A DNA stretch of 56,224 nucleotides, taken from assembly GCA_049454855.1 (NCBI GenBank), contig JBMUAQ010000002.1, positions 1 through 56,224 of the forward strand, written 5' to 3'. Under the pieces are notes generated by a model. It saw nothing but the letters and a program-made list of their open reading frames with translations. It was not told the DNA's origin and made no database searches. This DNA is from Ilumatobacteraceae bacterium. GTDB lineage: Bacteria; Actinomycetota; Acidimicrobiia; Acidimicrobiales; Ilumatobacteraceae. The translations under genes and the position numbers were made by a program. This document shows, one piece after another, positions 1 through 56,224 of the stretch; position 1 is the stretch's first letter, and each line of letters begins with the position of its first letter.

Positions 1-1048
1 CGAGCTTCAGCTGCCCGGCCCTGTACATGTCGAGCAGCGCGGGGATGTCGGCGCGGGGGTTCAGGCTGCCGAAGATGGTGCCCTTGACCTCCTTGTTCCA
101 CATCGCCAGCTGGAAGAGGCTCATCTTCACGTCGGTTTCGGTCATGGGCGAGATGGCGGTGACCACGCACGTGCCGCCCTTGCCCACGAGTGCCATGGCC
201 TCCTCCATCATGTCGCCGTGGAGCACGCCGGGGGTGAGGATGACGCGGTCGGCCATCTCGCCCCAGGTGAGCTCGTTCACCGACTGCATCGCCTCGGCCA
301 TCGAAGCGAACGTGTGGGTGGCACCGAACTCCATGGCCTTCTCGCGCTTGAACTCGACAGGGTCGATGGCGATGACGCGCTTCGCACCCGCCATGCGTGC
401 ACCCTGCACCGCATTGATGCCGATGCCACCGATGCCCACCACGACAACCGTGTCGCCGGGCTGGGTGTCGGCGCGCTTCGTGGCCGAGCCCCAGCCGGTG
501 GCCACGCCGCAGCTCACGAGTGCGACGGCCTCGAGGGGGAGGTCGGGCTCCACCTTGATGAGCGACGCCTCTGCAACGCACGCGTACTCGCTGAAGGTGC
601 CGAGCTTGGCCATCATCGTGAGCGGCGTGCCGTCACTGTCGAAGTGACGCGGCGTGCCGTCGGTGATCATGTGGCCCATCAGCGTGCCCGCGCCGAAGTT
701 GCACAGGTTCTGGCGTCCGGTGGAGCAGTAGCGGCAGCGACCGCACGACGGAACGAAGCTTGCCGACACGTGGTCACCCGGCTTCACCGAGGTGACGTTG
801 GCGCCAACCTCCATCACGATTCCTGCGCCCTCGTGGCCGCCGACGAACGGGAAGAACTTCGCGCCCATGAGGTCGAGGAGGTCCTGGGGCGGCACCATGT
901 CGCCGGTGACGAAGTGCTCGTCTGAGTGGCACATGCCTGCCACCTTCCAGTTCACCAGCACCTCGTTCGCCTTCGGCGGGTCGACCTGGATCTCCTCCAC
1001 CTGCCAGGGCTGCTCGAGCCCCCTCAGCACTGCTGCACGTGACTTCAT
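1..1048 (-). CDS. Zn-dependent alcohol dehydrogenase of the mycofactocin-associated (NDMA-dependent, nicotinoprotein) type. The 3' end runs off the window.
   Basis: Absent from the ORF track because there is no stop in the window. My minus-strand translation from the ATG (complement of 1046-1048) reads MKSRAAVLRGLEQPWQVEEIQVDPPKANEVLVNWKVAGMCHSDEH..GGHEGAGIV..SCGRCRYC..VVGIGGIGINAVQGARMAGAKRVIAIDPVEFKREKAMEFGATH. It is clearly a paralog of the next gene. Confidence 0.85.
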   Translation of the reverse strand, partial: MKSRAAVLRGLEQPWQVEEIQVDPPKANEVLVNWKVAGMCHSDEHFVTGDMVPPQDLLDLMGAKFFPFVGGHEGAGIVMEVGANVTSVKPGDHVSASFVPSCGRCRYCSTGRQNLCNFGAGTLMGHMITDGTPRHFDSDGTPLTMMAKLGTFSEYACVAEASLIKVEPDLPLEAVALVSCGVATGWGSATKRADTQPGDTVVVVGIGGIGINAVQGARMAGAKRVIAIDPVEFKREKAMEFGATHTFASMAEAMQSVNELTWGEMADRVILTPGVLHGDMMEEAMALVGKGGTCVVTAISPMTETDVKMSLFQLAMWNKEVKGTIFGSLNPRADIPALLDMYRAGQLKL

Positions 1049-1106
1049 GTTCCTCTGCTCCCCTGTTCCGTGTTTCCTGTGTCGTTCTTCTCGGTGTCGT
1101 TCTGTG

Positions 1107-2222
1107 TCAGTCGTACACCAGGACGCCGCGGATGTTCTTCCCGTCGCGCATGTCCTGGTACCCCTCGTTCACGCCCTCGAGCGGGTACGTCTTCGTGACG
1201 AGCCCGTCGAGATCGAGCAGACCCTCGCGGTACAGACCGGCCAGCTTCGGGATGTCGTGGCGCGGGTTGCCCGAGCCGAACAGCGAGCCGACCAGCTGCT
1301 TCTCCATCAGAGTGAGATCCAGCAGGCTGATGGCCGCTCCCTTGGTCTCGAGCGCGGGGTGGATGTTGGTGACCACCACGCGTCCGCGCTTCGAGGTGAG
1401 GGCCATCGCCTCCCCCATCACGCCGCCATCGCCGACGCCCATGGTCATGATGACCTTGTTCGCCATGGTGCCCCAGGTGACGTCCTGCACCAGCGAGAAC
1501 GCCTCGGCCATCGAGGAGGCAGTGTGCGTGGCACCGAACTCCATCGCCTTCTCGCGCTTGTACTCCACCGGGTCGATCGCAATGATGCGCTTCGCACCCG
1601 CGAGCCGGGCGCCCTGGATGGCGTTCGCACCGATTCCGCCGACGCCCACCACGCACACGGTGTCACCGGGGGTGACGTCGGCCGCATACACGGCCGATCC
1701 CCATCCGGTCACCACGCCGCAGCCGAGCAGGCACGCCTTGTCGAGCGGCATGTCGTTGTCGATCTTGATGCAGGACGCCTCGTGCACCACCGTGTGGTGC
1801 GCGAACGTGCCGAGGAGGCACATGAGTCCGAGGTCCTGGCCGTTCGCATGGTGCCGCGACGTGCCGTCGGCAATCTGACGGCCGATGCCCATCGCCGCCC
1901 CGAGGTCGCAGAGGTTCTGGCGACCGTTCGAGCAGCTGGGGCATTTCCCGCACGACGGGATGAACCCGAACACCACATGGTCACCGGGAGCCAGCCACGA
2001 GACGCCCTCGCCCACCTGCTGGACGACTCCTGCACCCTCGTGGCCGCCGATTATCGGCAGCGCGAACGGGAGGTCGCCGGTGACGAGATGCTCGTCGGAG
2101 TGGCACATGCCCGATGCCGCGATCTTCACGAGCACCTCGCCCGGGCCCGGCGGGTCGAGCTCGATCTCCTCGACGCTCCACGGGGCACCGACCTCCCACA
2201 GGACTGCTGCCTTCGTCTTCAT
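1107..2222 (-). CDS. Zn-dependent alcohol dehydrogenase, mycofactocin-associated (NDMA-dependent, nicotinoprotein) type
   Basis: ORF 1107..2453(-) trimmed to the internal ATG (complement of 2220-2222). Motifs: MKTKAAVLWEVGAPWSVEEIELD, GMCHSDEH, GGHEGAGVV, CGKCPSC, VVGVGGIGANAIQGARLAGAKRIIAIDPVEYKREKAMEFGATH. Divergent from mftA. Confidence 0.9.
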   Translation of the reverse strand: MKTKAAVLWEVGAPWSVEEIELDPPGPGEVLVKIAASGMCHSDEHLVTGDLPFALPIIGGHEGAGVVQQVGEGVSWLAPGDHVVFGFIPSCGKCPSCSNGRQNLCDLGAAMGIGRQIADGTSRHHANGQDLGLMCLLGTFAHHTVVHEASCIKIDNDMPLDKACLLGCGVVTGWGSAVYAADVTPGDTVCVVGVGGIGANAIQGARLAGAKRIIAIDPVEYKREKAMEFGATHTASSMAEAFSLVQDVTWGTMANKVIMTMGVGDGGVMGEAMALTSKRGRVVVTNIHPALETKGAAISLLDLTLMEKQLVGSLFGSGNPRHDIPKLAGLYREGLLDLDGLVTKTYPLEGVNEGYQDMRDGKNIRGVLVYD

Positions 2223-2255
2223 GGCCACAAACCCCCTCCGGCACCGGGCGACACG

Positions 2256-2292
2256 GCCGGCACCACTTGCGTGCCGGCACAATCGCCGGCAC
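2256..2292. promoter_or_regulatory. Operator-like inverted repeat in the divergent ADH/mftA promoter region
   Basis: GCCGGCAC (2256-2263), 7-nt spacer, GTGCCGGC (2271-2278) form a perfect inverted repeat. A third GCCGGCAC copy lies at 2285-2292. All sit inside the 136-bp intergenic region 2223-2358. Confidence 0.35.
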
Positions 2293-2358
2293 GCCGCCGA
2301 CACTACTTGCGGTTCCGGAGGGGGCACCAACGGGGCCGGCGTGGCTACTGTGGATGCC

Positions 2359-2469
2359 ATGGAACAGGACACCCCACAGGAGCCCACGTCCGTGGCCGCG
2401 GAGAGCGACGTCGTCGAGGAACTGCTTGTCGAGGAGATCTCCATCGACGGCATGTGCGGCGTCTACTGA
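2359..2469 (+). CDS. mftA: Mycofactocin precursor peptide MftA
   Basis: 36-aa ORF MEQDTPQEPTSVAAESDVVEELLVEEISIDGMCGVY with the hallmark IDGMCGVY C-terminus. It lies just upstream of mftB/mftC and is hidden inside the spurious track ORF 1885..2469. Confidence 0.9.
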   Translation: MEQDTPQEPTSVAAESDVVEELLVEEISIDGMCGVY

Positions 2470-2509
2470 TCCCGGCGCCGAACCCCGTTCTCTGCCCGGA
2501 CGCACCCGC

Positions 2510-2776
2510 GTGACCGCCACCCTCGATTCCGCCTGCTCGTTGCACCCCAGGGTTGCGGTGAGGCCCGAGCCGTTCGGTGCGCTCGCCTACCACTACGGCA
2601 ACAGGCGGCTCGTGTTCCTACGCCACCCCGACGTGGTCCGCGTGGTCACCTCCCTCGCCGACCACCCCAACGTGCGGGCCGCTCTCGAGGCGGCCGGCAT
2701 CGCCGAGGAGCGTTGGCCGGCATTCGTGAAGGCAATCGACTCGCTCACCCGTTCGGAGATCGTCGATGTCCTCTGA
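2510..2776 (+). CDS. mftB: Mycofactocin precursor-binding chaperone MftB (RRE protein)
   Basis: GTG at 2510, in frame with track ORF 2114..2776. Sequence VTATLDSACSLHPRVAVRPEPFGALAYHYGNRRLVFLRHPDVV... Overlaps the mftC start by 11 nt. Confidence 0.85.
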   Translation: MTATLDSACSLHPRVAVRPEPFGALAYHYGNRRLVFLRHPDVVRVVTSLADHPNVRAALEAAGIAEERWPAFVKAIDSLTRSEIVDVL

Positions 2777-3902
2777 GACACTCGTAGACCAGATGAAGCA
2801 GGGCCTCGACGCCCCCATCTGTCTCACCTGGGAACTCACGTACGCGTGCAACCTCGAGTGCATCCACTGCCTGAGCAGCAGCGGGCGGCGTGACCCGCGC
2901 GAGCTCACCACGGAGCAGTGCGTCGCCGTGATCGACGAGCTGCGCCGGCTGCAGGTGTTCTACGTGAACATCGGGGGCGGCGAGCCGATGATCCGCCGCG
3001 ATTTCTTCGACATCGTGAACCATGCCGTCAACGGCGGCGTGGGCGTGAAGTTCTCCACGAACGGGGCGTTCATCGACCGGAAGGCCGCACGCCGCCTCGC
3101 CTCGATGGACTACCTCGACATCCAGGTCAGTCTCGACGGAACCGACGCGGCGACGAACGACGCCGTGCGCGGCGCCGGCTCGTTCGACACCGCGATGACC
3201 GCGATGCGCAACCTCAGCGACGCCGGCTTCGGCCCGTTCAAGATCTCGGTGGTCGTCACCCGGCACAACGTCGACCAGCTCGACGGCTTCAAGGCCCTCG
3301 CGGATTCCTTCGGCGCACAGCTGCGCGTCACGCGCCTGCGCCCCGCCGGCCGCGGTGCGGATTCGTGGCACCAACTGCACCCCACCAACGCGCAGCAGCG
3401 GCAGATCTACAACTGGCTGCTCGCGCACGGCGAGAACGTGCTCACCGGTGACTCCTTCTTCCACCTGAACGCACTCGGTGACCCGCTGCCCGGGCTGAAC
3501 ATGTGCGGTGCCGGTCGCGTGGTGTGCCTGATTGACCCCGTCGGCGACGTGTACGCGTGCCCGTTCGTGATCCACGAGGAGTTCAGGGCGGGCAACGTGC
3601 TGGCTCCCGGTGGGTTCACCTCGGTGTGGCGGGAGAGCGAACTCTTCCGTTCGCTGCGCGAACCGCAGAGTGCCGGGGCGTGCGCCTCGTGCGGCGCGTA
3701 CGATGCATGCCAGGGCGGCTGCATGGCGGCGAAGTTCTTCACCGGCCTGCCGCTAGACGGCCCCGACCCGGAGTGCGTGGGCGGCGACGGCGAGACACTG
3801 CTTGCGTCGGTGCCCGTTGCCCTGGCGCCGCGCCCTAGCCCCGACCACTCGAAGCCGCAGCGTGCGGCACGGCCCGGCATCCTCGTCGGGGGCGGCAACT
3901 GA
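2766..3902 (+). CDS. mftC: Mycofactocin radical SAM maturase MftC (radical SAM/SPASM)
   Basis: CxxxCxxC motif in WELTYACNLECIHC, then GGGEP. Cys-rich SPASM C-terminus (CGAGRVVCLIDPVGDVYACPF, CASCGAYDACQGGC). Confidence 0.95.
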   Translation: MSSETLVDQMKQGLDAPICLTWELTYACNLECIHCLSSSGRRDPRELTTEQCVAVIDELRRLQVFYVNIGGGEPMIRRDFFDIVNHAVNGGVGVKFSTNGAFIDRKAARRLASMDYLDIQVSLDGTDAATNDAVRGAGSFDTAMTAMRNLSDAGFGPFKISVVVTRHNVDQLDGFKALADSFGAQLRVTRLRPAGRGADSWHQLHPTNAQQRQIYNWLLAHGENVLTGDSFFHLNALGDPLPGLNMCGAGRVVCLIDPVGDVYACPFVIHEEFRAGNVLAPGGFTSVWRESELFRSLREPQSAGACASCGAYDACQGGCMAAKFFTGLPLDGPDPECVGGDGETLLASVPVALAPRPSPDHSKPQRAARPGILVGGGN

Positions 3903-3903
3903 C

Positions 3904-4494
3904 ATGGACATCCTCGTCACCGTCGCTGTCGTCGTTGTCTCCTACTTCCTCGGCACCATCCCGAGCGCGATCGTGGTCGCACGGTCGAAGGGAGTCGACA
4001 TCACCACCTTCGGCAGCGGCAACCCCGGTGCCAGCAACGTGGGACGGGCCCTCGGCGCGAAGTGGGGCATCCTCGTGTTCGTCATCGATGCCGCGAAGGG
4101 TGCGGTGCCCACCGCCCTGATGCTGGGTGACCGCAAGGTTGCATACATGTGCGGCGCGGCCGCGATCGTGGGCCACATCTTCCCCGTCACGCGGCGCCTG
4201 AAGGGCGGCAAGGGCATCGCCACGGGTGGCGGTGTGGTGCTCGCGCTCTTCCCCGCGGTGCTGGCCGCTGCGCTCGCCACCTGGCTGGTGCTGATGAAGA
4301 CCACGAAGAAGGCATCGGTCGGCTCGATCATCGCGGTTCCCGTGGTGGTGGCCGGTCTGTTCGTCGTGGGCCCGCCCGCCTGGGAGATATGGAGCATGGT
4401 CGGCCTCGCCCTGCTCGTGGAGGTGCGCCACCTCGGCAACATCAAGCGCCTCTTTGCCGGGTCGGAACCACCGGTGACGGGAACCCGGTCGTAA
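3904..4494 (+). CDS. plsY: Glycerol-3-phosphate acyltransferase PlsY
   Basis: ORF 3802..4494 trimmed to ATG 3904 (MDILVTVAVVVVSYFLGTIPSA). Motifs GSGNPGASNVGR, GHIFP, GGKGIATGGG. Starts 1 nt after the mftC stop. Confidence 0.9.
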   Translation: MDILVTVAVVVVSYFLGTIPSAIVVARSKGVDITTFGSGNPGASNVGRALGAKWGILVFVIDAAKGAVPTALMLGDRKVAYMCGAAAIVGHIFPVTRRLKGGKGIATGGGVVLALFPAVLAAALATWLVLMKTTKKASVGSIIAVPVVVAGLFVVGPPAWEIWSMVGLALLVEVRHLGNIKRLFAGSEPPVTGTRS

Positions 4495-4504
4495 TCTCGG
4501 GACC

Positions 4505-5128
4505 GTGCTGCCGGTCATCGACTCCTTCTTCGACTGGCTGAAGGACTACTCCGGCTCGCCGTGGTTCTACGTGGTCATCTTCGCGGTTGCGGTGCTCGAC
4601 AGCGTCGTGCCGATCGTGCCGAGCGAGACCATGGTGATCATCGGCGGTGTCAGCGCCGGCCTGCACGACCTCTTCTGGCCGTTCGTGGTGGCGGTTGCGG
4701 CAGGCGGTGCCTTCACCGGTGACCTGCTCAGCTACACCATCGGCAGGAAGGCGTCGAACTGGTTCGAGCGCAGGTACAACAGCACGGAGAAGGGGGCACG
4801 GCGCCTGCAGTGGGCGCGTGACCAGGTGGAGAAGCGCGGCGGCGAGCTGCTGATCACGGCACGCTTCATCCCGGGAGGGCGCACCCTGCTCACCCTCACG
4901 TGCGGCATCACCGGACAGCCGCGACGGTGGTTCATGCGCTGGATCGGTGTTGCCGCCACGGTGTGGGGCACGTACGCCACGATGCTCGGGTTCATCGGCG
5001 GCCGCACGTTCCAGGACAGCCACACGAAGGCATTCCTCGTCGCGTTCGCCACCGCAATCGGTGTCACTGCGTTCAACGAGCTCGTGCGGTTCGTGTGGAA
5101 GCGCACCCGTCGCCGCAGCGCGGCATGA
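4505..5128 (+). CDS. DedA/VTT-family integral membrane protein
   Basis: GTG start. Motifs FAVAVLDSVVPIVPSETMVIIGG and ARFIPGGRTLLTLTCG, typical of DedA. Its stop overlaps the mftE ATG (ATGA). Confidence 0.85.
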   Translation: MLPVIDSFFDWLKDYSGSPWFYVVIFAVAVLDSVVPIVPSETMVIIGGVSAGLHDLFWPFVVAVAAGGAFTGDLLSYTIGRKASNWFERRYNSTEKGARRLQWARDQVEKRGGELLITARFIPGGRTLLTLTCGITGQPRRWFMRWIGVAATVWGTYATMLGFIGGRTFQDSHTKAFLVAFATAIGVTAFNELVRFVWKRTRRRSAA

Positions 5129-5784
5129 GCGCCGACCGCAGGTCGCGGCTTCTCGTGGTGCCGGTCGGTTCGTTCGAACAGCACGGCGCGCACCTGCCCC
5201 CCTCCACTGATTCGCTCATCATCACCGCGGTTGCCGGGGCGGCGTGCACAGGCCACGGGGCCACCCTGGGGCCCACGGTGAACGTGACCGCGAGCGACGA
5301 GCATGCGGGCTTCGCCGGCACCCTCAGCATCGGCACCGACCTCACGGCCGCCACCCTGGTTTCGATTGCGACATCGGCAACGGGGTGGACGGACGGGGTG
5401 TTGTTCGCGAACGGCCACGGCGGCAACGCCGATGCGCTCGCAATGGCAACCGAGGAACTGTCGCTTCGGGGCGTGCCGCACGACGTGTGGTCGCTTCCCG
5501 CATACGACGGTGCCGACATGCATGCGGGTCTCACCGAGACCAGCGTGATGCTGCACCTCCACCCGGACCTCGTGCGCATGGACCTTGCGCGGCCAGGCAA
5601 CACCGGCGGTGCCGCCGACCTCATGCCGGCGATGCGTGCAGGAGGTGTGCGCGCCGTTTCGACGAGCGGGGTGCTCGGTGACCCCACCGGTGCAACCGCC
5701 GCGCACGGCCGAGCCGTGTTCACGATGTGGGTCGGTTCGCTGTCGAACCGCATCGACGGGCAGACGGCAGGGCGGCAGGGGTGA
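5125..5784 (+). CDS. mftE: Mycofactocin peptidase MftE (creatininase family)
   Basis: ORF 4900..5784 trimmed to ATG 5125. Sequence MSADRRSRLLVVPVGSFEQHGAHLPPSTD..ANGHGGN..HAGLTETS. Confidence 0.85.
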   Translation: MSADRRSRLLVVPVGSFEQHGAHLPPSTDSLIITAVAGAACTGHGATLGPTVNVTASDEHAGFAGTLSIGTDLTAATLVSIATSATGWTDGVLFANGHGGNADALAMATEELSLRGVPHDVWSLPAYDGADMHAGLTETSVMLHLHPDLVRMDLARPGNTGGAADLMPAMRAGGVRAVSTSGVLGDPTGATAAHGRAVFTMWVGSLSNRIDGQTAGRQG

Positions 5785-7151
5785 ACCACGACGGCAGCAC
5801 CGTGCTGCATGCCGACCGGCGGTGGTGGCGCTCGCGTGACCGGCACGGTGTGCTCGCCGGGAGCCCGGGAACGTTCATTCGTGTGTCGGAGAACGGCGTC
5901 CCGTTGCTCGACTCCGTGGAGGCCGCCCGTCCGGTCGGGCGCTCGGTGCTGACCTCCCGGCTCGTGGCAACCGGGGCCGCCCACCCCGAGCCTGGCGCAC
6001 CCGCAGCGGCCACCGACGTGACTGTGGTGGTGCCGGTGTTCGCAGACGGAACCGACACCGTGCAGCGTGTACAGCAGGTTGTGGACTCGCTCGCGCCACT
6101 CGCCGTGATCGTGGTGGACGACTGCTCGCCCGTCAACGTCGATGTGCGCCGCGCCACCGTGGTGCGACGCGACGCGAACGGGGGCCCGGGCGCGGCACGC
6201 AACAGCGGCCTCGCGTCCGTGGGCACACCGGTGGTCGCGTTCGTCGACAGTGACGTGCAGGCCACCGCAGCCGACATCCTCCGGCTCACCGGGCACCTCG
6301 CCGATGCACAGGTGTCGCTCGTGGCACCGAGGGTGACCTCGCGTGACGGACGCCGCGCGGTGGAGCAGTACGACGCACTCTGCAGCCCGCTCGACATGGG
6401 CCCGCACCCCGCATCGGTGCGGCCGCGTTCGCATGTTCCCTACGTGCCCACTGCGGTTCTCGTGGCCCGCACCGACATCGCGCGGGAGGGCTTCGACGAG
6501 GGCCTGCGCAGTGGTGAGGACGTGGAGTTCGTGTGGCGCTCGGTGGCCGCGGGCAACGTCTGCATCTATGACCCCGCGGTCACCTGCACCCACGAGCCGC
6601 GCCGCGGCATCGCCGCGATGGTTGCCCAGCGCTTCAGTTACGGCCGCAGTGCCGCGGGCATCGACTCGCGCATGCCGTGGTCTGTTGCACCGGTGCAGGC
6701 GCACGTGTTCCACGTTTCGCCGCTTGCGCTCCTTCTCGCAGGCCAGATGCCGTGGGCAGTCGCAGCCCTCGCGGTGTCGGTGGCGTGGACATTCGTGGCG
6801 CTGCGCGGCATGGGGCTCACGGCCCGCAACAGGCTGGAGGTGGCGCGGCTGTCGGTGTCGTCGGCATCAGGTTCGCTGGCGCGTGCGGTGTGCAGGGAGT
6901 GGTGGCCGGCGTTCGCCGTCGCCTCCGCCTTCGGGCCCTCGTTCACGGTTGCGCTGTTCGTGCCGCTGTCGGCGCTGATGCTCATCGACATCAGGCGTTC
7001 GCGTCCGTCGAACCAGGCGCTCTTCCTTGGAATGCGGATCCTCGACTGGGCTGCCTACGGCGCGGGGGTGTGGGTGGGTGCGGTCGCTCGGCGCTCGCCG
7101 CGCTGTCTGCTTCCGCGTCTCAGCGTGAGGCGGTCTGCACGCGCCGCGTGA
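5781..7151 (+). CDS. mftF: Mycofactocin glycosyltransferase MftF (GT2 domain plus C-terminal TM segments)
   Basis: GTG 5781 overlaps the mftE TGA (GTGA). Motifs VVVPVFADG, VVDDCSP, GGPGAARNSG, FVDSD, GEDVEF. Hydrophobic C-terminal third. Confidence 0.85.
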   Translation: MNHDGSTVLHADRRWWRSRDRHGVLAGSPGTFIRVSENGVPLLDSVEAARPVGRSVLTSRLVATGAAHPEPGAPAAATDVTVVVPVFADGTDTVQRVQQVVDSLAPLAVIVVDDCSPVNVDVRRATVVRRDANGGPGAARNSGLASVGTPVVAFVDSDVQATAADILRLTGHLADAQVSLVAPRVTSRDGRRAVEQYDALCSPLDMGPHPASVRPRSHVPYVPTAVLVARTDIAREGFDEGLRSGEDVEFVWRSVAAGNVCIYDPAVTCTHEPRRGIAAMVAQRFSYGRSAAGIDSRMPWSVAPVQAHVFHVSPLALLLAGQMPWAVAALAVSVAWTFVALRGMGLTARNRLEVARLSVSSASGSLARAVCREWWPAFAVASAFGPSFTVALFVPLSALMLIDIRRSRPSNQALFLGMRILDWAAYGAGVWVGAVARRSPRCLLPRLSVRRSARAA

Positions 7152-7614
7152 TGTCCGCGCAGTCCAGGCACACCGATTCCGGCACGAGGCCCACCTTCAT
7201 CAGCTGCGCGAAGATCGCGCACCCGAGGCAGTAGCCGAGCGCCGCCTCGAGTGTGGCGGCAAACACCAGCATCACGATCGTCACCTGGGAGGCACCCTCG
7301 AGCCCGAGCAACCAGAGCACCGACGCTGTCGCAGTGAACGCGAGACCCATCGACTGGGCGAAGCGCTTCGGCGGCCCGGCGACGAAACGGTGCTCGAAGC
7401 GCAGGCGCGGGGTGACCACGTCGACAGCGAGACGACCGAGCGGGCTGAACCGCGGCCCGGCGAGAACTCGCGCGATGAACCCGTACGTCAGCGGAACGAG
7501 AAGCCATGCCCAACCGGTGACGAGGAATGCGACGCTCATCGCCACCACGCCACCGGCCACGATGCGGGCGCTGGTGTCGTTGACGGGGTTCGGGAAGGAG
7601 AAGATCTTTGCCAC
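7120..7614 (-). CDS. DUF4395-like small membrane protein
   Basis: 164 aa, about 4 TM segments, C-terminal CLGCAIF..CLDC. The convergent 3' end overlaps mftF by 32 nt. Confidence 0.65.
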   Translation of the reverse strand: MAKIFSFPNPVNDTSARIVAGGVVAMSVAFLVTGWAWLLVPLTYGFIARVLAGPRFSPLGRLAVDVVTPRLRFEHRFVAGPPKRFAQSMGLAFTATASVLWLLGLEGASQVTIVMLVFAATLEAALGYCLGCAIFAQLMKVGLVPESVCLDCADITRRVQTASR

Positions 7615-7673
7615 GGGGCCACGCTACGCAGTAAAACCCGACCAAACAACTCAGGATTAGCGATGGCTACCCT

Positions 7674-8636
7674 GTGGGGGTGACCCTCCGCCTTGCCGTG
7701 CATGAATCGCGGTGGCTGAGCCACGTGCAGTCCACCGCCCGGACCATGCCCGGACTGGTGCCCGTGGTGAAGGGCAACGGGTACGGATTCCGGCGCTGGA
7801 ACCTCATGCCCCTGGCCGGCCAGCTGGCCTCCGAGGTGGCCGTGGGCACCGTGTACGAGGTGCGCGACGTGCCTGCCGGAGTGGTGCCGATAGTGCTCAC
7901 CCCCACCCTGTCGGCCCCGCCCCAGAACCTCCCGCGCAACACGGTTCTCACTGTTGCGAACATCTCGCACCTGAGGGCACTCGTGCACCTCGGGTGGCGC
8001 GGCGACGTGATGGTGAAGCTGCAGTCATCGGCGATGCGTTTCGGGGTTGCCCAGCCCGACTTCCTCCCGCTGATGGAGGAACTGCGCGCCAACCACTTCA
8101 CGGTGCGCGGGTACGCAGTGCACCCACCGCTCGACGGTGACCCGAAGAACCACGTGCGCGACATCGAGAAGTGGCTGCGGGTCATCCCGAACGACGCACC
8201 GCTGTACGTGAGCCACCTCGACCAGGCCGCATATGCGCACGTGCGCGAACGTCACCCCGACCGGTCGTGGAAGATACGGCTCGGCACCGCGCTGTGGCAC
8301 GGCGACAAGTCGATGATGCAACTGTCAGCCGACGTGCTCGACCACCATCCCGTCGAGGCAGGCATGCGCGCGGGCTACAGGCAGACCGCGATTGCCGGCC
8401 CCGGCGAGATCGTCATCGCGGGGTGCGGCACCGCCCACGGCGTGCGCATTCTGGATGACGGCCGCAGCCCGTTCCACTACCAGAAGCAGAGGCTGAACGT
8501 GCTGGAGCCGCCGCACATGCACGTGTCGATGCTGCTCCTCGCACGCGGCAGGCCCGTCCCGCCGGTGGGCGAATGGATCGACGTGCAGCAGCCGCTCACG
8601 CGCGTGCAGGTGGACATCCTGCAGTGGGTGCGCTGA
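7674..8636 (+). CDS. Alanine racemase-like PLP enzyme (short form)
   Basis: GTG start. PVVKGNGYGF (candidate PLP-binding Lys motif) and a racemase-like C-terminal beta domain. Confidence 0.65.
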   Translation: MGVTLRLAVHESRWLSHVQSTARTMPGLVPVVKGNGYGFRRWNLMPLAGQLASEVAVGTVYEVRDVPAGVVPIVLTPTLSAPPQNLPRNTVLTVANISHLRALVHLGWRGDVMVKLQSSAMRFGVAQPDFLPLMEELRANHFTVRGYAVHPPLDGDPKNHVRDIEKWLRVIPNDAPLYVSHLDQAAYAHVRERHPDRSWKIRLGTALWHGDKSMMQLSADVLDHHPVEAGMRAGYRQTAIAGPGEIVIAGCGTAHGVRILDDGRSPFHYQKQRLNVLEPPHMHVSMLLLARGRPVPPVGEWIDVQQPLTRVQVDILQWVR

Positions 8637-8662
8637 CTGCGCAGACCGGTTGACGACGACTG

Positions 8663-9547
8663 TCAGTTGCCGTGGCGGTTGAGTCCGCGCCAGCCCACGG
8701 CCGCCGCGCCCACCAACGGTCCCTGGTCACCGAGCCGGGCCGGCACGATGCGCGCGCCGCGCGAGAACCCGAGCCCGCACAGTTCGTCGAGCGTGCGCTG
8801 GGCGGAGGTGAAGAACGTCGCGCCGAAACCGATCGCCACGCTGCCACCGACAACCGCGAGACGGAGATCGAGCAGGTTGCACACCGACGCCACGGCACGG
8901 CCCACGAGCCGACCGGTGCGCTGCATCGTCTCGTAGGTGGGCTCGGTGGGCGGACGGCCCGTGATCGCCTCGATGGCCGGGCCCGATGCCTCCGCCTCGA
9001 GGCACCCGCGCCCCCCGCAGGTGCACCGGCGGCCGTTCGGCTCCACCACCACGTGCCCCACGTGGCCGGCGTTGCCGGTTGCGCCATCCAGCAACTCCCC
9101 GTTCAGCACGATGCCCCCGCCCACTCCGGTGGACACCACCATCGCCATGAAGTTGTCGACCCCCCTGGCCGCCCCCAACCAGCCCTCGGCGAGAGCCAGA
9201 GCCTTCGCGTCGCCGTCGCCGTGCACGGGGAGACCGGTGAGCGCCCCGAGACGCGAGCGAAGAGGGAAATCCCGCCAGGCGGGGATGTTCAGCGGCGACA
9301 CCTCCTCGGCATTCGGTGTGATCGGGCCGGCGGAGCCGATGCCGCACACCGTCACGGGCATGCCGTGGCGCTCCCGGGCGCGGGAGACCTGGGAACGCAC
9401 GAGGCGGGCCAGTTCCTCGAAGTGCTCGTCGGCCGTGTCACGCGCATCCACCCTGTGCATCTCGCGGTCGAGCAGCTCGCCGCTGCGGGTCACGAGGCCC
9501 ACACCGAACTTCGTGCCCCCGATGTCGACGGCGAGGGCCAGGTCCAT
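8663..9547 (-). CDS. ROK-family sugar kinase or regulator
   Basis: Trimmed to ATG (complement of 9545-9547). Motifs MDLALAVDIGGTKFGVG, GNAGHVGH, CTCGGRGCLE. Confidence 0.85.
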   Translation of the reverse strand: MDLALAVDIGGTKFGVGLVTRSGELLDREMHRVDARDTADEHFEELARLVRSQVSRARERHGMPVTVCGIGSAGPITPNAEEVSPLNIPAWRDFPLRSRLGALTGLPVHGDGDAKALALAEGWLGAARGVDNFMAMVVSTGVGGGIVLNGELLDGATGNAGHVGHVVVEPNGRRCTCGGRGCLEAEASGPAIEAITGRPPTEPTYETMQRTGRLVGRAVASVCNLLDLRLAVVGGSVAIGFGATFFTSAQRTLDELCGLGFSRGARIVPARLGDQGPLVGAAAVGWRGLNRHGN

Positions 9548-9638
9548 ATGGGGAAAAGTATTTCCGCTTCCCGCGGGCCGCACCCAATCGGGGCCCGTCG
9601 GTACCCCCGTTCGGGGCGGTGTCACTAGGTTCTGCGCC

Positions 9639-10301
9639 GTGCCCACCGACTGGAACCCCCTGCTGCGGGACGAACTGAACAAGCCCTACTGGGCCGGGCT
9701 GCAGCAGTTCGTGGCGGATGAACGCCGTCAGCACCGGGTGTTCCCGCCGGAGGACGAGGTGTTCGCGGCACTGCACGAGACCCCGTTCGCCTCGGTGCGG
9801 GTGGTGGTCCTCGGGCAGGACCCGTACCACGGGGCCGGCCAGGCACACGGACTCTGTTTCTCCGTGCGCAAGGGTGTCGCCGTGCCGCCCTCGCTGCGCA
9901 ACATCCATGCCGAGCTGCGCAGCGACCTCGGCATCGACACACCGTCGCACGGGAACCTCACGGCGTGGGCGCGGCGCGGTGTGCTGCTGCTCAACACCAC
10001 CCTCACCGTGCGGGAAGGACAGGCCGGCAGCCACCAGGGGCACGGGTGGGAGACCTTCACCGACCGCGTGATCGAGACGGTGAACGAGCGCACCGAACGC
10101 ACCGTGTTCGTTCTGTGGGGAGGCCATGCCCGGAAGAAGAAGGCACTGGTGACGAACCCTCTGCACACCGTGATCGAGAGTGCGCACCCCTCGCCACTGT
10201 CGGCACACAACGGTTTCCTGGGCAGCCGACCGTTCTCGCGCGCGAACGACGCTCTCGCCGGGGCGGGCCTGCCGGCAGTTGACTGGAGCCTCGACGACTG
10301 A
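9639..10301 (+). CDS. ung: Uracil-DNA glycosylase
   Basis: GTG 9639, in frame with ORF 8937..10301. Motifs VVVLGQDPYHG, GVLLLNTTLTV, HPSPLS. Confidence 0.9.
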   Translation: MPTDWNPLLRDELNKPYWAGLQQFVADERRQHRVFPPEDEVFAALHETPFASVRVVVLGQDPYHGAGQAHGLCFSVRKGVAVPPSLRNIHAELRSDLGIDTPSHGNLTAWARRGVLLLNTTLTVREGQAGSHQGHGWETFTDRVIETVNERTERTVFVLWGGHARKKKALVTNPLHTVIESAHPSPLSAHNGFLGSRPFSRANDALAGAGLPAVDWSLDD

Positions 10302-10332
10302 ACCGGGCGGCGGGCACGGTTATCGTTCCCCC

Positions 10333-10725
10333 GTGGCAACAATCAGGCGTGACATCCACATCGCGTGCCCACCCGACGATGTGTGGGCGCTCGTCGGCGA
10401 CCCGGCCCGCCTGCACGAGTGGTTCCCCGTGAAGGACTGCAGGGTCGAGGGAACGAAGCGCTGGGTAACGCTGCCCACCGGGATCGTGTTCGAGGAGGAC
10501 ATCGTGGTGGTCGACAACAGGTCGCGACGGTTCCAGTACTCCATCGTGAACAACCCGCTCATCAAGGACCACTTCGGCACCGTCGACGTGATCGACGACC
10601 GGCACGGGCACAGCATCCTCTCCTACTCCACACAGTGCACACCGAACGTTCTCGCCCTCGTCACGGCGGGTGCGTCGGGCCAGGCACTGCGCAACGCAAA
10701 GCAGATTCTCGAGGGGGCACATTGA
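10333..10725 (+). CDS. SRPBCC (polyketide cyclase/START-like) family protein
   Basis: GTG 10333. Sequence VATIRRDIHIACPPDDVWALVGDPARLHEWFP.. Its stop overlaps the sulfatase TTG (TTGA). Confidence 0.7.
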   Translation: MATIRRDIHIACPPDDVWALVGDPARLHEWFPVKDCRVEGTKRWVTLPTGIVFEEDIVVVDNRSRRFQYSIVNNPLIKDHFGTVDVIDDRHGHSILSYSTQCTPNVLALVTAGASGQALRNAKQILEGAH

Positions 10726-12296
10726 CCGGCCGGCGCATTCTCTTCATCACCACCGACCAGCAGCGCTTCGACGCGCTCGGCTGCAACGGCGGAACGATTG
10801 CGCGCACGCCCAACATCGACGCACTCGCGCGCGAGGGCATCAACTTCGTTCGCGCGCACCCGCAGAACGTGGTGTGCATGCCGTCGCGCAGCACGATGAT
10901 CACCGGCCAGCACGTGGCCACCCACGGCGTGTGGATGAACGGCGTCCCCCTGCCCGAGGACGCGCCCAGCATCGCTGCCACGCTGCGGTCGGCCGGCTAC
11001 CGCACCGCGCTGCTCGGCAAGGCGCACTTCGAGCCGTTGCTCGACCCGTTCCTGCGCTTCGCCGAGAGCCGCATGGGGCGTGACGGAACGTTCACCGAGT
11101 GGTCGAACCTCCCCGACGGCACGCCGTTCCCGCACCGCGGGTTCGAGCACATGGAGTTCGCCGGCCACGGCGCCGCGGGCAACCTGCACTATGTGGGCTG
11201 GCTGCGCGAGAACCACCCCGAGGTGATGCTCGGCTTCGTGCCGAACCTCGATGCCGACCTCGAGGTCACCACCGAGCCGGGCGGTGACACCATGGCACCG
11301 CAGGTGCGCACCACGAACGGCATCGACCGCGGGTGGTACCACACCGACTGGGTGGCCGACCGCACGATCGCATGGCTCGACTCCGTCGGCAAGGACGACA
11401 GGTGGTTCTGCTGGATGTCGTTCCCCGACCCGCACCACCCGTGGGACCCGCCGCAGAGCGAGTTGCACAGGGTGAACTGGCGCGACCTCGACCTCCCGGC
11501 CGGATACATCGCCGACCCTGACGAACGCGAGCGCGTGCTGTCGTCGAAGCCCGCACACTGGATGGGCTGGTACACGGGGCAGTTCGTCTCGAACTTCGAG
11601 GCACCGCTGAAGTGGGTTCCGGCAACACTGACGGCGGACAACGTGCGCGAGATCAACGCGATGGTGCACGTGAAGAACGAACTCATCGACGAGGCGGTGG
11701 GCCGCGTGCTGGCCGCCATCCGTGCGCGCGGCTGGGAGGACGATGTCGACATCGTCTTCACCACCGACCACGGCGAGATGCAGGGCGACTTCGGTCTCCT
11801 CTTCAAGGGGCCGTACCACGTCGACTCGCTGATGCGCCTGCCGCTCATCTGGAGGCCTGCGAAATCTGCGGGCATCGCGCCCGCCACCGTCACGGCCCCG
11901 GTCGGCCACGTGTCGCTCGCCGCCACGTTCGCCTCCATCGCCGGCCTCAACCGGCCCGGCTACACCGAGGCGGCCGCACTTCCCGTCAGTGACGACGACG
12001 CACGCGCCCGTGGCTTCGAACGTGTGCTCACGGAGTGGGACAGCGTGCTGTTCGGCAAGGAGGTGGGCGTGCGCACCATCCACCGCGACGGGTGGACGTG
12101 CTCCGCGATGCTGCCGGGCACGCTCCATGACGGCACCGAGGGCGAGTTGTACGACCACGCGAACGACCCGCTGCAACGGGTGAACCGGTGGGACGACCCC
12201 TCGGTGCGTGCCCTGCGCGACGACCTGCTGGCCGACATGTGGGACAACCTGCCGTCGCCGGCGGAGCCGCGTCGCGAGTGCGACGCCCCGGTCTGA
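10722..12296 (+). CDS. Sulfatase (formylglycine-dependent type)
   Basis: LTGRRILFITTDQQRFDALG, with the CxPxR FGly motif in VVCMPSRSTMITG. The start is inferred as TTG 10722. No ATG or GTG fits without a long overlap with the upstream gene. Confidence 0.85.
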   Translation: MTGRRILFITTDQQRFDALGCNGGTIARTPNIDALAREGINFVRAHPQNVVCMPSRSTMITGQHVATHGVWMNGVPLPEDAPSIAATLRSAGYRTALLGKAHFEPLLDPFLRFAESRMGRDGTFTEWSNLPDGTPFPHRGFEHMEFAGHGAAGNLHYVGWLRENHPEVMLGFVPNLDADLEVTTEPGGDTMAPQVRTTNGIDRGWYHTDWVADRTIAWLDSVGKDDRWFCWMSFPDPHHPWDPPQSELHRVNWRDLDLPAGYIADPDERERVLSSKPAHWMGWYTGQFVSNFEAPLKWVPATLTADNVREINAMVHVKNELIDEAVGRVLAAIRARGWEDDVDIVFTTDHGEMQGDFGLLFKGPYHVDSLMRLPLIWRPAKSAGIAPATVTAPVGHVSLAATFASIAGLNRPGYTEAAALPVSDDDARARGFERVLTEWDSVLFGKEVGVRTIHRDGWTCSAMLPGTLHDGTEGELYDHANDPLQRVNRWDDPSVRALRDDLLADMWDNLPSPAEPRRECDAPV

Positions 12297-13157
<861 letters not shown>

Positions 13158-13238
13158 GCCGTCACTCTACGGTGCGTCCGCATGGGGAACGACGGGCCCG
13201 CTGTGGGAGCATGAGCCGGGACGGTTGATGGGCATTCG

Positions 13239-14399
13239 ATGGTGACGAGCAGGCAGACCGAGAGGTCGCGACAGACCGACCAGAAGGTTGCGGCAAGCGC
13301 GGCCAACGCCGTGCGCCGCGACGGGGTCGACCAGCTTGCCCTCACGCGGGTGGCATCCGATGCGGGCTACAGCAGCGGTGTGATCTACGCACGCTGCGAC
13401 GACCGCTCCGAGCTGATGGTGCTGGCGTGGCAGCGCAGCTTCTGGCCGGCGGTGTCCGGGGTTCTCGAGGCAGCGCTGCATGCGGCAGAGAACCGCGACG
13501 AGAACGCGATGGAGCGCGCGGTGTCGGCGTGGCGTGCCCTGTGCGACCCCGTGTCGGTGCCCGATGCGGGCAGTGCCGTCGAGGTGATCGTGGCCGCCCG
13601 GCGCGACGAGGTGCTCGGCGAGGTCGTGCACCACGACCTCAACATGCTCCTCGCGATGCACGGTGCGGCCCCGGGAACGGACGGACCGCAGCGTCAGCTC
13701 GCGGTGCTGGTGGTGGCCACGCTCCTCGGCACTGCGCTCCTCAACTCCGCCGCGCCCGGCGCCGACCAACCGGCGATTGACCCCGTTCATCTCCTGCGCC
13801 TGTTCTGCCGGCCTCCCGACACGGGTCGAGGCACTGCCGCACCGGGCACCGCGGAGGCCGACGAGTTCGAGCGGCCACGCACGGGAGACGAAGTGCGCGA
13901 CTCCCTCATCGATGCCACCGAGTACGTGATCTCGCGCTCCGGGGTGCACCGCGCCACCGTGTCGCGCATCGCACGAAGGGCAGGCGTCAGCGTGGGCGCA
14001 ATCTACGGGCTCTACGAGAACAAGGAGTCCCTGGTTCTCGACTGCGTGGAGCTGCTCCACCTCCCGCAGACCGAGCGTGACATCGCCGCGTTCACGTCGA
14101 TGAACACGGGGAACCTGCGGGGGACGATAGCCGCGAACCTGCGCGCGCACCTGTCGGCCGAACGCACCCTGTGGAGACAGTTCCGCCTCGAGTGCCTGGT
14201 GGCGGCCCGGCACACCCCGGCACTCGCGCGGATGCTGGGCGAGTTCACCCACGGTCACCTCGAGTCGATCAGCCACGACATCCGCGTGCCGCTTCTCGAC
14301 CACGTGCCGGCCCGCGCCACCATCGTGGGTCTCGCCGTGCTCGCCACGGCCGACTCGACACTCGCCGGAGTCGACTGGAACTGGTTCCCCATCGGCTGA
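13239..14399 (+). CDS. Tandem (two-module) TetR-family regulator
   Basis: Two TetR-type HTH regions in one 386-aa chain: LALTRVASDAGYSSGVIYARC (about aa 33-53) and ATVSRIARRAGVSVGAIYGLYENKESL (about aa 239-265). Each is followed by a ligand-domain-sized segment. Confidence 0.75.
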   Translation: MVTSRQTERSRQTDQKVAASAANAVRRDGVDQLALTRVASDAGYSSGVIYARCDDRSELMVLAWQRSFWPAVSGVLEAALHAAENRDENAMERAVSAWRALCDPVSVPDAGSAVEVIVAARRDEVLGEVVHHDLNMLLAMHGAAPGTDGPQRQLAVLVVATLLGTALLNSAAPGADQPAIDPVHLLRLFCRPPDTGRGTAAPGTAEADEFERPRTGDEVRDSLIDATEYVISRSGVHRATVSRIARRAGVSVGAIYGLYENKESLVLDCVELLHLPQTERDIAAFTSMNTGNLRGTIAANLRAHLSAERTLWRQFRLECLVAARHTPALARMLGEFTHGHLESISHDIRVPLLDHVPARATIVGLAVLATADSTLAGVDWNWFPIG

Positions 14400-14433
14400 A
14401 CAACCGCCGCACCCACTTGGTTAGTGTCGGTGC

Positions 14434-15789
14434 GTGCTGAAGGAACTTGCCGCCCTCGTCCGTGACGGCTCGGTGAGCCCCGTCGAACTGGTGCAGAGGT
14501 CACTCGACCGCATCGACGCTTCGCGCGGCCTGAACGCCGTCACCGCCCTGTGGGCCGAGGACGCCCTGCGCGAGGCGGCTGCGCATCCCCGCACCGGCGC
14601 CCTCGCGGGTCTGCCGGTGCTCGTGAAGGACATGGTGCGCATCGAGGGGCGCCGCACCACCTTCGGCAGCACCCTGTTCGCCGACGCACCGGCCGACACC
14701 TTCTCCGACGTCATCATCGAACGTCTCCGTACTGCCGGTGCAATCATCATCGGGCGCACCAACACCCCTGAGTTCGGGGCCACGGCCGTCACGGTGAACA
14801 CGTTGTACGGGGCCACCCGCAACCCGTGGAACCCGGAGAAGTCGCCCGGTGGCTCGAGTGGCGGCAGCACCGCCGCCCTCGCGGCGGGACTGGTGCCGGT
14901 CGCAACCACCTCCGACGGCGGCGGCAGCGTGCGCGGGCCCGCGAGCGCGTGCGGTCTGGTGGGCTACAAGCCGTCGATGGGTGCCATCGGGCGCAACGCA
15001 CTCCCGCGCTGGATCGAGTTCTCCACGCAGGGATCGAGCGGAACGTCTGTCGACGACGTCATCACCGAGGCATCGGTGACGCACGGTCCCGCACGCGGTG
15101 ACTTCCTGTCGCTGCCGGCGGGCTCGGTGGACCTCACCCCGCGCATGCCGCGCCGTGTGATCGCCTGCCGCACGTACCGCTCCGACATGGACCCCGAGGT
15201 TGAGGAGGCGTACGAGCGAACCCTCGACATGCTGGCCGCAACCGGGGTGGACGTGGTGCGCGCCCCGTCGCCGTCGAACAACTCATCCGTGTACTGGTGG
15301 TTCGTGATCTCCACGGCGGAACTGCACCAGAGCATGCTCGGGCTGTCCGACCGCTGGGGCGAGACGTGCGACTACGTGCAGGGCCAGCTGGAGTTCGGCG
15401 CGAAGGTCACCGCGCCCCAGTACGTGGAGGCGATGCGCATGCGCCACGAGGTGGGTGCACGCTTCGACGACCTCATGGGGAACGACTCGGTGGTGGTGGT
15501 GCCCACGGTGAACTCGCGGGCCTGGCCGGCAGAGGGGCCGATGGCCAGTTCCGCGGGTTCGGTGGAGCACGACACGATGATCGCCCTGAACACGAGCGAC
15601 GCGAACTTCACCGGTCACCCTGCCGTCAGCGTTCCGATGGGTCTCGACCGCCACGGCGTGCCGATGGGTTTCCAGGTCACCGCGCCACGGTTCGGCGACT
15701 CGCTCGCGCTCGGGCTCGCGCAGCACATCGAGCGGCATGCCCCGTGGCAGCGGGTCGCCACCGGTCACGACGCGTTCTGGAACGACTGA
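14434..15789 (+). CDS. Amidase (amidase-signature family)
   Basis: GTG start. Motifs VKD, GGSSGGSTAALAAG, TSDGGGSVRGPAS. Confidence 0.9.
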   Translation: MLKELAALVRDGSVSPVELVQRSLDRIDASRGLNAVTALWAEDALREAAAHPRTGALAGLPVLVKDMVRIEGRRTTFGSTLFADAPADTFSDVIIERLRTAGAIIIGRTNTPEFGATAVTVNTLYGATRNPWNPEKSPGGSSGGSTAALAAGLVPVATTSDGGGSVRGPASACGLVGYKPSMGAIGRNALPRWIEFSTQGSSGTSVDDVITEASVTHGPARGDFLSLPAGSVDLTPRMPRRVIACRTYRSDMDPEVEEAYERTLDMLAATGVDVVRAPSPSNNSSVYWWFVISTAELHQSMLGLSDRWGETCDYVQGQLEFGAKVTAPQYVEAMRMRHEVGARFDDLMGNDSVVVVPTVNSRAWPAEGPMASSAGSVEHDTMIALNTSDANFTGHPAVSVPMGLDRHGVPMGFQVTAPRFGDSLALGLAQHIERHAPWQRVATGHDAFWND

Positions 15790-15793
15790 ACGG

Positions 15794-16381
15794 ATGGCCG
15801 CTCGGCGCTCCTTCGACGAGGCGTACTACGCACGCTTCTACGGCGACGACCCGGTGCACACCGCATCGAAGGTGGCATCGCTCGCCTCCGCGGTTCACTC
15901 GCTCGCGCAGTGGTGGGATCTCCCGCTGCGTTCGGTGCTCGACATCGGCGCGGGCCCCGGGTACTGGCGTGACTGGTACGCGCAGAACCACCCGGAGGTG
16001 CGTTACGTGTCGACCGACGTGAGCGAGCACGCCTGCCGCACCTACGGTCACCAGCGCCGCGACATCACGCAGTGGCGACCGGCGCAGATGTTCGACCTCG
16101 TCGTGTGCCACGGCGTGCTGCACTACCTTCCCCCCGCCGGGGCGGAACGGGCGATCGACAACATCGCTGCCACCTCGCGCGGCATCGTGTACATCGAGGC
16201 CCCCACGCGCCGCGACCTCGACGAGATCGTCGACACGGAGTCCACCGACATGGACGTGCACCGCCGCACCGGCGCGTGGTACCGCGCGCGGCTCGCGCCG
16301 CACTTCGAGCAGATCGGCGCGGGACTGTGGCTGAGCCGGCGCTGTCCGCTGCCGCTCTACGAACTGGAGCGCGCCCGCTGA
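15794..16381 (+). CDS. Class I SAM-dependent methyltransferase
   Basis: Trimmed to ATG 15794. Contains VLDIGAGPGYW (motif I). Starts 4 nt after the amidase stop. Confidence 0.8.
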   Translation: MAARRSFDEAYYARFYGDDPVHTASKVASLASAVHSLAQWWDLPLRSVLDIGAGPGYWRDWYAQNHPEVRYVSTDVSEHACRTYGHQRRDITQWRPAQMFDLVVCHGVLHYLPPAGAERAIDNIAATSRGIVYIEAPTRRDLDEIVDTESTDMDVHRRTGAWYRARLAPHFEQIGAGLWLSRRCPLPLYELERAR

Positions 16382-16382
16382 G

Positions 16383-17360
16383 TCACCCGAAGTCGGGAAC
16401 CAGCGCCACCTTGCCCACGACCCTGCGGTTCTGCATGTCACGCAGGGCGTCCACCGCCCTGCTCATCGGGTACGGAACCGGCTCCACCGGGTGCAGCGTG
16501 CCCGCCACGATGCGCTCCATCACCTCGCGCAGCATCACCTGGTTCTCCGCCTGGTTGCGGCCCACCCATGCCCCCCAGTCGACCCCCACAACGGTGCGGT
16601 TCAGGAGCAGCACGAAGTTCGCTGGCAGGCGCGGGATCCCGCCCACGAACCCCACCACCATGTACTGACCGTGTGCGTTCAGGGCGCGCAGGCACGGCTC
16701 GGCGAGGTCGCCCCCCACCGGGTCGTACACGATGTCCACGCCACCGCCGGCGAGCTCCCGCACCTTCGCCTTCACGTCGTCGTTCAGCACGTCGACAGCA
16801 GCGAACGCACCGCGGTCGAGCGCAAGCTGCCGCTTCTCCTCGCTGGATGCTCCGGCAATCACGCGCAACCCGAGCGACACGCCCACGTCCACGGCCGCGA
16901 GACCCACCCCTCCGCCGGCACCGAGCACCAGCATCGTGCGGCCGGGCTCCTGGGTGGTGCGGCGCGTGAACGCGAACCAGGCGGTGAGATAGCTCTGCAT
17001 GAAGGTGGCACCCTGGCCGTCGGACAGCGAATCCGGTATCGGCAGCATGCGGTTCGCGGCCGTCACCACCTCATCGGAGAAACCGCCCGCACCCACCGGC
17101 ACGAACACGCGCCTGCCGATCAGGGATGCGTCCACTCCCGGTCCGGTCTCGGTGACCGTTCCCGTCACCTCGCTGCCGGGGACCCACGGCACCTGCGGCT
17201 TGATCTGGTAGCGGCCCTCGATCATCAACGCATCCACGTAGTTCAGCCCGCATGCCGAGACTCTCACCCGCACCTGACCGTCGGCGAGCACCGGTGACGG
17301 TCTCTCCTCCACGGTGAGTGCATCGAGATTGCCGAGTTCGTGGATCACGAGCGACTTCAT
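16383..17360 (-). CDS. NADPH:quinone oxidoreductase / zeta-crystallin-type MDR
   Basis: Trimmed to ATG (complement of 17358-17360). Motifs MKSLVIHELGNLDAL, ACGLNYVD, VLGAGGGVGLAAV. Confidence 0.85.
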   Translation of the reverse strand: MKSLVIHELGNLDALTVEERPSPVLADGQVRVRVSACGLNYVDALMIEGRYQIKPQVPWVPGSEVTGTVTETGPGVDASLIGRRVFVPVGAGGFSDEVVTAANRMLPIPDSLSDGQGATFMQSYLTAWFAFTRRTTQEPGRTMLVLGAGGGVGLAAVDVGVSLGLRVIAGASSEEKRQLALDRGAFAAVDVLNDDVKAKVRELAGGGVDIVYDPVGGDLAEPCLRALNAHGQYMVVGFVGGIPRLPANFVLLLNRTVVGVDWGAWVGRNQAENQVMLREVMERIVAGTLHPVEPVPYPMSRAVDALRDMQNRRVVGKVALVPDFG

Positions 17361-17415
17361 GCGGTCACGGTACACCGACACATTCGTCCGATGACCACCG
17401 AAGTAGCCTCGGCAC

Positions 17416-18696
17416 GTGCCCCGGCGAGAACGCCTCACGAGTCTTCCCGTGCTCGCGGCCGCGTACCTCGCAGTCCGTGCGTCGGTGGTGTGGGGCCGCA
17501 CACCGGCACGCTTCCCTGACTCCGTCGGGTACCTCGATTTCTCGCTGTTGTCCCCCGGCTCGCGCCTGTGGCCGGTGACCCTGGTGTACGCACTGTGCAG
17601 CGCCGACACCGCTCGGGTGTCGGCACAGGTTCTGCTCGGGGCATGTGCATGGGTGTGGCTCGCACGCGAGCTCTCGAACGGGGTCCGTTTCCCGGCGGTG
17701 GTGAGGTCGGTGACCCTCCTCGTGGGTCTCGTGCCGCAGGTGGTGCGCTACGACCTTGCGATCCTGTCGGAGTCACTGTCGATCTCGCTCGGCGTCGCCA
17801 CCGTCGCCGCATCTGTTGCCGTCGCGAGACGACCGTCCCCCGGCATGCGCTGGGCATGGACCGCGGTGTTCGCCACGTTCGCGATGAGCCGCCAGCAGCA
17901 CCTTCTCCTTCTCTTCGCGGCGGCTGCGGCCGTGCTCGTCACCGCTGCCGTGCGGCGACGGGTGCCCGCGGCCGGTGGGCTCGTGCTCGTGGCCGCGGCC
18001 GTGTTCGGTGTGCAGCAGCTGGGGGCCACCTCGTCACTGTCCGTGCTGAACATGTACACGGTGCTCTCCGAGCGCGTGATCACCGACGACACACGCTTTG
18101 CCTGGTTCGCGGAACAGGGCATGCCCGTGGTTCCCGGCATGCGCGAGGCGGGCGGCTACGACTACGTCGAGCAGGTTCCCGCCGACCTGCTGGCACGTGC
18201 GGGGTTCCCCGAGGGGCAGGCACCGCCCAGCATGCTGCGGGTGGGTGGTCTGCCGCTTCTGGAGTGGGTGCAGGACCACGGCTGGCGTACGTATGCGCGG
18301 TGGGTCATCACGCATCCGGGTGACACCGGCGACCGGCTCGTCGACCTCGCCGGGCCGACACTGCGGCCGCCGAACGACGACTTCCTCCCGCTCGAGACAC
18401 GCACCCCGGTGCCCAGAGATCTCTTCCCGCCGTGGAGGCTGTCGATTGTGCTGTGCTTCGCCGCCGTCGTTGTCGGGTTCGTCACGTCCCGACGACGGGA
18501 GGCCGGCATCGTGGCGTTGCTGGTCAGTGCGTCATCCGTGCTGTACGCAACGGCGGTGATGGGCTCGGGAATCGAGCACCCGCGTCACGTCGCGGTGAGC
18601 GCGGTGTTCCTCGCGGTCAGTGGCCTGGTGGCGCTGTCGACGGTGCTGCCCCGTCGCCCTGAAGCGGGACCCGCGGAGGGTCCCGTCAGGAACTGA
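17416..18696 (+). CDS. Polytopic membrane protein of unknown function
   Basis: 426 aa, GTG start. Several N-terminal TM segments, a soluble loop and 2 C-terminal TM segments. I recognise no family motif. Confidence 0.6.
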   Translation: MPRRERLTSLPVLAAAYLAVRASVVWGRTPARFPDSVGYLDFSLLSPGSRLWPVTLVYALCSADTARVSAQVLLGACAWVWLARELSNGVRFPAVVRSVTLLVGLVPQVVRYDLAILSESLSISLGVATVAASVAVARRPSPGMRWAWTAVFATFAMSRQQHLLLLFAAAAAVLVTAAVRRRVPAAGGLVLVAAAVFGVQQLGATSSLSVLNMYTVLSERVITDDTRFAWFAEQGMPVVPGMREAGGYDYVEQVPADLLARAGFPEGQAPPSMLRVGGLPLLEWVQDHGWRTYARWVITHPGDTGDRLVDLAGPTLRPPNDDFLPLETRTPVPRDLFPPWRLSIVLCFAAVVVGFVTSRRREAGIVALLVSASSVLYATAVMGSGIEHPRHVAVSAVFLAVSGLVALSTVLPRRPEAGPAEGPVRN

Positions 18697-19153
18697 GGAT
18701 CTCGAGCACCCGCTGGGCACGGTTCGCGTGGATGGTCTCCTCGCGGCCGTTCAGGCGCAGGAGCCGGGCGATCTCCGGGTTCGGTTCGTTGTCGGCCCAC
18801 TTCTGGTAGCCGGCGTCACCGTTCAGCTCCCCCTGCACCACTCCCGCGAACAGCTTCGCGTCGATGACAGCAGGCATGGGCACGTCGAGCAGTTCCTGCT
18901 GCGCTGCGCTGGGCTCCCACTCGCTCCCGAGAGCGATGGACAACGCACGGGCGATGCGCCGGGCATGCCCGCGCTCCTCCACCGCGTTGCGGCGCAGGAG
19001 GTCCTTCGCCTCGGCGTCATCGATGCGGTCGGCCAGCAGGTTGTAGAAGAACTCCCCCGCCATCTCGACGCGCCAGATCGTCTGCATCTCGTCGGTGCCG
19101 AGGCGCTCGACCCCCGCAAGTGATGCGTTCGCGGTGTAGAAGTTCTCGCTCAT
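18686..19153 (-). CDS. Ferritin-like / rubrerythrin-like domain protein
   Basis: MSENFY.. with E..EE.GH (NAVEERGHARRIA) and REETIH di-iron-like motifs. Lies 10 nt downstream of the FKBP gene. Confidence 0.65.
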   Translation of the reverse strand: MSENFYTANASLAGVERLGTDEMQTIWRVEMAGEFFYNLLADRIDDAEAKDLLRRNAVEERGHARRIARALSIALGSEWEPSAAQQELLDVPMPAVIDAKLFAGVVQGELNGDAGYQKWADNEPNPEIARLLRLNGREETIHANRAQRVLEILSS

Positions 19154-19163
19154 CACAGTCCCC

Positions 19164-19532
19164 TCAGTTCACGTTCAGGAGGTCGACCACGAACACGAGC
19201 GTCTCGCCGCCCTTGATCACACCGCCCGCTCCGGCCGCCCCGTAGCCCATGTGCGGCGGGATCGTGAGACGACGGCGTCCACCCACCTTCATGCCGGCGA
19301 CGCCCTCGTCCCATCCGCTGATCACCTGTCCGGCCCCGAGGCGGAACTCGAAGGTCTCCTGCCGGTCCCACGACGCGTCGAACTGGCGGTTCGTGCTCCA
19401 TGCAACGCCGACGTAGTGCACCTCCACCACCGCGCCCGGCCTTGCCTCTGCACCGTCGCCCACGGTGATGTCGTCGAGAACGAGGTCTGCGGGCGGGTCC
19501 TGGTCGGGGATGGAGACGTCGGGCTTGCTCAT
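19164..19532 (-). CDS. FKBP-type peptidyl-prolyl cis-trans isomerase
   Basis: Motifs VEVHYVGV, FDASWDR, FRLGAGQVISGWDEGVAGMKVGGRRRLTIPP, LVFVVDLL. Confidence 0.9.
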   Translation of the reverse strand: MSKPDVSIPDQDPPADLVLDDITVGDGAEARPGAVVEVHYVGVAWSTNRQFDASWDRQETFEFRLGAGQVISGWDEGVAGMKVGGRRRLTIPPHMGYGAAGAGGVIKGGETLVFVVDLLNVN

Positions 19533-19573
19533 CGGCCCAACCTACCCCTCACCCGGGGGGCAAGAATCAGGGG

Positions 19574-20869
19574 ATGAGGTTCGCATCGATGGAGGAGGCG
19601 GTCGCCGTCGTGCGCGGCACCGACAGCCTCGCCGTGCCGCTCGGGCCGGGGGTGCCGGTGGGTTTCCTGCACGCGCTCGGGGAGCGCGACGACTTCGGAC
19701 GACTCGAGGTGTTCGGCGCGCTGCTTCCCGACCTCTTCCAGTTGTTCATGCGCAGGGGTGTCCGCTACCGCAGCGGTTTCTTCGGACCAGCCGAACGTTT
19801 CCTGCGCGACTCAGGGGCCGACATCGACTTCGTCCCCGCCGATTTCCGCCGCTTCGAGCCGGTGCTGCGGCACCTGAACCCGCGCGTCATGGCGACAGCC
19901 GCGGCGATGCCGGAGAACGGCCGCGTCAGCCTGAGCCTGCATGCGGGCGCCTCGGTCGACGAGCTGCACCGTGCCGGTGCCGACCCCGACAGGGTGCTGG
20001 TGGTGGAGGTGAGCGAGCACTACCCGCGCACCGTGGGTGTGGAGCCGGGCCACACGCACAGCCTCGCACTGGATGAGATCGACGTTCTGGTGCACACCGA
20101 CCGACGGCCGCTCGACCTTCCCGATGCGGAGCCCACGGAGGCGGAGCGTCGCATTGCAGAGCATGCGATGCGGTTCATCCATGACGGGTGCACGCTGCAG
20201 ACCGGAATCGGAGGCATCCCGAGCCGCATCGCGTCGATGGTGGCCGACAGCAACATCGGTGACCTCGGCATCCATTCCGAGATGTTCACCACCGGCCTGA
20301 TGCGTCTGCACCGCGCGGGCAAGGTGACGAACCGCAAGAACTCCCCCTTCGACGGCTACTCGCCCACAACGTTCGCCGCCGGTGTGCCCGAGCTGTACGA
20401 GTGGCTGGACGGCAACACCGAGGTGCGCTTCCTGCCGGTGCGGGTGGTGAACTCACCCGAGAACATCGCACGCAACCGCAGCATGGTCACGATCAACGGC
20501 GCGCTGGCCGTCGACCTGTCGGGCCAGGTGATGGCCGACAGCATCAACGGAGTTCAGTTCAGCGGGGTGGGCGGCCACGAGGACTTCGTGAGCGGACCCG
20601 GGCTCACGGCCGATGGCCGCAGCATGATCTGCCTGCCGTCCACATCCACGGTGAACGGAACGGTGACGAGCCGCATCCTCCCGGGGTTCCCGGCGGGCAC
20701 CGTGGTCAGCACCCCGCGCCACCAGGTGGACCTCGTGATCACCGAGTGGGGCGTGGCGGAACTGCACGGCCGTACGATCCGCGAGCGGGCAGAGGCGCTC
20801 GCGGCAGTCGGCCACCCCGACTTCAGGGACGAGCTGACCGAGCGCGCGAAGGTGTGGCCGTCCGACTGA
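19574..20869 (+). CDS. Acetyl-CoA hydrolase/transferase family protein (4-hydroxybutyrate CoA-transferase-like)
   Basis: Motifs LQTGIGGIPS, INGALAVDLSGQV, FSGVGGHEDF, TEWGVAELHG. Confidence 0.85.
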   Translation: MRFASMEEAVAVVRGTDSLAVPLGPGVPVGFLHALGERDDFGRLEVFGALLPDLFQLFMRRGVRYRSGFFGPAERFLRDSGADIDFVPADFRRFEPVLRHLNPRVMATAAAMPENGRVSLSLHAGASVDELHRAGADPDRVLVVEVSEHYPRTVGVEPGHTHSLALDEIDVLVHTDRRPLDLPDAEPTEAERRIAEHAMRFIHDGCTLQTGIGGIPSRIASMVADSNIGDLGIHSEMFTTGLMRLHRAGKVTNRKNSPFDGYSPTTFAAGVPELYEWLDGNTEVRFLPVRVVNSPENIARNRSMVTINGALAVDLSGQVMADSINGVQFSGVGGHEDFVSGPGLTADGRSMICLPSTSTVNGTVTSRILPGFPAGTVVSTPRHQVDLVITEWGVAELHGRTIRERAEALAAVGHPDFRDELTERAKVWPSD

Positions 20870-21476
20870 GACCGGCGGCCTGCACCAACGACACCACCGT
20901 CGCGAGCGACGCGCCGCCCAGCAGGAAACCTGCCAGAAGATCTGTGGGCCAGTGCGTGCGGATGATCCAGCTGGAGAACGCAACCGTCACCGCTGCGGCT
21001 GCCACCCCCGACCACAGACGTTCGGTGAGATCGGGCCGTCGTTGCGACACGATCCACGCCATCCAGCCCCACAGTGCAACCACGTTCGCGGCGTGACCCG
21101 ACGGGAACGCGAGGAACCCCGCCTCCAGCACCATGTCGCCCTGGTAGGGGAACGACCGACCGAATGCCACCTTCACCGCACCGACGAGCCCTGTCTGCAG
21201 GAGAAGCACCGCGACGAACCCCCCGGCGTGCAGCCACGTGCGGTTCCGCCACGACTGCCACACGAGCCACGGCAGGCACACCGTGAGGATGATGCCGCGC
21301 AGTCCGGCCATCACCATGATCTCGAAGAAGTCACGGTTCTTCGGGATGCTGCGCGCGAGGCGGGCGGCCTCCGCGTCGAGACCCGACAGCCAGCCGTCGG
21401 TGGCCACCTGCCAGGCCAGGAACGCAAACGCCACCATGCATGCGGTGACGGTTCTCCACAGCCTCTCCGGTGACAT
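20823..21476 (-). CDS. PAP2-family phosphatase (membrane)
   Basis: Trimmed to ATG (complement of 21474-21476). Motifs KVAFGRSFP, PSGH, IRTHWPTD. The 3' end overlaps the convergent CoA-transferase by 47 nt. Confidence 0.75.
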   Translation of the reverse strand: MSPERLWRTVTACMVAFAFLAWQVATDGWLSGLDAEAARLARSIPKNRDFFEIMVMAGLRGIILTVCLPWLVWQSWRNRTWLHAGGFVAVLLLQTGLVGAVKVAFGRSFPYQGDMVLEAGFLAFPSGHAANVVALWGWMAWIVSQRRPDLTERLWSGVAAAAVTVAFSSWIIRTHWPTDLLAGFLLGGASLATVVSLVQAAGLSRTATPSRARSARP

Positions 21477-21555
21477 CGCCCCCAATTGTGCCAAGGCACC
21501 GGGGCATTCGCGAGGCCGGAAACGGGGCCGCGCGCAGGGTGCAAGACTCCGCAGT

Positions 21556-22551
21556 ATGGACGTACCCCAGCCCGGAACCCCGCAGTGGCACGACCTCGTC
21601 CGCGAGGACGTGGTGGACCCCGACCGGGTGATCATCGACCCGCACCATCATCTCTGGCCGGCGGGCCAGGCACTCAACTACGACATCGGCGACCTCCTGG
21701 CCGATGTGCGCGACGGCCACCGCATCGAGTGCACTGTGTTCATGGAGTGCGGAGCGTCGTACGACACCGACGCACCCTCGCACCTCGCCCCCGTCGGGGA
21801 GACCAGGTTCGTCGCGTCGCGCGCGGCGCAGGATCCGCACCGCACCATCCGCGCAATCGTCGCCTCGGCCGACCTCACGCTGGCGAACCTCGACGAGGTT
21901 CTCGATGCACACGTGGAGGCGGCGAACGGCATGTTCCGCGGGATCCGTGACGCACTGTCGCGCGCCGACGAACCGGGTGCGCTCACCATCCCCGGCCGCG
22001 CCGCCGAGGGAAAGTTCGAGAACCCCGCGTTCGTCCGTGGTGTGCGGCGCCTCGGTGAGCGGGGGCTCACCTACGACTCCTGGCACTACCACCACCAGAA
22101 CCGTGAGTTCCTCTCGCTCGCACGCTCCGCTCCGGGCACCACGATGGTTCTCGACCACTTCGGCACGCCGGTGGGAGTGGGCAGGTGGGCCGGACGCCAC
22201 GACGAGATCTTCGCCTCATGGAGACGCGACATCGACGAGATCGCCGCACTCCCGAACGTGGTCGCCAAGATCGGGGGTCTGGCGATGCCCGACAACGGCT
22301 TCGGGTGGCACACCGCGGAACGTCCCCCGACATCGGACGAGTTCGTCGCCGTACAGAGGCGCTGGTACGAGCACACGATCCAGGCGTTCGGCCCTGACCG
22401 CTGCATGTTCGAGTCCAACTTCCCCGTCGACCGGCTGTCGCTGTCGTACCGCACGTTCTGGAACGCGGCGAAGAAGATCGCCTCGGGGTACTCGGACACC
22501 GAGCAGGACGCCCTGTTCAGGGGAACCGCCGCACGCGTCTATTCGCTCTGA
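21556..22551 (+). CDS. Amidohydrolase-2 (TIM-barrel metal-dependent hydrolase) family protein
   Basis: Trimmed to ATG 21556. Motifs IIDPHHHLW, VLDHFG, MFESNFPVD. Confidence 0.85.
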   Translation: MDVPQPGTPQWHDLVREDVVDPDRVIIDPHHHLWPAGQALNYDIGDLLADVRDGHRIECTVFMECGASYDTDAPSHLAPVGETRFVASRAAQDPHRTIRAIVASADLTLANLDEVLDAHVEAANGMFRGIRDALSRADEPGALTIPGRAAEGKFENPAFVRGVRRLGERGLTYDSWHYHHQNREFLSLARSAPGTTMVLDHFGTPVGVGRWAGRHDEIFASWRRDIDEIAALPNVVAKIGGLAMPDNGFGWHTAERPPTSDEFVAVQRRWYEHTIQAFGPDRCMFESNFPVDRLSLSYRTFWNAAKKIASGYSDTEQDALFRGTAARVYSL

Positions 22552-22579
22552 GGTCGCCGCAGCGCGGGGACAGAGTGGA

Positions 22580-24082
22580 TCACTCGAAGACGAGGCACCC
22601 GTCGTCGAGGTCGGCGTGCGGGATCACGTCCTTCTCCGCCCAGTAGTCCTGGTCGTGCCTCCACTCGGGCTTGTCGCCCGCCTTCGGCATGAGGTGCATG
22701 CTGCGCATGAGATAGTTCGGGTTGAAGTTGTCGGGCCTGATCCAGTCGCCGATCTCCATCCCCTCGTCCTGGGGACGGAGGCGAGGCGTGACCCGCCTCG
22801 CGCCCCTGTCGTCCATGTGGCGGAACATGCGGCAGATGAAGTCGCCCATGAGGTCCACCCGCAGCGTCCAGCTGGCGCGGAAGTACCCGAAGATCCACGC
22901 GAGGTTCGGCACCCCCGTGAACATCATCCCCCTGTAGGTGACGGTGTCGGGCCAGTTCACCGGGCGCCCGTCGACCTCGAAGGGGATGTCACCCAGCACG
23001 CTCAGGTTGAAACCGGTCGCCGGCACGACGATGTCGGCGTCGATCTGCGTTCCGTTCTTCGTGAGCACGCCGGTCTCGTTGAACGTGTCGATCTCGTCGG
23101 TGACCATGGTGGCCTTGCCCTCGCGGATGCCGGCGAACAGGTCACCGTCGGGGACGAACGCGATGCGCTGCTGCCACGGCCGGTAGTGGGGCGTGAAGTG
23201 CGACATGTCGTAGCCCTCGGGCAGGAGTGCCTTCACTCCCTCCAGCAGGAAGTCGCGCAGCGCATCGGGCTGCTCGAACGACATCTGGGTCACTGCACGG
23301 CCGTCGAACAAACGCTTGCGGCGCACGATCTCGTGGATCCACTTCTCGTCGATCTCCAGCTGGCGCAGGGTGTCGGCGAGGTCGTCCGCGTTGCGGCCGG
23401 GGATGAAGTACGTCGGTGAACGCTGCAGCACCGTGACGTGCGCGGCCTTCTTGCAGAACTCCGGGACCACGGTGGCCGCCGTGGCACCCGAGCCGATGAC
23501 GAGAATTCGCTTGTCCGCGTAGTCGGTGTCATCGGTCCAGTCCATCGGGTGGATCACGCGGCCGCGGTAGGAGTCCATGCCCGGCCACCCGGGCATGTAG
23601 CCCTTGTCCTGGTTGTAGTAGCCCTGGCACATGTAGAGGAAGTTGCAGGTCATCACGGTGTCGTCGCCGGTGTCGAGCCTGTGCACGCGCACCGTCCACT
23701 CGTTGTCCTCCGACGACCACGATGCCGATGTGATGCGGTGGCGGTAACGGATGTGACTGTCGAGACCGTTCTCGTCGATCACCTCGCCCATGTACTTCTT
23801 GATCTCCGCGGCAGTGGCGATCGGCGGGCCGACCCACGGCTTGAAGCGGTACCCGAACGTGTAGAGGTCGCTGTCGGAGCGCACGCCGGGGTAACGGTGC
23901 ATGTGCCAGGTGCCGCCGAACGACTCGAACTTCTCGAGGATGACGAAACTGCGCCCGGGACACTGCTCCTGCAGGTGCACCGCCGAGCCGATGCCCGAGA
24001 TGCCGGCCCCCACGATCAACACGTCGAAGTGCTCGACCCCGGGGGAACGAGCGGTTGACGGGGCGGTGGCTGTCTGGCTCAT
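22580..24082 (-). CDS. Flavin-dependent Baeyer-Villiger-type monooxygenase
   Basis: Motifs VLIVGAGISGIG (FAD), FGGTWHMHRYPGVRSD (BVMO-like fingerprint), VIGSGATA (NADP). Confidence 0.9.
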   Translation of the reverse strand: MSQTATAPSTARSPGVEHFDVLIVGAGISGIGSAVHLQEQCPGRSFVILEKFESFGGTWHMHRYPGVRSDSDLYTFGYRFKPWVGPPIATAAEIKKYMGEVIDENGLDSHIRYRHRITSASWSSEDNEWTVRVHRLDTGDDTVMTCNFLYMCQGYYNQDKGYMPGWPGMDSYRGRVIHPMDWTDDTDYADKRILVIGSGATAATVVPEFCKKAAHVTVLQRSPTYFIPGRNADDLADTLRQLEIDEKWIHEIVRRKRLFDGRAVTQMSFEQPDALRDFLLEGVKALLPEGYDMSHFTPHYRPWQQRIAFVPDGDLFAGIREGKATMVTDEIDTFNETGVLTKNGTQIDADIVVPATGFNLSVLGDIPFEVDGRPVNWPDTVTYRGMMFTGVPNLAWIFGYFRASWTLRVDLMGDFICRMFRHMDDRGARRVTPRLRPQDEGMEIGDWIRPDNFNPNYLMRSMHLMPKAGDKPEWRHDQDYWAEKDVIPHADLDDGCLVFE

Positions 24083-24090
24083 CGGGGTCC

Positions 24091-24594
24091 TCAGTGGTTC
24101 TTCGCGTTCACGTGCGGGTCAGCGGTGAGGAGGCGACGTGCCTCGGCGCGGTCGGGCGTGAAGCCCGGTGTGTCGCGGCACAGCTCCACCATGATGCCGT
24201 TGGGGTCGAGGTAGTAGAGCGACCGGCACCAGCCGTGGTCGACATCCATCAGCGGCTTGATGCCCGCGGCATCCATCCGGGCACGCACCTCGTCCTGCTT
24301 CTCGGCCGTGGCACGGAACGCGCAGTGGTTCACCCACACGGGCAGGCCCACACCGTCGGAGACGTCGGTGACGTAGTCGTCGCGCTCCCCCACCTTGTTC
24401 ACCTGGAAGAAGGCGATCGCCTCTGTGCGGCCGTCGGCGTCCTCACCGATGTCGAAGAAGATGTGGCGCAACCATGTGTCGCCCTCGCCGGCGGTGATCT
24501 CGGTGTACACGAGCGGAAAGCCCATGAGGTCCTCGTAGAACCGGGTGGTGGCCTCCACGTCCCTGGTGGCGTACGCAACATGGTGCAACGGCAT
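24091..24594 (-). CDS. VOC/glyoxalase-family protein
   Basis: Only the C-terminal 167 aa of track ORF 24091..25083 look real. MPLHHVAYATRDVEATTRFYEDLMGF.. Lies 8 nt upstream of the monooxygenase. Confidence 0.8.
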   Translation of the reverse strand: MPLHHVAYATRDVEATTRFYEDLMGFPLVYTEITAGEGDTWLRHIFFDIGEDADGRTEAIAFFQVNKVGERDDYVTDVSDGVGLPVWVNHCAFRATAEKQDEVRARMDAAGIKPLMDVDHGWCRSLYYLDPNGIMVELCRDTPGFTPDRAEARRLLTADPHVNAKNH

Positions 24595-24639
24595 GCCCGA
24601 ACCGTACCCCCGCCGGTGCACCGTCACTAGGGTCGGACC

Positions 24640-25080
24640 ATGACGATTGCCGACCGCTTCGCCCCGTTGCCCCGCGAGAACGCCGAGAGATGGGCCCACT
24701 TCCCCACGTGGGACCAGCCGACCAACTTTGCGATGCACCTCGGGTTCGTGGTGGAGGAACTGCGCCAGGACTACGCGCGCCTGCGCCTCCCGGCGCGCCA
24801 GGAGATGAACCAGCCGGCCGGCATCATGCACGGCGGCGCCATCGCGAGCCTCATCGACACCACTGTGGTGCCCGCGGTCGGCTGGAACGTGGAGGGCAGC
24901 AACAACTTCGTCACCATCAGCATGGATGTGCAGTACCTCTCGGCGGTGGCCGGCGAGGACGCCGTGTGCGAGGGGTGGATCGAGAAGCGCGGTAGGTCGA
25001 TCTGCTTCTGCCGAGCCGAGGTGCGCGGGGCCGACAGCGGGAGGCTGTGCGCCACCGCCTCGCTCGTCTACAAGGTGTGA
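24640..25080 (+). CDS. PaaI-family hotdog thioesterase
   Basis: Contains NQPAGIMHGGAIASLIDT, the hotdog thioesterase signature. Confidence 0.85.
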   Translation: MTIADRFAPLPRENAERWAHFPTWDQPTNFAMHLGFVVEELRQDYARLRLPARQEMNQPAGIMHGGAIASLIDTTVVPAVGWNVEGSNNFVTISMDVQYLSAVAGEDAVCEGWIEKRGRSICFCRAEVRGADSGRLCATASLVYKV

Positions 25081-25135
25081 CACCGCCCGGGTGCTCCATG
25101 TCCTGCCGCTCCGTGCCCCCCACTAGTTTCGGCAC

Positions 25136-26092
25136 ATGACCTTCGACGAAAGATTCACACCGCTCACCGACGCGGGCCTACGGCCCGAACGCGTCGTCAT
25201 CCCGTCGGCGAACCCGAGGAACTTCCACGAGGCGATGTCACCGGCGGGTCCGGCCGCGCTGCTCGACATCGACGGTGCGTGGGTCTTCCCGGGCGGGGAC
25301 GGCCCGCACCCCGCGGTGCTGGTGGTTCCCGGTAGCGCCGGGGTGTCACCCAACCATCTGCGTCACGCCGTGACACTCGTCCGCGAGGGCTTTGCCGTGC
25401 TCGTGCTCGACCCCTTCACGTCACGATCGGTGACGTCCACCGTCGCGAACCAGGCCCAGTTCTCCTTCGCTGCGAGTGCGTACGACGTGCTGGCTGCACT
25501 CCGCACGGCATCAGCCGACGCACGCATCGATGCCTCACGCATCTCGGCGCAGGGCCACAGCCGCGGCGGGTCTGCGGTGCTGGCCGCCTCCATGCGTCCG
25601 TTCGCCGACGCAGTGGTGGGCGGACTGTCGCTTGCCGGCACGTACGCGGCATACCCGTGGTGCGGCCAGCAGTTCCTGCGACCGACGGTGGGACGCACGG
25701 TTGTGAGGGCAATCACCGGCGAACGCGACGAGTGGAACTCTGTCATGTCGGTCCAGGCGCAGGTGCACGCCATCAACCTCACCGGCGGTGCCGCGTCGAT
25801 GAGATTGGTGCCCGGCGCGCACCACAGCTTCGACCGTTTCGAGGATGTCCACCTCATTGCAGAGGCACGGGTGTCGCCGAACGCTCCTGTCGAGTACCTC
25901 GCCGACGACGGCTCCATGGTCGACCCCGTCACCGGCGTGCCCGACCCTTCTCGCACCGACATCGACCAGTTCCGCGCCGCAGTGGCGGCCGGCTTCGGCC
26001 AGAAGGGCGCGCGCATGGGCGGCGGACCCGGCCTTCCCGAGGTGTTCGATGAGGACATGATCGCGTTCCACCGCGCGGTACTGACGCCCTGA
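25136..26092 (+). CDS. Dienelactone hydrolase-like alpha/beta hydrolase
   Basis: Nucleophile elbow AQGHSRGGS, plus the expected alpha/beta hydrolase length and pattern. Confidence 0.75.
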   Translation: MTFDERFTPLTDAGLRPERVVIPSANPRNFHEAMSPAGPAALLDIDGAWVFPGGDGPHPAVLVVPGSAGVSPNHLRHAVTLVREGFAVLVLDPFTSRSVTSTVANQAQFSFAASAYDVLAALRTASADARIDASRISAQGHSRGGSAVLAASMRPFADAVVGGLSLAGTYAAYPWCGQQFLRPTVGRTVVRAITGERDEWNSVMSVQAQVHAINLTGGAASMRLVPGAHHSFDRFEDVHLIAEARVSPNAPVEYLADDGSMVDPVTGVPDPSRTDIDQFRAAVAAGFGQKGARMGGGPGLPEVFDEDMIAFHRAVLTP

Positions 26093-26125
26093 CCTGCACA
26101 CCGGAGGGTCGGGGTGTGAACGGCA

Positions 26126-26157
26126 AAGGCCCGGCTCCATCACTGGAACCGGGCCTT
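26126..26157. terminator. Strong stem-loop between the hydrolase gene and the tRNA (candidate bidirectional intrinsic terminator without a U-tract)
   Basis: AAGGCCCGG (26126-26134) pairs with CCGGGCCTT (26149-26157) as perfect 9-bp arms. An inner TCCA/TGGA pairing extends the stem. Confidence 0.5.
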
Positions 26158-26163
26158 CACACC

Positions 26164-26240
<77 letters not shown>

Positions 26241-26302
26241 TCGTTGTAGTCGGAGAACTACGGTACTGGCACGGCCGCAGGGCCGCAACCCGAACGAACG
26301 TC

Positions 26303-26749
26303 ATGGCTCTCTTCTCGCGCAGGAAACAACCCGACCCGGTGCTCAACGCGGTGCAGGACCTCATGGCCTTCTCCGAGGAGGCACTGCGGGTCAGCCGCGA
26401 GGAGACCCGCGTGGCCAACGAGCGTCTTGCGTCACTGGAGGATCTGGTGACACGCCTCGGTGCCGCACTCGAGGACGAGAAGAAGGCCAACCGCGAGGGT
26501 GCCGAGCGTCTGTCGGTGATCGAGGCCAGGTTGATGAGCCTGGGCAGCGAGCTGGCGAACCAGATCCACGAGATGGGCAACGAGATCGAGAAGCTCGCTG
26601 CGCGCGAGGGTGACGGCTCGTTCGCAGAAGTGGCCGAAACGCTGCGCACCACCCAGGTGCGGCTCGCGCAGGAGCAGGCCCGCTACGAGATCGCCTTCCG
26701 CCAGGACCTCGCGGCGCTGGCCGACCAGTTGCAGCGCCGGGGACGCTAG
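26303..26749 (+). CDS. Coiled-coil protein of unknown function
   Basis: Trimmed to ATG 26303, because the upstream part of the track ORF overlaps the tRNA. Heptad-rich sequence of 148 aa (MALFSRRKQPDP..LEDLVTRLGAALEDEKKANREGAERL..). Confidence 0.6.
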   Translation: MALFSRRKQPDPVLNAVQDLMAFSEEALRVSREETRVANERLASLEDLVTRLGAALEDEKKANREGAERLSVIEARLMSLGSELANQIHEMGNEIEKLAAREGDGSFAEVAETLRTTQVRLAQEQARYEIAFRQDLAALADQLQRRGR

Positions 26750-26774
26750 ACCCCGACGCTGACCGGTTCCGGAA

Positions 26775-29339
26775 CTATCGGCTGGGTCGCACGCGGCGGC
26801 GGCGCGTTGCCGCGGTGCCGCCCACGATCATCACCGCCGCGAGCGCGAGCATCGTGCGGGCGTTCACACCTGACTGCGGGATGGCCTGCTTTACCTTCAC
26901 CTCGGCCACCGGCGCGATTTCGGCCGCTGCCAGCTGCGGAGCGGCCGTGGTCGTGGTGGTCGTTGTGGTCGGTGCCGCAGGAGCGACGGTGGTGGTTGAC
27001 GCAGCCGCAGCAACCTGCGAACCCGCGGCCAGTGTGGTGAACGACCCCGTCAGGGACACGCTGCGTCCGCGCGCGTTCGTGGCCTGGATCTGCACCGGGT
27101 AGGTGGTGCTCGGGGTGAGGCCCGTGAGCGGCAGCTGCAGACGACCGCCGGACGTGGTGGGGCTGAACGTCACCCATGTCTGGCCGTTGTCGATCGAGTA
27201 CCGGTAGTCCTGCAGCGCGGAACCGCCGTCATCTGTGGGCATAAGGAAGTTCACGTTCGCAGTGGTCGTGGCCGGCACCGCTTTCAGGTCACCCGGTGCG
27301 GACGGCGGTGTCTGGGCGATGATGTTCTGCGGGCACGAGCCACCGGTGCCGATGGTGAGCGACCGTGAGTGGCTGTAGGTGCTGGACCCGCCGGTGGCAT
27401 CCACCAGGTTGCCGGTGAGCCCCGTGACCACCGGGCAGCTCGATGACGTGACGAGCGTGGTGCTGATGCACAGCTCGGGGCCCTTGCCCACGTAGTCCAG
27501 CTGGATGGTGGCCGACGTGATGTTGCCGCCGGTGACGTTGCTGAAGCGGAAGTTGAACGTGGGGCGCGACGTGGACTGTGCCACGTCGAGACCTGTCATG
27601 TTCAACGGTGTGCCCACGCTGACCGGCTTGTCGACCCAACCGGCAACCGCGTTGCCGTTGGCATCACGCACGGTGAGCGCGATGGAACCCGCCGTTCCCG
27701 TTCCCGCAACGGAGGCAAGGCGGAGCTGCTTCCATTCGTCCACGGAGTCATTCGAGGTGCAGGTGTAGCGGGGCGCGAACGAGCTCGGCTGCAGGGTGAT
27801 CACCGGGTTGCCGGTGCAGTTCGGGGCTCCGGTGCGGGTGTCGAAGATGCCGATTCGACCGGGGTCGGAGTTCCACCATACGCACGACGGGTTGTTCGGG
27901 TCGGCGCGGAGCGCGTAGCGCGAGGTGTAGTTGTCGGGCGTGGTGTCGAAGCCGGCACACGCGGCGTTCGTGGAGTAATCGAAGCAGTAGACCTCCGCAT
28001 TCGACAGCACTGTGTGCATGAAGGCCCGGCCGTCTGTCGCCTCGAACCGACCGTAGTTTGCGGCACTGCCGTTACCGCTGGCTGCCCATGGAGTGATGCT
28101 GTGGGGGTTCACCCAGGCCGGGCTGGGGAGTGAGCCGTCGAGCTTCAGACAGAAGGTGCGCATGCAGACACCGTCGATGGCGCCCGTCGAGTTCATGTGT
28201 GCCACGGGTGGGAAGGCGGCAGCGGTCTGCGAAATGGACGTGTACGAAACCGGCCATGCCCCGGCACAGGCTGCAAGGGTGGACGATTCGTAGCAGCTCA
28301 AGTGAGAATCGGAGGTCACGAACACCTTGTTTCCGAGCGGGTACACATGTGCCCAGCTGCCGTTCGCACCGGCCGTGCCCAAAAGCGACACCGGTGAGTT
28401 CGAACACGCAGCACCCGTCACCGGATCGAGGCACAAGAGCTTCATGCCAATGGTCTCGACCCCGAACAGGCGACCACCGATTCCCTCGGCATTCGACAGA
28501 TACGCGTAGTTCAAGACCGTCGAGTTCCCCAGTTGGATGAACCCGCACGAGACAGGTCGCGTGGCGGTGACGTCGATACACAGTGCTCCCGGGTACCTGC
28601 TGCCGGACGATTGTGCAGTGAAGGCATAGAGCTTGCCCGAGGCCATGTCGGCCCAGCCGCCGGACCGGTTGCTTGTGACGTAGCCGGAAAACTGTGACCC
28701 GTCTGCGCTGGCAGACGCTTCGACGGTGGGCGCGTAGCCCGGGCAGAGCGTCCCCGTTGTACGAAGGAGACAGTTCAGGCGAATTTCGGATCCGTTGTGG
28801 TGGAAGATGTTGTACACGTAGTTGTCGTAGAGGAACACGTCCCAGCCGTCACCACCCGTGGACCCGGTGAAGGTCGACGCGGGGATCGGAGCCACTGTCT
28901 CGGTGGTGTACTGCTGCGAGTAGCCCACAATCGGGCCGGCAGTCACCGACTTCATGGCGCGCACGTCGGTGACGGTGTTCGCCGGTGACGGCTCGGAGTT
29001 CACCCAGGTGCCCGAGTTGTTTGCCTGGTACTGGATGGTCCAGCCCTCGGGGGCGACTGCGGAACCCGAGTTGTACTTCATGTCAGGGTCGAGGTTGATG
29101 TTCAGCTCGCGGTTGCCCGTGCCCTCCTTCAGCAGGCCGCCGAGACCCACCTTCACCACGCCGTTGTTGTTGACGGTGGAGCCGTCACGGAGAAGGGTCA
29201 CCCCGTTCACCAGGTTCATGGTGGCGCTGGCGCTGCCACCCACTGCCTGCAGCACGCCGGTCTGGCCGACGAACACGAGGGAAACCGCCACCGCCACGGA
29301 GCCGGCAGCGCGGACGAGGTACTTGGGTACTGAATGCAC
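26775..29339 (-). CDS. Secreted, probably cell-wall-anchored surface protein (Cys-pair repeat domain, FN3 domain, Thr-rich stalk, C-terminal sorting signal)
   Basis: GTG start with signal peptide MHSVPKYLVRAAGSVAVAVSLVFVGQTGVLQA. Repeated C-x-D/E-xxT-xxx-C units over aa 190-510. FN3-like region (PSAPGDLKAV..YRYSIDNGQTW..STTYPVQIQATN). Poly-Thr linker. C-terminus AIPQSG, then a hydrophobic helix, then RRRRVRPSR. Confidence 0.8.
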   Translation of the reverse strand: MHSVPKYLVRAAGSVAVAVSLVFVGQTGVLQAVGGSASATMNLVNGVTLLRDGSTVNNNGVVKVGLGGLLKEGTGNRELNINLDPDMKYNSGSAVAPEGWTIQYQANNSGTWVNSEPSPANTVTDVRAMKSVTAGPIVGYSQQYTTETVAPIPASTFTGSTGGDGWDVFLYDNYVYNIFHHNGSEIRLNCLLRTTGTLCPGYAPTVEASASADGSQFSGYVTSNRSGGWADMASGKLYAFTAQSSGSRYPGALCIDVTATRPVSCGFIQLGNSTVLNYAYLSNAEGIGGRLFGVETIGMKLLCLDPVTGAACSNSPVSLLGTAGANGSWAHVYPLGNKVFVTSDSHLSCYESSTLAACAGAWPVSYTSISQTAAAFPPVAHMNSTGAIDGVCMRTFCLKLDGSLPSPAWVNPHSITPWAASGNGSAANYGRFEATDGRAFMHTVLSNAEVYCFDYSTNAACAGFDTTPDNYTSRYALRADPNNPSCVWWNSDPGRIGIFDTRTGAPNCTGNPVITLQPSSFAPRYTCTSNDSVDEWKQLRLASVAGTGTAGSIALTVRDANGNAVAGWVDKPVSVGTPLNMTGLDVAQSTSRPTFNFRFSNVTGGNITSATIQLDYVGKGPELCISTTLVTSSSCPVVTGLTGNLVDATGGSSTYSHSRSLTIGTGGSCPQNIIAQTPPSAPGDLKAVPATTTANVNFLMPTDDGGSALQDYRYSIDNGQTWVTFSPTTSGGRLQLPLTGLTPSTTYPVQIQATNARGRSVSLTGSFTTLAAGSQVAAAASTTTVAPAAPTTTTTTTTAAPQLAAAEIAPVAEVKVKQAIPQSGVNARTMLALAAVMIVGGTAATRRRRVRPSR

Positions 29340-29409
29340 AGCCCGAAACTAACAACCAGGGGTGACGAAGGCGAGGGTAGGCGGGGCATTCCCCGCCCGT
29401 GAGGCCCGC

Positions 29410-32349
29410 CTACTTCCCGAGCAGCTGCAGGGCACGCGCCACGAGGTCGCGCGCTTGTGCCTGCTTGGTCTGGTAGCCGGCGAAATCGGGTGGATTCTTC
29501 GCCAGTGCGGCATCCGCCTCGGCGAAGAGTGCCTCGGCCTGCGCCAGCAGTTCCGCCGGCGTGCCGGCGACGGGCGGCGTGGTCCCGCCCGGCACGGTGG
29601 TGGCACCCGGAACCGTGGTGGCCGGTGCGGTGGTCTGGGTGGTGCCACCCACGCGGTCGCCGAGGTCCTTCGAGAAGCCGGGGAACAGGCGGGAGATCAC
29701 GTCGGTGAGGCTGTCACCGATCACGGCGCGGCCGTTGTAGCTGGCCAGCACCTTGCGCACGAACACCTGCTTGGAGTCCGAACCGTCGGGCAGCACGAAC
29801 ATGGGCCGCAGGTACACGAGCCCCTTCGACACCGACACCACCTGCAGGTCGCCGAACATCACGCGCGAGCCGCGCTGGTCGAGCGGCGTGATCACCTGCG
29901 AGATGGAGGGCTCCGACTCGAACTCCGAGGCGATGGTGGCCGGGCCGGGCGGCAGCGGCGTGTCCATCTCGTACACCGTCATCTGCCCGTAGGTCTTCGG
30001 GTCGCTCGACACCACCATGAAGCTGCGCAGCTCCTTGCGGCTGTCGTCGGAGGAGAACGGCACGAACGGCCGCAGCATCGAGAACACGCCGCTGTCGGTG
30101 CCGTCGCCCGGTGCGTGGAAGATCGTGTAGTACGGGGTGAAACGGGCGACGTTCGCATCATCGGCGTTGATCGACTCCGAGCCCGGCATCAACGCGCCGG
30201 GCCCCACCGTGCCGGTGACGGATGACGAGTTGCTCTCCTCTGGCTCCACGGCCGGTGCCTGCGCCACGCTCCATGCGGCGTCACGGTTGAAGAACAGTGT
30301 TGCATCGTCGAACTGGTAGCGGCCGAAGATGTTCGTCTGCACGCGGAAGAGGTCCTCGGGGTAGCGGAAGTGCGCCGCAAGCGCGGGGTCCACGTCGGAG
30401 GCCTTCTTGAACAGCTTCGGGAACGCCGCCTTCCACATGCGCGCGATGGGGTCCTTGGTGTCCATCAGGTAGAAGTCGACCGAACCCGAGTACGCATCGA
30501 CCACCACCTTCACGCTGTTGCGCACGTAGTTGAACGAGTGGTTGAGGTTGCTGTCGGCACCGAGCTGGGAGGTGTTGGCCATCTCCGCGTACGGGTAGCG
30601 GTCGGTGGTGGTGAACGCGTCGATCACCCACTTGATCTCGCCGTCTACCACCACGGGGTAGGGGTCGGCGTCGTAGTGCAGGAAGGGTGCGATCTTGCTC
30701 ACGCGCTCGCGGATGTCGCGGATCCACAGGAACCGCGAGTCGTCGCGCACGAGACTGGAGCCGACGAGGTTGAACTCACCGAAGTTCACCGCAAGGGCCA
30801 CCTTGCGCAGCGTGCTGTCCACCCTGATGCCGGCGTCGGCGTCGAACGAGCTCTCCCCCGCGCCCTCGCACTGCTGTTCCTTCTGGTCGGTGTTCACCAC
30901 CGCGTACGAACCGAGGCCGTCACTGAAGTAGATCTGCGGGCGCGTCACGCCGAGGTCGATGTACTTGGGGCGACCGTCGGTGGTGGCCACGCTGGCCGGT
31001 GCGGCGATCACGCCGCAGCCGTGCGTGTAGATGAGGTGCTGGGACACCCAGGTGCGGTTCGGCAGGCCCGACAGGTTCAGCTCGCGTGCCGCCACCAGCA
31101 CCTGCTGCACCCGCCCGTCGACGGAGTACCGGTCGACGTCGAGGTCGTTCACCGCGTAGAACGACGACAGGCCCTTGTCGAGGGAGAACCGGTCGCGCAT
31201 GCGCACGGGGTCGAGCTGGCGCACGTCGCGCAGCGCGGCATCGTCGGCCTCCACGTCGGCCGCGGTGATGTCGGAGTACGACACCTCCGCCCGCTCCACC
31301 TTGTCGATGCCCATGGCGGCCTTGGTGGCCTCGATGTTGCGCTGGATGTAGGGCAGTTCGCGCGTGCTCACGTTCGGCTGCACCACGAACCGCTGCACCA
31401 GGGCCGGGTACACGGTGCCGGCCACCACGGCCGTCACCACCCACAGGCCGATCCCGAGCGCAGGGAGGCGCCAGCCACGCTGGCGAACGTTCCAGAGCAG
31501 CAGCACGGTGACGGCAAGCGACACGAGCACCATCAGGTTGATGGCGGGGAGCTGTGCGTTCACGTCGGTGTAGAGCGCGCCACGAACCACGCCGCGCTGC
31601 GAGCCCGTCAGCTGGTAGCGCGACAGCCAGTAGTCGGCGGCGCGCAGCAGGGTGCCGCCCGCGATGAGAACCGAGATGTGCACCTTGGCCTGCGGCGACA
31701 CGCGCTGGGTGCGGTCCTGCGGACGGATCGCGCCGTTGATGAAGTGGAAGCCCACGGCGAGAAGCGTGATCAGCACGAGCGCGCCGAATGCCCAGGTCAC
31801 CACGAACTGGGCGAAGGGCAGGCGGAACACGTAGAAGCCCACGTTCGCCCTGAACTGGGGGTCGCCCACGGAGAACGGCTGGCGGTTGCGGAACATCAGC
31901 CAGTTCTGCCACTGGGCCGATGCAGGCAGGCCGAGCATCAGCCCCACCAGCACCGCGATGGCGATGCGCAGCTTGCCGCGGTGACGGGCGGTGGCCTGCC
32001 GGATGCGCATCACTGCCTGGTCCTCCGGGGTGGACGGGAGCGTGAGGGGTGCGAGCCTGTCGGCGAGCAGCAGGTTCACCCACACGAACAGGGCACTGCC
32101 CAGAGCGAACACCGCGGCAAGCTCCGCCTTGCTGCGCAGCACTCCCCAGTACACATCCGTGCGCCCGAGGCTGTCGAACCACAGCACGTTCACGTAGAAC
32201 GACGACAGGCTGCGCGCACTGAAGAGAAGCAGGAGCAACGCGCCGATCACGACGGACACCACGATGCGTCCCTTGCTCGGACGGCGGAACTTCAGCTGCG
32301 GAAAACCGGGGAAGCCGTTGCCGGCGGGGCCGTCACCGGGGGTGCTCAC
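29410..32349 (-). CDS. UPF0182-family large membrane protein
   Basis: 979 aa, GTG start. About 7 N-terminal TM segments with the typical YVNVLWFDSLG opening, then a large extracytoplasmic domain. Confidence 0.9.
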   Translation of the reverse strand: MSTPGDGPAGNGFPGFPQLKFRRPSKGRIVVSVVIGALLLLLFSARSLSSFYVNVLWFDSLGRTDVYWGVLRSKAELAAVFALGSALFVWVNLLLADRLAPLTLPSTPEDQAVMRIRQATARHRGKLRIAIAVLVGLMLGLPASAQWQNWLMFRNRQPFSVGDPQFRANVGFYVFRLPFAQFVVTWAFGALVLITLLAVGFHFINGAIRPQDRTQRVSPQAKVHISVLIAGGTLLRAADYWLSRYQLTGSQRGVVRGALYTDVNAQLPAINLMVLVSLAVTVLLLWNVRQRGWRLPALGIGLWVVTAVVAGTVYPALVQRFVVQPNVSTRELPYIQRNIEATKAAMGIDKVERAEVSYSDITAADVEADDAALRDVRQLDPVRMRDRFSLDKGLSSFYAVNDLDVDRYSVDGRVQQVLVAARELNLSGLPNRTWVSQHLIYTHGCGVIAAPASVATTDGRPKYIDLGVTRPQIYFSDGLGSYAVVNTDQKEQQCEGAGESSFDADAGIRVDSTLRKVALAVNFGEFNLVGSSLVRDDSRFLWIRDIRERVSKIAPFLHYDADPYPVVVDGEIKWVIDAFTTTDRYPYAEMANTSQLGADSNLNHSFNYVRNSVKVVVDAYSGSVDFYLMDTKDPIARMWKAAFPKLFKKASDVDPALAAHFRYPEDLFRVQTNIFGRYQFDDATLFFNRDAAWSVAQAPAVEPEESNSSSVTGTVGPGALMPGSESINADDANVARFTPYYTIFHAPGDGTDSGVFSMLRPFVPFSSDDSRKELRSFMVVSSDPKTYGQMTVYEMDTPLPPGPATIASEFESEPSISQVITPLDQRGSRVMFGDLQVVSVSKGLVYLRPMFVLPDGSDSKQVFVRKVLASYNGRAVIGDSLTDVISRLFPGFSKDLGDRVGGTTQTTAPATTVPGATTVPGGTTPPVAGTPAELLAQAEALFAEADAALAKNPPDFAGYQTKQAQARDLVARALQLLGK

Positions 32350-32360
32350 GGCGCCGAACG

Positions 32361-34358
32361 CTAGCGGTCAGTGGGCGTGATGAGGCAGCGGCAGCCGGCA
32401 TGTGCCATGGGGTGGGTGTGCCCGGTGGGGAACTCCCCGCCCTTCACGATTGCACCCGCGAGCGCGTTGTCGGCACAGTCGGGACAGCAGTCGTTCGCGG
32501 GGTCGACCGTCCATGCCACGGTGGCGGAGGGGTCGAGCGACAGGTACGCACCCGCGTTGTGCGCTGCGTGCACGGTGTCGGCGGCATGCTCGTCGATGCC
32601 CGACATCTTCCACTTGCGGTACACGTCACGCATCAGGCCCGCCGCGAGGGAGCGGTCGCCCTCGGCCTCACCGAGTGCGACTCGTGCATCCTCACGGAAC
32701 GCAGCAACCAGTCCCTCTGCCACGGCCTTCGCCACGGCGGTGTCGATTGCCTTCCTGGTGACGCGCTTCGGTGTCGCACCTGCACCGCGCACCGACTTCA
32801 CCCCGGCCGAGGCGGCCGTCATCGACTCATCCCCCACCACGGCGGCGTACCGGGCGGCGTGTTCCTTCACGGTGCCGAGCACCGCATCGATCTCCAGCGA
32901 CGCACGCTTGTTGCGCAGGTGCTCGAGTACACCGTTCTGCTCGTCGGCAAGTGCGCGCTTCAGCTTGCGTGCGGCCTGCGCCACCAGAGGCTCCACCGCC
33001 TTGTCCCGCGCGGCGAACACCTTCGGGTCGGCGGCAACGACTGCCGGCTTCTTCTTCGCCGCCGGCTTGGCGGCGGCCGGTCCGGCCTTCTTCTGCTTCG
33101 CGTCATCGGACTTCGCAGCCGTCTGTGCGGGCTTCGCCACCTGTTCGGTGCTCGACTCGCGCAGCTTCGCGAAGATGTCGTCCACTGTGTGGTCGGCGCG
33201 GACCGGTGCCTTCTCCCTCGGCGGGTGTGCGTCCTCCGTGGACGGATGTGAATCGTCGCGCGGCAGGTCGGGCACGGCATGCGGCCGGCGGTCGAACAAC
33301 GACACCACGTTGGTGGCCGGGGCAACAGGCTCCGCGGACTCGTGGTCGAGCTCCCCCGCCGGCTCCACGGCTGATACCTCGGTCACTGTTTCGATGATCA
33401 CGTCCTCGGGAACTTCGACGGTCTCCTCGTACGCCGGCTCATCGGCAACCACGACGGGCAGGTCGTGCACCTCCGCCTCCGTCTGCACCTCCAGCACCTG
33501 CCCGGAGTCCGCGGACGCGGGCTCGTCAGCCTCGAGAATCGACTCGAGCGGGATGTCAATCGTGGCAGTGGACCGCTCCACCAGCTCCTCGGCTGCCGCG
33601 GCGGCCGAGGCGAGTTCGTGCTCGGCCTCCTGGTCGTACGCGCCGACCGACGGATGGTGCGGGTTCACGACAGGAATCGGCCCTGTCGTGGGTGACAGGT
33701 TCACGAGCGTTTCTGGCTCGTCGTGCGCCCCGTGCAGCTCGCCGAGCACGCTCTCGGTGGCGATGCGCGCACGCTCGAACGCCGACATCAGGCGGTCGCG
33801 GCCGTGCAGCAACTGCTCGATCTGTGCGCGTGCGGCATCACGGCGGCGGGAAAGTTCGGAGAGAACCTTCTCGCGGTACGCGCGCGCCTCGTTCACCATG
33901 TCGCGGCCCTGCTGCTTGGCCATCTCCACCTCGGAGTTGGCGTCCGCCGCGGCATCGTCACGGATGCGCTGTGCGTCGGAGTGCGCGGCCTCGCGGATGC
34001 GGGACGCGTCCTCGGTGGCCTCCTTCACCAGGCGGGTGGCGGATTCCTCGGCCCGCTCGCGGATCGTGATGCTCGCTTCGCGTGCGGTGGTGAGCACGCG
34101 GGCGGCCTCCTCACCGAGGAGGGCGGTGACGGTCTCCTCATCGAGGCGCCCGGGCCCCGACAGGCCACGGGTCTGCATGGCCTTCAGTTCGCTCTCGAGG
34201 AACCTTTCCCTCTCCTGCAGACGGCCGAGCTCGGCGGCCACCATGCGCAGGAAATCGCGCACCTCCTCCTGGTCGAACCCACGGCGTGACGTGGGGAACG
34301 ACGCACCGCTCACCGCGGACGGCGAGGAGGGATCGGGGCGGGAGAAAGAAATGGCCAT
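32361..34358 (-). CDS. DivIVA-domain protein fused to a phage MuF (head-morphogenesis)-like C-terminal domain
   Basis: Trimmed to ATG (complement of 34356-34358). N-terminus FPTSRRGFDQEEVRDFLRMVAAELGRLQERERFLESELKAM (DivIVA). Acidic and Lys/Ala-rich linkers. C-terminus WTVDPANDCCPDCADNALAGAIVKGGEFPTGHTHPMAHAGCRCLITP (CxxC...H..CRC, as in MuF / SPP1 gp7 family proteins). Confidence 0.8.
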   Translation of the reverse strand: MAISFSRPDPSSPSAVSGASFPTSRRGFDQEEVRDFLRMVAAELGRLQERERFLESELKAMQTRGLSGPGRLDEETVTALLGEEAARVLTTAREASITIRERAEESATRLVKEATEDASRIREAAHSDAQRIRDDAAADANSEVEMAKQQGRDMVNEARAYREKVLSELSRRRDAARAQIEQLLHGRDRLMSAFERARIATESVLGELHGAHDEPETLVNLSPTTGPIPVVNPHHPSVGAYDQEAEHELASAAAAAEELVERSTATIDIPLESILEADEPASADSGQVLEVQTEAEVHDLPVVVADEPAYEETVEVPEDVIIETVTEVSAVEPAGELDHESAEPVAPATNVVSLFDRRPHAVPDLPRDDSHPSTEDAHPPREKAPVRADHTVDDIFAKLRESSTEQVAKPAQTAAKSDDAKQKKAGPAAAKPAAKKKPAVVAADPKVFAARDKAVEPLVAQAARKLKRALADEQNGVLEHLRNKRASLEIDAVLGTVKEHAARYAAVVGDESMTAASAGVKSVRGAGATPKRVTRKAIDTAVAKAVAEGLVAAFREDARVALGEAEGDRSLAAGLMRDVYRKWKMSGIDEHAADTVHAAHNAGAYLSLDPSATVAWTVDPANDCCPDCADNALAGAIVKGGEFPTGHTHPMAHAGCRCLITPTDR

Positions 34359-34434
34359 GGCCCGTACAGAGTAGGGCTGTGGATAACGCCGGTGGTGGCA
34401 TTCCGGCCCGCTCCCACGGGGCGATCGATCCGGC

Positions 34435-35607
34435 TCAGCCGGCGGGAAGAGGGTCCCCGCCGTTGGCACGCAGGGCGGCGAGGGCCGCGTTCAGGTCGGC
34501 AACCTGCACGATCTCGAGGCCCGGTCCGGCAGCCCGCCGTGCTGCGGCAACCTCGTCGTCGGTCTGGCCTGCCGGCACCAGGAACAGCGTTGCGCCCGCA
34601 TCACGTGCCGCAACCGCCTTCTGGCGCAACGCACCGATCGCACCCACTTCCTCGTTCTCCGACATCGTGCCCGTGGCCACCACCAGGCCGCGGCCGGTGA
34701 GGTTGCCCGGGCTGAGGTCATCGAGCAGGGCGAGCGTGAACGCGAGCCCCGCCGACGGCCCGCCGATGTCGGTGGTGGTGATGTTCACCTCGAAGGGAAG
34801 CGTGACCGAGCGCGTGTCGGCCGGCACGAAGCCGATGATCGCGCGCCCCTTGTCCTCCGGGTGTTCCATCAGCGCGACGGTGCGCTTCTCCCACGACTTC
34901 TCGTCGTCGGGCTCGGTGCCGTGCGGGGCGACGGTGAGTTCCACCCTGTCGCCGATGCCGCGGCCCTCCATCGCCGCGGCGAGAGCGGTGAGGTTCTTCA
35001 CCTCCGTGCCGTCGAAGCGCACGATCGTGTCGCCGACCGCCAGCACCCTGCACGCGGAGTCGGTGTCCGGCCTGTCGGCGCACACGAGCTCACTGACCGT
35101 GATCTCGCCCTCGTTGAACGACGCGTCGAGACCGAGGCGCTTCATCGCCACGTACTCGGCCACCTGCTTCGCGGTGAACATCGACTGGAAGCCGATCTGG
35201 CGGTTGGTCTCCGGCGTGCGCGTTCCGAAGTGCTCCTCGTAGGTGTCGACCTGCACATCCGGGTCGAGCCAACCGATCACGGCATCCAGCGCCGACAACT
35301 GGCCGCCGAATGCGGTGACGAAGCGGACGCTGTTCGGGGCGGGGTGCCTCTGCGGCACGGTGTCATTCGAGCCCTCGTTCGCCCCGAACGAGATTCGTCG
35401 TGACACCGGCATCGCCTCGCCGGGAGCCAGTTCCCACCGCTCGATCCGCACGGTTGCCATCACCAGAACTGCGGCAAGTGCCAACCAACCCACCGTCACG
35501 AACGGCACGGCCGCCACCAACCAGCGGGTGCCGGGTGTGGTGGGCGCGGGCAGCGCGTCGGGGGGCGGGGGTACGCTGTCGTTCGTCATGTCCGTGTCGT
35601 CCGCCAT
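34435..35607 (-). CDS. PDZ-domain / Lon-like (S16) serine protease, membrane-anchored
   Basis: Trimmed to ATG (complement of 35605-35607). One TM segment, a PDZ region (LAVGDTIVRFDGTEV), and a Lon C-terminal motif DIGGPSAGLAFTLALLD with the downstream Lys in LRQKAVAA. Confidence 0.85.
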   Translation of the reverse strand: MADDTDMTNDSVPPPPDALPAPTTPGTRWLVAAVPFVTVGWLALAAVLVMATVRIERWELAPGEAMPVSRRISFGANEGSNDTVPQRHPAPNSVRFVTAFGGQLSALDAVIGWLDPDVQVDTYEEHFGTRTPETNRQIGFQSMFTAKQVAEYVAMKRLGLDASFNEGEITVSELVCADRPDTDSACRVLAVGDTIVRFDGTEVKNLTALAAAMEGRGIGDRVELTVAPHGTEPDDEKSWEKRTVALMEHPEDKGRAIIGFVPADTRSVTLPFEVNITTTDIGGPSAGLAFTLALLDDLSPGNLTGRGLVVATGTMSENEEVGAIGALRQKAVAARDAGATLFLVPAGQTDDEVAAARRAAGPGLEIVQVADLNAALAALRANGGDPLPAG

Positions 35608-35704
35608 TCTTGCCTCGTCGCTTGCGTCTTCCACGGCGGGAACCACGGTGCGGGCACTGTGGGTGATGGCGCTGGCGCTCGTTGCCCTCGCGGCCGTCAC
35701 CCGA

Positions 35705-35914
35705 ATGAAGCCCGCCGGCCCGCGCCGCGCTGCCGTGGTGAGGGTCGACCACAAGGCGGCACCTCTCTACCGTGCACCCGAACCGCGCCGGGTCCGGCGT
35801 TCCGTGCTTGCGCTTGCCGGCGGGTCGGTGGTGGTCGGCGCGGCTCTCGCGACCGTCGCCGGGTTCGTGTTCGCCCTCGTCCTGAACCTCGTCGGCGACC
35901 TTCTGCGCTCGTAG
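35705..35914 (+). CDS. Possible small membrane protein (69 aa)
   Basis: ATG 35705. Third codon positions are strongly G/C-biased, like real genes here. C-terminal TM segment VLALAGGSVVVGAALATVAGFVFALVLNLVG. Ends 5 nt before the next gene. No recognisable family. Confidence 0.35.
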   Translation: MKPAGPRRAAVVRVDHKAAPLYRAPEPRRVRRSVLALAGGSVVVGAALATVAGFVFALVLNLVGDLLRS

Positions 35915-35919
35915 GAACC

Positions 35920-36504
35920 GTGTCCGACGAACGATTCGGCGTGGTGGCTGCCGGCTTCTCCGGCGACACCGCAACCGCCCGCGCCGCCCTCGTGCACGAC
36001 GACGGCGCCGTCCGCGCGAGTGCGCTGCGCGCACTGGCAAGGGCGGGCGACCTTGCGCCGCATGAACTCACAGCCGCCACCGCTGACCCAGAGGCCACGG
36101 TGCGCAGGACCGCCGCCGAGCTCGCCGCCCGGGTGGCCGGCGTGGAGGTGGCGCACATGATCGGTGACGCCGACGTGTACGTGGCGGAGATGGCGGCATG
36201 GGCACTGGGCGAGCGTCCCTCGCCCGCCGACCACGAGATTGATGCGCTCGTGCACGCCGCCACACAGCACGGACAACCGCTGGTCCGTGAGGCGGCAGCC
36301 GCGGCACTCGGCGCAACCGGTGACCCGCGCGGCCTCGACGCGATCATCGCGGCGTGTTCCGACAGACCGGCGGTGCGCCGGAGGGCGGTGCTTGCCCTCG
36401 CGCACTTCGACGGCCCGCGCGTGGACGAGGTGCTGCGGGCCGCCCTGGACGACCGCGACTGGCAGGTGCGTCAGAACGCCGAGGACATGCTCAACCCGCG
36501 TTGA
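35920..36504 (+). CDS. HEAT-repeat protein
   Basis: GTG 35920. Repeated D..VR..AA.AL units (DGAVRASALRAL, EATVRRTAAELA, QPLVREAAAAALG, RPAVRRRAVLALA, DWQVRQNAEDML). Confidence 0.7.
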   Translation: MSDERFGVVAAGFSGDTATARAALVHDDGAVRASALRALARAGDLAPHELTAATADPEATVRRTAAELAARVAGVEVAHMIGDADVYVAEMAAWALGERPSPADHEIDALVHAATQHGQPLVREAAAAALGATGDPRGLDAIIAACSDRPAVRRRAVLALAHFDGPRVDEVLRAALDDRDWQVRQNAEDMLNPR

Positions 36505-37129
36505 GAACGGTCGCCCTGCGGAGCGACTCGCACTCATCGGCAACCGAGCACCCCGGCATGTGGTCGTTCACGAGCCCCATCGACTGCATGAACGAATAAA
36601 CGGTTGTCGGCCCCACGAACCTCCATCCGCGGCGACGGAGATCCTTCGACAGTGCCGTCGCGGCGGGGGACGTTGTGTTCAGCCGCGCCGGGTCGGGAGG
36701 GCCGTCGATGCGGCCGTGCGGTGAATCGAGTGCGAACGCCCACACGTGCCGGGCCAGGTCGATGCCGTCATCGCGCATCCGCGCGGCGCACCGTGCGTTG
36801 TTGATGGTGGCCTCGATCTTCCCGCGGTGGCGGATGATGCCCGCATCACCGAGGAGACGCTCCACGTCGTCGTCGCCCATCCGCGCGACGGCGTCGATGC
36901 CGAAGCCGTCGAACACCTCACGGAACCGCTCGCGCTTGCGCAGCACGGTGATCCACGCGAGACCCGACTGGAACCCCTCGAGACAGATCTTCTCGAACAA
37001 CCGGTCGGCGTCGGTGACGGGACGCCCCCACTCGGTGTCGTGGTACGCGACATACAGCGGGTCGCTGCCGCACCACCAGCACCGTGCGGTGCCGGCGTCG
37101 TCGACCGTGAGAAGGTCGTGGTTGCTCAG
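36491..37129 (-). CDS. tag: DNA-3-methyladenine glycosylase I (Tag). Start uncertain: CTG inferred.
   Basis: The track ORF starts at TTG 37000, but the conserved Tag N-terminus (RCWWCGSDPLYVAYHDTEWGRPVTDADRLFEKICLEGFQSGLAW) continues in frame upstream. That upstream frame holds no ATG, GTG or TTG before its stop. A CTG at 37129-37127 overlaps the stop of the upstream mini-ORF. Confidence 0.8.
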   Translation of the reverse strand: MSNHDLLTVDDAGTARCWWCGSDPLYVAYHDTEWGRPVTDADRLFEKICLEGFQSGLAWITVLRKRERFREVFDGFGIDAVARMGDDDVERLLGDAGIIRHRGKIEATINNARCAARMRDDGIDLARHVWAFALDSPHGRIDGPPDPARLNTTSPAATALSKDLRRRGWRFVGPTTVYSFMQSMGLVNDHMPGCSVADECESLRRATVLNAG

Positions 37130-37293
37130 TAGCGGCCGAGGATCGTCTTCAGGAACGACCTCGGGGCTCCGTCGGAGTCGTGGCCCTGGCAGCGCTGGTC
37201 GACCGGAACATCGCCGAGCACCTGCTCGATGTGCTCACCGCACCCCGCATACGTGGGCTTCTCACAGATATCGCATGTCACTCGTCTACACAT
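37126..37293 (-). CDS. Cys-rich mini-protein (55 aa; could be 74 aa if it starts at 37350)
   Basis: MCRRVTCDICEKPTYAGCGEHIEQVLGDVPVDQRCQGH.. with CxxC...C..H...C..H spacing, which is zinc-ribbon-like. Its stop TGA (37128-37126) overlaps the putative tag start. Confidence 0.5.
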   Translation of the reverse strand: MCRRVTCDICEKPTYAGCGEHIEQVLGDVPVDQRCQGHDSDGAPRSFLKTILGRY

Positions 37294-37333
37294 ACCCCTG
37301 AGGGTATCACCCGCGAGTCCGGCCGGAACCACG

Positions 37334-38911
37334 ATGATTGGTCGCTGCAAGGAACAGGTCTACGGTGGACCCGTGACTACCGAATCCATGGTCCCCGGCT
37401 TCACCAACAAACGGTTGTTCGCCGTGCTCGGCGCCCTGGCGGCCGCCACCATGCTGGCCTCGCTCGAGACCTCGATCATCGCCACCGCTCTCCCCACCAT
37501 CGTGGGCGAGTTCAACTCGTTCGAGAGTTTCGCGTGGGTGGGCACCGCGTACATCGTCACCTCCGCCATCGGCACACCGCTGCTCGGGAAACTCTCCGAC
37601 ATCTACGGACGCCGCCTCATCTTCCAGACGACGATGTTCACGTTCCTCGTCGGGTCGTTCCTGTGCGGGGCTGCGCAGTCGATGGGTCAGTTGATCGCGG
37701 CGAGGGCCTTCCAGGGTCTCGGCGGTGGCGGCATCCAGGCGCTCGCGTTCGCGGTGATGGGAGACATCCTCCCGCCGCGCGAACGCGGCCGCTACATCGG
37801 GTACTTCACGCTCGCCTTCGTCGGTTCGGCGCTGCTCGGACCCGTGATCGGCGGATTCATCATCGAGCACTTCTCCTGGCCGTGGATCTTCTGGATCAAC
37901 GTGCCGCTCATCCTCGTGATCGGCACGGTCACGCACTTCGCACTGCGGCTGCCCTTCAAGCGCCGCGAGGCACGCCTCGACTACGCCGGTGCCGTGCTGC
38001 TGTCGGTGGCCATCGGCTCGATGATGATCGGCCTCGAGAACGGCCGGCACGGCTGGGTGCGTCCCGAGGTGCTCGTGCTCTTCGCCGTGAGTGCGGTGAC
38101 CCTCCCCGTGTTCGTGCTTGTCGAGCGTCGCGCGGGCGAACCGATGATCCCGCTGCACCTGTTCGGCAACAAGGTGGTGTTCCGTGCCTCGATGCTGGGG
38201 CTGTGCGCCGGTGTGGTGTCGTACGGCGCGGGCGGGTTCCTGAACCTCTACTTCCAGGACTCCCAGTTCGTGTCACCCACGGAGTCGGGACTGCGCACGA
38301 TCCCCCAGATGATCGGAGTCACCGCCGCAACATTCGGCATCGGCAGGTTGATCGCCCGCACCGGCAGGTACAAGCTCTACCCCGTCGTCGGGTGCTCGCT
38401 CGCCACTGCCGGCCTGTACGGGGTGTCGCTCATCTCGGGCACCACGGGCTACTCGTTCCTCATCATCCCCATGGTGTTCATGGGCTTCGGAACGGCGTCG
38501 GTGTTCACCACCACCTCGATCTCGGGCCAGAACGCCGTGGAGTTCCACGACATGGGCGTCACCACGTCGATGCTGATGTTCTTCCGCTCGTTCGGTGGTT
38601 CGGTCGGCCTCGCGGTGTTCGGCACCATCCTGAACTCCACCATCAGGGCCGACATCCCGGCACGCACCGGCATCCCCGCCGACGAGGCTGCCGACATCAT
38701 CCGCTCGCCGAAGGAGATCGCCGCGCTCCCGGAGGCGACGCGCCAGGCCGTGGTGGATGCCGTGGCGAACGGCGTGGGCCGCATCTACTTCTGGTGCGCT
38801 GTGGTGATGCTCGCCGGTGTCGCGATCGCGTTGTGGCTGCCGGAGATCCCGCTGCGTTCCCGCGCCGGCCTCTCCGACGCCCTCGAGGAGTCGCGCACCG
38901 TCAGCGAGTGA
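37334..38911 (+). CDS. MFS transporter, 14-TM DHA2-like drug:H+ antiporter type
   Basis: Motifs LETSIIATALPTI, GKLSDIYGRRLIF (motif A-like), AARAFQGLGGGG. Alternative starts at 37373 (GTG) or 37388 (ATG). Confidence 0.85.
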   Translation: MIGRCKEQVYGGPVTTESMVPGFTNKRLFAVLGALAAATMLASLETSIIATALPTIVGEFNSFESFAWVGTAYIVTSAIGTPLLGKLSDIYGRRLIFQTTMFTFLVGSFLCGAAQSMGQLIAARAFQGLGGGGIQALAFAVMGDILPPRERGRYIGYFTLAFVGSALLGPVIGGFIIEHFSWPWIFWINVPLILVIGTVTHFALRLPFKRREARLDYAGAVLLSVAIGSMMIGLENGRHGWVRPEVLVLFAVSAVTLPVFVLVERRAGEPMIPLHLFGNKVVFRASMLGLCAGVVSYGAGGFLNLYFQDSQFVSPTESGLRTIPQMIGVTAATFGIGRLIARTGRYKLYPVVGCSLATAGLYGVSLISGTTGYSFLIIPMVFMGFGTASVFTTTSISGQNAVEFHDMGVTTSMLMFFRSFGGSVGLAVFGTILNSTIRADIPARTGIPADEAADIIRSPKEIAALPEATRQAVVDAVANGVGRIYFWCAVVMLAGVAIALWLPEIPLRSRAGLSDALEESRTVSE

Positions 38912-39206
38912 ACGCCCTCGAATGGGTCTCCTCGGCGACCTGCACCGACCACTGCTCGTAGAAATCCTCGCTGCCCCTGCGCTGTGCATCACCGTGGCGC
39001 GGATGGTCGCGCCAGGCATCGTGGGATGCGCGGTCGGCGAACGTGACGATGGTGACGCGTTCGCCGTCCTCGGCGACAAACGTCTTTGCGTCGACGAATC
39101 CGGGCATCGCACGCGCAAGCTCGCTCATCTCCGTTGCCATCGGCGCGTATTCCGCGCGCGCCCCCTCGCGGAGACGGTTGCGGAAGACGGTGACGATGCG
39201 TGCCAT
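38901..39206 (-). CDS. Antibiotic-biosynthesis-monooxygenase (ABM) domain protein
   Basis: Trimmed to ATG (complement of 39204-39206). Sequence MARIVTVFRNRLREG..PGFVDAKTFVAEDGERVTIVTFADRASHDAWR. Confidence 0.75.
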   Translation of the reverse strand: MARIVTVFRNRLREGARAEYAPMATEMSELARAMPGFVDAKTFVAEDGERVTIVTFADRASHDAWRDHPRHGDAQRRGSEDFYEQWSVQVAEETHSRAFTR

Positions 39207-39238
39207 CGCCCGATTCTGCCAGCAGGTATCGTGCCCGC

Positions 39239-39685
39239 ATGACACGCATCGAGGGTGAGTACGTACCGAGCACATCGCAGTGGGTGCGCGACCAGGTCGA
39301 CCTTTACGAGAGAACCGGCGGCCGCGAGGGTTCCACCCTCCTCGACACCGGCATGCCCGTCATCATCGTCACCATGCGCGGAGTGAAGAGCGGTGCGGTG
39401 CGCAAGATTGCACTGATGCGCGTGGAGCACGGCGGCTCGTACGCCCTGGTCGCATCCAAGGGCGGGGCACCCGACAACCCCGACTGGTACGCGAACGTGC
39501 TCGCCAACCCCGACGAGGTCACGGTGCAGGACGGACCGGAACCGTTCTCGGTGCACGTCCGCGAGATCGACGGAGCGGAGTACGACGATTGGTGGCAGCG
39601 CAGCGTTGCGGTGTTCCCGCGCTACGACGATTATCGAAGCAAGACCTCGCGCCGCATCCCGTTGCTGCTCGCCGAACCGGTGTGA
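39239..39685 (+). CDS. Deazaflavin (F420)-dependent nitroreductase-family oxidoreductase (Ddn-like)
   Basis: Trimmed to ATG 39239. Motifs IVTMRGVKSGAVRKIALM, ASKGGAPDNPDWYANV, RRIPLLLAEP. Confidence 0.85.
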   Translation: MTRIEGEYVPSTSQWVRDQVDLYERTGGREGSTLLDTGMPVIIVTMRGVKSGAVRKIALMRVEHGGSYALVASKGGAPDNPDWYANVLANPDEVTVQDGPEPFSVHVREIDGAEYDDWWQRSVAVFPRYDDYRSKTSRRIPLLLAEPV

Positions 39686-39688
39686 GCG

Positions 39689-40783
39689 TCACTCCTCCAC
39701 GGTGAGGGACATCAATCCGGTCAACCGGAGAGCGAGTTGCATGCCGCTGTCGAAGTCGGCCCCTGTGCGCGAGGTGACCACGACCACGGTTGTGGTGGAC
39801 GGGTCCACCATCACCACCTGACCGAACAGCCCCTCCGCGGAGAACACGGGATGGGTGTGCACCCACCAGTGCGCACCGTATGTGGAGTTCGGAACGCCGA
39901 CTGTTGCCGAGTACTCCACCCATTCCTGCGGGACCACGCGGGTGTCGTTCCACATCCCCCCGCGCGCAAAGAGATGTCCGAACCGCGCAAAGTCACGCGG
40001 AGACATGTTCAGGCCGGCGGCACCGGTCCATTCGCCGGTGAGATCGAGGTCGAAACGGGCCTCGCGGATCCCGACGGGCGCCAGCACGTTGTCACGCACG
40101 AACCGTTCCAGGGCGCCCTGGCCGCCGAGCCTGCGCGACAGGTGTCCCGCCAGCAGCGAGGAGTCCCCGCTCGAGTACCTGAACTGCCGTCCGGGTTCGG
40201 CAACCAGTGCCTTCGTGGCAGCGAACGCTGCCGCACCGCGTGGGTCGAGGAACAGCCTCACGGGGTCCCCCGTCTCCCAGTTCTCGCCCCAGTCGAGCCC
40301 GCTCGCCATGTGCAGCAGGGCGGCCACGGTGATGCGCGAGCGCGGGTCACCGGCGGGCCACGACGGGTGCAGGGAGTCGTCCTCCAGTGAGACGATCCCC
40401 CTGTCGACGGCCACGCCCACCGCCGCGCCGAGGACGCTCTTTGCCACCGACCACGACGGAACGGCATCGGAGGTGCTCACGCCCGGTGCGGTTCGTTCGA
40501 ACACGATGCGACCGCGGTGCGCCACAACCACCGACATCACGCCAGGGGCCGGCGCATCCTGTCCGAACCATTTCTCCGACACAGCCACCAGTTCTGCCTC
40601 ACCACCGGCAGCGGCGGGCACGGGCGCCGACTCCCACTGTGCACCCGGGTACGCCACCGCCTGCACCGGCTCCATGTCGAGAGTGGGCAACGGCGACTCG
40701 CTTCCCGCGCCGCACGCGGTGAGCAACGCTGCGCACACCACCATGACCGGGCGTCGGACAGTGCGCACGTAGCATCCTCGCAT
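39689..40783 (-). CDS. Serine hydrolase (beta-lactamase/transpeptidase-like), probable lipoprotein
   Basis: SxxK motif in SWSVAKS. Lipobox LLTAC after RRPVMVVCAA. The start may instead be GTG 40768 or ATG 40744. Confidence 0.8.
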   Translation of the reverse strand: MRGCYVRTVRRPVMVVCAALLTACGAGSESPLPTLDMEPVQAVAYPGAQWESAPVPAAAGGEAELVAVSEKWFGQDAPAPGVMSVVVAHRGRIVFERTAPGVSTSDAVPSWSVAKSVLGAAVGVAVDRGIVSLEDDSLHPSWPAGDPRSRITVAALLHMASGLDWGENWETGDPVRLFLDPRGAAAFAATKALVAEPGRQFRYSSGDSSLLAGHLSRRLGGQGALERFVRDNVLAPVGIREARFDLDLTGEWTGAAGLNMSPRDFARFGHLFARGGMWNDTRVVPQEWVEYSATVGVPNSTYGAHWWVHTHPVFSAEGLFGQVVMVDPSTTTVVVVTSRTGADFDSGMQLALRLTGLMSLTVEE

Positions 40784-41477
40784 GACTGTCGTTCTTGTCC
40801 ACGGGTTCTGGCTCGGTGCGTGGGTGTGGGACACCGTGAGGCCCGCGCTCGCGGCGGCAGGGCACTCAACCGTGGCACTCACGCTGCCCGGTCTGCACCC
40901 GGAGGATGCCGACCGTGCGACCGTCAGCCTCGAGGACCACATCGCCGCGGTCGTCGGTGCGATCGACGCGGCGAACGACCCGGTGGTGCTGGTGGGTCAC
41001 TCCGCGGGCGGTGCCGTGGCTCACGCGGCGGCCGCACGCAGACCTGGTCGCGTCACACGGGTGGTTCACGTCGACACCTGGCCCGCGGCCGAGGGAAGGA
41101 GCATCGCCGCCGACCTCCCGCAGGAGAACGGTGAGATCGCGCTCCCACCATGGGAAATGTTCGACGAAGAGGACCTCGTCGACCTCGACGACTCCCTGCG
41201 TGCGGTGCTGCGCGGACGCTCGGTGCCGCAACCGGCCCGCACGGCCACAGACACCTTCACCTACTCCGGCACCGACCGGCTCTCGGTGCCGACAACGGTG
41301 ATTGCGTGCGAGTTCTCCCCCGCACAACTGCAGGAGTGGGCCGCCGGGGGCGCGCCCAACCTCGCGGAACTCGCATCCCTCACCGACCTCACCTGGATGC
41401 ACGTGCCCACCGGGCACTGGCCGATGCTCACGAGGCCCGACGAGCTCGCCGCCGCGCTGGTTGCCGCCCTCGACTAG
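40782..41477 (+). CDS. Alpha/beta hydrolase
   Basis: Starts MTVVLVHGFWLGAWVW. Nucleophile elbow VGHSAGG. C-terminal HWPML. Confidence 0.8.
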   Translation: MTVVLVHGFWLGAWVWDTVRPALAAAGHSTVALTLPGLHPEDADRATVSLEDHIAAVVGAIDAANDPVVLVGHSAGGAVAHAAAARRPGRVTRVVHVDTWPAAEGRSIAADLPQENGEIALPPWEMFDEEDLVDLDDSLRAVLRGRSVPQPARTATDTFTYSGTDRLSVPTTVIACEFSPAQLQEWAAGGAPNLAELASLTDLTWMHVPTGHWPMLTRPDELAAALVAALD

Positions 41478-41908
41478 TCGATGCTGTAGCGGTAGACGTT
41501 CGTCTCGCGCTGAACGAAACCGAGACGGCGGTACAGACGGTTCGCGGCCTCGCGCGAGGGACGGGACGTGAGTTCCACCGTGATCGCACCGCGGGCACGG
41601 GCCTCCTCGATGGCGGCCCGGTTCAGTGCCTCTCCCACGCCGTGGCCGCGTGCATCACCGTCAACCACGACATCCTCGATCCACGCGCGCACACCGGTGG
41701 GTATGGGGAACGTGGCGAGCGTGAGAGAACCCACTATCCGGCCCTCCACCCGCGCGAGGAACAGCACGCATGCCGGCGATGCCACTATTGCCTCGAGTTG
41801 CGCCCTGGTCGGGGGCGGGTTCGACGAGGAGAGCTGCGGGATGAGATGTCCGAACGCCCCGACGATCTCGTCCGTCACCTGCACAGTCCGTTCGATCGTC
41901 GCGCTCAT
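41474..41908 (-). CDS. GNAT-family N-acetyltransferase
   Basis: Trimmed to ATG (complement of 41906-41908). Contains VVVDGDARGHGVGEALNRAAIEEAR (acetyl-CoA binding motif A). Confidence 0.85.
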   Translation of the reverse strand: MSATIERTVQVTDEIVGAFGHLIPQLSSSNPPPTRAQLEAIVASPACVLFLARVEGRIVGSLTLATFPIPTGVRAWIEDVVVDGDARGHGVGEALNRAAIEEARARGAITVELTSRPSREAANRLYRRLGFVQRETNVYRYSID

Positions 41909-42000
41909 CGGGGAAACCCTGCCACACGCGGCACGCACGCTGCTGGCAACTGGTTGCGACCCGGACACCGGGCCTTGATTCGACGGTAGGTTGAGCCTCG

Positions 42001-42888
42001 ATGGGGACAACCGACCATGTGGTGTGGCACTCGCGGCCGGCGCTGCGCCGACCGGTGATCGTCGCGGCGTTCCAGGGATGGAACGACGCAGCCGACGGCG
42101 CCAGCACCGCGGTGCGCACCCTCGTCGAGGCGTGGCAGGCCCAACCGCTCGCCGACATCGACCCCGAGGACTTCACCGATTTCGCCACCATCCGTCCGTC
42201 GGTGCGCCTGCGCGGTGCGAACCGGCGCGACATCGTGTGGCCGAAGGTGTCGATGTGGCACGCCAGCACACCGGGCTCCGACGTGATCCTGTTGCTCGGC
42301 CCCGAGCCGAGCCTGCGGTGGAGGCTCTTCACCGAACAGGTGGTGGGCGTGGCCGAGGAGTTCGACTGCTCGATGGTCATCACTCTCGGTGCCCTCATCG
42401 CCGACATCTCGCACACGCGGGTGCCGCGCGTGATGGGCACATCGTCGGATGACACCATGATCGAGCGGTTCGACGTGCAGAAGCCCCAGTACGAGGGCCC
42501 CACCGGCATCATCGGCGTGCTGCACGATGCATGCACCCACTCCTCCATCCCCGCCGTGTCGCTGTGGGCAACCGTGCCCGCGTATGCCTCGCAGATCCCC
42601 TCCCCGAAGGCCGCCAACGCGCTCATCCAGCGCACAGGCGAGATCATCGGCACGCCACCGCCGCTCGGCGCCCTGCACAACGACGTCGTCGAGTACGACG
42701 AGCAGGTGCAGGAGATGGTCGACAGCGACGAGGACCTCGCCGAGTACGTACGGCGTCTCGAGGAGCTCGGCGACGATGCCGGGATGTCGCGCAACCAGCT
42801 CGAGTTCGAGTTCGACGGTGATTCGGAGGACGGCAGCTCGCTGGTGGACGAGGTCGAGCGATTCCTGCGCGACCAGGACGGCAAGTAG
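42001..42888 (+). CDS. PAC2 (proteasome assembly chaperone-like) family protein
   Basis: Motifs VIVAAFQGWNDAADGAS, LLLGPEPSLRW, YEGPTGIIGVL, and an acidic C-terminal tail. Confidence 0.8.
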   Translation: MGTTDHVVWHSRPALRRPVIVAAFQGWNDAADGASTAVRTLVEAWQAQPLADIDPEDFTDFATIRPSVRLRGANRRDIVWPKVSMWHASTPGSDVILLLGPEPSLRWRLFTEQVVGVAEEFDCSMVITLGALIADISHTRVPRVMGTSSDDTMIERFDVQKPQYEGPTGIIGVLHDACTHSSIPAVSLWATVPAYASQIPSPKAANALIQRTGEIIGTPPPLGALHNDVVEYDEQVQEMVDSDEDLAEYVRRLEELGDDAGMSRNQLEFEFDGDSEDGSSLVDEVERFLRDQDGK

Positions 42889-42898
42889 CAGCCGGTCG

Positions 42899-43603
42899 TC
42901 AGTGCGCGGCGTCGCCGCGCCAGGTTCTCCCGCGAGGGGGGTCATACGTGGCAGGAGACGTCTCACCGGCAATCGCCGCGAACGCCATGTCGGCCCACCA
43001 CTGCGCACCCGCTGTCGGGTGCGGCAGCGCATCGGCAGCGAACCAGCCCACGTCACCGGTCTCGAGCGGGTGACCCTGCAGTTCACCGCCGGTGGCACGC
43101 AGATGGAAGAGCAGCATGTACATGCCGAAACGTGAGAACCCCATGCGCATCCCGTCGACCACACCGAGGAGTGCCACCGGCTCGGCGATGATCCCTGTCT
43201 CCTCCTCCACCTCCTTCATCGCCACCTCGGCGGCCGAGTAGCCCACGTCGGCCCAGCCGGTGGGGTACAGCCACACGCCGCTCTCCCGCCTCTGCACGAG
43301 CAGGATCTCGCCGCGCTCGTTGCCGACGATGCAGCCCACAGCCACCTTCGGTGTGACGTACCCGGGCACACCCTCCCCCACGTTCTCCATCCACTCCTGC
43401 ACGAAGTGGTCCTGTTCACGGCGCACCTCGAGCGCATCATCTGCAGCGGCCTTGATGTCGGCGGCGACCTTCAGCACCTCCTCGTAACGCTCCTTCTCGT
43501 ACAGGCTCTGGGTGAAACCCATGCCGGTGCGGGCGATGGCGGCGAGCGTCTCGCTCCAGCGCACGAGGTCCCTCGTGAAATCGGCGGGAGAGGCGTCGGG
43601 CAC
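42899..43603 (-). CDS. NUDIX hydrolase with an N-terminal helical domain
   Basis: GTG start. Nudix box GWADVGYSAAEVAMKEVEEETGI. Lies 9 nt downstream of the glnD stop. Confidence 0.8.
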   Translation of the reverse strand: MPDASPADFTRDLVRWSETLAAIARTGMGFTQSLYEKERYEEVLKVAADIKAAADDALEVRREQDHFVQEWMENVGEGVPGYVTPKVAVGCIVGNERGEILLVQRRESGVWLYPTGWADVGYSAAEVAMKEVEEETGIIAEPVALLGVVDGMRMGFSRFGMYMLLFHLRATGGELQGHPLETGDVGWFAADALPHPTAGAQWWADMAFAAIAGETSPATYDPPRGRTWRGDAAH

Positions 43604-43612
43604 GCCCGCACC

Positions 43613-45922
43613 CTAGTTGGCGTCGACGGCGTGGAGGATCGCGCGCTCGATCTCGGTGCGGTACGGAGCGTCGACGATCTTGCCGCCGTCGACGTCGCAC
43701 ACGTAGAACGAGTCCACCACCTCGTTGCCGAGTGTCAGCACGCGGGCGTGGCGGATGTCGAGGCCGAGGTCGGCCATGGCCTTCGTGACCCGGTGGAGGA
43801 GGCCGAACCTGTCGGGTGCGCGCACCTCGAGGAACGTGGCGTTCGAGGATGCACTGTCGTCGAAGCGCACCGACGGTGCCGACGGCACATCGGCCGACAC
43901 AGCGCGGCGCGGTCTCACGGTGGCAGCACGCTCGGAGAGGCGCGAGCCGAGTGCGAGGCGGCCGCCGAGCGCACGCTCGAGGTTCGCCACCACCGGCTCC
44001 CACTCGATGGCGCCGCTGTAGCCGGGCACCACCCGGAACTGCGACGCCGCCATGCCCTGCTCGTCGGAGTGTGCCTCAGCCCCCAGCACGTCGAGGCCGT
44101 GCAGTGCCATCACCCCGGCAACCTTGCTGAAGGTTCCCGGTGCATCCGGGCTCACCACGGTGACACGGTCGGGCTCGGTGCGGATCGACACGGTTCCTCC
44201 CGCCATCATCTCAAGCACGTTCGCGTCGGGGAACAGGCGCCACACGACCTCCTGCACGTCCCCGCCACCCAGCACGTGACGCACGCGTTCCACCAGCGTC
44301 GACAGCAGCTCGGCCTTCCAGTCACTCCACGCCGACGGCCCGGTGGCAAGTGAGTCCGCCTCGGTGAGTGCGTGCAGAAGGTCGAGCACCGTCTGGGTGC
44401 CGACATTGCCGGCGACCATCGTGATGGTGGCATCGTCGCTGAGGTCGCGCCGAGTCGCAGTGTCGGCGAGCAGGAGATGGTGCTCGATCATCAACGACAC
44501 GATCTCCTGGTCGGCCTCGGTGAGACCCATGCGGGCGCCGAGCGTGCGCCACAGCTCCACACCCACCTCGGTGTGGTCGCCCGGGTAGCCCTTGCCGATG
44601 TCGTGCATCAGTGCACCGATCATCAGTAGGTCGGGCCGCGACACCCGCTCGACGAGACGTGCGGCGTTCGCGGCGGTCTGCCACAGGTGCCGGTCGACGG
44701 TGTAGCGGTGATAGGCGTTTCTTTGCGGCCGGCTGCGCACCGGTGCCCACTCCGGCAGCACCTTCACGATGAGGTTGCGCTGGTCGAGTGCCTCCAGCAC
44801 GGTGATGGCGGCCTCCCCCTCGAGCAGCAGTGCCACGAGATCGTCCGAGGCGCCGGCAGGCCATGGGTCGGGCCACACGGGTGCCGACGAGCCGAGCCGG
44901 TCGAGTGACGAGCGGTCGATGCGGGCGCGGTGCCGCGCCGCGGCAGTGGCCACGCGCAACAGGAGCGTGGGGTCAGAGACGTCCACGTCGTCGGCAAGAT
45001 GGATCTCACCGTTCACCAACTGCACACCGGGTGCGAGGTCGACGGGTACAGGCGAGCGACCGGCGGGCGGGTCGAGGCGCGCCCACGCCTCGTCGGCAAT
45101 CCATGCGACGCTCCGGCCGACACCGGCGATGGCGGCCATGAGGTCGTTGTCGCTCGCGTGACCGCACGCGGCCGCTACCGCTGCCTGGTCCTCGAGGCGG
45201 AGCGTCTCCACGGCACGACCCGACTGCCGGTGGAGAGCAACACGCACGGCGAGCAGCACGTCGTTGCACCGCTCGAGCTCGGCGGTGTCGGCCGCGCCGA
45301 GCGCGAGGCCCGCACGCACGGCCCACCCGAGGGTGTGGATGTCACGCAGACCGCCGAGACCCTCCTTCAGGTTCGGCTCCAGCATGAACGCAACCTCGCC
45401 GTGCTCCGCATGGCGCTCGCGCACCCGTTGGTGCAGCTCCACCAACCATTGCCCGCCGCGACGTGACCAGGATGCGGCCGCGTCCGCCACCACTGCGGCC
45501 GCGAGTGACTCGTTGCCCGCGAGGTGCCGTGCCGTCACGAGCGCGGTGGCGGTGTCGAGGTCGGTGGCGCACATCTGTGCGGTCTCCCTCGGGGTGCGCA
45601 CCGAGTGACCCAGCTTCAGTCCGGCATCCCACGCCGGGTACCAGATGCGCGAGGCGATGTCGGCGATGTTGCGCACACCGTCGTGCACCAGCAGGAGGTC
45701 GAGGTCGCTGTGCGGGGCGAGTTCCTCCCTGCCGTAGCCACCGACAGCCAGCAGCGCGATGCGGTCGGCCTTCTTCTCGCCCTCCACCGCGGCGGCGAAC
45801 ACGTCGCGCAGCCATGTGTCGGTGACGGCCGACAGGGCACGGCATGCCTCGATGCCCCTCAGTGAGAAATCGGAAATCACCTCCGCGCGTGCGGAGAGCG
45901 AGCGTGCAGGAGCGTCAGTCAC
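43613..45922 (-). CDS. glnD: [Protein-PII] uridylyl/adenylyl-transferase GlnD
   Basis: Trimmed to GTG (complement of 45920-45922). Nucleotidyltransferase motif AVGGYGREELAPHSDLDLLLVH, HD domain ALMHDIGKGYPGDH, and two C-terminal ACT-like segments. Confidence 0.85.
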   Translation of the reverse strand: MTDAPARSLSARAEVISDFSLRGIEACRALSAVTDTWLRDVFAAAVEGEKKADRIALLAVGGYGREELAPHSDLDLLLVHDGVRNIADIASRIWYPAWDAGLKLGHSVRTPRETAQMCATDLDTATALVTARHLAGNESLAAAVVADAAASWSRRGGQWLVELHQRVRERHAEHGEVAFMLEPNLKEGLGGLRDIHTLGWAVRAGLALGAADTAELERCNDVLLAVRVALHRQSGRAVETLRLEDQAAVAAACGHASDNDLMAAIAGVGRSVAWIADEAWARLDPPAGRSPVPVDLAPGVQLVNGEIHLADDVDVSDPTLLLRVATAAARHRARIDRSSLDRLGSSAPVWPDPWPAGASDDLVALLLEGEAAITVLEALDQRNLIVKVLPEWAPVRSRPQRNAYHRYTVDRHLWQTAANAARLVERVSRPDLLMIGALMHDIGKGYPGDHTEVGVELWRTLGARMGLTEADQEIVSLMIEHHLLLADTATRRDLSDDATITMVAGNVGTQTVLDLLHALTEADSLATGPSAWSDWKAELLSTLVERVRHVLGGGDVQEVVWRLFPDANVLEMMAGGTVSIRTEPDRVTVVSPDAPGTFSKVAGVMALHGLDVLGAEAHSDEQGMAASQFRVVPGYSGAIEWEPVVANLERALGGRLALGSRLSERAATVRPRRAVSADVPSAPSVRFDDSASSNATFLEVRAPDRFGLLHRVTKAMADLGLDIRHARVLTLGNEVVDSFYVCDVDGGKIVDAPYRTEIERAILHAVDAN

Positions 45923-46382
45923 GGGCGGCCTCCGCCCGGCGGCGTGTGATGACGGTCGCGGCCTTCCAGGCGCCCCACTCGATGCCGGCCCCGTGCACGT
46001 CCTGACCGAGATCGATCCAGGCGAGAGGTCCGAGGGCGTAGGTGTCATCGGGCATCGCGCGGGTGTCGAACTCGTCGCGAACCGGCGCAGCGACACCGAG
46101 CGCGGCGAGTTCCGCGTTCGCGAACCGCGAGGCGCTGCGGATCACGTGCAGCGGGTTCGAACGCTGCTCGTCGGGGTCGGTGGCGAGCAGCGTCGCGAGC
46201 GCGCCCGGCAGCCACGCCGACGCCGCTGCGACGGCTCTTTCCGTGGCCTCGTCGGCGCCGCGGGCACCACCGGCAATCTCCTTCATGCGTGCCCGCAGCC
46301 ACGCCGGGTGTGCGCGCACCACCGCGTCGAGCAGTGCCCGTGCGCGGGGGTCGAGTTCGGTGGACGGTGCCTGTGGGTCCAT
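45915..46382 (-). CDS. Hypothetical protein (155 aa) translationally coupled to glnD
   Basis: Trimmed to ATG (complement of 46380-46382). Its stop lies inside the glnD start region (GTGACTGA, 8-nt overlap). No motif I recognise. Confidence 0.55.
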   Translation of the reverse strand: MDPQAPSTELDPRARALLDAVVRAHPAWLRARMKEIAGGARGADEATERAVAAASAWLPGALATLLATDPDEQRSNPLHVIRSASRFANAELAALGVAAPVRDEFDTRAMPDDTYALGPLAWIDLGQDVHGAGIEWGAWKAATVITRRRAEAARD

Positions 46383-46484
46383 GGCTGGGGCGGAGTGTAG
46401 GGAGCGCCGGATGCGGGCCGAACGGGCGAAACAAACACGCAACAAAACTCGTGGCGTCATCCCGCACGCGGCAAGACTGCGTGC

Positions 46485-47300
46485 ATGTCAACCGCACTCG
46501 TGCTCGCCGGCGGCGGGGTCACCGGCATCGCGTGGGAGACCGGGGTGCTCCGTGCCCTCCGCGAGCGGGGTGTCGACCTGCCGAGGGATGCCGACACGAT
46601 CATCGGCACATCCGCGGGTTCCACCGTGGGGGCCCAGATAGCGACAGGCCGCGACGTGGACGACCTCTTCGGGCAGCAGATCGACGAGGTGCACAACGAG
46701 ATCTCGCCGCGCCTGGACGTGGATCTTCTCACCACGATCTTCGGCATGATGACCGACGGCTGCACCCGCAACGACAACGAACGACGGGCCATCGGCGAAC
46801 TCGCACTGCGCGCACCGACGGTGGATGAGCCCACTCGACGTGCCGTGATTGCCGGCCGAATCGGCACCGACGACTGGCCGCAGCGGCGGCTGGTGGTGAC
46901 CGCCATCGATGCAGCGACCGGCGGATTCGTGGAATGGGATGCGTCGAGCGGCGTGTCACTGGTGGATGCCGTGGCGAGCAGCTGCGCGGTGCCAGGGGTG
47001 TGGCCGTGCGTCACCATCAACGGCCGCCGCTACTACGACGGCGGTCTGCGCAACTCCGCGAACGCGTTCCTCGCGGCGGGGCACGACGACGTCTGGGTGC
47101 TCGCTCCCCTCACCGGCGGTGCATCACCCGCGGTGATGGAGGAGATCGAGTCGCTCCGTCGCGAAGGAGCCCGCGTTCGGTTCATCTCGGCTGATGACGC
47201 GGCGGTGGAGGCGATGGGCCCGAACTCCCTCGACCCGCGGTTCAGGCCTCCGGCAGCCGAGCACGGCCACCGCCAGGGGATGTTGTTCCGTCTCGACTGA
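46485..47300 (+). CDS. Patatin-like phospholipase
   Basis: Motifs LAGGGVTGIAWETG (oxyanion hole), GTSAGS (GxSxG), and the DGG dyad Asp in YYDGGLRN. Confidence 0.85.
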   Translation: MSTALVLAGGGVTGIAWETGVLRALRERGVDLPRDADTIIGTSAGSTVGAQIATGRDVDDLFGQQIDEVHNEISPRLDVDLLTTIFGMMTDGCTRNDNERRAIGELALRAPTVDEPTRRAVIAGRIGTDDWPQRRLVVTAIDAATGGFVEWDASSGVSLVDAVASSCAVPGVWPCVTINGRRYYDGGLRNSANAFLAAGHDDVWVLAPLTGGASPAVMEEIESLRREGARVRFISADDAAVEAMGPNSLDPRFRPPAAEHGHRQGMLFRLD

Positions 47301-47303
47301 CCG

Positions 47304-48512
47304 TCAGGAGCGGCGTGTCGTGCTGGCGGGCACGTCGCGGAACGGCATCTCGCGGTCGGTCTCGGGTTCCTTCGGGAGACCGAGGATGCGCTCACCGATG
47401 ATGTTCATCTGGATCTGGTCGGTGCCACCGCCGATGGAGAAGAAGTAGGCGTTCAGCTGCGAGTAGTTGTGCGCGGCGACGGTGCCGGACTCCTCTCCAC
47501 CGAGGGTTGCGTCCATGCCGAGGAGGTGCCCCTGGATGCGCGCCGCGTAATGGAGGATGCGCGCCATGTAGAGCTTGCCGAGCGACGCCAGAGGCGACGA
47601 CCCGCCGGCAGCCGATGCGGCGCGTGCACGCTCCCCGTTCCACTCGTTCGTCATGCGCATGCAGTGCAGCCGCATGAGTTCCTGGCGCACCTGCGGGTCG
47701 CCGTTCCTCCCCGTCCCGCGGGCGAGATCGAGCAGTGAGATGTCGGGCGACGGGATGTCGCCGTGTGCCGCAGCGGTGGCACCACGACGTGCGGTGCGCA
47801 CGGCGGGGCCGCGGCGTCCTCCGCCCATCGCGACGCGCTCGTACATGAGGGCCGTCTGCAGCACCCACCACCCGGCGTTCAGGTCGCCGAGACGGTGGGA
47901 GTCGTGCACGCGCGCGTCGGTGATGAACACCTCGTTGAAGCGGGAGTCGCCGGTGGCCTGGCGCAGCGGTCGTACCTCCACACCGGGCTGACGCATGGGG
48001 AACCAAAAAAAGGAGATGCCGCGGTGCTTGGGCTGGTCCCAGTCGGTGCGCGCGATCAGCATGCCGTAGTCGGCGTTCTTCGCACCGGAGGTCCACACCT
48101 TCTGGCCGTTCACCACCCACTCGTCGCCGTCACGCACCGCAGTGGTGCGGATGCCCGCCAGGTCAGAGCCCGCGCCGGGCTCGCTGTAGAGAAGACACAT
48201 CGCCACCTCGTCGAGCAGAAGCGGGCGCATGAACTCGTCGCGCAGGGAGTCACTGCCGAACGACACCATCGTGCCCGCCCACAGGTTCGTCTTGTCCTGT
48301 CCGGGGCCGGGAACCCCGCGCTCCGCGAAGAGTGCCTCCACTGCCGTGGCGTCATCTTCCGAGAGCTCCCGACCGTGCCACTTGCGCGGCCACCGGAGCG
48401 CGGCCCACCCGGCATCAATCACCGTCTCGCGCCATTCGTCGGGGTCGACGTCGGGACGCCAGTTCCTCTCGATGAACTCCTCGGCCTCGCGCAGAACTTC
48501 GCTCACGGTCAC
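47304..48512 (-). CDS. Acyl-CoA dehydrogenase
   Basis: GTG start preceded by GGGAGGAAG. Motifs YSEPGAGSDLAG, GQKVWTSGA, GGGTDQIQMNIIGERILGLP. Confidence 0.9.
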   Translation of the reverse strand: MTVSEVLREAEEFIERNWRPDVDPDEWRETVIDAGWAALRWPRKWHGRELSEDDATAVEALFAERGVPGPGQDKTNLWAGTMVSFGSDSLRDEFMRPLLLDEVAMCLLYSEPGAGSDLAGIRTTAVRDGDEWVVNGQKVWTSGAKNADYGMLIARTDWDQPKHRGISFFWFPMRQPGVEVRPLRQATGDSRFNEVFITDARVHDSHRLGDLNAGWWVLQTALMYERVAMGGGRRGPAVRTARRGATAAAHGDIPSPDISLLDLARGTGRNGDPQVRQELMRLHCMRMTNEWNGERARAASAAGGSSPLASLGKLYMARILHYAARIQGHLLGMDATLGGEESGTVAAHNYSQLNAYFFSIGGGTDQIQMNIIGERILGLPKEPETDREMPFRDVPASTTRRS

Positions 48513-48583
48513 TTCCTCCCGACAGGGCCGAATCTAGACCCCTCCCGCCGCGCCGCCACCTGTCGTGGGTGTCCCTGCCACTG

Positions 48584-49078
48584 TCAGGAGCGGAAGCGCA
48601 CCTGCTCGCCGCCAGCGGCCGTCCACGACCGCACCACCACCTGCCCGTCATGGACCTCCACCAGCGACGCTGATTCCAGGTGGAGTTCGAAGAAGTCCCC
48701 GCCGTCTGCGCCGCTGCCGTCGCCCACGGCCGACTCCAGCAGTGTGCGTGCATCGACCGGGGTGAGCACGGTCACTCTGCCCGACACCCGGGCGTCCCCC
48801 GAACCGGCCGGCAACTGCTCCTCGAGCGGGGCCGAATGCAGCGCGGCCCGTGGGTCACGCCGCAGGTCTGCAGCACGTACGGTGCCACCCATCATCCCGA
48901 ACCAGAGCCGGCCGGCGGTGAACCACACGTTCGTTCCGTTCAACCGGGCCGACCCGTCGCGGCGCAGCGTGGCGATCACGTGGTGGGGGTGCGAGCGGAA
49001 CCTCGCCTCGGCGGCGGCGGCGAGTGACGGCGCGTGTGCCGCGAACTCCGACCACGGAACGGCCGCGTCGCCCGTCAC
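48584..49078 (-). CDS. Pyridoxamine-5'-phosphate-oxidase-fold (FMN/F420-binding split-barrel) protein
   Basis: GTG (complement of 49076-49078) overlaps the upstream stop (GTGA). Contains HVIATLRRDGSARLNGTNVWF. Confidence 0.7.
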   Translation of the reverse strand: MTGDAAVPWSEFAAHAPSLAAAAEARFRSHPHHVIATLRRDGSARLNGTNVWFTAGRLWFGMMGGTVRAADLRRDPRAALHSAPLEEQLPAGSGDARVSGRVTVLTPVDARTLLESAVGDGSGADGGDFFELHLESASLVEVHDGQVVVRSWTAAGGEQVRFRS

Positions 49079-49983
49079 GCGAACAACCCCGAACAGAAGC
49101 GGACCGTCTCGCGCACGAGCACGTCGGGTGCCTCCCACGGCACGAAGTGGCCGACCCCGTCGAGGCGGTGCGGGCCGTCGATGCGGTCGAACACCACCGC
49201 GGCCATGCGGTCGAAGTCGGGGTAGATCACACGGTCGCTGGTGCCGAACAGGACCAGCGTGGGGGTGTGACCGTTGCGGCCGAACAGGGGACGTTCGGTG
49301 CGCTTCTCCGCGGAGAACGCGGACTCGTAGTTGCCGAACGACGCCCGGAGCCGGGCGGCATCGGCAAACGGCTCCGCATGCCACCGTGAATCCTCTGCCG
49401 TGAACGCGCCGGGGTGTGCCCAGTTGCGCGGGCCGTAGAACTGCTCCACGTACGCGATGCGCTTCTCCGCCGTGTCCAGTTCGGCAGCGAGGGCATCAGC
49501 GTCGGTGCCCTGGCGCACGAAGTAGTCGGCCGTCGCGGGGTCGGCGCGCGTCGCCATGCCCGCCATGCGCTCGCGGTCGTACGGCAGGGGCGAGTTGAAC
49601 ACCACCATGCGGTCCACCCATCCGGGGAAACGCAGCGCGCACTCCTGCACCACGGGGCCACCGAGATCGCCACCCATCAGCACCACGCTGCGGTGACCCA
49701 GCTCGTCACGCACCAGCGAATGGAGGTCGAGCGCGTGCGACACGACGTCGTTGAAACCGTCGGGGGCGACATCCGACTCACCGAAGCCGCGCAGGTCGGG
49801 CACCACCACGTCGAAGCCCGCATCCGCGAACCGCTGTGCGACCCGTGCATACAGGCGCTTCGTCTCCGGCCAGCCGTGCACGCACACGAGGACAGGGGCG
49901 TCGTCACGGCCCGACGGGAACAACCAGTGGGCCTGTGCGAAGCCGCGGCCGCGCGCGAACCGGGTGGGCGGCAGCCCGTTCAT
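49075..49983 (-). CDS. Alpha/beta hydrolase (epoxide-hydrolase/haloalkane-dehalogenase-like)
   Basis: Motifs VCVHGWPET, PDLRGFGESD, and MGGDLGG (Asp nucleophile position). Confidence 0.8.
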   Translation of the reverse strand: MNGLPPTRFARGRGFAQAHWLFPSGRDDAPVLVCVHGWPETKRLYARVAQRFADAGFDVVVPDLRGFGESDVAPDGFNDVVSHALDLHSLVRDELGHRSVVLMGGDLGGPVVQECALRFPGWVDRMVVFNSPLPYDRERMAGMATRADPATADYFVRQGTDADALAAELDTAEKRIAYVEQFYGPRNWAHPGAFTAEDSRWHAEPFADAARLRASFGNYESAFSAEKRTERPLFGRNGHTPTLVLFGTSDRVIYPDFDRMAAVVFDRIDGPHRLDGVGHFVPWEAPDVLVRETVRFCSGLFA

Positions 49984-50615
49984 GACGGGTTCGGACGGGC
50001 GGTGGTCATCGACAGCACCCCGAGCCCGATGAACAGGAACCCCGACACCCAGCGACGCATCACGTGCACTGCCCTCCCCCGCACCAGGCGGTCACGCAGG
50101 CGCGCCGCGAGCAGCACGTAGGAGGAATTGAACAGTGAGGCGAGCAGCACGAACACCGCCGCCAGCACCAGCGACTGCGTGGTTGCGCTGTCGGACGCGG
50201 GGTCGACGAACTGCGGGAAGACGGACAGGAAGAACAGGGCTGTCTTGGGGTTGAGCACGTTCACGAACACCCCCTGGCGGAACACGAGGGACCGGTCCAC
50301 GTGCGAGGTGTCCTCGGCAAGGGCGGGCGGCACCGTGAGCAGAGTGCGCACGCCCGTCCACACGAGATAGACGACCCCCACCCACTTGATCGACTCGAAC
50401 AGCGCCTGCGAGGTGGCGATCACGGCGCTCAGGCCCAGCGAAGCCAGCGTTGCCTGCAGGGCGTCACCCACCTCCAGGCCGGCCACGGCGGTGAGCCCGG
50501 CGGTGCGACCGTCGGCGAGGGTGCGGTTCAGCATGAAGATCACGGCCGGTCCGGGGATCAAAAGGAGCACCACGGTGGCCCCGATGAAGGCCAGGAGACT
50601 CGCTGTATCGGGCAC
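49980..50615 (-). CDS. LysE-family amino-acid exporter
   Basis: Trimmed to GTG (complement of 50613-50615). Motifs LLAFIGATVVLLLIPGPAV and NPKTALFFLSVFPQF. Its stop overlaps the next gene's ATG (ATGA). Confidence 0.8.
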   Translation of the reverse strand: MPDTASLLAFIGATVVLLLIPGPAVIFMLNRTLADGRTAGLTAVAGLEVGDALQATLASLGLSAVIATSQALFESIKWVGVVYLVWTGVRTLLTVPPALAEDTSHVDRSLVFRQGVFVNVLNPKTALFFLSVFPQFVDPASDSATTQSLVLAAVFVLLASLFNSSYVLLAARLRDRLVRGRAVHVMRRWVSGFLFIGLGVLSMTTARPNPS

Positions 50616-50691
50616 GGAATCGACTGTATCCGCACCCGTCCGCAACGGTCCCGCAACGAAACGGCCGCCTCCTGCGGTGCCCCCGGGAGGA

Positions 50692-50729
50692 TTAACGCTC
50701 CGTGTGCGCCCGTGTAACACACGCGAAAC
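50692..50729 (+). promoter_or_regulatory. Putative GlnR double box upstream of amt
   Basis: TTAAC-n6-TGTGC-n6-GTAAC-n6-GAAAC with exact 5-6-5-6-5-6-5 spacing. The distal pair GTAAC(50714-50718)-n6-GAAAC(50725-50729) matches the actinobacterial gTnAc-n6-GaAAc consensus. It ends 60 nt upstream of the amt ATG. Confidence 0.45.
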
Positions 50730-50789
50730 ACGGGCTTCCTAACTTGCCGGGCAGTCCCACCCGACCACCAACTTCCAGGGGAAACCAAC

Positions 50790-52353
<1,564 letters not shown>

Positions 52354-52384
52354 TTCGACGGGCCGCAGCAACGGGGCCCAGGGC

Positions 52385-53152
52385 TCAGTTGGCCAGTGAC
52401 CCGCCGTAGATCTGCCACGCCAGCAGGCTCTTCGCCACCAGGCTGAGCACCAGGTACGTCTTCTCGCCGTGCACGTAGTCGGCCCATCGGCCGGCACCGC
52501 GGTACTGCAGCCACTGGTTCAGGCCGAACGAGAAGAAGAGCACCTGCTCCACCACCACGATGAAGAACACGAACGTGGGGACCGTCTCGGCGCCCACCAC
52601 GTTCACCCAGATGCCGATCCACGGCAGGGCACCGGCGACCGTGCCGAACCAGAACGGCTTCATGTTCGTCGTGGTGCGGCCGGGCGGGTTCCCCGACTCC
52701 TGCAGCCACCCGAACAGGATCATGCCCACGTTCGCGCCGATCAAAGCGAGCACCGCGGTGATGTCGGTGATGCCCGAGTACGCCGCGATGAGAATCAGCA
52801 TCAGGGTGGCACTGAACGAGTACTCCACCCAGCGGAACCTGTTGATGCCGGCGCGCAGGCCTGTCTCGTAGCGGTCGCGCCACACGGTGGCGGTGAGCCC
52901 GTGGTCGAGCGCTGCGAGAAGGAGGAACAGCGCCACTGCCGGGCCGACCGGGAGGTCGAGGAACTCTGCCGGCGTGCCGAGCCGCGTGCCGGGAGGGCCC
53001 TCGGGGAAGTTGGAGGTGATGGTGATCGCGAAGTCACCCGCCATCACGGCAATGAGCACGGCCTGCGCGAGGTGCAGTGCCGCCAGCACGATGTTCCATG
53101 TGCGCAGGTTCGAGAGCCGCGCCGGGGGGATGTCGATGGTGCCCGTAGTCAT
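52385..53152 (-). CDS. Heliorhodopsin (7-TM retinal protein)
   Basis: 255 aa. Blocks shared with characterised heliorhodopsins: NRFRWVEYSFSATLM (Glu110, codon 52823-52825), MILFGWLQE, KPFWFGTVAGALPWIG, GEKTYLVLSLVAKSLLAWQIYGGSL (Lys241, AAG at 52430-52432). His27 and His84 are also present. Confidence 0.9.
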   Translation of the reverse strand: MTTGTIDIPPARLSNLRTWNIVLAALHLAQAVLIAVMAGDFAITITSNFPEGPPGTRLGTPAEFLDLPVGPAVALFLLLAALDHGLTATVWRDRYETGLRAGINRFRWVEYSFSATLMLILIAAYSGITDITAVLALIGANVGMILFGWLQESGNPPGRTTTNMKPFWFGTVAGALPWIGIWVNVVGAETVPTFVFFIVVVEQVLFFSFGLNQWLQYRGAGRWADYVHGEKTYLVLSLVAKSLLAWQIYGGSLAN

Positions 53153-53161
53153 GGACCCAAA

Positions 53162-53767
53162 CTAGGCCCGGGCCACTGATGCACGCTGTGATTCGCGGCG
53201 GGCAGAGAGCTCCAGCCACGCCACGATGACGTTCGTCAGCAGGGCCAGCGTGGTGGTGCCGATCAGCGTGGGGCTGGCGAGCAGCACCGAGTACACCTCC
53301 CAGCTGAGCAGGCAGCCCATGCCGAGCGCGATGGAACCAGGCGACACGGCGGACGTCGAGAGCCCGCTGCGGCGCGACCGCCACGAGCGGATGATCTGCG
53401 GCGCGCGCGACAGGGTGAACGCGAACAGAGCCGGGTTCACCAGCCACAGCGGCCCCGCGGCACCTGCGGCAACAACCACGAGGAACACGCCCGCGATGCG
53501 CGGCACCACGCGACGGGCATCCTCGGTGATGGCGAGCACCACCCGCGCGTTGATCACACCGGTGGCCACGGTGCTGACGACGAGCGACGGCGAGCCGGTG
53601 CGGATGCCGTAGCCGAGCCAGGCAGCGCTGGAGCTGGTCATCAGCATCCACATCGCGAGGCTCACTCCGTGCGAATGGCCGAGCGACTTCACCCGTCTCG
53701 CCTGCGGGAGACCCTGCATCACCCCGAGAACCGCCGCGATGAACCCGAAGATCTCCGCGGCGAGCAC
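53162..53767 (-). CDS. 7-TM double PQ-loop (SWEET/MtN3-like) membrane protein
   Basis: GTG start. Two PQ motifs, each after a first helix: VMQGLPQARRV and LSRAPQIIRSW. My hydropathy reading gives a 3+1+3 TM arrangement. Ends 9 nt before the heliorhodopsin ATG. Confidence 0.7.
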   Translation of the reverse strand: MLAAEIFGFIAAVLGVMQGLPQARRVKSLGHSHGVSLAMWMLMTSSSAAWLGYGIRTGSPSLVVSTVATGVINARVVLAITEDARRVVPRIAGVFLVVVAAGAAGPLWLVNPALFAFTLSRAPQIIRSWRSRRSGLSTSAVSPGSIALGMGCLLSWEVYSVLLASPTLIGTTTLALLTNVIVAWLELSARRESQRASVARA

Positions 53768-53776
53768 GGAACGAAC

Positions 53777-54499
53777 CTAGTCGGCGATCTCCACGCGCAC
53801 GCGCTTGTTGCCCTTGCCCTTGGACTCCAGCTTGGTGACACGCAGCGAACCCACCTCGCGCGTGGAGCGCACATGGGTGCCGCCGTCGGCCTGCCTGTCG
53901 AGACCGACGATGTCGACCACGCGGATCTCGCTCACGCTCTCGGGGATGAGCGACACCTTCGTGCGGATGAGGTCCTCGTCGGTCACCGCGGTGCCCCGCG
54001 GCAGGAACGACACCTCTATCGGGTGGTCGGCCGCGATTGCCTCGGACACCAGCTGTTCCACGCGCGCCGCGAAACCCTCGGGCAGGGGGTCGAACTCGAA
54101 GTCCATGCGCGCCGACAGCGGTTCCATGTTCCCGCCCGTGACGGGCACCTTCCACTCGTTCCAGATCACCCCGCACAGAACGTGCATCGCGGTGTGCGTG
54201 CGCATCAGGCGGTGGCGACGGTCCCAGTCGATCCCGCACCGCACCGTCGCACCCGGAGCGGGTGCTGCCGAGCCGTCGGCCAGCCAGTGCACAACCTCGT
54301 CGCCGTTCTTTCGCACATCGACGACCCCTGCATCCCCGATGGTGCCGGTGTCATGGGGCTGGCCGCCGCCCGTGTAATAGAACACGGTGCGGTCGAGCAC
54401 CACCCCGGCGCGGCCGTTGTCGTCGGTGCGCACGTCGAGCACCACCGCGTCACACTCGCGCAGGTATGCGTCGCGCAGGAAGAGAAGGTCGGTGGCCAC
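53777..54499 (-). CDS. alaX: AlaX-type alanyl-tRNA editing domain protein
   Basis: GTG start. Contains YYTGGGQPHDTG, the Zn motif HTAMH, and ADGGTHV, as in AlaRS second additional domain proteins. Confidence 0.8.
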   Translation of the reverse strand: MATDLLFLRDAYLRECDAVVLDVRTDDNGRAGVVLDRTVFYYTGGGQPHDTGTIGDAGVVDVRKNGDEVVHWLADGSAAPAPGATVRCGIDWDRRHRLMRTHTAMHVLCGVIWNEWKVPVTGGNMEPLSARMDFEFDPLPEGFAARVEQLVSEAIAADHPIEVSFLPRGTAVTDEDLIRTKVSLIPESVSEIRVVDIVGLDRQADGGTHVRSTREVGSLRVTKLESKGKGNKRVRVEIAD

Positions 54500-54510
54500 G
54501 CAAGCCGCCG

Positions 54511-55185
54511 TCAGACCTGGTTCACCAGCTCGGCGACCGGGGTGACCATGCCCACGTAGAAGCTGCCGAACTCGGCGTACTCGGCCGATGCCTCGTCGAA
54601 GCGCATCGTGTACACCACTTCCTTCAGGTCATCAGGGTGCACCGCGAACAGCGTCACCCCCCACTCGAAGTCGTCGAGCCCGGCGGAGCCGGTGACCAGT
54701 TGCACCACGCGGCCGGCGAAGGTGCGGCCACTCCTGCCGTGCTCCTCCATGAGTTCCTTGCGACGCTCGAACTCGAGGGTGAACCAGTTCTGCCCCGGGT
54801 TGCGGCGCTTGCTCATGGGGTAGAAGCACCACGCATTCTTTCCGGCCGGCGGCAGCTGCGGGTACAGGCGCGCCTGGATCATGGCCTCGGGCACGCCCTG
54901 CGCGTACTCCGACACCTCGGTGAGCGACACGTACGAATCCACGATGTCGAGGCCGGCGTGCTGCACCACGGTCTGCAGCGCCTTCAGGTCGCGCATGTCG
55001 GACGACAGCGCCATCACCGCGACGTCGGCCTTGTGCCCCAGCATCGACACCGTGACCACGGTGACGCCCGCGTTCTCCGCCGACTTCACGCCGTTCACCA
55101 GCGCCTCACCGTCGAAGCGGGGGGTGGTCCTGCAGAACAGGTGCAGCACCGCCATGCCGACCGAGGGGGACATCGATTCGCTCAT
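54511..55185 (-). CDS. chdC: Chlorite-dismutase-family coproheme decarboxylase (ChdC/HemQ)
   Basis: The ATG (complement of 55183-55185) overlaps the upstream stop (ATGA). Motifs CFYPMSKRR, NWFTLEFERRKELMEEHG, FEWGVTLF, FYVG. Confidence 0.8.
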   Translation of the reverse strand: MSESMSPSVGMAVLHLFCRTTPRFDGEALVNGVKSAENAGVTVVTVSMLGHKADVAVMALSSDMRDLKALQTVVQHAGLDIVDSYVSLTEVSEYAQGVPEAMIQARLYPQLPPAGKNAWCFYPMSKRRNPGQNWFTLEFERRKELMEEHGRSGRTFAGRVVQLVTGSAGLDDFEWGVTLFAVHPDDLKEVVYTMRFDEASAEYAEFGSFYVGMVTPVAELVNQV

Positions 55186-56078
55186 GACGACCAACCTACC
55201 GACCGCGCGGCAAGCACCGCCGAGGCGAACCGCTCGGCCGCGCCCGCATCGGTGTGGAGGAACAGGGACGGCTCGGTGAGCTCCAGTTCCATCAGCACGG
55301 GGGTTCCGGCCGACCCGCGCACCACGTCGACACGCGCATACAGAGGGGCCCTGCCGAACCTCCGCGTGACGAACGACATCACCTCGTCAGCCAGCTCCAT
55401 CTCCTGGTCGTTCGCACGCCGGGACGATATGTCCTCCTCGGCATACAGGCCCTCGGCCCATCGGTTGTTGCCGTCGGAGAGAATCGCGGCCTTGCGGAAC
55501 GCGTGGCTGAACGTGCCGCCGAAGTAGAGGAGGCCGGTCTCGCCGTTGTCATCGATGAACCTCTGGTACGGCTGCACCATCACCTTCTTCCCTGCATCGA
55601 GCAACGAGGTGATGTGCGCCGCTGCACCAGACGGGTTCGCCGTGTGTCGTGCGGTGTCGTTCGAGCCGGCGCTGACCGTTGGCTTCACCACCACGTCACC
55701 CTTGATCAGGTCGTTCGCCAGCACGAGATCCTCTGCGCCGCGCACGAAAGTGGTGGGGATCACGGGGATGCCGGCCTCGGCGAGCTCGCCGAGATACGTC
55801 TTGTCGGTGTTCCAGCGCAGCACCTCCGCGCTGTTCAGCAGCGGAACCAGCGTCGACACACGGTCGATCCACGCGAGGAACTCGGGCATGCGCCGGTGGT
55901 AGTCCCACGGCGAGCGCACGATGGCCGCATCGAAGCGAGACCAGTCGACCGATGCATCGTCCCAGTCGACGATCTCGGCGGTGACACCACGGTCACCGAG
56001 TGCACGCACGGCGAGCGGCAGGTCGGTGTCGAGGTGCCGCGCCTCCGCCACGCTCACGAGCGCAACGGGACGCGGCAT
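55182..56078 (-). CDS. ATP-grasp domain protein (RimK/glutathione-synthetase-like fold)
   Basis: 298 aa. Contains WNTDKTYL, VVKPTVSAGS, VMVQPY and LMELELTEPSLF, an ATP-grasp-like pattern. Confidence 0.7.
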   Translation of the reverse strand: MPRPVALVSVAEARHLDTDLPLAVRALGDRGVTAEIVDWDDASVDWSRFDAAIVRSPWDYHRRMPEFLAWIDRVSTLVPLLNSAEVLRWNTDKTYLGELAEAGIPVIPTTFVRGAEDLVLANDLIKGDVVVKPTVSAGSNDTARHTANPSGAAAHITSLLDAGKKVMVQPYQRFIDDNGETGLLYFGGTFSHAFRKAAILSDGNNRWAEGLYAEEDISSRRANDQEMELADEVMSFVTRRFGRAPLYARVDVVRGSAGTPVLMELELTEPSLFLHTDAGAAERFASAVLAARSVGWSS

Positions 56079-56116
56079 CCCTCGTACCTGACCTGTGACG
56101 ACCCTGCGGTGGGTGA

Positions 56117-56224
56117 CTAGAAGTCGCCCATCCCGCCGTGGTCGTGACCGCCGGCAGCGGCCTCCTCCGGCTTGTCGGCGATGACGGCCTCGGTGGTGAG
56201 GAACAGCGCGGCGATCGACGCGGC
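56117..56224 (-). CDS. groEL: Chaperonin GroEL, C-terminal 35 codons only (5' part lies outside the window)
   Basis: My minus-strand translation reads [35 protein letters not shown]. This is the conserved GroEL C-terminal helix plus a GGM-type tail. Confidence 0.85.

Follow-up and report, generated by a model that had tools for sequence, protein, structure and literature searches.

To our knowledge, nearly all that is understood of mycofactocin biology comes from mycobacteria, and we take MftD (TIGR03966) to be the pre-mycofactocin synthase, acting by flavin chemistry. The canonical Mycobacterium cluster has the order mftA-B-C-D-E-F, with MftD, MftE and MftR being present in 'most but not all' mycofactocin species (Haft 2011, PMC3023750). 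The locus studied here lies in a 56,224-nucleotide stretch of Ilumatobacteraceae DNA, all of which was analyzed (the window), and resembles the canonical cluster in that mftA, mftB, mftC, mftE and mftF occur in the same order on one strand, with NDMA-type nicotinoprotein dehydrogenases adjacent. It differs in having no mftD, no mftG and no mftR beside the cluster, in carrying plsY and dedA between mftC and mftE, and in having an alanine-racemase-like gene after mftF (Table 1). MftC without MftG is also recorded for Ilumatobacter coccineus YM16-304, Aquihabitans sp. G128 and Kera 3, and Iamia sp. SCSIO 61187, all Acidimicrobiia (PMC11778925). The mycofactocin clusters with FadH/OYE 1 and 2 genes (TIGR03996/TIGR03997, Acidimicrobiia-type) likewise have no mftD and carry plsY, in one locus (L121) together with dedA; in place of an OYE gene, which it does not have, the window carries mftE, mftF and the alanine-racemase-like gene. 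A literature search did not find plsY or DedA mentioned together with mycofactocin.

Table 1. Features of the mycofactocin locus, with the profile matches on which each assignment is based
Feature	Positions	Strand	Evidence
Second NDMA-type (nicotinoprotein) Zn alcohol dehydrogenase, cut by window start	1..1168	-	TIGR03989 495.9 bits, cut-off 440
NDMA-dependent alcohol dehydrogenase, divergent from mftA	1107..2222	-	TIGR03989 555 bits, cut-off 440
mftA precursor peptide	2359..2469	+	ends IDGMCGVY; TIGR03969 50.8 bits, cut-off 25
mftB chaperone	2510..2776	+	TIGR03967 98.9 bits, cut-off 33
mftC radical SAM/SPASM maturase	2766..3902	+	TIGR03962 617.5 bits, cut-off 265
plsY, predicted acyl-phosphate:glycerol-3-phosphate acyltransferase	3904..4494	+	TIGR00023 140.5 bits, cut-off 137.2
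DedA/VTT-family membrane protein	4505..5128	+	PF09335 64.2 bits, cut-off 33.9
mftE peptidase	5125..5784	+	TIGR03964 229 bits, cut-off 172
mftF glycosyltransferase, GT2, hydrophobic C-terminus	5781..7151	+	TIGR03965 283.5 bits, cut-off 280; PF00535
DUF4395 gene, convergent with mftF	7120..7614	-	PF14340 128 bits
Alanine-racemase-like fold-type III PLP protein	7674..8636	+	PF01168 40 bits

When the sequence was re-read, the coordinates, the order mftA-mftB-mftC-plsY-dedA-mftE-mftF on one strand and the junctions given in the initial annotation proved correct at every position, and an independent gene caller returned identical calls on L001, another contig with this sequence. MftA, MftB, MftC, MftE and MftF are clustered and all score above their curated mycofactocin cut-offs. 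The mftA start is the ATG at 2359, with an in-frame GTG at 2341 as the alternative, and mftB overlaps mftC by 11 nt (2766-2776). The mftC TGA (3900-3902) is followed by the plsY ATG from 3904 and the plsY TAA (4492-4494) by the dedA GTG start at 4505, whilst dedA/mftE and mftE/mftF are joined by ATGA (5125-5128) and GTGA (5781-5784), respectively; the consecutive junctions mftC/plsY, plsY/dedA, dedA/mftE and mftE/mftF thus measure +1, +10, -4 and -4 nt. The operon-like packing proposed earlier is borne out by this spacing, i.e. genes on the same strand with junctions of ≤10 nt or overlapping, and by four relatives in which mftC and plsY are similarly close (-4 to +2 nt). As judged from gene spacing, mftC, plsY, dedA and mftE are likely co-transcribed; a promoter/terminator scan of 1900-8800 on both strands, which is uninformative for a high-GC actinobacterium, returned no sites.

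No FMN_dh/MftD (TIGR03966) gene was found in the 56-kb window by Pfam scans of all large ORFs, and the two verified MftD proteins of L169 and L171 (676 and 671 bits), used as tblastn queries, matched neither the window nor any of the loci that carry plsY. Among the loci compared, plsY and mftD never occur together. These clusters have no mftD; something else, encoded either elsewhere or by another gene of the cluster, would have to carry out the amine-to-ketone step, and the alanine-racemase-like gene is a candidate for the MftD replacement. This gene follows mftF in every locus of the mftE-mftF form with enough downstream sequence, overlaps it by 4 nt in L008 and has a dN/dS of 0.096. A profile of six orthologues matched Mycobacterium tuberculosis alanine racemase (E=3e-4), and the alignment covers the PLP lysine motif VVKGNGYGF; a single-sequence search of solved structures gave no match for the protein, and a single-sequence structure model, with a pLDDT of 41, was discarded. 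Between mftF and the alanine-racemase-like gene, the DUF4395 gene overlaps the mftF 3' end by 32 nt; most relatives with the mftE-mftF cluster form have it, but L008-L011 and L138 do not. On the other side of the cluster, the NDMA-dependent alcohol dehydrogenase divergent from mftA is 79-97% identical in relatives with the mftE-mftF form (types A and B), and the second such dehydrogenase lies upstream of mft in relatives too.

The assignment of plsY was examined at the level of both family and active site. The protein exceeds the NCBIfam equivalog cut-off by a narrow margin (Table 1), scores 149.3 bits against PF02660 (cut-off 24.1) and, in a sequence search of solved structures, matched PDB 5XJ5 (E=2e-32), i.e. 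PlsY from the PlsX/PlsY/PlsC pathway of Aquifex aeolicus, which it resembles in length, in family and in all residues that bind glycerol-3-phosphate (G3P) and acyl-phosphate. The motifs that had been reported for it, GSGNPGASNVGR, HIFP and GGKGIATGGG, were all found in the translation. With roles taken from the G3P/acyl-phosphate site of Aquifex PlsY (PMC5700162), the window protein keeps the G3P phosphate clamp (Ser35, Arg45, Lys104 and Asn180), the 2-OH binders (Ser142 and His177) and, in the acyl-phosphate site, His92 and the GGKGIA loop. S35, R45, K104, N180, S142, H177, H92, G102, G103 and G105 (Aquifex numbering) are invariant in 122 mft-linked PlsYs. The difference from the Aquifex enzyme lies at position 41, which is Thr there and Ser or Thr among the 122, with Ser in most, including the window protein; this substitution is conservative, and the T41S mutant of Aquifex PlsY retains about half of its activity (PMC5700162). 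Since every G3P- and acyl-phosphate-binding residue is kept, the gene at 3904-4494 is predicted to encode a canonical PlsY acyltransferase and not an MftD substitute, and the invariance of the phosphate clamp and 2-OH binders implies that its acceptor would be G3P rather than AHDP. The initial annotation's placement of plsY and dedA in the mftD slot consequently holds for position, but not for function, as a protein with a full G3P/acyl-phosphate site should not be capable of MftD-type flavin chemistry. Purifying selection acts strongly on both plsY and dedA: dN/dS, calculated between the window and L002, is 0.095 for plsY and 0.136 for dedA, compared with 0.087 for mftC. The GC3 of plsY matches that of the neighboring genes.

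The DedA/VTT protein was likewise compared with characterized members of its superfamily, some of which flip undecaprenyl phosphate (PMC11474028), e.g. UptA, whereas others, e.g. PetA, move phosphatidylethanolamine (PMC10193950). It shares with these transporters the VTT/DedA domain and a length of ~200 residues, but is an equivalog of neither UptA nor Escherichia coli DedA, its matches to the corresponding models all being sub-threshold (36-45 bits, cut-offs 236-300; for the UptA models NF052605 and NF052604, 41.1 and 35.6 bits, cut-offs 300 and 250). A sequence search of solved structures gave no match, and the gene at 4505-5128 is best described as a predicted DedA-family membrane-lipid transporter. 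It is optional, being missing from the mftF-containing clusters of L005, L091, L098, L099 and L150, and is present in L121 with no mftF within 6 kb downstream of mftC, i.e. its presence goes with plsY rather than with mftF. This distribution, together with scores far under the UptA cut-offs, leaves the earlier proposal of a DedA-MftF link through polyprenyl-phosphate recycling unsupported. In 77 plsY loci from outside the Acidimicrobiia, tblastn with the window DedA detected no homologue, a search that divergent DedA genes would escape.

Conservation of the linkage was assessed in relatives. A scan of a genome collection by exact peptide patterns identified at least three close loci, and mftC and plsY are adjacent in all 13 of the close relative loci compared, as well as in L091, L092, L093 and L096. 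Across 58 usable metagenome loci with MftC 71-83% identical, plsY lies inside the cluster in 33, and after clustering of MftC at 95% in 24 of 48 lineages; its retention in these clusters is similar to that of mftE and mftF. The plsY-bearing loci span several shuffled architectures and a GC content of 52-72%, with orders including mftC-plsY-OYE1, mftC-OYE1-plsY-OYE2-dedA and plsY-OYE1 at 6.5 kb from mftC; in one metagenome locus plsY sits between both curated mycofactocin FadH/OYE oxidoreductases. The arrangement that would have marked a local rearrangement, i.e. relatives with an intact mftCDEF and plsY elsewhere, was not observed, with plsY staying by mftC at PlsY identities of 48-100%. These comparisons indicate that the presence of plsY, often with dedA, in the mft operon is an old feature, spread widely among uncultured Acidimicrobiia, and not a local accident. 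The idea of a neutral operon capture needs qualification accordingly: a recent event is excluded, whereas an ancient capture since retained is possible.

The origin of the linked gene can be considered in light of unlinked Acidimicrobiia plsY genes, three of which share a Zn-ribbon/plsY-moeA-moaC context, probably the ancestral plsY site; by contrast, plsY in the window is part of a cofactor operon. No moeA, moaC or Zn-ribbon genes were found beside mft-linked plsY, and the relocation scenario therefore has no intermediate state. In a weakly resolved neighbor-joining tree, linked PlsYs are interleaved with unlinked Acidimicrobiia ones and form no separate deep paralogue branch; the same clade was recovered in 18 of 200 bootstraps, too weak to tell one capture from several. 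The closest clusters at 50% identity consist entirely of PlsYs from Acidimicrobiia metagenome-assembled genomes.

We consider it probable, if by no means assured, that capture of a housekeeping-type plsY, with or without dedA, took place in the distant past and that it is co-expressed with mftABC. This would have happened in an ancestor of a large Acidimicrobiia group comprising the Ilumatobacteraceae and relatives, where plsY left the class-typical Zn-ribbon/plsY-moeA-moaA-moaC locus and became fixed directly downstream of mftC, with dedA joining it in part of the clade. PlsY would carry out its canonical reaction, i.e. transfer of an acyl chain from acyl-phosphate to G3P to give lysophosphatidic acid, and neither PlsY nor DedA would mature mycofactocin or stand in for MftD. 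Both genes would be read from the mft transcript and be translationally coupled across the +1, +10, -4 and -4 nt junctions, such that initiation of membrane-lipid synthesis would be co-expressed with mftABC. The linked gene would then be the housekeeping, and probably the only, plsY of the cell, with the linkage being kept by co-expression or by dependence on the mft promoter; that it is essential, as the initial annotation has it, is likewise presumed rather than observed. A link that outlasts reshuffling is, however, a pattern typical of functionally connected genes, which counts against plain capture. It is conceivable, though in our judgment unlikely, that PlsY (with or without DedA), acting by its normal chemistry, is a genuine member of a mycofactocin regulon for acyl-lipid metabolism, in which mycofactocin oxidoreductases (FadH/OYE 1 and 2, NDMA-type alcohol dehydrogenases and SDRs) and acyl-CoA synthetases act on fatty alcohols or acyl chains; the products would be channeled into phospholipid by PlsY, and selection would therefore keep plsY in the cluster. 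Consistent with this proposal, plsY stays with mftABC and curated FadH/OYE genes through the rearrangements and GC range described above, and genes of the expected types lie by plsY in some loci, with an SDR and a PRK07798-type acyl-CoA synthetase after it in L148, the same synthetase near it in L152, and OYE1, an SDR and AMP-binding gene fragments following it in L178. The SDRs in plsY-bearing loci are, however, under the mycofactocin-coupled SDR cut-off, 11 of the 58 loci have mftABC with unrelated downstream genes and no plsY, and much of the pattern could follow from common descent and the overall synteny of this family. We know of no biochemical tie of mycofactocin to acyl-phosphate or G3P. 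In favor of an acyl-lipid connection, the M. smegmatis mft operon is de-repressed by long-chain acyl-CoA via MftR (PMC8728441, cited in PMC11778925).

A broader form of this proposal, which we regard as distinctly doubtful, is that Acidimicrobiia mycofactocin is wired both physically and functionally to phospholipid synthesis, with PlsY (and DedA) being true members that take acyl groups generated when fatty alcohols or acyl compounds are oxidized in a mycofactocin-dependent manner, or that build a lipid environment or anchor for an MftD-less pathway, and with the alanine-racemase-like PLP enzyme or FadH/OYE flavoproteins replacing MftD. A direct role in making the cofactor, for example with DedA recycling a polyprenyl-phosphate carrier for MftF glycosylation, or with a PlsY paralogue replacing the MftD step by acylating or lipid-anchoring a mycofactocin intermediate, appears very improbable. 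The tightly coupled position between mftC and mftE, the mutual exclusion of plsY and mftD, the hydrophobic C-terminal region of MftF and the flipping of undecaprenyl phosphate by some DedA proteins are in its favor, but the invariant PlsY site points to G3P rather than AHDP, the mftABC-plsY-OYE clusters have no mftE or mftF nearby, and the occurrence and model scores of DedA argue against a carrier function; phosphatidylethanolamine transport is a better match to pairing with plsY. A recent neutral rearrangement, or an assembly artefact, confined to this contig was also considered and carries negligible probability, being refuted by the recurrence of this order in dozens of independent contigs, obtained from different samples with different assemblers, with PlsY identity down to 48%; strong purifying selection on plsY and dedA also speaks against it.

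The overall results indicate that a large and environmentally abundant actinobacterial class has another design of mycofactocin cluster, without MftD and with a conserved phospholipid acyltransferase gene within the operon. If only hitch-hiking is involved, the locus would show cleanly how a membrane gene of housekeeping type can become locked into an accessory operon, which matters for annotation and for the prediction of essentiality. If the link is functional, it would tie a peptide-derived redox cofactor to lipid metabolism, which would fit with acyl-CoA control of the mycobacterial operon. Either way, the missing MftD step in these organisms is a concrete, testable question.

The gene map of the window (GC 68%; assigned to Acidimicrobiia/Ilumatobacteraceae from the labels that its closest relatives carry in NCBI and GTDB) was built from reading of the DNA and from ORF scans against NCBIfam and Pfam. 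The junctions quoted in the initial annotation are all exact: the mftC TGA (3900-3902) precedes the plsY ATG at 3904, the plsY TAA (4492-4494) precedes the dedA GTG at 4505, and dedA/mftE and mftE/mftF overlap in ATGA (5125-5128) and GTGA (5781-5784), respectively. An independent gene caller gave the same calls for identical sequence on a second contig. In four relatives the mftC-plsY junction ranges from -4 to +2 nt, and in L092 it is 80 nt (L numbers denote comparison loci). No sigma-70-like promoter or intrinsic terminator was predicted in 1900-8800, a prediction that says little for this type of organism. The mftA start is ambiguous (2341-2361), the ATG at 2359 giving 36 aa, as in L007, and the in-frame GTG at 2341 giving 42 aa. 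In relatives, genes for a MoxR AAA+ ATPase and for a VWA protein follow the two tandem alcohol dehydrogenases, a block that is syntenic throughout the lineage. Further along the window, the N-terminus of a TetR-domain protein gives a weak, sub-threshold match to the alternative mycofactocin regulator MftR2 (NF038211, 24 bits vs 285); its gene and the following amidase gene are kept as a pair in L005 and L008.

Features of the window and of comparison loci (OYE1 and OYE2, mycofactocin system FadH/OYE family oxidoreductases 1 and 2; Alr-like, alanine-racemase-like)
Sequence	Feature	Position	Strand	Remark
Window	NDMA-type alcohol dehydrogenase	1-1168	-	divergent from mftA; TIGR03989
Window	NDMA-type alcohol dehydrogenase	1107-2222	-	divergent from mftA; TIGR03989
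Window	mftA	2359-2469	+	C-terminus IDGMCGVY
Window	mftB	2510-2776	+	
Window	mftC	2766-3902	+	
Window	plsY	3904-4494	+	
Window	dedA	4505-5128	+	
Window	mftE	5125-5784	+	
Window	mftF	5781-7151	+	
Window	DUF4395 gene	7120-7614	-	convergent with mftF, covers its last 32 nt
Window	Alr-like gene	7674-8636	+	320 aa; distant alanine-racemase homologue, tracks mftF
Window	TetR-domain gene	13215-14399	+	394 aa; TetR domain C-terminal
Window	amidase	14425-15789	+	
Window	F420H2-dependent quinone reductase family gene	39194-39685	+	ordinary feature
Window	glnD-like uridylyltransferase	43616-46141	-	ordinary feature
Window	amtB-glnB pair	50718-52353	+	ordinary feature
Window	heliorhodopsin	52388-53161	-	PF18761, 311 bits; adjoins PQ-loop transporter gene
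L002	tandem alcohol dehydrogenases, MoxR, VWA	3885-8047		
L008	Alr-like gene	13291-14250		4-nt overlap with mftF
L096	Alr-like gene	11325-12107		
L121	OYE1-plsY-OYE2-dedA	7142-12208		
L092	plsY beside OYE1	11834-13723		
L093	plsY beside OYE1	10614-12476		
L092	second radical SAM gene and candidate precursor peptides	13788-15744		adjoins mftABC-plsY-OYE module
L148	SDR, PRK07798-type acyl-CoA synthetase	3092-6935		downstream of plsY
L152	PRK07798-type acyl-CoA synthetase	7057-8706		near plsY
L178	SDR and AMP-binding gene fragments	10557-13009		after plsY-OYE1
L095	Zn-ribbon (-), plsY-moeA-moaA-moaC	7564-12288		not mft-linked
L097	Zn-ribbon (-), plsY-moeA-moaA-moaC	7579-11180		not mft-linked
L179	Zn-ribbon (-), plsY-moeA-moaA-moaC	7590-11352		not mft-linked

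The window PlsY exceeds the TIGR00023 equivalog cut-off (140.5 bits; cut-off 137.2), scores 149 bits against PF02660 and hits the Aquifex aeolicus PlsY of known structure (5XJ5) at E=2e-32. In the Aquifex enzyme, the phosphate of glycerol-3-phosphate (G3P) is clamped by Ser35, Arg45, Lys104 and Asn180, its 2-OH is bound by Ser142 and His177, and the acyl-phosphate site comprises Thr41, His92 and the GGKG(V)A loop (PMC5700162). When 120 homologues of the window PlsY were aligned together with two further mft-linked PlsYs, all these residues proved invariant except position 41 (Ser in 115, Thr in 7), which argues that the acceptor pocket is built for G3P; from its sequence, the protein is a normal PlsY with G3P as predicted acceptor. 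Comparison of the window with L002 gave dN/dS values of 0.087 for mftC, 0.095 for plsY, 0.136 for dedA, 0.22 for mftE and 0.30 for mftF, and the GC3 of plsY and dedA does not differ from that of adjoining genes; these comparisons indicate two functional genes that have been in place for a long time.

The best 120 database homologues of the window PlsY are 62-100% identical and nearly all 196 aa long. In every retrieved context of PlsY relatives, plsY lies directly after mftC: with dedA in L002-L004 (PlsY 88% identical), L008-L010 (64%) and L096 (about 50%), without dedA in L005-L007 (67%), and likewise in three GTDB Ilumatobacteraceae/Actinomycetota MAGs (L011-L013). A search seeded with MftC, not PlsY, had the same outcome, L091 having mftC-plsY-mftE-mftF, and L092 and L093, in quite different surroundings with no nearby mftE or mftF, having mftABC-plsY and then a flavoprotein of 620-630 aa that is the curated OYE1 (TIGR03996, 714-724 bits). 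The second radical SAM gene of L092 is followed by candidate precursor peptides rich in Cys, one or two in number, with ends such as ...CSICLGMG; a frameshift seems to affect the gene call.

Scanning of metagenomes with MftC gave 80 loci (MftC 71-83% identical), which were classified by tblastn using the window proteins, an OYE protein and an FMN-dehydrogenase probe. Among the 58 whose sequence extends 700 bp or more past mftC, which are not phylogenetically independent samples, plsY is immediately next in 26 and elsewhere within 6 kb in 7; the others have OYE genes only (5), mftE or mftF next (5), true mftD (4), or unrelated genes, often on the opposite strand and including acyl-CoA dehydrogenase, methyltransferase and phosphotriesterase (11). 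Once MftC was collapsed at 95% identity, plsY was in the cluster in 24 of 48 lineages, and plsY-bearing loci range from 52 to 72% GC. The orders seen are mftC-plsY-dedA-mftE-mftF-(DUF4395)-Alr-like, the same without dedA, mftC-plsY-OYE1, and mftC-OYE1-plsY-OYE2, with dedA following the last in L121 (OYE1 656 bits, OYE2 935 bits, both above cut-offs); in L178, plsY-OYE1-SDR is 6.5 kb away from mftC. These varied orders and the breadth of the tabulated loci imply that the mftC/plsY linkage is ancient, occurs widely and withstands reshuffling. The initial annotation named relatives with an intact mftCDEF as evidence against its reading; relatives in this lineage do not show one, and a recent rearrangement is excluded as the origin of the arrangement. 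Beside or between OYE genes, plsY also occurs in L106; the plsY-OYE clusters are without mftD, and several have neither mftE nor mftF close by.

Pfam scans covering every large ORF in the window revealed no FMN-dependent dehydrogenase. Two real MftD proteins from related clusters (L169 and L171; TIGR03966, 676 and 671 bits) matched by tblastn only L159, L160 (with a more distant FMN dehydrogenase, at 36% identity), L161, L165, L169 and L171, none of which has plsY; these probes gave no match in the window or any plsY-bearing locus. Haft 2011 (PMC3023750) noted that MftD, MftE and MftR, though present in the majority of mycofactocin species, are missing from some. The initial placement of plsY and dedA 'in the mftD slot' holds for position but not for function, since PlsY cannot supply the oxidative deamination by MftD. 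A possible candidate for the missing amine-to-ketone step is the Alr-like gene, which follows mftF in all loci of the mftE-mftF form whose sequence extends far enough and is under strong purifying selection (dN/dS 0.096). Its PLP-lysine motif, VVKGNGYGF, aligns with that of M. tuberculosis alanine racemase (profile E=3e-4); no NCBIfam model matched the protein. The intervening DUF4395 gene is kept in many relatives and absent from L008-L011 and L138, where the Alr-like gene directly abuts mftF.

The VTT domain of DedA is clear (64 bits), but against the equivalog models for UptA and for E. coli DedA the protein scores only 36-45 bits, far below their cut-offs (236-300), so it is assignable only as a DedA-family membrane protein. 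The DedA family includes proteins that flip undecaprenyl phosphate (PMC11474028) and others that distribute phosphatidylethanolamine (PMC10193950). The gene is directly 3' of plsY in the window and many relatives. The proposed polyprenyl-carrier link to MftF is unsupported: dedA is absent from L005-L007, L091, L098, L099 and L150, all with mftF, and present in L121, which has no mftF within 6 kb downstream of mftC, and thus tracks plsY rather than the glycosyltransferase. It is simpler to read dedA as a partner of plsY in membrane-lipid biogenesis.

With respect to origin, the PlsYs found among 1.84 billion cluster representatives form a continuum below about 57% identity, the nearest clusters all being Acidimicrobiia or Acidimicrobiales MAG proteins. 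Three representatives unlinked to mft, P0246 (48% identical), P0427 (44%) and P0253 (45%, abundant in marine samples), share a context in which a Zn-ribbon gene of opposite orientation precedes plsY, moeA, moaA and moaC, with an NTP-transferase gene between plsY and moeA in the P0246 locus (L095). This is probably the ancestral plsY locus in Acidimicrobiia. In a weakly supported neighbour-joining tree, the smallest clade with all mft-linked PlsYs also contains these ordinary ones, which may fit orthologous relocation of the housekeeping plsY better than it fits a specialised paralogue of long standing. A search for remnants of moeA next to the mft-linked plsY genes found none.

The main rival explanation, which we regard as rather improbable, is real functional coupling of the plsY/mycofactocin cluster to acyl-lipid metabolism. 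In its favour, plsY persists alongside genuine mycofactocin-system oxidoreductases; between them, L148, L152 and L178 carry acyl-CoA synthetase and SDR genes close to plsY, a hint of a fatty-acyl theme around these clusters; and the mycobacterial mft operon is reported to be de-repressed by long-chain acyl-CoA (PMC8728441). A direct role of PlsY or DedA in cofactor maturation is unlikely, because the G3P site of PlsY is intact. The component families are all known, and none of the literature searched pairs mycofactocin with PlsY, DedA, glycerol-3-phosphate acyltransferase or Acidimicrobiia; both the conserved plsY-mft association and the MftD-less architecture with an Alr-like gene appear undescribed.

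On the best-supported account, which has four elements, PlsY and DedA would carry out ordinary membrane-lipid functions, plsY having been captured downstream of mftC early in the radiation of the Acidimicrobiia concerned, and both would be translated from the mft message. The arrangement may then have been retained either because an important gene came to depend on the mft transcript or because it is useful for these genes to be expressed together with the mycofactocin system.

Follow-up and report, generated by a model that had tools for sequence, protein, structure and literature searches.

A DivIVA-Domain Protein With a C-Terminal Homologue of the Phage MuF Domain, Encoded Between Conserved Envelope Genes in Acidimicrobiia

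Results

Gene Model and Layout of the Protein

The window, that is, the whole analysed stretch of 56,224 nucleotides from an Ilumatobacteraceae bacterium, contains on its reverse strand a gene for a DivIVA-domain/MuF-like fusion protein, flanked by genes for a PDZ-Lon protease and a UPF0182 membrane protein (Table 1). The longest frame (32361..34469, reverse strand) opens with GTG, but the ATG at 34358 was taken as the start, since the full-length homologues begin in the same way (MAISFSRPDP in our protein). The resulting product has 665 residues. Both peptides quoted in the reading made earlier from the sequence only are present in its translation, FPTSRRGFDQEEV at residues 21–61 and DCCPDCADNALAG...GCRCLITP at residues 623–662.

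Table 1. Features of the fusion gene and its two neighbours in the window (aa, residues of the 665-aa protein).
Feature	Coordinates	Strand	Basis
Whole gene, DivIVA-domain/MuF-like fusion protein, 665 aa + stop	32361..34358	-	ORF and homologue starts
DivIVA N-terminal domain, aa 10–65	34164..34331	-	PF05103 (E 9e-10) and TIGR03544, over cut-off
Long helix, predicted coiled-coil stalk, aa 74–211	33726..34139	-	AF2 and conservation
Variable acidic linker, aa 241–345, mostly disordered	33324..33638	-	Composition, conservation, AF2
Linker motif 1, N-V-V-S-L-F, aa 350–355	33294..33311	-	Column counts
Linker motif 2, V-D-D-[LI]-F-A-[RK]-L-R-A, aa 392–401	33156..33185	-	Column counts and AF2
Lys/Ala-rich basic linker, aa 403–444, pI 9.9	33027..33152	-	Composition, conservation
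MuF-like (phage head-morphogenesis/SPP1 gp7 superfamily) domain, aa 445–665	32364..33026	-	AF2, Foldseek, PHROG, hhalign, HMM
Putative metal-binding knuckle, W616...C625-x2-C628...H647...H653-x2-C656-R-C658	32385..32513	-	Column counts
Upstream partner, membrane-anchored PDZ + Lon_C (S16, SepM/YlbL-like) serine protease	34435..35754	-	Pfam
Downstream partner, UPF0182 polytopic membrane protein	29410..32349	-	PF03699, 775 bits

A conserved region (residues 1–240) is followed by the variable acidic linker, the Lys/Ala-rich segment and the conserved C-terminal domain. Conservation, composition and the AF2 model thus agree with the previously described succession of a coiled coil, an acidic linker and a Lys/Ala-rich linker. 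The protein is predicted to be cytoplasmic and has no transmembrane segment (maximum of 1.07 in a 19-residue Kyte-Doolittle window); outside the C-terminal domain and the Lys/Ala-rich linker it is strongly acidic. The GC content and GC3 of the gene match the surrounding chromosome. Searches with Pfam and NCBIfam profiles revealed neither a toxin family nor a DNA-binding domain family in the protein. The full-length AF2 model is modular and combines the long helix with a disordered linker. A Foldseek search of the PDB with this model gave no useful information; the DivIVA domain, which is small, did not score as part of a monomer model. Taken together, it is well supported that the protein is a soluble modular scaffold consisting of a DivIVA domain with a stalk, a flexible linker and a MuF-homologous C-terminal domain.

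The DivIVA Domain, the Stalk and the Linker

The assignment of the N-terminus to DivIVA was borne out by two profiles that exceed their curated cut-offs, PF05103 (39 bits against 28, residues 16–134) and TIGR03544 (27.4 bits against 22, residues 14–44), and the domain can be aligned to DivIVA (2WUJ, 2WUK, 7O39) and to Wag31 (6LFA). According to the column counts, F21, G27 and the R25–R26 loop are conserved, with R25 present in 68 of 71 sequences and R26 in 56, a further 15 having lysine at the latter position. In the alignment with 2WUJ and 2WUK, R25–R26 lie opposite F17–R18 of Bacillus subtilis DivIVA; the hydrophobic and basic pair at the loop tip of canonical DivIVA is therefore not retained, and arginine replaces the membrane-inserting phenylalanine. 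Although Wag31 gave the best NCBIfam match, the score against its equivalog NF050102 was 43.3 bits with a cut-off of 260, which rules out a Wag31 orthologue.

In the AF2 monomer model the helices extend over residues 30–65 and 83–211 with pLDDT of 90–97. The predicted coiled-coil stalk is highly conserved and weakly resembles the coiled coils of Wag31, FliH and the ATP-synthase b subunit (weak NCBIfam matches). Behind it lies a disordered linker of about 230 residues in total, acidic in its first part (31 Asp and Glu against a single Lys or Arg in residues 241–345) and basic in its second. Two short motifs in the linker are as conserved as the domains themselves. In motif 1, V351 and V352 were each found in 62 of 71 sequences, L354 in 56 and F355 in 57; in motif 2, which coincides with a short predicted helix (residues 391–401 in AF2), F396 is invariant (71/71), and A397, L399 and R400 occur in 67, 65 and 68 sequences, respectively.

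Homology of the C-Terminal Domain to Phage MuF

The C-terminal domain (221 residues, pI 8.1) was modeled as a helical bundle with a small beta/Cys-His knuckle, and the AlphaFold model of residues 440–665 reached a pLDDT of 94.8. A Foldseek search of BFVD with the domain model returned 32 viral matches at E<1e-3. About half of these are named, mostly as MuF-like, head-morphogenesis or minor-capsid proteins or portal fusions, while two carry toxin names (ADP-ribosyltransferase and zeta toxin). The TM-score (TMq) of the matches was up to 0.72 over about 250 columns, and the probability of the named MuF-type matches was 0.97–1.00. Predicted structures stand on both sides of this comparison, the PDB having yielded no solved MuF structure: the best PDB Foldseek match of the domain model had a probability of 0.3 (PA26/PA28 and designed bundles), and a PDB sequence search with the domain profile gave only noise (E>0.3). 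Both the model and the fold search thus agree with the MuF-like character proposed earlier for this part of the protein.

Profile searches point in the same direction. Among the PHROGs, phrog_2662, which represents the MuF region at the C-terminus of a portal-MuF family, matched the isolated domain (E 1.4e-5, residues 16–223), whereas the full-length protein gave no match. When the alignment of the cellular domain (A2) was compared by hhalign with a viral alignment (A5), the probability was 98.5% with E 3.3e-15 over 110 C-terminal columns. A5 comprises 10 viral-type proteins, every one of them with PF04233, that were retrieved by a motif pattern; the aligned span reaches well beyond the motif, which counts against an artefact of this retrieval. 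All 10 A5 proteins were matched by the A2 HMM (at Z=1e6, E from 2e-12 to 2e-5), whereas 104 decoys made by reversing or shuffling sequences gave no match.

The direct family assignments remained below threshold. PF04233 (Phage_Mu_F) scored 13.2 bits with the full protein and 16.1 with the domain alone against a threshold of 29.6, and TIGR01641 10.2 bits against 39.65, at the correct position. In a Pfam check of the two halves, DivIVA thus lies above its cut-off and Phage_Mu_F in the right place yet under threshold, which explains why the public annotation reads just “DivIVA domain-containing protein.” PF04233 was, however, the sole recurrent Pfam family, found in 12 of 50 members (best E 1e-4). 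Nothing significant emerged from hhalign comparisons with the single SPP1 gp7 and Mu F sequences or with a 15-member SPP1-gp7 alignment; the sequence similarity is therefore limited to another MuF subfamily. The proposed MuF likeness accordingly stands on fold, PHROG, hhalign, HMM and motif, but not on the Pfam and TIGRFAM thresholds, nor as a resemblance to SPP1 gp7 or Mu F.

The domain occupies the C-terminus of the protein, its end lying 5–7 residues from the stop. Among 2.9 million viral contigs just four matches turned up, all of them confined to the last 18–50 residues. A tblastn search of 50,697 phage genomes with the C-terminal domain gave two marginal matches (E 0.04 and 0.4) of 21–29 residues; both fall inside genes for a “putative portal protein,” an observation that is suggestive only.

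The CxxC...H-x-CRC signature of the sequence-only reading holds in its second half and in its first cysteine. C656, R657 and C658 are invariant, H653 is conserved and C625 was found in 69 of 71 sequences; C628, the second cysteine of CxxC, was found in only 39 and is replaced by alanine in about a third of the family. The invariant residues of the viral family A5 are C232, C235, H260, C263 and C265, so that the C..C...H..C.C set is common to the cellular domain and this family, and CRC is present also in SPP1 gp7 and Mu F. The knuckle may bind metal. We regard it as well supported that the C-terminal domain, although diverged, is homologous in its entirety to the phage MuF/SPP1-gp7 domain, Cys/His knuckle included.

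Family Size, Taxonomic Range and Gene Neighborhood

A protein search with a limit of E<=0.001 recovered 3895 proteins, 120 of which were listed; these span 624–705 residues and mostly align over their full length. The family forms 2059 clusters at 50% identity. All the representatives longer than 500 residues (90 of 150) have the N-terminal region of the family, in whole or in part. At least 570 species genomes were matched, and 80 independent genome loci were kept. Of the 72 loci that hold both halves, 68 encode them in one frame and four have a frame break between them; the gene is thus a single real gene and not two genes joined by a frameshift.

All 80 best genome loci, together with the four of 20 sampled distant representatives that carry an organism name, belong to Acidimicrobiia or Acidimicrobiales, the representatives considered being those with E below 1e-30, ahead of a weak tail that extends to 1e-3. 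Members outside Acidimicrobiia were sought and none was found among these loci and named representatives, every informative name pointing to this class. The domains are strongly conserved and not fast-evolving.

The stop codon of the protease gene lies 76 nt ahead of the ATG of the fusion gene, and the UPF0182 gene starts 11 nt past its stop. UPF0182 was directly downstream in all 80 loci (median gap about 32 nt) and the PDZ-Lon protease directly upstream in 68 (median gap about 73 nt), the remaining 12 having little or no upstream sequence. The synteny holds down to 37% identity of the C-terminal domain. The location between conserved envelope genes, noticed before in the one sequence, is thus general, and the gene is, with good support, the middle member of a conserved cluster of PDZ-LonC protease, DivIVA-MuF and UPF0182. 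The promoter scan found no promoter-like site; terminator-like sites were at chance level and inside the gene, with none between the genes of the cluster. A Pfam scan of 20 other ORFs of the window detected no phage gene, in line with the remark that none is nearby. PADLOC reported nothing for the fusion protein or UPF0182 and a weak Lon-domain match for the protease.

Discussion

Based on the predicted model, the cellular domain resembles phage MuF/SPP1 gp7 proteins (PF04233, TIGR01641) in its fold across the whole domain of about 220 residues. With one PF04233 subfamily it shares significant profile-profile similarity over the 110 C-terminal columns, and with phage MuF proteins the pattern W...D..C..C..N/E..G...FP.G....H..CRC at the extreme C-terminus. 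It differs in falling under the Pfam and TIGRFAM thresholds and in showing no detectable sequence similarity to SPP1 gp7 or Mu F themselves. Moreover, its gene lies away from portal and terminase genes and outside any prophage, and the domain sits behind a DivIVA scaffold that is vertically conserved in a cellular operon. Temperate phages encode polymorphic toxins with a MuF module (Jamet et al., 2017, PMC5576092), and MuF is also found fused to other domains in polyvalent proteins (Iyer et al., 2017, PMC5512222). Both resemble our protein in that MuF is combined with other modules in one polypeptide, which indicates that the domain is readily fused. However, their MuF part is N-terminal or follows a portal and is accompanied by a virion-packaged C-terminal toxin or enzyme, whereas here MuF is C-terminal, without a toxin, an immunity gene or phage context. 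With no toxin family in the protein and UPF0182 as the downstream gene, a MuF polymorphic toxin is ruled out.

The N-terminal part resembles DivIVA, Wag31, GpsB and SepIVA (PF05103) in the above-threshold domain with the pattern F-x3-[RK]-[RK]-G-[FY]-D and in the long coiled coil. We know of no described DivIVA protein with a disordered linker of about 230 residues and a globular C-terminal domain of 221, and the fusion gene differs also in its location in an envelope-protein operon. No account of such an architecture emerged when the literature was searched for DivIVA combined with MuF or with “head morphogenesis,” which agrees with the earlier suspicion that it is undescribed. DivIVA and MuF are each known domains; the novelty lies in their combination. 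It is well supported that the gene belongs to the chromosome of Acidimicrobiia and is inherited vertically, and the whole looks like a viral component that was taken over long ago for a cellular function, an event that has so far gone undescribed.

SPP1 gp7 binds the portal oligomer (PMC5576092). The explanation that we favor, though with slightly less than even confidence, is a vertically inherited scaffold whose MuF end docks onto co-encoded envelope proteins. The DivIVA end would oligomerize and sit at the cytoplasmic face of the membrane by means of a dibasic rather than a Phe-Arg loop. In phages, MuF attaches a minor protein to the portal oligomer; the cellular MuF may have been exapted as a docking module. 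It would bind cytoplasmic portions of the envelope proteins encoded alongside it, or of their partners, with UPF0182 and the PDZ-Lon protease as candidates, and the conserved linker motifs might serve as further docking peptides or as a membrane helix. Such a scaffold could position or regulate an envelope-maintenance module at membrane sites, for example the pole or septum. Against this, UPF0182 and the protease are mostly extracytoplasmic and offer little cytoplasmic surface for docking, gene adjacency is no proof of physical interaction, and R25 in place of the hydrophobic inserting residue counts against membrane binding of the DivIVA type. In a more specific version, which is possible but doubtful, the ancestrally captured MuF fold couples a polar or septal scaffold to quality control by UPF0182/FtsH and to PDZ-Lon.

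Actinobacterial DivIVA-domain proteins such as Wag31, SepIVA and GpsB-like proteins are scaffolds of division or growth, and the upstream protease has a relative in B. subtilis, YlbL, whose target is a division checkpoint protein. This background, the match to Wag31 (best in NCBIfam, far under cut-off) and linker motifs conserved as well as the domains would suit a DivIVA paralogue that serves division or polar growth independently of its neighbors, with MuF and the motifs recruiting division, cell-wall or replication proteins and the operon reflecting co-regulation. We consider this unlikely: a linkage to UPF0182 in 80/80 and to the protease in 68/80 loci, with gaps of tens of nucleotides and through deep divergence, is tighter than co-regulation usually needs, and the protein is no Wag31 orthologue. 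Rather improbable, too, is a membrane-to-DNA tether, in which the MuF-like domain keeps a gp7-type DNA binding and the DivIVA end anchors the chromosome as in RacA/ParB-DivIVA. The basic C-terminal domain and the still more basic Lys/Ala-rich linker, along with the Cys/His knuckle, are compatible with it, and a reference within PMC5576092 describes gp7 as binding DNA and as directed to the portal. However, no DNA-binding family was matched, the protein is otherwise strongly acidic, and the gene context is that of the envelope and not of chromosome segregation.

The homology to a portal-binding virion protein could also suggest an anti-phage decoy, a membrane-tethered MuF mimic that captures portal or head proteins and blocks virion assembly; defence through interference with virion assembly does exist (PMC10884400). 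We consider such a role very improbable in view of the missing PADLOC match, the strong conservation of the domains and the position at one and the same housekeeping locus in all genomes examined instead of a patchy occurrence in defence islands, the few viral-contig matches being confined to the extreme C-terminus. Convergence of a helical bundle with a zinc knuckle in an unrelated cellular family would account for the non-significant Pfam, TIGRFAM, SPP1 and Mu comparisons; helical bundles do yield spurious fold matches, and the viral proteins for the profile comparison were picked by a motif pattern. This reading is largely refuted and barely credible: the named fold matches at E<1e-3 are mostly of the MuF, head-morphogenesis, minor-capsid or portal type with high probability while the PDB gave noise only, phrog_2662 spans nearly the whole domain, the hhalign similarity extends well past the motif with no decoy matched, and PF04233 alone recurs among Pfam families. 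Finally, MuF domains are otherwise proteins of phages or prophages (PMC5576092) and four loci have a frame break, but a prophage remnant, or two genes joined by a sequencing or assembly error, is refuted by the single ORFs of the 68 loci and the listed homologues, a window free of phage genes, the host-like composition and the retained chromosomal synteny.

MuF domains rank among the most frequent head proteins of phages; according to one survey they occur in about 35% of tailed phages, and their molecular activity is unknown (PMC5576092). No non-virion MuF was found in the literature searched, all accounts treating MuF as virion-associated. A cellular MuF that is inherited vertically throughout a class on a DivIVA scaffold would clearly exemplify the exaptation of a phage structural domain for cell biology. 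If it does dock to UPF0182/FtsH and PDZ-Lon, this would be the first cellular, non-viral function of MuF, and would provide a handle both on the binding targets of MuF and on the job of UPF0182. The very large family and the confident AlphaFold model make a good base for structural work on the MuF fold.

The flanking genes belong to the same families as the actinobacterial pair of PDZ-LonC (Rv3194c/SepM/YlbL-like) and UPF0182 (Rv3193c/MSMEG1959-like) proteins. Rv3193c and Rv3194c of Mycobacterium tuberculosis have consecutive locus tags and presumably nothing between them, whereas in all the loci of Acidimicrobiia examined the DivIVA-MuF gene intervenes. [quoted passage not shown] To this enigmatic pair of Actinobacteria, the DivIVA-MuF protein adds a third, cytoplasmic partner.

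Gene model and protein architecture

The fusion gene is genuine, and its GC content and third-position GC are those of the adjoining chromosome. The longest frame opens with GTG at 34469; the ATG at 34358, the start shared by full-length homologues, gives a protein of 665 aa (N-terminus MAISFSRPDP), in which both peptides quoted in the sequence-only reading were located (aa 21-61 and 623-662). The anatomy of the protein was drawn from a conservation profile of 120 homologues, segment composition and a full-length AlphaFold model. Segment composition analysis of the 665-aa sequence revealed no transmembrane segment.

Features of the fusion protein and its neighborhood (profile, conservation profile; model, AlphaFold model)
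Feature	Residues (aa)	Window (strand)	Remarks
Fusion gene	1-665	32361-34358 (-)	
DivIVA domain	10-65		profile, composition, model
Single long helix	83-211		AlphaFold pLDDT 90-97
Pro-rich tail, conserved	212-240		profile, composition, model
Acidic stretch, variable, mostly disordered	241-345		31 D+E vs 1 K+R
Linker motif NVVSLF	350-355	33294-33311 (-)	conserved as strongly as domains
Linker motif VDD[LI]FA[RK]LRA	392-401	33156-33185 (-)	conserved as strongly as domains
Basic Lys/Ala-rich stretch	403-444		profile, composition, model
Compact conserved domain	445-665		profile, composition, model
tRNA-Met gene		26164-26240 (-)	
187-aa ORF		26186-26749 (+)	
857-aa ORF		26775-29348 (-)	
UPF0182 extension		29410-29880 (-)	
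HEAT-repeat protein		35659-36504 (+)	upstream of operon
DNA-3-methyladenine glycosylase I (Tag)		36491-37000 (-)	upstream of operon
MFS transporter		37133-38911 (+)	upstream of operon

The N-terminal assignment to DivIVA was borne out, as both PF05103 (39 bits, cut-off 28) and TIGR03544 (27.4 bits, cut-off 22) pass, and the domain can be aligned to the solved N-terminal domains of DivIVA and Wag31. In the fusion family, a nearly invariant Arg takes the place of the Phe that B. subtilis DivIVA inserts into the membrane, giving a loop tip of R-[RK]. DivIVA-type domains are oligomeric scaffolds that sit at the membrane face. Orthology to Wag31 was ruled out (43 bits against a cut-off of 260). The two linker motifs are short helical segments within the disordered linker, and F396 of the second is invariant (71/71 sequences); they may correspond to beta-clamp-binding motifs (QL[SD]LF) or amphipathic membrane helices of the MinD/FtsA type, which they resemble.

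Affiliation of the C-terminal domain

The likeness of the C-terminus to MuF proteins did not reach family thresholds but was supported by the fold, a phage protein family, profile comparison, a hidden Markov model and a common motif. The PF04233 (Phage_Mu_F) and TIGR01641 profiles match the last 40-65 residues, both under threshold, and PF04233 was the sole recurrent Pfam family among 50 diverse members (12/50, best E 1e-4). A very confident AlphaFold model of aa 440-665, computed from a 50-sequence alignment (pLDDT 94.8, pTM 0.91), matched 32 predicted viral structures at E<1e-3, with TM-scores up to 0.72 across about 250 columns. The named matches were mostly MuF-like minor capsid proteins, “phage head morphogenesis domain” proteins and portal fusions; two bear toxin names (ADP-ribosyltransferase and zeta toxin). 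The same model found nothing above noise in the PDB, a result that doubles as a check on indiscriminate matching by helical bundles and shows that the library searched holds no solved MuF-fold structure; neither sequence nor fold searches of the PDB found a solved structure resembling the MuF/SPP1 gp7 domain. The confident model of the cellular domain could usefully stand in for such a structure.

Residues 16-223 of the isolated domain also align with the C-terminal portion of phrog_2662 (E 1.4e-5), whose annotation is “portal protein.” A pattern scan of viral contigs yielded two PF04233-matching proteins: L003, which passes the gathering score, and L005, which falls just short of it (27.2 bits against 29.6). 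All ten members of the viral family around L003 carry PF04233, and one is annotated as “SPP1 gp7 family.” Profile alignment joined the cellular and viral families across 110 columns, as long as the Pfam domain itself (probability 98.5%, E 3.3e-15), and the HMM of the cellular domain matched 10/10 viral members and 0/104 reversed or shuffled decoys. The Cys/His motif is common to both families (cellular C625, C628, H653, C656 and C658, with C628 in only 39/71 sequences; viral C232, C235, H260, C263 and C265, all invariant). Neither SPP1 gp7 nor Mu F itself showed significant sequence similarity. The domain thus belongs to the MuF superfamily as a diverged representative, nearest to a Cys-rich subfamily.

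Distribution, synteny and novelty

In the full-protein search 3895 proteins scored at E<=0.001. Lengths among the 120 homologues listed run from 624 to 705 aa, and most align from end to end. The C-domain search gave 2059 clusters at 50% identity. Among the best 150 of these the domain is always C-terminal; all representatives longer than 500 aa (90/150) have the N-terminal region of the family, at least in part, and the shorter ones are mostly fragment-like. The fusion family is encoded in at least 570 species-representative genomes.

The flanking genes, on the same strand, encode a PDZ + Lon_C (SepM/YlbL-like S16) protease upstream and a membrane protein of the UPF0182 family downstream, with gaps of 76 and 11 nt, respectively, and no terminator-like site between the three genes. 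The earlier description of a gene wedged between conserved envelope genes holds for the best 80 loci, where UPF0182 is directly downstream in 80/80 and the protease directly upstream in 68/80, the other 12 having little or no upstream sequence. In 68 of the 72 loci with both halves (among the best 80 of at least 570) the frame is single and uninterrupted; this, with the similar length of the 120 homologues, identifies one ORF rather than a frameshift or assembly artefact. Synteny and the single frame persist down to 37% C-domain identity. In the remaining four loci (L010, L026, L061, L048) the halves are out of frame or separated by a stop, which may reflect misassembly of the low-complexity linker or genuine splitting of the gene.

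Pfam scanning of 20 other window ORFs revealed ordinary metabolic or housekeeping genes and, as previously stated, no phage genes. A prophage remnant was rejected on this absence and the conserved chromosomal synteny. Among 2.9 million viral contigs just four gave a match, each confined to the final 18-50 residues. The gene is old, vertically inherited and cellular.

Most informatively titled records belong to Acidimicrobiia (Ilumatobacteraceae, Acidimicrobiaceae, Acidimicrobiales), as do the four with a named organism among 20 distant representatives sampled. Thirteen species-representative records (L009, L013, L020, L023, L027, L030, L047, L059, L064, L069, L070, L075 and L080) are MAGs with an Acidimicrobiia-type locus but bear the titles “uncultured Bifidobacterium sp.,” “Bifidobacterium breve,” “Acidobacteria bacterium,” “Ferrithrix thermotolerans DSM 19514” or “Acidimicrobium ferrooxidans DSM 10331”; their taxonomy looks mis-assigned.

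Public databases give family proteins no name beyond “DivIVA domain-containing protein” and “hypothetical protein,” with PF05103 as the sole precomputed Pfam annotation. Full-text searches that paired DivIVA with MuF or “head morphogenesis” turned up no account of this architecture, in line with the sequence-only reading, and in publications on MuF the domain figures as phage- or virion-associated (PMC5576092, PMC5512222). Both domains are already known; their fusion, and a class-wide cellular MuF fold inside a UPF0182/PDZ-Lon cluster, appear to be new.

Proposed function

The MuF domain anchors many fused effectors (PMC5576092, PMC5512222), and recent work in three Actinobacteria links UPF0182 to membrane-protein quality control involving FtsH/YccA (bioRxiv 10.1101/2025.11.14.688347). 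From the observed identity, architecture, conservation and linkage, we infer, tentatively, a flexible tether as the best-supported model, at somewhat less than even chances. The DivIVA end would sit at the membrane, and the MuF end, perhaps with the two linker motifs, would dock onto co-encoded envelope proteins or partners, which would thereby be placed or regulated.

A division or growth scaffold unconnected to the neighboring genes is unlikely, and a tether joining the membrane to DNA slightly more so. An anti-phage decoy is improbable, given the fixed, housekeeping character of the locus, its strong conservation and a PADLOC search without a match. We give very little credence to convergence, rather than homology, as the source of the MuF likeness, and an artefact is scarcely credible.

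Adjoining genes

The HEAT-repeat, Tag and MFS genes keep their synteny with the operon in closer relatives but not in distant ones. At its C-terminus, UPF0182 extends about 155 aa past its Pfam domain, with a Thr/Pro-rich stretch followed by a helical Ala-rich tail. The 187-aa ORF, without a family match, overlaps the tRNA-Met gene and is probably not a gene. The 857-aa ORF directly downstream of UPF0182 has a weak fibronectin-III match and no NCBIfam match; the closest relative (L007) is the only one in which it adjoins UPF0182, so it is a variable neighbor.

Follow-up and report, generated by a model that had tools for sequence, protein, structure and literature searches.

The locus considered here raises the question of whether the open reading frame at positions 52385..53152 on the minus strand encodes a genuine heliorhodopsin (HeR), and what such a protein may do for its host, which is a freshwater, high-GC bacterium of the Acidimicrobiia (Ilumatobacteraceae-like). 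All positions are those of the window, that is, the whole stretch of 56,224 nucleotides that was analysed.

Identity and predicted structure of the protein

The reading frame opens with an ATG three codons past an in-frame upstream stop and encodes 255 amino acids followed by a stop codon. The product matched the Pfam family Heliorhodopsin (PF18761) over the full profile (positions 1-242 of 242) with E=5.4e-93 and 311 bits against a cut-off of 26.7, and it scored 262.5 bits against a cut-off of 100 for the HeR equivalog NF038020 of NCBIfam. No family besides Heliorhodopsin was matched in the Pfam scan of the protein. A sequence-only reading of this DNA had already placed a heliorhodopsin gene of this length here on four diagnostic motif blocks, and the assignment held: FRWVEYSFSATLM was found at residue 106, ILFGWLQE at 145, PFWFGTVAGALPWIG at 166 and VLSLVAKSLLAWQI at 235. 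Among proteins of solved structure, the best sequence matches were to 48C12 (E=2e-65), followed by TaHeR (E=2e-51) and the eukaryotic Cv06 (9VFC), which bears out the alignment to 48C12 and the TaHeR structure that had been anticipated. Its sequence and predicted structure identify the product as a true heliorhodopsin of the 48C12-like bacterial group, encoded by an intact gene.

The residues that define the retinal site are in place. Lys241 (codon AAG, 52430..52432, minus strand), the retinal Schiff-base lysine of helix G, corresponds to Lys241 of 48C12, is invariant in all 82 relatives and lies within the last predicted helix (residues 226-249). Glu110 (GAG, 52823..52825, minus strand) aligns with the Schiff-base counterion Glu107 of 48C12, and His27 (CAC, 53072..53074, minus strand) and His84 (CAC, 52901..52903, minus strand) align with its His23 and His80. 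These four residues, the codons of the first two and the position of the lysine in the last transmembrane helix agree with what the earlier reading had reported or expected. When the protein was compared with the list of conserved HeR residues given by Kovalev et al. 2020 (PMC7049168), 16 of the 17 family-conserved polar residues were retained, the exception being Ser76 of 48C12, which is Ala80 here. It is also the only change in the Schiff-base cavity, where His27, His84, Asn104, Tyr111, Asn20, Glu230, Arg107 and Tyr95 are all present.

An AlphaFold2 model built from 28 homologues had a mean pLDDT of 82 and seven helices, with the HeR-typical beta-hairpin in the AB loop (strands 43-47 and 62-67). 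In Foldseek comparisons, the model gave TM-scores of 0.82-0.88 to the structures 6su3, 6su4, 6is6 and 6uh3 (0.87 to 6su3), against at most 0.69 to type-1 rhodopsins. Apart from Lys241, 12 of the 13 Lys/Arg residues lie in or at the N-terminal, BC, DE and FG segments, which form the predicted cytoplasmic side; Arg57 is the only Lys/Arg in the extracellular loops, which carry six Asp/Glu. The N-terminus is thus predicted to be cytoplasmic, as had been proposed, and in the model this charge pattern fits the positive-inside rule described for 48C12.

A type-1 microbial rhodopsin was considered and rejected. Heliorhodopsin was the sole Pfam match, and the protein has a single helix-C glutamate counterion; Ser237, which aligns with Ser237 of 48C12, stands in place of the second type-1 aspartate, Asp212 of the Asp85/Asp212-type pair. 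By fold, type-1 matches reached only E ~1e-3 and TM-scores of about 0.6.

The nearest characterised relative is 48C12, from a freshwater actinobacterial fosmid (PDB 6SU3, 6SU4, 6UH3), with about 45% identity over the full length. The two proteins have in common the Schiff-base lysine, the counterion glutamate, both histidines and the residues of the cytoplasmic cavity, and they also agree in the region of Glu149, the hairpin of the AB loop and the positive-inside distribution of charges. They differ at Leu202 (Glu202 here), Ser76 (Ala80), Ser112 (Ala115), Asn207 (Phe207), Tyr179 (Asn184) and Pro40 (Thr44), and these differences are fixed or nearly so in the Acidimicrobiia clade. The replacement of Ser112 by Ala115 implies loss of the Ser-Asn bond between TM3 and TM4, which speeds the 48C12 photocycle. 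TaHeR of a Thermoplasmatales archaeon (PDB 6IS6), which has the same fold (TM-score 0.84-0.85, about 38% identity), also carries alanine in TM3 at this 'SNap' position, and by analogy a TaHeR-like slow photocycle would be expected from Ala115. TaHeR differs in having Ile199 and a methionine where Glu202 and Gln213 are found here. The change from Asn207 to Phe207, seen in 81 of the 82 relatives, alters a residue that lines the lateral fenestration. To judge from the alignment, Ala80, Ala115 and Phe207 could affect the counterion pKa, the photocycle kinetics or the lateral fenestration.

The gene appears native to its genome, because its GC content (0.66-0.68, against a window mean of 0.683), its GC3 (0.92) and its codon composition match those of the surrounding genome; the agreement in GC and GC3 also led us to reject a recent horizontal transfer. 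The protein is ordinary: its family is well known and very large, with thousands of relatives in public data, and is common among freshwater Actinomycetota. In a word-indexed search, 5,689 proteins reached E<=1e-20; 12 of these were 92-96% identical and came from Actinomycetota/Acidimicrobiales MAGs, and a 94%-identical protein had already been named 'heliorhodopsin HeR' by the NCBI pipeline. A library of representatives at 50% identity held 2,845 HeR-family clusters, and an identical protein with unchanged neighbours was found on a 3.1-kb Logan contig of run SRR30952023. HeRs of Acidimicrobiia have also been published before, for example from Actinomarinales. The rarity that the earlier reading had implied was thus overstated.

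Genomic neighbourhood and its conservation

Five genes on the minus strand run head to tail and end in the HeR gene, with gaps of 9-11 nt or an overlap of 13 nt. The first encodes a DcsG-like ATP-grasp protein (55182..56078), which shares the 13-nt overlap with the start of the gene for a chlorite-dismutase-family (Cld-like; ChdC/HemQ-like) protein (54511..55194) scoring below the curated cut-offs. These are followed by the gene for an AlaXM-like alanyl-tRNA editing protein (53777..54499; 245.8 bits, below the cut-off of 300), which lies 9 nt upstream of the gene for a PQ-loop/SemiSWEET-like membrane protein of 201 aa with two repeats (53162..53767). On the other side, the genes for the ammonium transporter AmtB (amtB, 50790..51983) and, downstream of it, the P-II protein GlnK (glnK, 52015..52353) lie on the plus strand. 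A glnD gene was found about 4.6 kb from amtB on the opposite strand, and the nearest gene for an alpha/beta hydrolase lies about 2.3 kb from the HeR gene, beyond glnK, amtB and the LysE gene.

Pfam searches of the approximately 47 open reading frames of the 56 kb detected no phytoene synthase or desaturase, lycopene cyclase, Blh/Brp protein or RPE65-type oxygenase, in line with the earlier statement that retinal-synthesis genes are missing from the window. The retinal would then have to be supplied by genes outside the window or by the environment. The same searches found no domain of type-1 rhodopsin, glutamine synthetase or NAD synthetase. In the region 50500-56224, the promoter scan gave no match and the terminator scan gave two, both inside coding sequence and equal in number to the chance expectation. 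The hairpin predicted in the spacer between glnK and the HeR gene was no more stable than those of shuffled controls (z = -0.41 and +1.15), so a bidirectional terminator there gained no support. Across the whole window, the Rfam models matched tRNA-Met only. The stretch at 35.7-37.1 kb, considered as a possible non-coding region, holds ordinary genes of lower GC3, judged by eye to be a Tag-like glycosylase and a HEAT-repeat-like reading frame.

The conservation of this context was surveyed by comparing the neighbour proteins by tblastn with 80 related loci from GTDB species genomes, almost all of them Acidimicrobiia or Ilumatobacteraceae MAGs from lakes and rivers, and by clustering all flanking open reading frames. 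The block of Cld-like, AlaXM and HeR genes was present in 11 of the 80 loci (L001-L006, L012, L013, L018, L046 and L066). These syntenic loci group in one part of the HeR tree (neighbour-joining, unbootstrapped), with a few non-syntenic loci interleaved, and even within this clade the segment from AlaXM to the acyl-CoA dehydrogenase gene is variable. The remaining loci, about 69, show many different neighbourhoods. The only other recurrent context, found in eight loci, consists of a photolyase-related DPRP gene, an SDR gene, a NAD-binding/DUF2867 gene and the HeR gene, and it overlaps the published photolyase and SDR neighbour groups.

The clade-level arrangement described here, with ATP-grasp, Cld-like, AlaXM, an optional PQ-loop gene and HeR, and with amtB-glnK variably inserted, falls outside the ten published neighbour groups. 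The bacterial proteins OcHeR, a regulator of an ABC transporter, and TfHeR, a photolyase helper, are thought to contact the product of a neighbouring gene; unlike theirs, the HeR gene of the window has none of the ten groups directly adjoining it. With the block in 11 of the 80 loci and amtB-glnK in three, the context tells little about function, and since it is conserved only among close relatives, it names no partner. The sequence-only reading had valued the context as informative, which went too far in view of this restriction to the closest relatives. The context is new but weakly conserved, and shared ancestry together with a site prone to rearrangement explains it better than a functional module does. 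The highly variable HeR contexts of Acidimicrobiia suit the idea of a promiscuous sensor better than that of a fixed module.

Proposed function and the glutamate in TM6

The characterised bacterial HeRs respond to light by regulating a partner, which is glutamine synthetase, photolyase or an ABC transporter. The HeR of the window is most likely a light sensor or regulator as well, and we give a probability of roughly 60% to the reading that it is a functional 48C12-like HeR which modulates a partner protein in response to light and is not an ion pump. Sequence and model indicate an intact retinal pocket, counterion, cytoplasmic polar cavity and topology, so that Lys241 would carry all-trans retinal and Glu110 would be the only counterion. 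If the protein works like its homologues 48C12, TaHeR and AbHeR, light would isomerise the retinal from all-trans to 13-cis, and the Schiff-base proton may then move to the water-filled cavity on the cytoplasmic side, which is lined by His27, His84, Asn104, Tyr111, Arg107 and Glu230. A long-lived late intermediate would be expected to change the cytoplasmic loops that bear the conserved positive residues Arg218 and Arg222, and the altered loops would modulate the partner with no ion being pumped. The gate tryptophan of ion-transporting HeRs is Phe206 here, which we count for the sensor reading. AmtB/GlnK, glutamine synthetase and the PQ-loop protein are candidate partners, and what suggests them is proximity only.

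The HeR could instead be a light switch for nitrogen assimilation that couples ammonium uptake to light, acting through AmtB/GlnK or through a glutamine synthetase whose gene lies outside the window. [quoted passage not shown] AbHeR is likewise freshwater actinobacterial, with 48C12-like residues and a nitrogen-metabolism gene nearby, and of its three ICL3 charges two are matched here by Arg218 and Arg222. The amtB-glnK pair lies immediately downstream of the HeR gene, with 31 nt between the stop codons, and is placed in the same way in L001 and L002. However, the pair and the HeR gene are convergent and so are not co-transcribed. The pair was found within 8 kb of the HeR gene in only 3 of the 80 loci, all of one clade and with L066 having it on the other side of HeR, while the close relatives L012, L018, L046 and L003-L006 are without it; we therefore rejected amtB-glnK and HeR as a conserved module. 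The AbHeR operon contains glnA and a NAD synthetase gene, neither of which occurs in this window, and AbHeR has isoleucine (Ile200) at the position of Glu202, which makes it a different sub-type from the protein described here. Nothing linking HeR to AmtB or P-II was found in the published literature. A nitrogen switch is accordingly considered unlikely.

On sequence, Glu202 in TM6 (codon GAG, 52547..52549, minus strand) is the one residue that distinguishes this protein from the characterised bacterial HeRs. The earlier reading had passed over it. It occupies the position of Leu202 in 48C12 and of Ile199 in TaHeR, with which the alignment is ungapped, and precedes the retinal-flanking Phe206 by four residues; its side chain probably points as in the published description of TaHeR Ile199. 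Of the 82 Acidimicrobiia relatives, 59 have Glu at position 202, 22 have Gln and one has Ile. Across 88 full-length representatives of the family, the residue there is Leu in 25, Ile in 17, Tyr in 14, Gln and Met in 8 each, and Glu in only 4, all of which are those nearest to the HeR of the window. Kovalev et al. (PMC7049168) described the extracellular interior of 48C12 as being without any polar residue, and reported glutamate at the Leu202 position only in the mostly viral subfamily 2 and in a eukaryotic group. The wholly hydrophobic extracellular interior of the 48C12 type (their subfamily 1) is not found in our protein, in which Glu202 and Gln203 replace Leu202 and Phe203; the sequence and the model, read directly, show the rest of this half to be hydrophobic. 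Subfamily 2, for its part, lacks analogues of Pro172 and Asn138, whereas Pro177 and Asn141 are kept here, which places the protein in the bacterial 48C12-like group and not in the viral subfamily. The Glu202-bearing clade is abundant in freshwater plankton, and position 182 is Trp in 50 of the 59 Glu-type sequences.

Hososhima et al. 2022 (PMC9448325) noted that Glu191 of the viral V2HeR3 is homologous to TaHeR Ile199 and to BR Thr178, and that it is the hallmark of proton-transporting viral HeRs; the E191Q mutation abolished the V2HeR3 current. Glu202 aligns with this residue, so the bacterial HeRs that bear it might be light-driven or light-gated proton transporters like V2HeR3. V2HeR3 and related coccolithovirus HeRs share with our protein a TM6 glutamate four residues before the retinal-flanking aromatic residue, and the equivalents of E/Q205 and E215 (Gln216 and Glu230) are also present. 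Glutamate at 202 is rare and confined to this clade, and a carboxylate in a half that is entirely hydrophobic in two non-transporting reference structures leaves transport conceivable. At L069, a Glu202-type and an Ile202-type HeR with 49% identity stand in tandem 850 bp apart, which hints at distinct roles. On the other hand, transport requires Trp195 and E/Q205 in addition to Glu191, which does not suffice by itself; EhHeR and McHeR carry the glutamate yet do not transport (PMC9448325). The partner Trp195, which flanks the retinal in V2HeR3, is replaced by Phe206 here and in all 82 relatives, and apart from residues 202 and 203 all features of the protein are 48C12-like. The relatives with Gln202 weigh in the same direction in view of E191Q, and this natural Glu/Gln swap implies that a neutral hydrogen-bonding side chain suffices. 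A role in spectral or kinetic tuning would account for the swap better than a proton relay does. At the same position, Cv06 carries a tyrosine that has been proposed to blue-shift its absorption. Proton transport is thus judged to be quite improbable.

Within the membrane, HeR could also regulate the putatively co-transcribed PQ-loop transporter, much as OcHeR regulates its ABC transporter. A HeR that modulates a transporter has precedent; a gap of 9 nt separates the stop codon of the PQ-loop gene from the HeR ATG, and the scans matched no promoter or terminator between any of the five minus-strand genes. In L001, L002, L012, L018 and L046 the PQ-loop gene precedes HeR, and in L013 it still adjoins HeR despite the reversed order, being downstream. 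However, it was found in only seven loci of one clade, being frameshifted in L066, and it is absent from L003-L006, while HeR is intact in all of these. A phmmer search of the six frames of the 80 loci found PQ-loop homologues in the syntenic clade only and none at other Acidimicrobiia HeR loci, so a general HeR/PQ-loop linkage was rejected, and we regard such a partnership as very unlikely. A 'two-antenna' light harvester with an exogenous xanthophyll at the lateral fenestration, which a 2025 preprint proposed for most HeRs, is highly doubtful too, for although its motif is present (aromatics at 162/206, here Phe167/Phe206; small residues at 166/210, here Thr171/Gly210; and Gly169, here Gly174), the Asn207 that it credits with positioning the carotenoid is Phe207, and the hypothesis rests on docking and is silent on downstream function.

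Taken together, the Glu202 signature and the variable adjacency of nitrogen genes add modest value to an otherwise routine annotation of a putative light sensor. The Glu202/Gln202 signature marks a cheap and testable set of bacterial HeRs for the question of the gate glutamate, namely whether it is enough to confer proton transport on HeRs beyond the viral subfamily or serves only to tune colour and kinetics. If Glu202 did open a proton path, for which we see only a slim chance, these proteins would be the first prokaryotic ion-transporting HeRs, in a large Acidimicrobiia clade that is otherwise 48C12-like.

Genes accompanying the heliorhodopsin gene

The PQ-loop protein of the window (53162-53767, minus strand) has 201 amino acids, with one PQ motif at residues 21-22 and another at 122-123; it also contains a weak internal repeat (E=0.012). 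Because of these two motifs and the repeat, its sequence assigns it to the two-repeat, SWEET-like bacterial type, and the same features ruled out a 3-TM SemiSWEET. The homologue in the related heliorhodopsin locus L066 carries a frameshift (L066 3425-3896).

The chlorite-dismutase-family protein (54511-55194, minus strand) scored under every curated HemQ/ChdC cut-off, reaching 221.8 against a cut-off of 253, and 51 against 235 for the actinobacterial HemQ. The DcsG-like ATP-grasp gene (55182-56078, minus strand; 284 against a cut-off of 360) overlaps the start of the chlorite-dismutase-family gene by 13 nt. These two genes form a conserved pair, which is accompanied by AlaXM.

glnD, tRNA-Met and a doubtful reading frame

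A contiguous amtB-glnK-glnD operon is the usual arrangement in Actinobacteria. In the window, glnD (43613-46141, minus strand) encodes the P-II uridylyltransferase, which scored 746 bits where the cut-off is 631. About 4.6 kb separate this gene from amtB-glnK, which is on the opposite strand, and the interval holds genes for a patatin, an acyl-CoA dehydrogenase, an alpha/beta-hydrolase and LysE.

The sole RNA gene found in the window was a tRNA-Met (CAT) at 26164-26240 on the minus strand. Since it overlaps the 5' end of the mechanically listed ORF 26186-26746, this ORF is probably not a gene as drawn; no Pfam match was found for it.

Heliorhodopsin contexts in related loci

A second recurrent Acidimicrobiia context was observed in eight related loci (L014, L020, L023, L027, L030, L031, L034 and L045), in which a NAD_binding_10+DUF2867 protein is encoded directly upstream of the heliorhodopsin and in the same orientation. 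Several of these loci have, ahead of that gene and on the other strand, genes for an SDR and for a photolyase-related DPRP protein. Locus L069 harbors a tandem pair of heliorhodopsin paralogues (3704-4555 and 5404-6156, plus strand) with a mutual identity of 49%; position 202 is Glu in one copy and Ile in the other. Close to this pair lies a photolyase-related gene.

The public titles of five MAG records (L003, L045, L052, L059 and L060) read 'Bifidobacterium', yet their heliorhodopsin loci are of the Acidimicrobiia type, and some are syntenic with the window. These titles are probably taxonomic mislabels.

Residues 182 and 202

Trp182 in helix E was present in 50 of the 59 heliorhodopsins with Glu202, a residue of helix F, as raw counts that ignore kinship, while residue 182 of the Gln202 type was mostly Ala or Leu. 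Trp182 may be a hydrogen-bond partner of Glu202, or the co-occurrence may come from shared ancestry alone.

Follow-up and report, generated by a model that had tools for sequence, protein, structure and literature searches.

A SWEET-fold double PQ-loop gene adjoining heliorhodopsin in freshwater Acidimicrobiia: probable neighbours by descent

In an Ilumatobacteraceae genome, a gene for a predicted seven-transmembrane (7-TM) double PQ-loop protein (PQ) ends 9 nt before a heliorhodopsin (HeR) gene. We analysed the 56,224-nt stretch that carries this pair, here called the window, together with related loci. PQ and HeR are probably two ordinary genes, neighbours through descent, in an arrangement of lineage-restricted synteny without a conserved functional pairing.

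Results

The features considered, with coordinates in the window, are:

49980..50720, minus strand: LysE-type exporter gene (PF01810, E 6.5e-32)
50790..52353, plus strand: amtB-glnK pair, ammonium transporter and PII (PF00909, E 3e-118; PF00543, E 5e-31)
52385..53152, minus strand: HeR gene, 255 aa (PF18761, NCBIfam HeR equivalog, 48C12 alignment)
53153..53161, minus strand: PQ-HeR spacer, 9 nt (TTTGGGTCC), from the PQ TAG stop to the HeR ATG (53150-53152), read directly
53162..53767, minus strand: PQ gene, predicted 201-aa 7-TM double PQ-loop (SWEET-fold) membrane protein (PF04193, AlphaFold2 model, Foldseek, homologues)
53777..54499, minus strand: AlaXM-type alanyl-tRNA editing protein gene (tRNA_SAD and tRNA-synt_2c; NCBIfam AlaXM, 246 bits, cutoff 300)
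54511..55194, minus strand: hemQ/chdC-like gene, coproheme decarboxylase/chlorite-dismutase family (PF06778, E 8e-47)
55182..56078, minus strand: DcsG-like ATP-grasp ligase gene, the first visible in the string (NCBIfam DcsG, 285 bits, cutoff 360)

Judged by its profile matches and its key lysine and glutamate, the ORF at 52385..53152 encodes a canonical heliorhodopsin. It matches PF18761 (E 5e-93, 311 bits) and the NCBIfam HeR equivalog model (262 bits against a cutoff of 100), and it aligns to the 48C12 structures 6su3 and 9ljj with E 2e-65. The retinal Schiff-base lysine is K241 in the SLVAKS motif of TM7 (codon 52430-52432) and the counter-ion glutamate is Glu110 in RWVEYS of TM3; both align with their 48C12 counterparts. 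The profile match and the coordinates confirm the original prediction of a genuine heliorhodopsin 9 nt downstream of PQ on the same strand.

The PQ gene starts with GTG and stops with TAG at 53162-53164. Its product carries PQ motifs at P21-Q22 (53702-53707) and P123-Q124 (53396-53401) and matches Pfam PF04193 in two stretches (E 7.8e-10, 38.8 bits, cutoff 22), which places it in this family and agrees with the earlier description of a 201-aa ORF with two PQ motifs. The call for a PQ-loop profile match was answered in part: PF04193 scores above its cutoff, and MtN3_slv (PF03083), at 22.7 bits, falls below its cutoff of 23.7. The NCBIfam SemiSWEET models also match in two stretches, all under their cutoffs (SemiSWEET_2, 47 against 80; SemiSWEET_1, 39.5 against 200; SemiSWEET_3, 22 against 100). 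Although these profile scores fall under family thresholds, homology to SWEETs and SemiSWEETs is clear.

An AlphaFold2 model built on 57 homologues (pLDDT 88.8, pTM 0.84) has helices at residues 2-29, 37-57, 60-80, 84-104, 107-133, 143-162 and 166-200, with helix 107-133 kinked at the second PQ. In this model PQ is a 7-TM protein of 3+1+3 layout, as in full-length SWEETs, with 84-104 as the linker helix; this distinct helix rules out a 6-TM (3+3, antiparallel) topology for the model. The best PDB fold matches found by Foldseek are OsSWEET2b (5ctg) and AtSWEET13 (5xpd), at TM 0.67-0.74, and cystinosin is second best (TM 0.56-0.64). The SWEET layout that had been proposed from the letters of the sequence therefore stands in the model and its fold matches. 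Applied to the model helices, the positive-inside rule suggests an N-out/C-in orientation.

PQ resembles the eukaryotic SWEETs OsSWEET2b (5CTG) and AtSWEET13 (5XPD) in its 7 TM helices, its two three-helix bundles with a linker helix, the Pro hinge that each bundle has in its first helix and the predicted N-out/C-in orientation, and the model superposes over nearly the whole chain. It differs from them in sequence (12-16% identity), in having Thr for the pocket Asn and in an MtN3_slv score just below cutoff. The closest sequence relatives are the 3-TM bacterial SemiSWEETs (4QNC, 4X5M, 4RNG, 9KAX), which match the N-terminal bundle with E 2e-7 to 7e-5; a search of the PDB with the PQ family profile at E<=10 returned bacterial SemiSWEETs only, with no eukaryotic SWEET and no cystinosin. 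SemiSWEETs and PQ share the PQ motif, a basic loop with Ser after it and the pocket Trp. Whereas a SemiSWEET is a homodimer of 85-100 aa, PQ combines two bundles and a linker helix in one 201-aa chain. Divergence between the two bundles is strong (29% identity over 41 aa), and an independent bacterial fusion or duplication is the most likely origin of the protein.

In the SemiSWEET alignment, W50 of PQ corresponds to the SemiSWEET Trp, and T66 stands opposite the SemiSWEET Asn. The second bundle has W156 and T172, placed by the same +16 spacing as W50/T66 without an alignment. This Trp and Asn are what we take to be the sugar-pocket residues, from established knowledge of SemiSWEET structures. 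Both bundles of PQ keep the Trp and have Thr in place of the Asn, so the pocket appears, from these residues, to differ from the canonical sugar pocket. Distant members of the PQ family retain the Asn in bundle 1.

We found 110 homologues of PQ, of about 200 aa, and a profile search with the family yielded, at E<=1e-10, 147 clusters formed at 50% identity; the best 150 representatives listed are mostly proteins of about 200 aa aligned over almost their full length. No sequence among the 110 homologues or these 150 best-scoring representatives exceeds 289 aa, and none is a natural PQ-HeR fusion. Bacterial 7-TM SWEET homologues had been described before (Jia et al. 2017, PMC5742349), so bacterial 7-TM SWEETs as such are known. 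Like the proteins of Jia et al. 2017 (PMC5742349), PQ is of the prokaryotic full-length (6-7 TMH) SWEET type, which was read there as SemiSWEET fusions; the Acidimicrobiia PQ subfamily itself scores as PQ-loop and not as MtN3_slv in Pfam. With the PQ-loop/LCT carriers (cystinosin, PQLC2; PF04193) it shares two repeats, 7 TM helices and the PQ...G(V/L)S signature after TM1 and TM5, but it is much shorter than cystinosin and PQLC2 and lacks both a lysosomal and an N-terminal lumenal domain.

PQ and HeR share strand and reading frame in the window and form the 3' end of an operon-like string of ATP-grasp, hemQ, alaXM, PQ and HeR genes, which are spaced 9, 9 and 11 nt apart except that ATP-grasp and hemQ overlap by 13 nt. 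Between the end of alaXM and the start of PQ lie 9 nt. The hemQ-like gene scores 223 bits, below cutoff, with the NCBIfam model for hydrogen-peroxide-dependent heme synthase, and the ATP-grasp gene of relatives matches Pfam DcsG_N. Across ten loci in which PQ and HeR adjoin (the window and nine others: L002, L006, L007, L008, L011, L012, L021, L023 and L100), the gap is -4, 9, 10 or 13 nt. Its narrow span of -4 to +13 nt in these loci makes co-transcription of PQ and HeR plausible, as had been proposed, and the 9-nt spacing makes it very probable in this genome. The spacing in the window also lies inside the same-strand distance of less than 10 bp that serves as a HeR-partner operon criterion in PMC8612252. 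Promoter and terminator consensus scans of 51800-56224, which are weak for high-GC Actinomycetota, placed no site between PQ and HeR, in keeping with the earlier remark that no terminator is visible there; two terminator-like matches in the same region fall within coding sequence and are at roughly chance level. We also considered the pair as a horizontally acquired island and rejected this, as the GC content of both genes equals that of the flanks.

A survey centred on PQ covered 13 GTDB species-level genomes that carry the gene. The order ATP-grasp-hemQ-alaX-PQ is kept in all 13 loci as far as contigs extend, with hemQ in synteny wherever the contig reaches far enough upstream, and alaX is directly upstream of PQ in 13/13, as it is in loci L100 and L112. 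The downstream side varies: HeR follows tightly in six loci and past inserted genes in two, is absent within 6 kb in three (L004, L009, L013), and in the remaining two the contig ends too early to judge. In L001, L022 and L003, inserts of unrelated genes separate PQ from HeR. In L112 and L113, an opposite-strand amtB-glnK pair (Amt 85% and PII 79% identical) stands between PQ and HeR, divergent from and upstream of HeR; because of this intervening pair, HeR cannot be read through from PQ. More distant double-PQ homologues lie in unrelated contexts without HeR, and the most divergent are not beside alaX; two further distant PQ contigs end at the PQ gene, so that their downstream side falls outside this comparison.

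The reverse survey took the 80 metagenomic loci whose HeRs are closest (62-76% identity), 54 of them evaluable (>=650 nt upstream). A PQ gene is present in only three of the 54, all within the alaX-anchored syntenic lineage. HeR comes straight after alaX, with no PQ, in two (L017, L020); in L104-107 Rieske genes occupy the PQ slot (alaX-Rieske-Rieske-HeR), and another context of close HeRs is flavin reductase/SBP/aminotransferase. Recurrence across HeR diversity or in independent lineages, by which HeR partners are also recognized, was not observed for PQ. The expectation of a conserved neighbourhood is thus upheld in one respect, the recurrence of PQ-HeR adjacency, and fails in another: the adjacency is confined to one freshwater Acidimicrobiia syntenic lineage in which alaXM is the invariant neighbour. 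Since it does recur, the possibility that it exists in no relative falls away.

In the nearest relative, L011, DNA identity to the window is about 0.9 in alaX and HeR and about 0.5-0.77 from about 53820 to 53070, over PQ and its margins; at the protein level, HeR is 93% and PQ 59% identical. Judging by this pattern, L011 carries a swapped PQ allele, exchanged independently of HeR. Pairwise PQ identities follow those of AlaX (r 0.90) more closely than those of HeR (r 0.71).

Two observations sit less easily with synteny as the only explanation. The tight PQ-HeR junction spans three PQ clades that are just ~60% identical, a consistency that would also fit a selected, co-expressed pair. HeR also keeps within ~0.5-1.7 kb of PQ even in rearranged or interrupted loci.

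Downstream of HeR, amtB-glnK is convergent with it and directly flanks it in the window, L001 and L011. Where relatives have no amtB-glnK at this position (L006, L007, L022, L023), the LysE gene is next after HeR. When the convergent HeR/glnK intergenic region was folded, no hairpin reached significance (z 0.08).

Discussion

The string of ATP-grasp, hemQ, alaXM, PQ and HeR genes appears to be characteristic of one freshwater Acidimicrobiia lineage. Downstream of alaX there seems to be a variable slot in which PQ, HeR, AAA_33 kinase-like, ars-type, Rieske oxygenase and amtB-glnK genes come and go independently, and it is this independence that argues for reading the PQ-HeR adjacency as lineage-restricted synteny. 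Because the slot is variable and terminates a string of housekeeping genes, adjacency in itself is weak support for a partnership. PQ itself, with two SemiSWEET-like three-helix bundles and a linker helix, is predicted to be a bacterial SWEET-fold carrier, and would be expected to work by alternating access about its two PQ hinges.

HeR genes are known from operon-type pairs with glutamine synthetase, a photolyase and the OmrDE ABC transporter (PMC9529153, PMC9769723, PMC11109279). As in those operons, HeR in the window lies on the same strand as the candidate partner gene and adjoins it, and a membrane transporter is already among the precedent partners (PMC11109279). The pairs with glutamine synthetase, photolyase and OmrDE, however, were grouped by recurrent neighbourhood and biochemically tested, whereas the PQ pairing is confined to one syntenic lineage and is often decoupled. 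No PQ pairing occurs among the ten published HeR neighbour groups or their supplementary tables, and no PQ-loop, SWEET or MtN3 protein is named in the main texts of the two HeR-neighbourhood papers or in the supplementary material covered. Our literature search for a link between HeR and PQ-loop, SWEET or SemiSWEET proteins found unrelated co-mentions only.

The original prediction went further and saw in the pair a light-linked transport module, in which HeR binds the adjacent SWEET-like carrier and light alters transport. Precedents for HeR regulating its operon neighbours, a membrane transporter among them (PMC9529153, PMC9769723, PMC11109279), speak for this idea, as do the shared strand and the short gap here and in the nine other adjoining loci. 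With PQ predicted to be N-out/C-in, its C-terminal tail would lie on the same side of the membrane as the N-terminus of HeR, which is cytoplasmic, and light-enhanced sugar uptake in non-phototrophic Actinobacteria has been discussed (PMC8612252). Since the reported binding partners of HeR are diverse and include a membrane ABC transporter (PMC11109279), an interaction within this lineage would be compatible with patchy conservation. The comparative record nevertheless makes such a module unlikely, and the proposal was not borne out: PQ is rare among the closest HeR loci, either gene occurs without the other at the same locus, insertions or an opposite-strand pair separate them elsewhere, the PQ allele was apparently swapped independently of HeR, fusions are absent from the homologues and best representatives listed, and the sugar-binding Asn is not conserved. 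The more specific picture, in which a subset of freshwater Acidimicrobiia co-translate HeR with a SWEET-fold carrier and dock it there, making solute uptake or release light-dependent, strikes us as decidedly improbable.

The same data bear on two other accounts. PQ could be functionally tied to the ATP-grasp/hemQ/alaXM string, for example as a carrier of an amino-acid-like substrate, with HeR merely appended. The invariant alaX-PQ adjacency, the closer correlation of PQ distances with AlaX and the fact that PQ-loop relatives such as cystinosin, the second-best fold match, carry amino acids all point this way; but L017, L020 and L104 have alaX without PQ, the most divergent PQ homologues are found away from alaX, and no known pathway joins the four genes, whose conservation may be mere synteny. 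We regard this account as quite unlikely. Alternatively, the HeR context in this lineage could be nitrogen handling, with PQ a bystander. In another actinobacterium, HeR is a binding partner and activator of glutamine synthetase (PMC9529153); in freshwater Actinobacteria it shares a transcript with GS and NAD+ synthetase (PMC8612252), and amtB-glnK lies beside HeR in the window, L001 and L011 and also in L112/L113. Yet amtB-glnK is on the strand opposite HeR, PQ clades B and C (L002, L006, etc.) lack it at this locus, as do 80/80 of the HeR-centred loci, and the two arrangements of the pair in one lineage may reflect a single rearrangement; a nitrogen context thus seems very unlikely. Neighbourhood by descent accommodates the decoupling of PQ and HeR and remains the reading that we prefer.

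What HeRs do physiologically is emerging one partner at a time. If a HeR does dock on this carrier, it would be the first rhodopsin-uniporter pairing and would offer a mechanism for the light-stimulated uptake of substrate (sugar or another small metabolite) reported in non-phototrophic Actinobacteria. A light-controlled SWEET-fold transporter would be a new kind of HeR partner and a possible optogenetic tool, a prospect that the comparative data lower. Of use in their own right are the well-modelled and sizeable family of ~200-aa bacterial 7-TM SWEET-fold proteins with a putatively altered pocket, and the natural variants of this locus now catalogued (with PQ alone, with HeR alone, with both, or with both but separated), which could serve as controls in tests of HeR partners. 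The persistence of amtB-glnK beside HeR where the PQ adjacency is broken is a further useful observation.

A packed gene string ending in a heliorhodopsin

The double PQ-loop gene (PQ) and the heliorhodopsin gene (HeR) are the last two members of a tightly packed same-strand string, which runs towards a convergent gene pair:

55182..56078, minus strand, DcsG-like ATP-grasp ligase, first visible member of the string
54511..55194, minus strand, hemQ/chdC, 13-nt overlap with the ATP-grasp gene
53777..54499, minus strand, AlaXM-type alanyl-tRNA editing protein (alaX), 11 nt after hemQ
53162..53767, minus strand, PQ, GTG start, 201 aa, TAG stop at 53162-53164, 9 nt after alaX
52385..53152, minus strand, HeR, ATG start, 255 aa, PF18761
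50790..52353, plus strand, amtB-glnK, downstream of HeR and convergent on it

HeR matches PF18761 (E 5e-93) and scores 262 bits with the NCBIfam heliorhodopsin equivalog model, whose cutoff is 100. It aligns with the solved 48C12 heliorhodopsin (E 2e-65), both the SLVAKS lysine and the RWVEYS glutamate being in place. Nine nucleotides, TTTGGGTCC, separate the PQ stop from the HeR ATG on the same strand. Sequence, profiles and the 48C12 alignment thus confirm the adjacency described in the original prediction. Consensus scans, which are weak for high-GC Actinomycetota, found no promoter-like or terminator-like signal between the genes, and GC content is uniform across the locus. PQ and HeR are likely co-transcribed in this genome.

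The two genes lie in one reading frame (window 53150-53164), separated by the TAG and 9 nt. Read-through at 53162-53164 would yield a 14-TM fusion with a topologically compatible junction, the PQ C-terminus and HeR N-terminus both being cytoplasmic. Among the relatives, the shared frame was found again only in locus L001, with an inserted gene between PQ and HeR; no natural PQ-HeR fusion proteins were found among the 110 homologues or the 150 best family representatives listed.

PQ is a predicted SWEET-fold carrier

Both PQ motifs read from the 201-aa ORF, GLPQARRV (P21-Q22) and RAPQIIRSW (P123-Q124), are borne out by profile: PF04193 matches PQ in two stretches (E 7.8e-10; 38.8 bits against a cutoff of 22). 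Pfam MtN3_slv falls narrowly short (22.7 against 23.7), and the NCBIfam SemiSWEET models each match twice, all below their cutoffs. An AlphaFold2 model (57 homologues, mean pLDDT 88.8, pTM 0.84) has seven helices, at 2-29, 37-57, 60-80, 84-104, 107-133 (kinked at the second PQ), 143-162 and 166-200; the 3+1+3 layout originally proposed is seen in this model, with 84-104 as the predicted linker. Foldseek ranked eukaryotic SWEETs first among PDB structures (OsSWEET2b, 5ctg, TM 0.67-0.71; AtSWEET13, 5xpd, 0.74) and cystinosin next (TM 0.56-0.64); SemiSWEETs span half of the chain. Eukaryotic SWEETs are therefore the best fold match, yet the only PDB entries that the PQ family profile matched are bacterial SemiSWEETs (E 2e-7 or weaker), over the N-terminal bundle. 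Loops 23-36 and 125-142 and the C-terminal tail account for all the strongly basic stretches, and all three lie on one side of the model; by the positive-inside rule this suggests an N-out/C-in topology. A 7-TM SWEET-like structure is well supported, and PQ is predicted to be a bacterial SWEET-fold carrier. Its bundles share only weak mutual similarity; it most likely arose within bacteria by duplication or fusion of a SemiSWEET.

In SemiSWEETs a Trp and an Asn line the sugar pocket. In alignments to PDB SemiSWEETs, W50 falls on the Trp and T66 on the Asn; bundle 2 has W156/T172 at the same spacing, and more distant family members keep the bundle 1 Asn. The predicted binding pocket of PQ is thus altered relative to SemiSWEET. 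Within the PQ subfamily of the window the bundle 1 Asn is replaced by Thr, or by Cys in some members, and the T172-equivalent position is an invariant Thr.

All 110 close homologues (~200 aa) originate in metagenomes and MAGs of freshwater Actinomycetota or Acidimicrobiia. When 1.84 billion representatives were searched exhaustively with a profile, 946 clusters passed E<=1e-3 and 147 passed E<=1e-10; among the best 150 listed, most are ~195-220 aa with a near-full-length match. Bacterial 7-TMH SWEETs had been reported before (Jia et al., 2017; PMC5742349). Full-length PQ-loop proteins are uncommon in bacteria, as originally stated, but this architecture is already known there.

Adjacency is confined to one lineage

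Taking one genome per GTDB species, we recovered 13 PQ loci, all from Acidimicrobiia or Actinomycetota MAGs. Every one has the order ATP-grasp-hemQ-alaX-PQ, as far upstream as contigs reach. HeR sits tightly behind PQ in six (L002, L006, L007, L008, L011, L012). In every locus where the two genes adjoin, also outside this set, the gap is -4, 9, 10 or 13 nt. In two more of the 13, HeR follows inserted genes: an AAA_33 P-loop kinase-like gene (L001), or an ArsR-LMWPc fusion and a second LMWPc gene (L003). HeR was not found within 6 kb of PQ in three loci (L004, L009, L013), and the gene after PQ in L009 encodes a Na/Ca exchanger; two loci end too early on the contig to show whether HeR is present. 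A further 336-kb contig (L112, PQ 61% identical) reads alaX-PQ-[glnK<-amtB, opposite strand]-HeR-LysE, so read-through transcription from PQ cannot reach HeR there.

From the HeR side, the 80 closest metagenome loci (62-76% identity to the query HeR) include 54 with 650 nt or more of sequence ahead of HeR, and only three of these carry PQ (L021, L022, L023), L022 with an AAA_33 gene inserted as in L001. Elsewhere ATP-grasp-hemQ-alaX leads directly to HeR without PQ (L017, L020), alaX and two Rieske genes precede another close HeR, and yet another sits between flavin reductase and solute-binding protein genes. A family HMM able to detect PDB SemiSWEETs found no further PQ-loop ORFs in the HeR loci. 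The proposed adjacency therefore recurs, but only in one syntenic lineage, where it is often broken.

The AAA_33 gene (MRR[VI]LWLNGAFG[AV]GKST...; L001 6600-7133, L022 3100-3624) occupies the same slot in different PQ/HeR clades, and is either mobile between lineages or an old occupant repeatedly lost. Some relatives have arsenic-resistance-type genes grouped around HeR (L003 663-2017; L100 4838-5938), and in L100 a MIP channel and an LMWPc gene lie immediately behind HeR.

More distant double-PQ homologues have unrelated contexts, none with HeR alongside; one adjoins an MmyB-like regulator and sugar-catabolic genes, and for two others the contig stops at the PQ gene. Distant homologues (37-41% identity; L108 3010-8636, L015 226-2446) are oriented divergently to an MmyB-like HTH_31/MLTR_LBD regulator gene, and the L108 neighbours encode a Zn-dependent alcohol dehydrogenase, an MFS sugar transporter, a sugar-phosphate isomerase-like protein and a GFO/IDH/MocA oxidoreductase. 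From these neighbours, the substrate in this branch may be a sugar or polyol.

PQ follows alaX more closely than it follows HeR

The nearest relative of the window, L011, matches it at a DNA identity of ~0.9 through alaX and HeR and of ~0.5-0.77 across PQ and its edges (window ~53820 to 53070 against L011 5950-6700). Protein identity is 59% for PQ, 93% for HeR and 90% for AlaX, which indicates a cassette-like allele replacement of PQ, independent of HeR. With each of the other sampled PQ clades, the L011 allele shares only 54-59% identity. Five PQ clades share only 52-66% mutual identity; HeR is 73-89% identical between them. Pairwise PQ identities correlate better with AlaX (r 0.90) than with HeR (r 0.71), and PQ is linked more faithfully to alaX than to HeR.

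Meaning of the pairing

The original prediction of a light-linked transport module is only weakly supported. We think it probable that PQ-HeR is an ordinary lineage-specific gene order, located in a slot of variable content that closes a conserved gene string. A true partnership between HeR and the carrier would be interesting if true, and is conceivable because reported HeR partners are so varied. The adjacency is genuine and close, but it is confined to a single syntenic lineage and has been disrupted several times, whether one of the genes was lost, others were inserted or the order was rearranged, and we regard such a partnership as quite unlikely. The published HeR-neighbourhood studies consulted do not name PQ-loop/SWEET proteins as neighbours, and the literature searched contained no functional link between the two. 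An equally weak lead, but one consistent with the literature, is nitrogen: amtB-glnK adjoins HeR even where PQ does not, and an interaction of HeR with glutamine synthetase has been published (PMC9529153). In view of that interaction and the kept adjacency, a link to nitrogen may be worth testing.

Surrounding genes

In the window (50790-52353), L001 and L011, amtB-glnK is found downstream of HeR and convergent with it; in L112 (5624-7205) and L113 (3433-5014) the pair sits between PQ and HeR, with amtB divergent from HeR across 114 nt. In the window a LysE exporter gene follows the pair. The PII ORF as listed (51943-52353, 136 aa, TTG start) overlaps the amtB end; GlnK in relatives has 112 aa and begins MKLITAIV, which makes the ATG at ~52015 the probable true start. 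Of the two overlapping genes in 54511-56078, the ATP-grasp gene encodes a D-cycloserine synthetase-like product. In relatives groEL always precedes the ATP-grasp gene (L100 1-2612; L112 1063-4264), and the groEL/ATP-grasp/hemQ/alaXM string is kept across the lineage with no obvious common pathway. A tRNA-Met (CAT) at 26164-26240, minus strand, is the sole Rfam/ARAGORN match in the whole 56-kb window.
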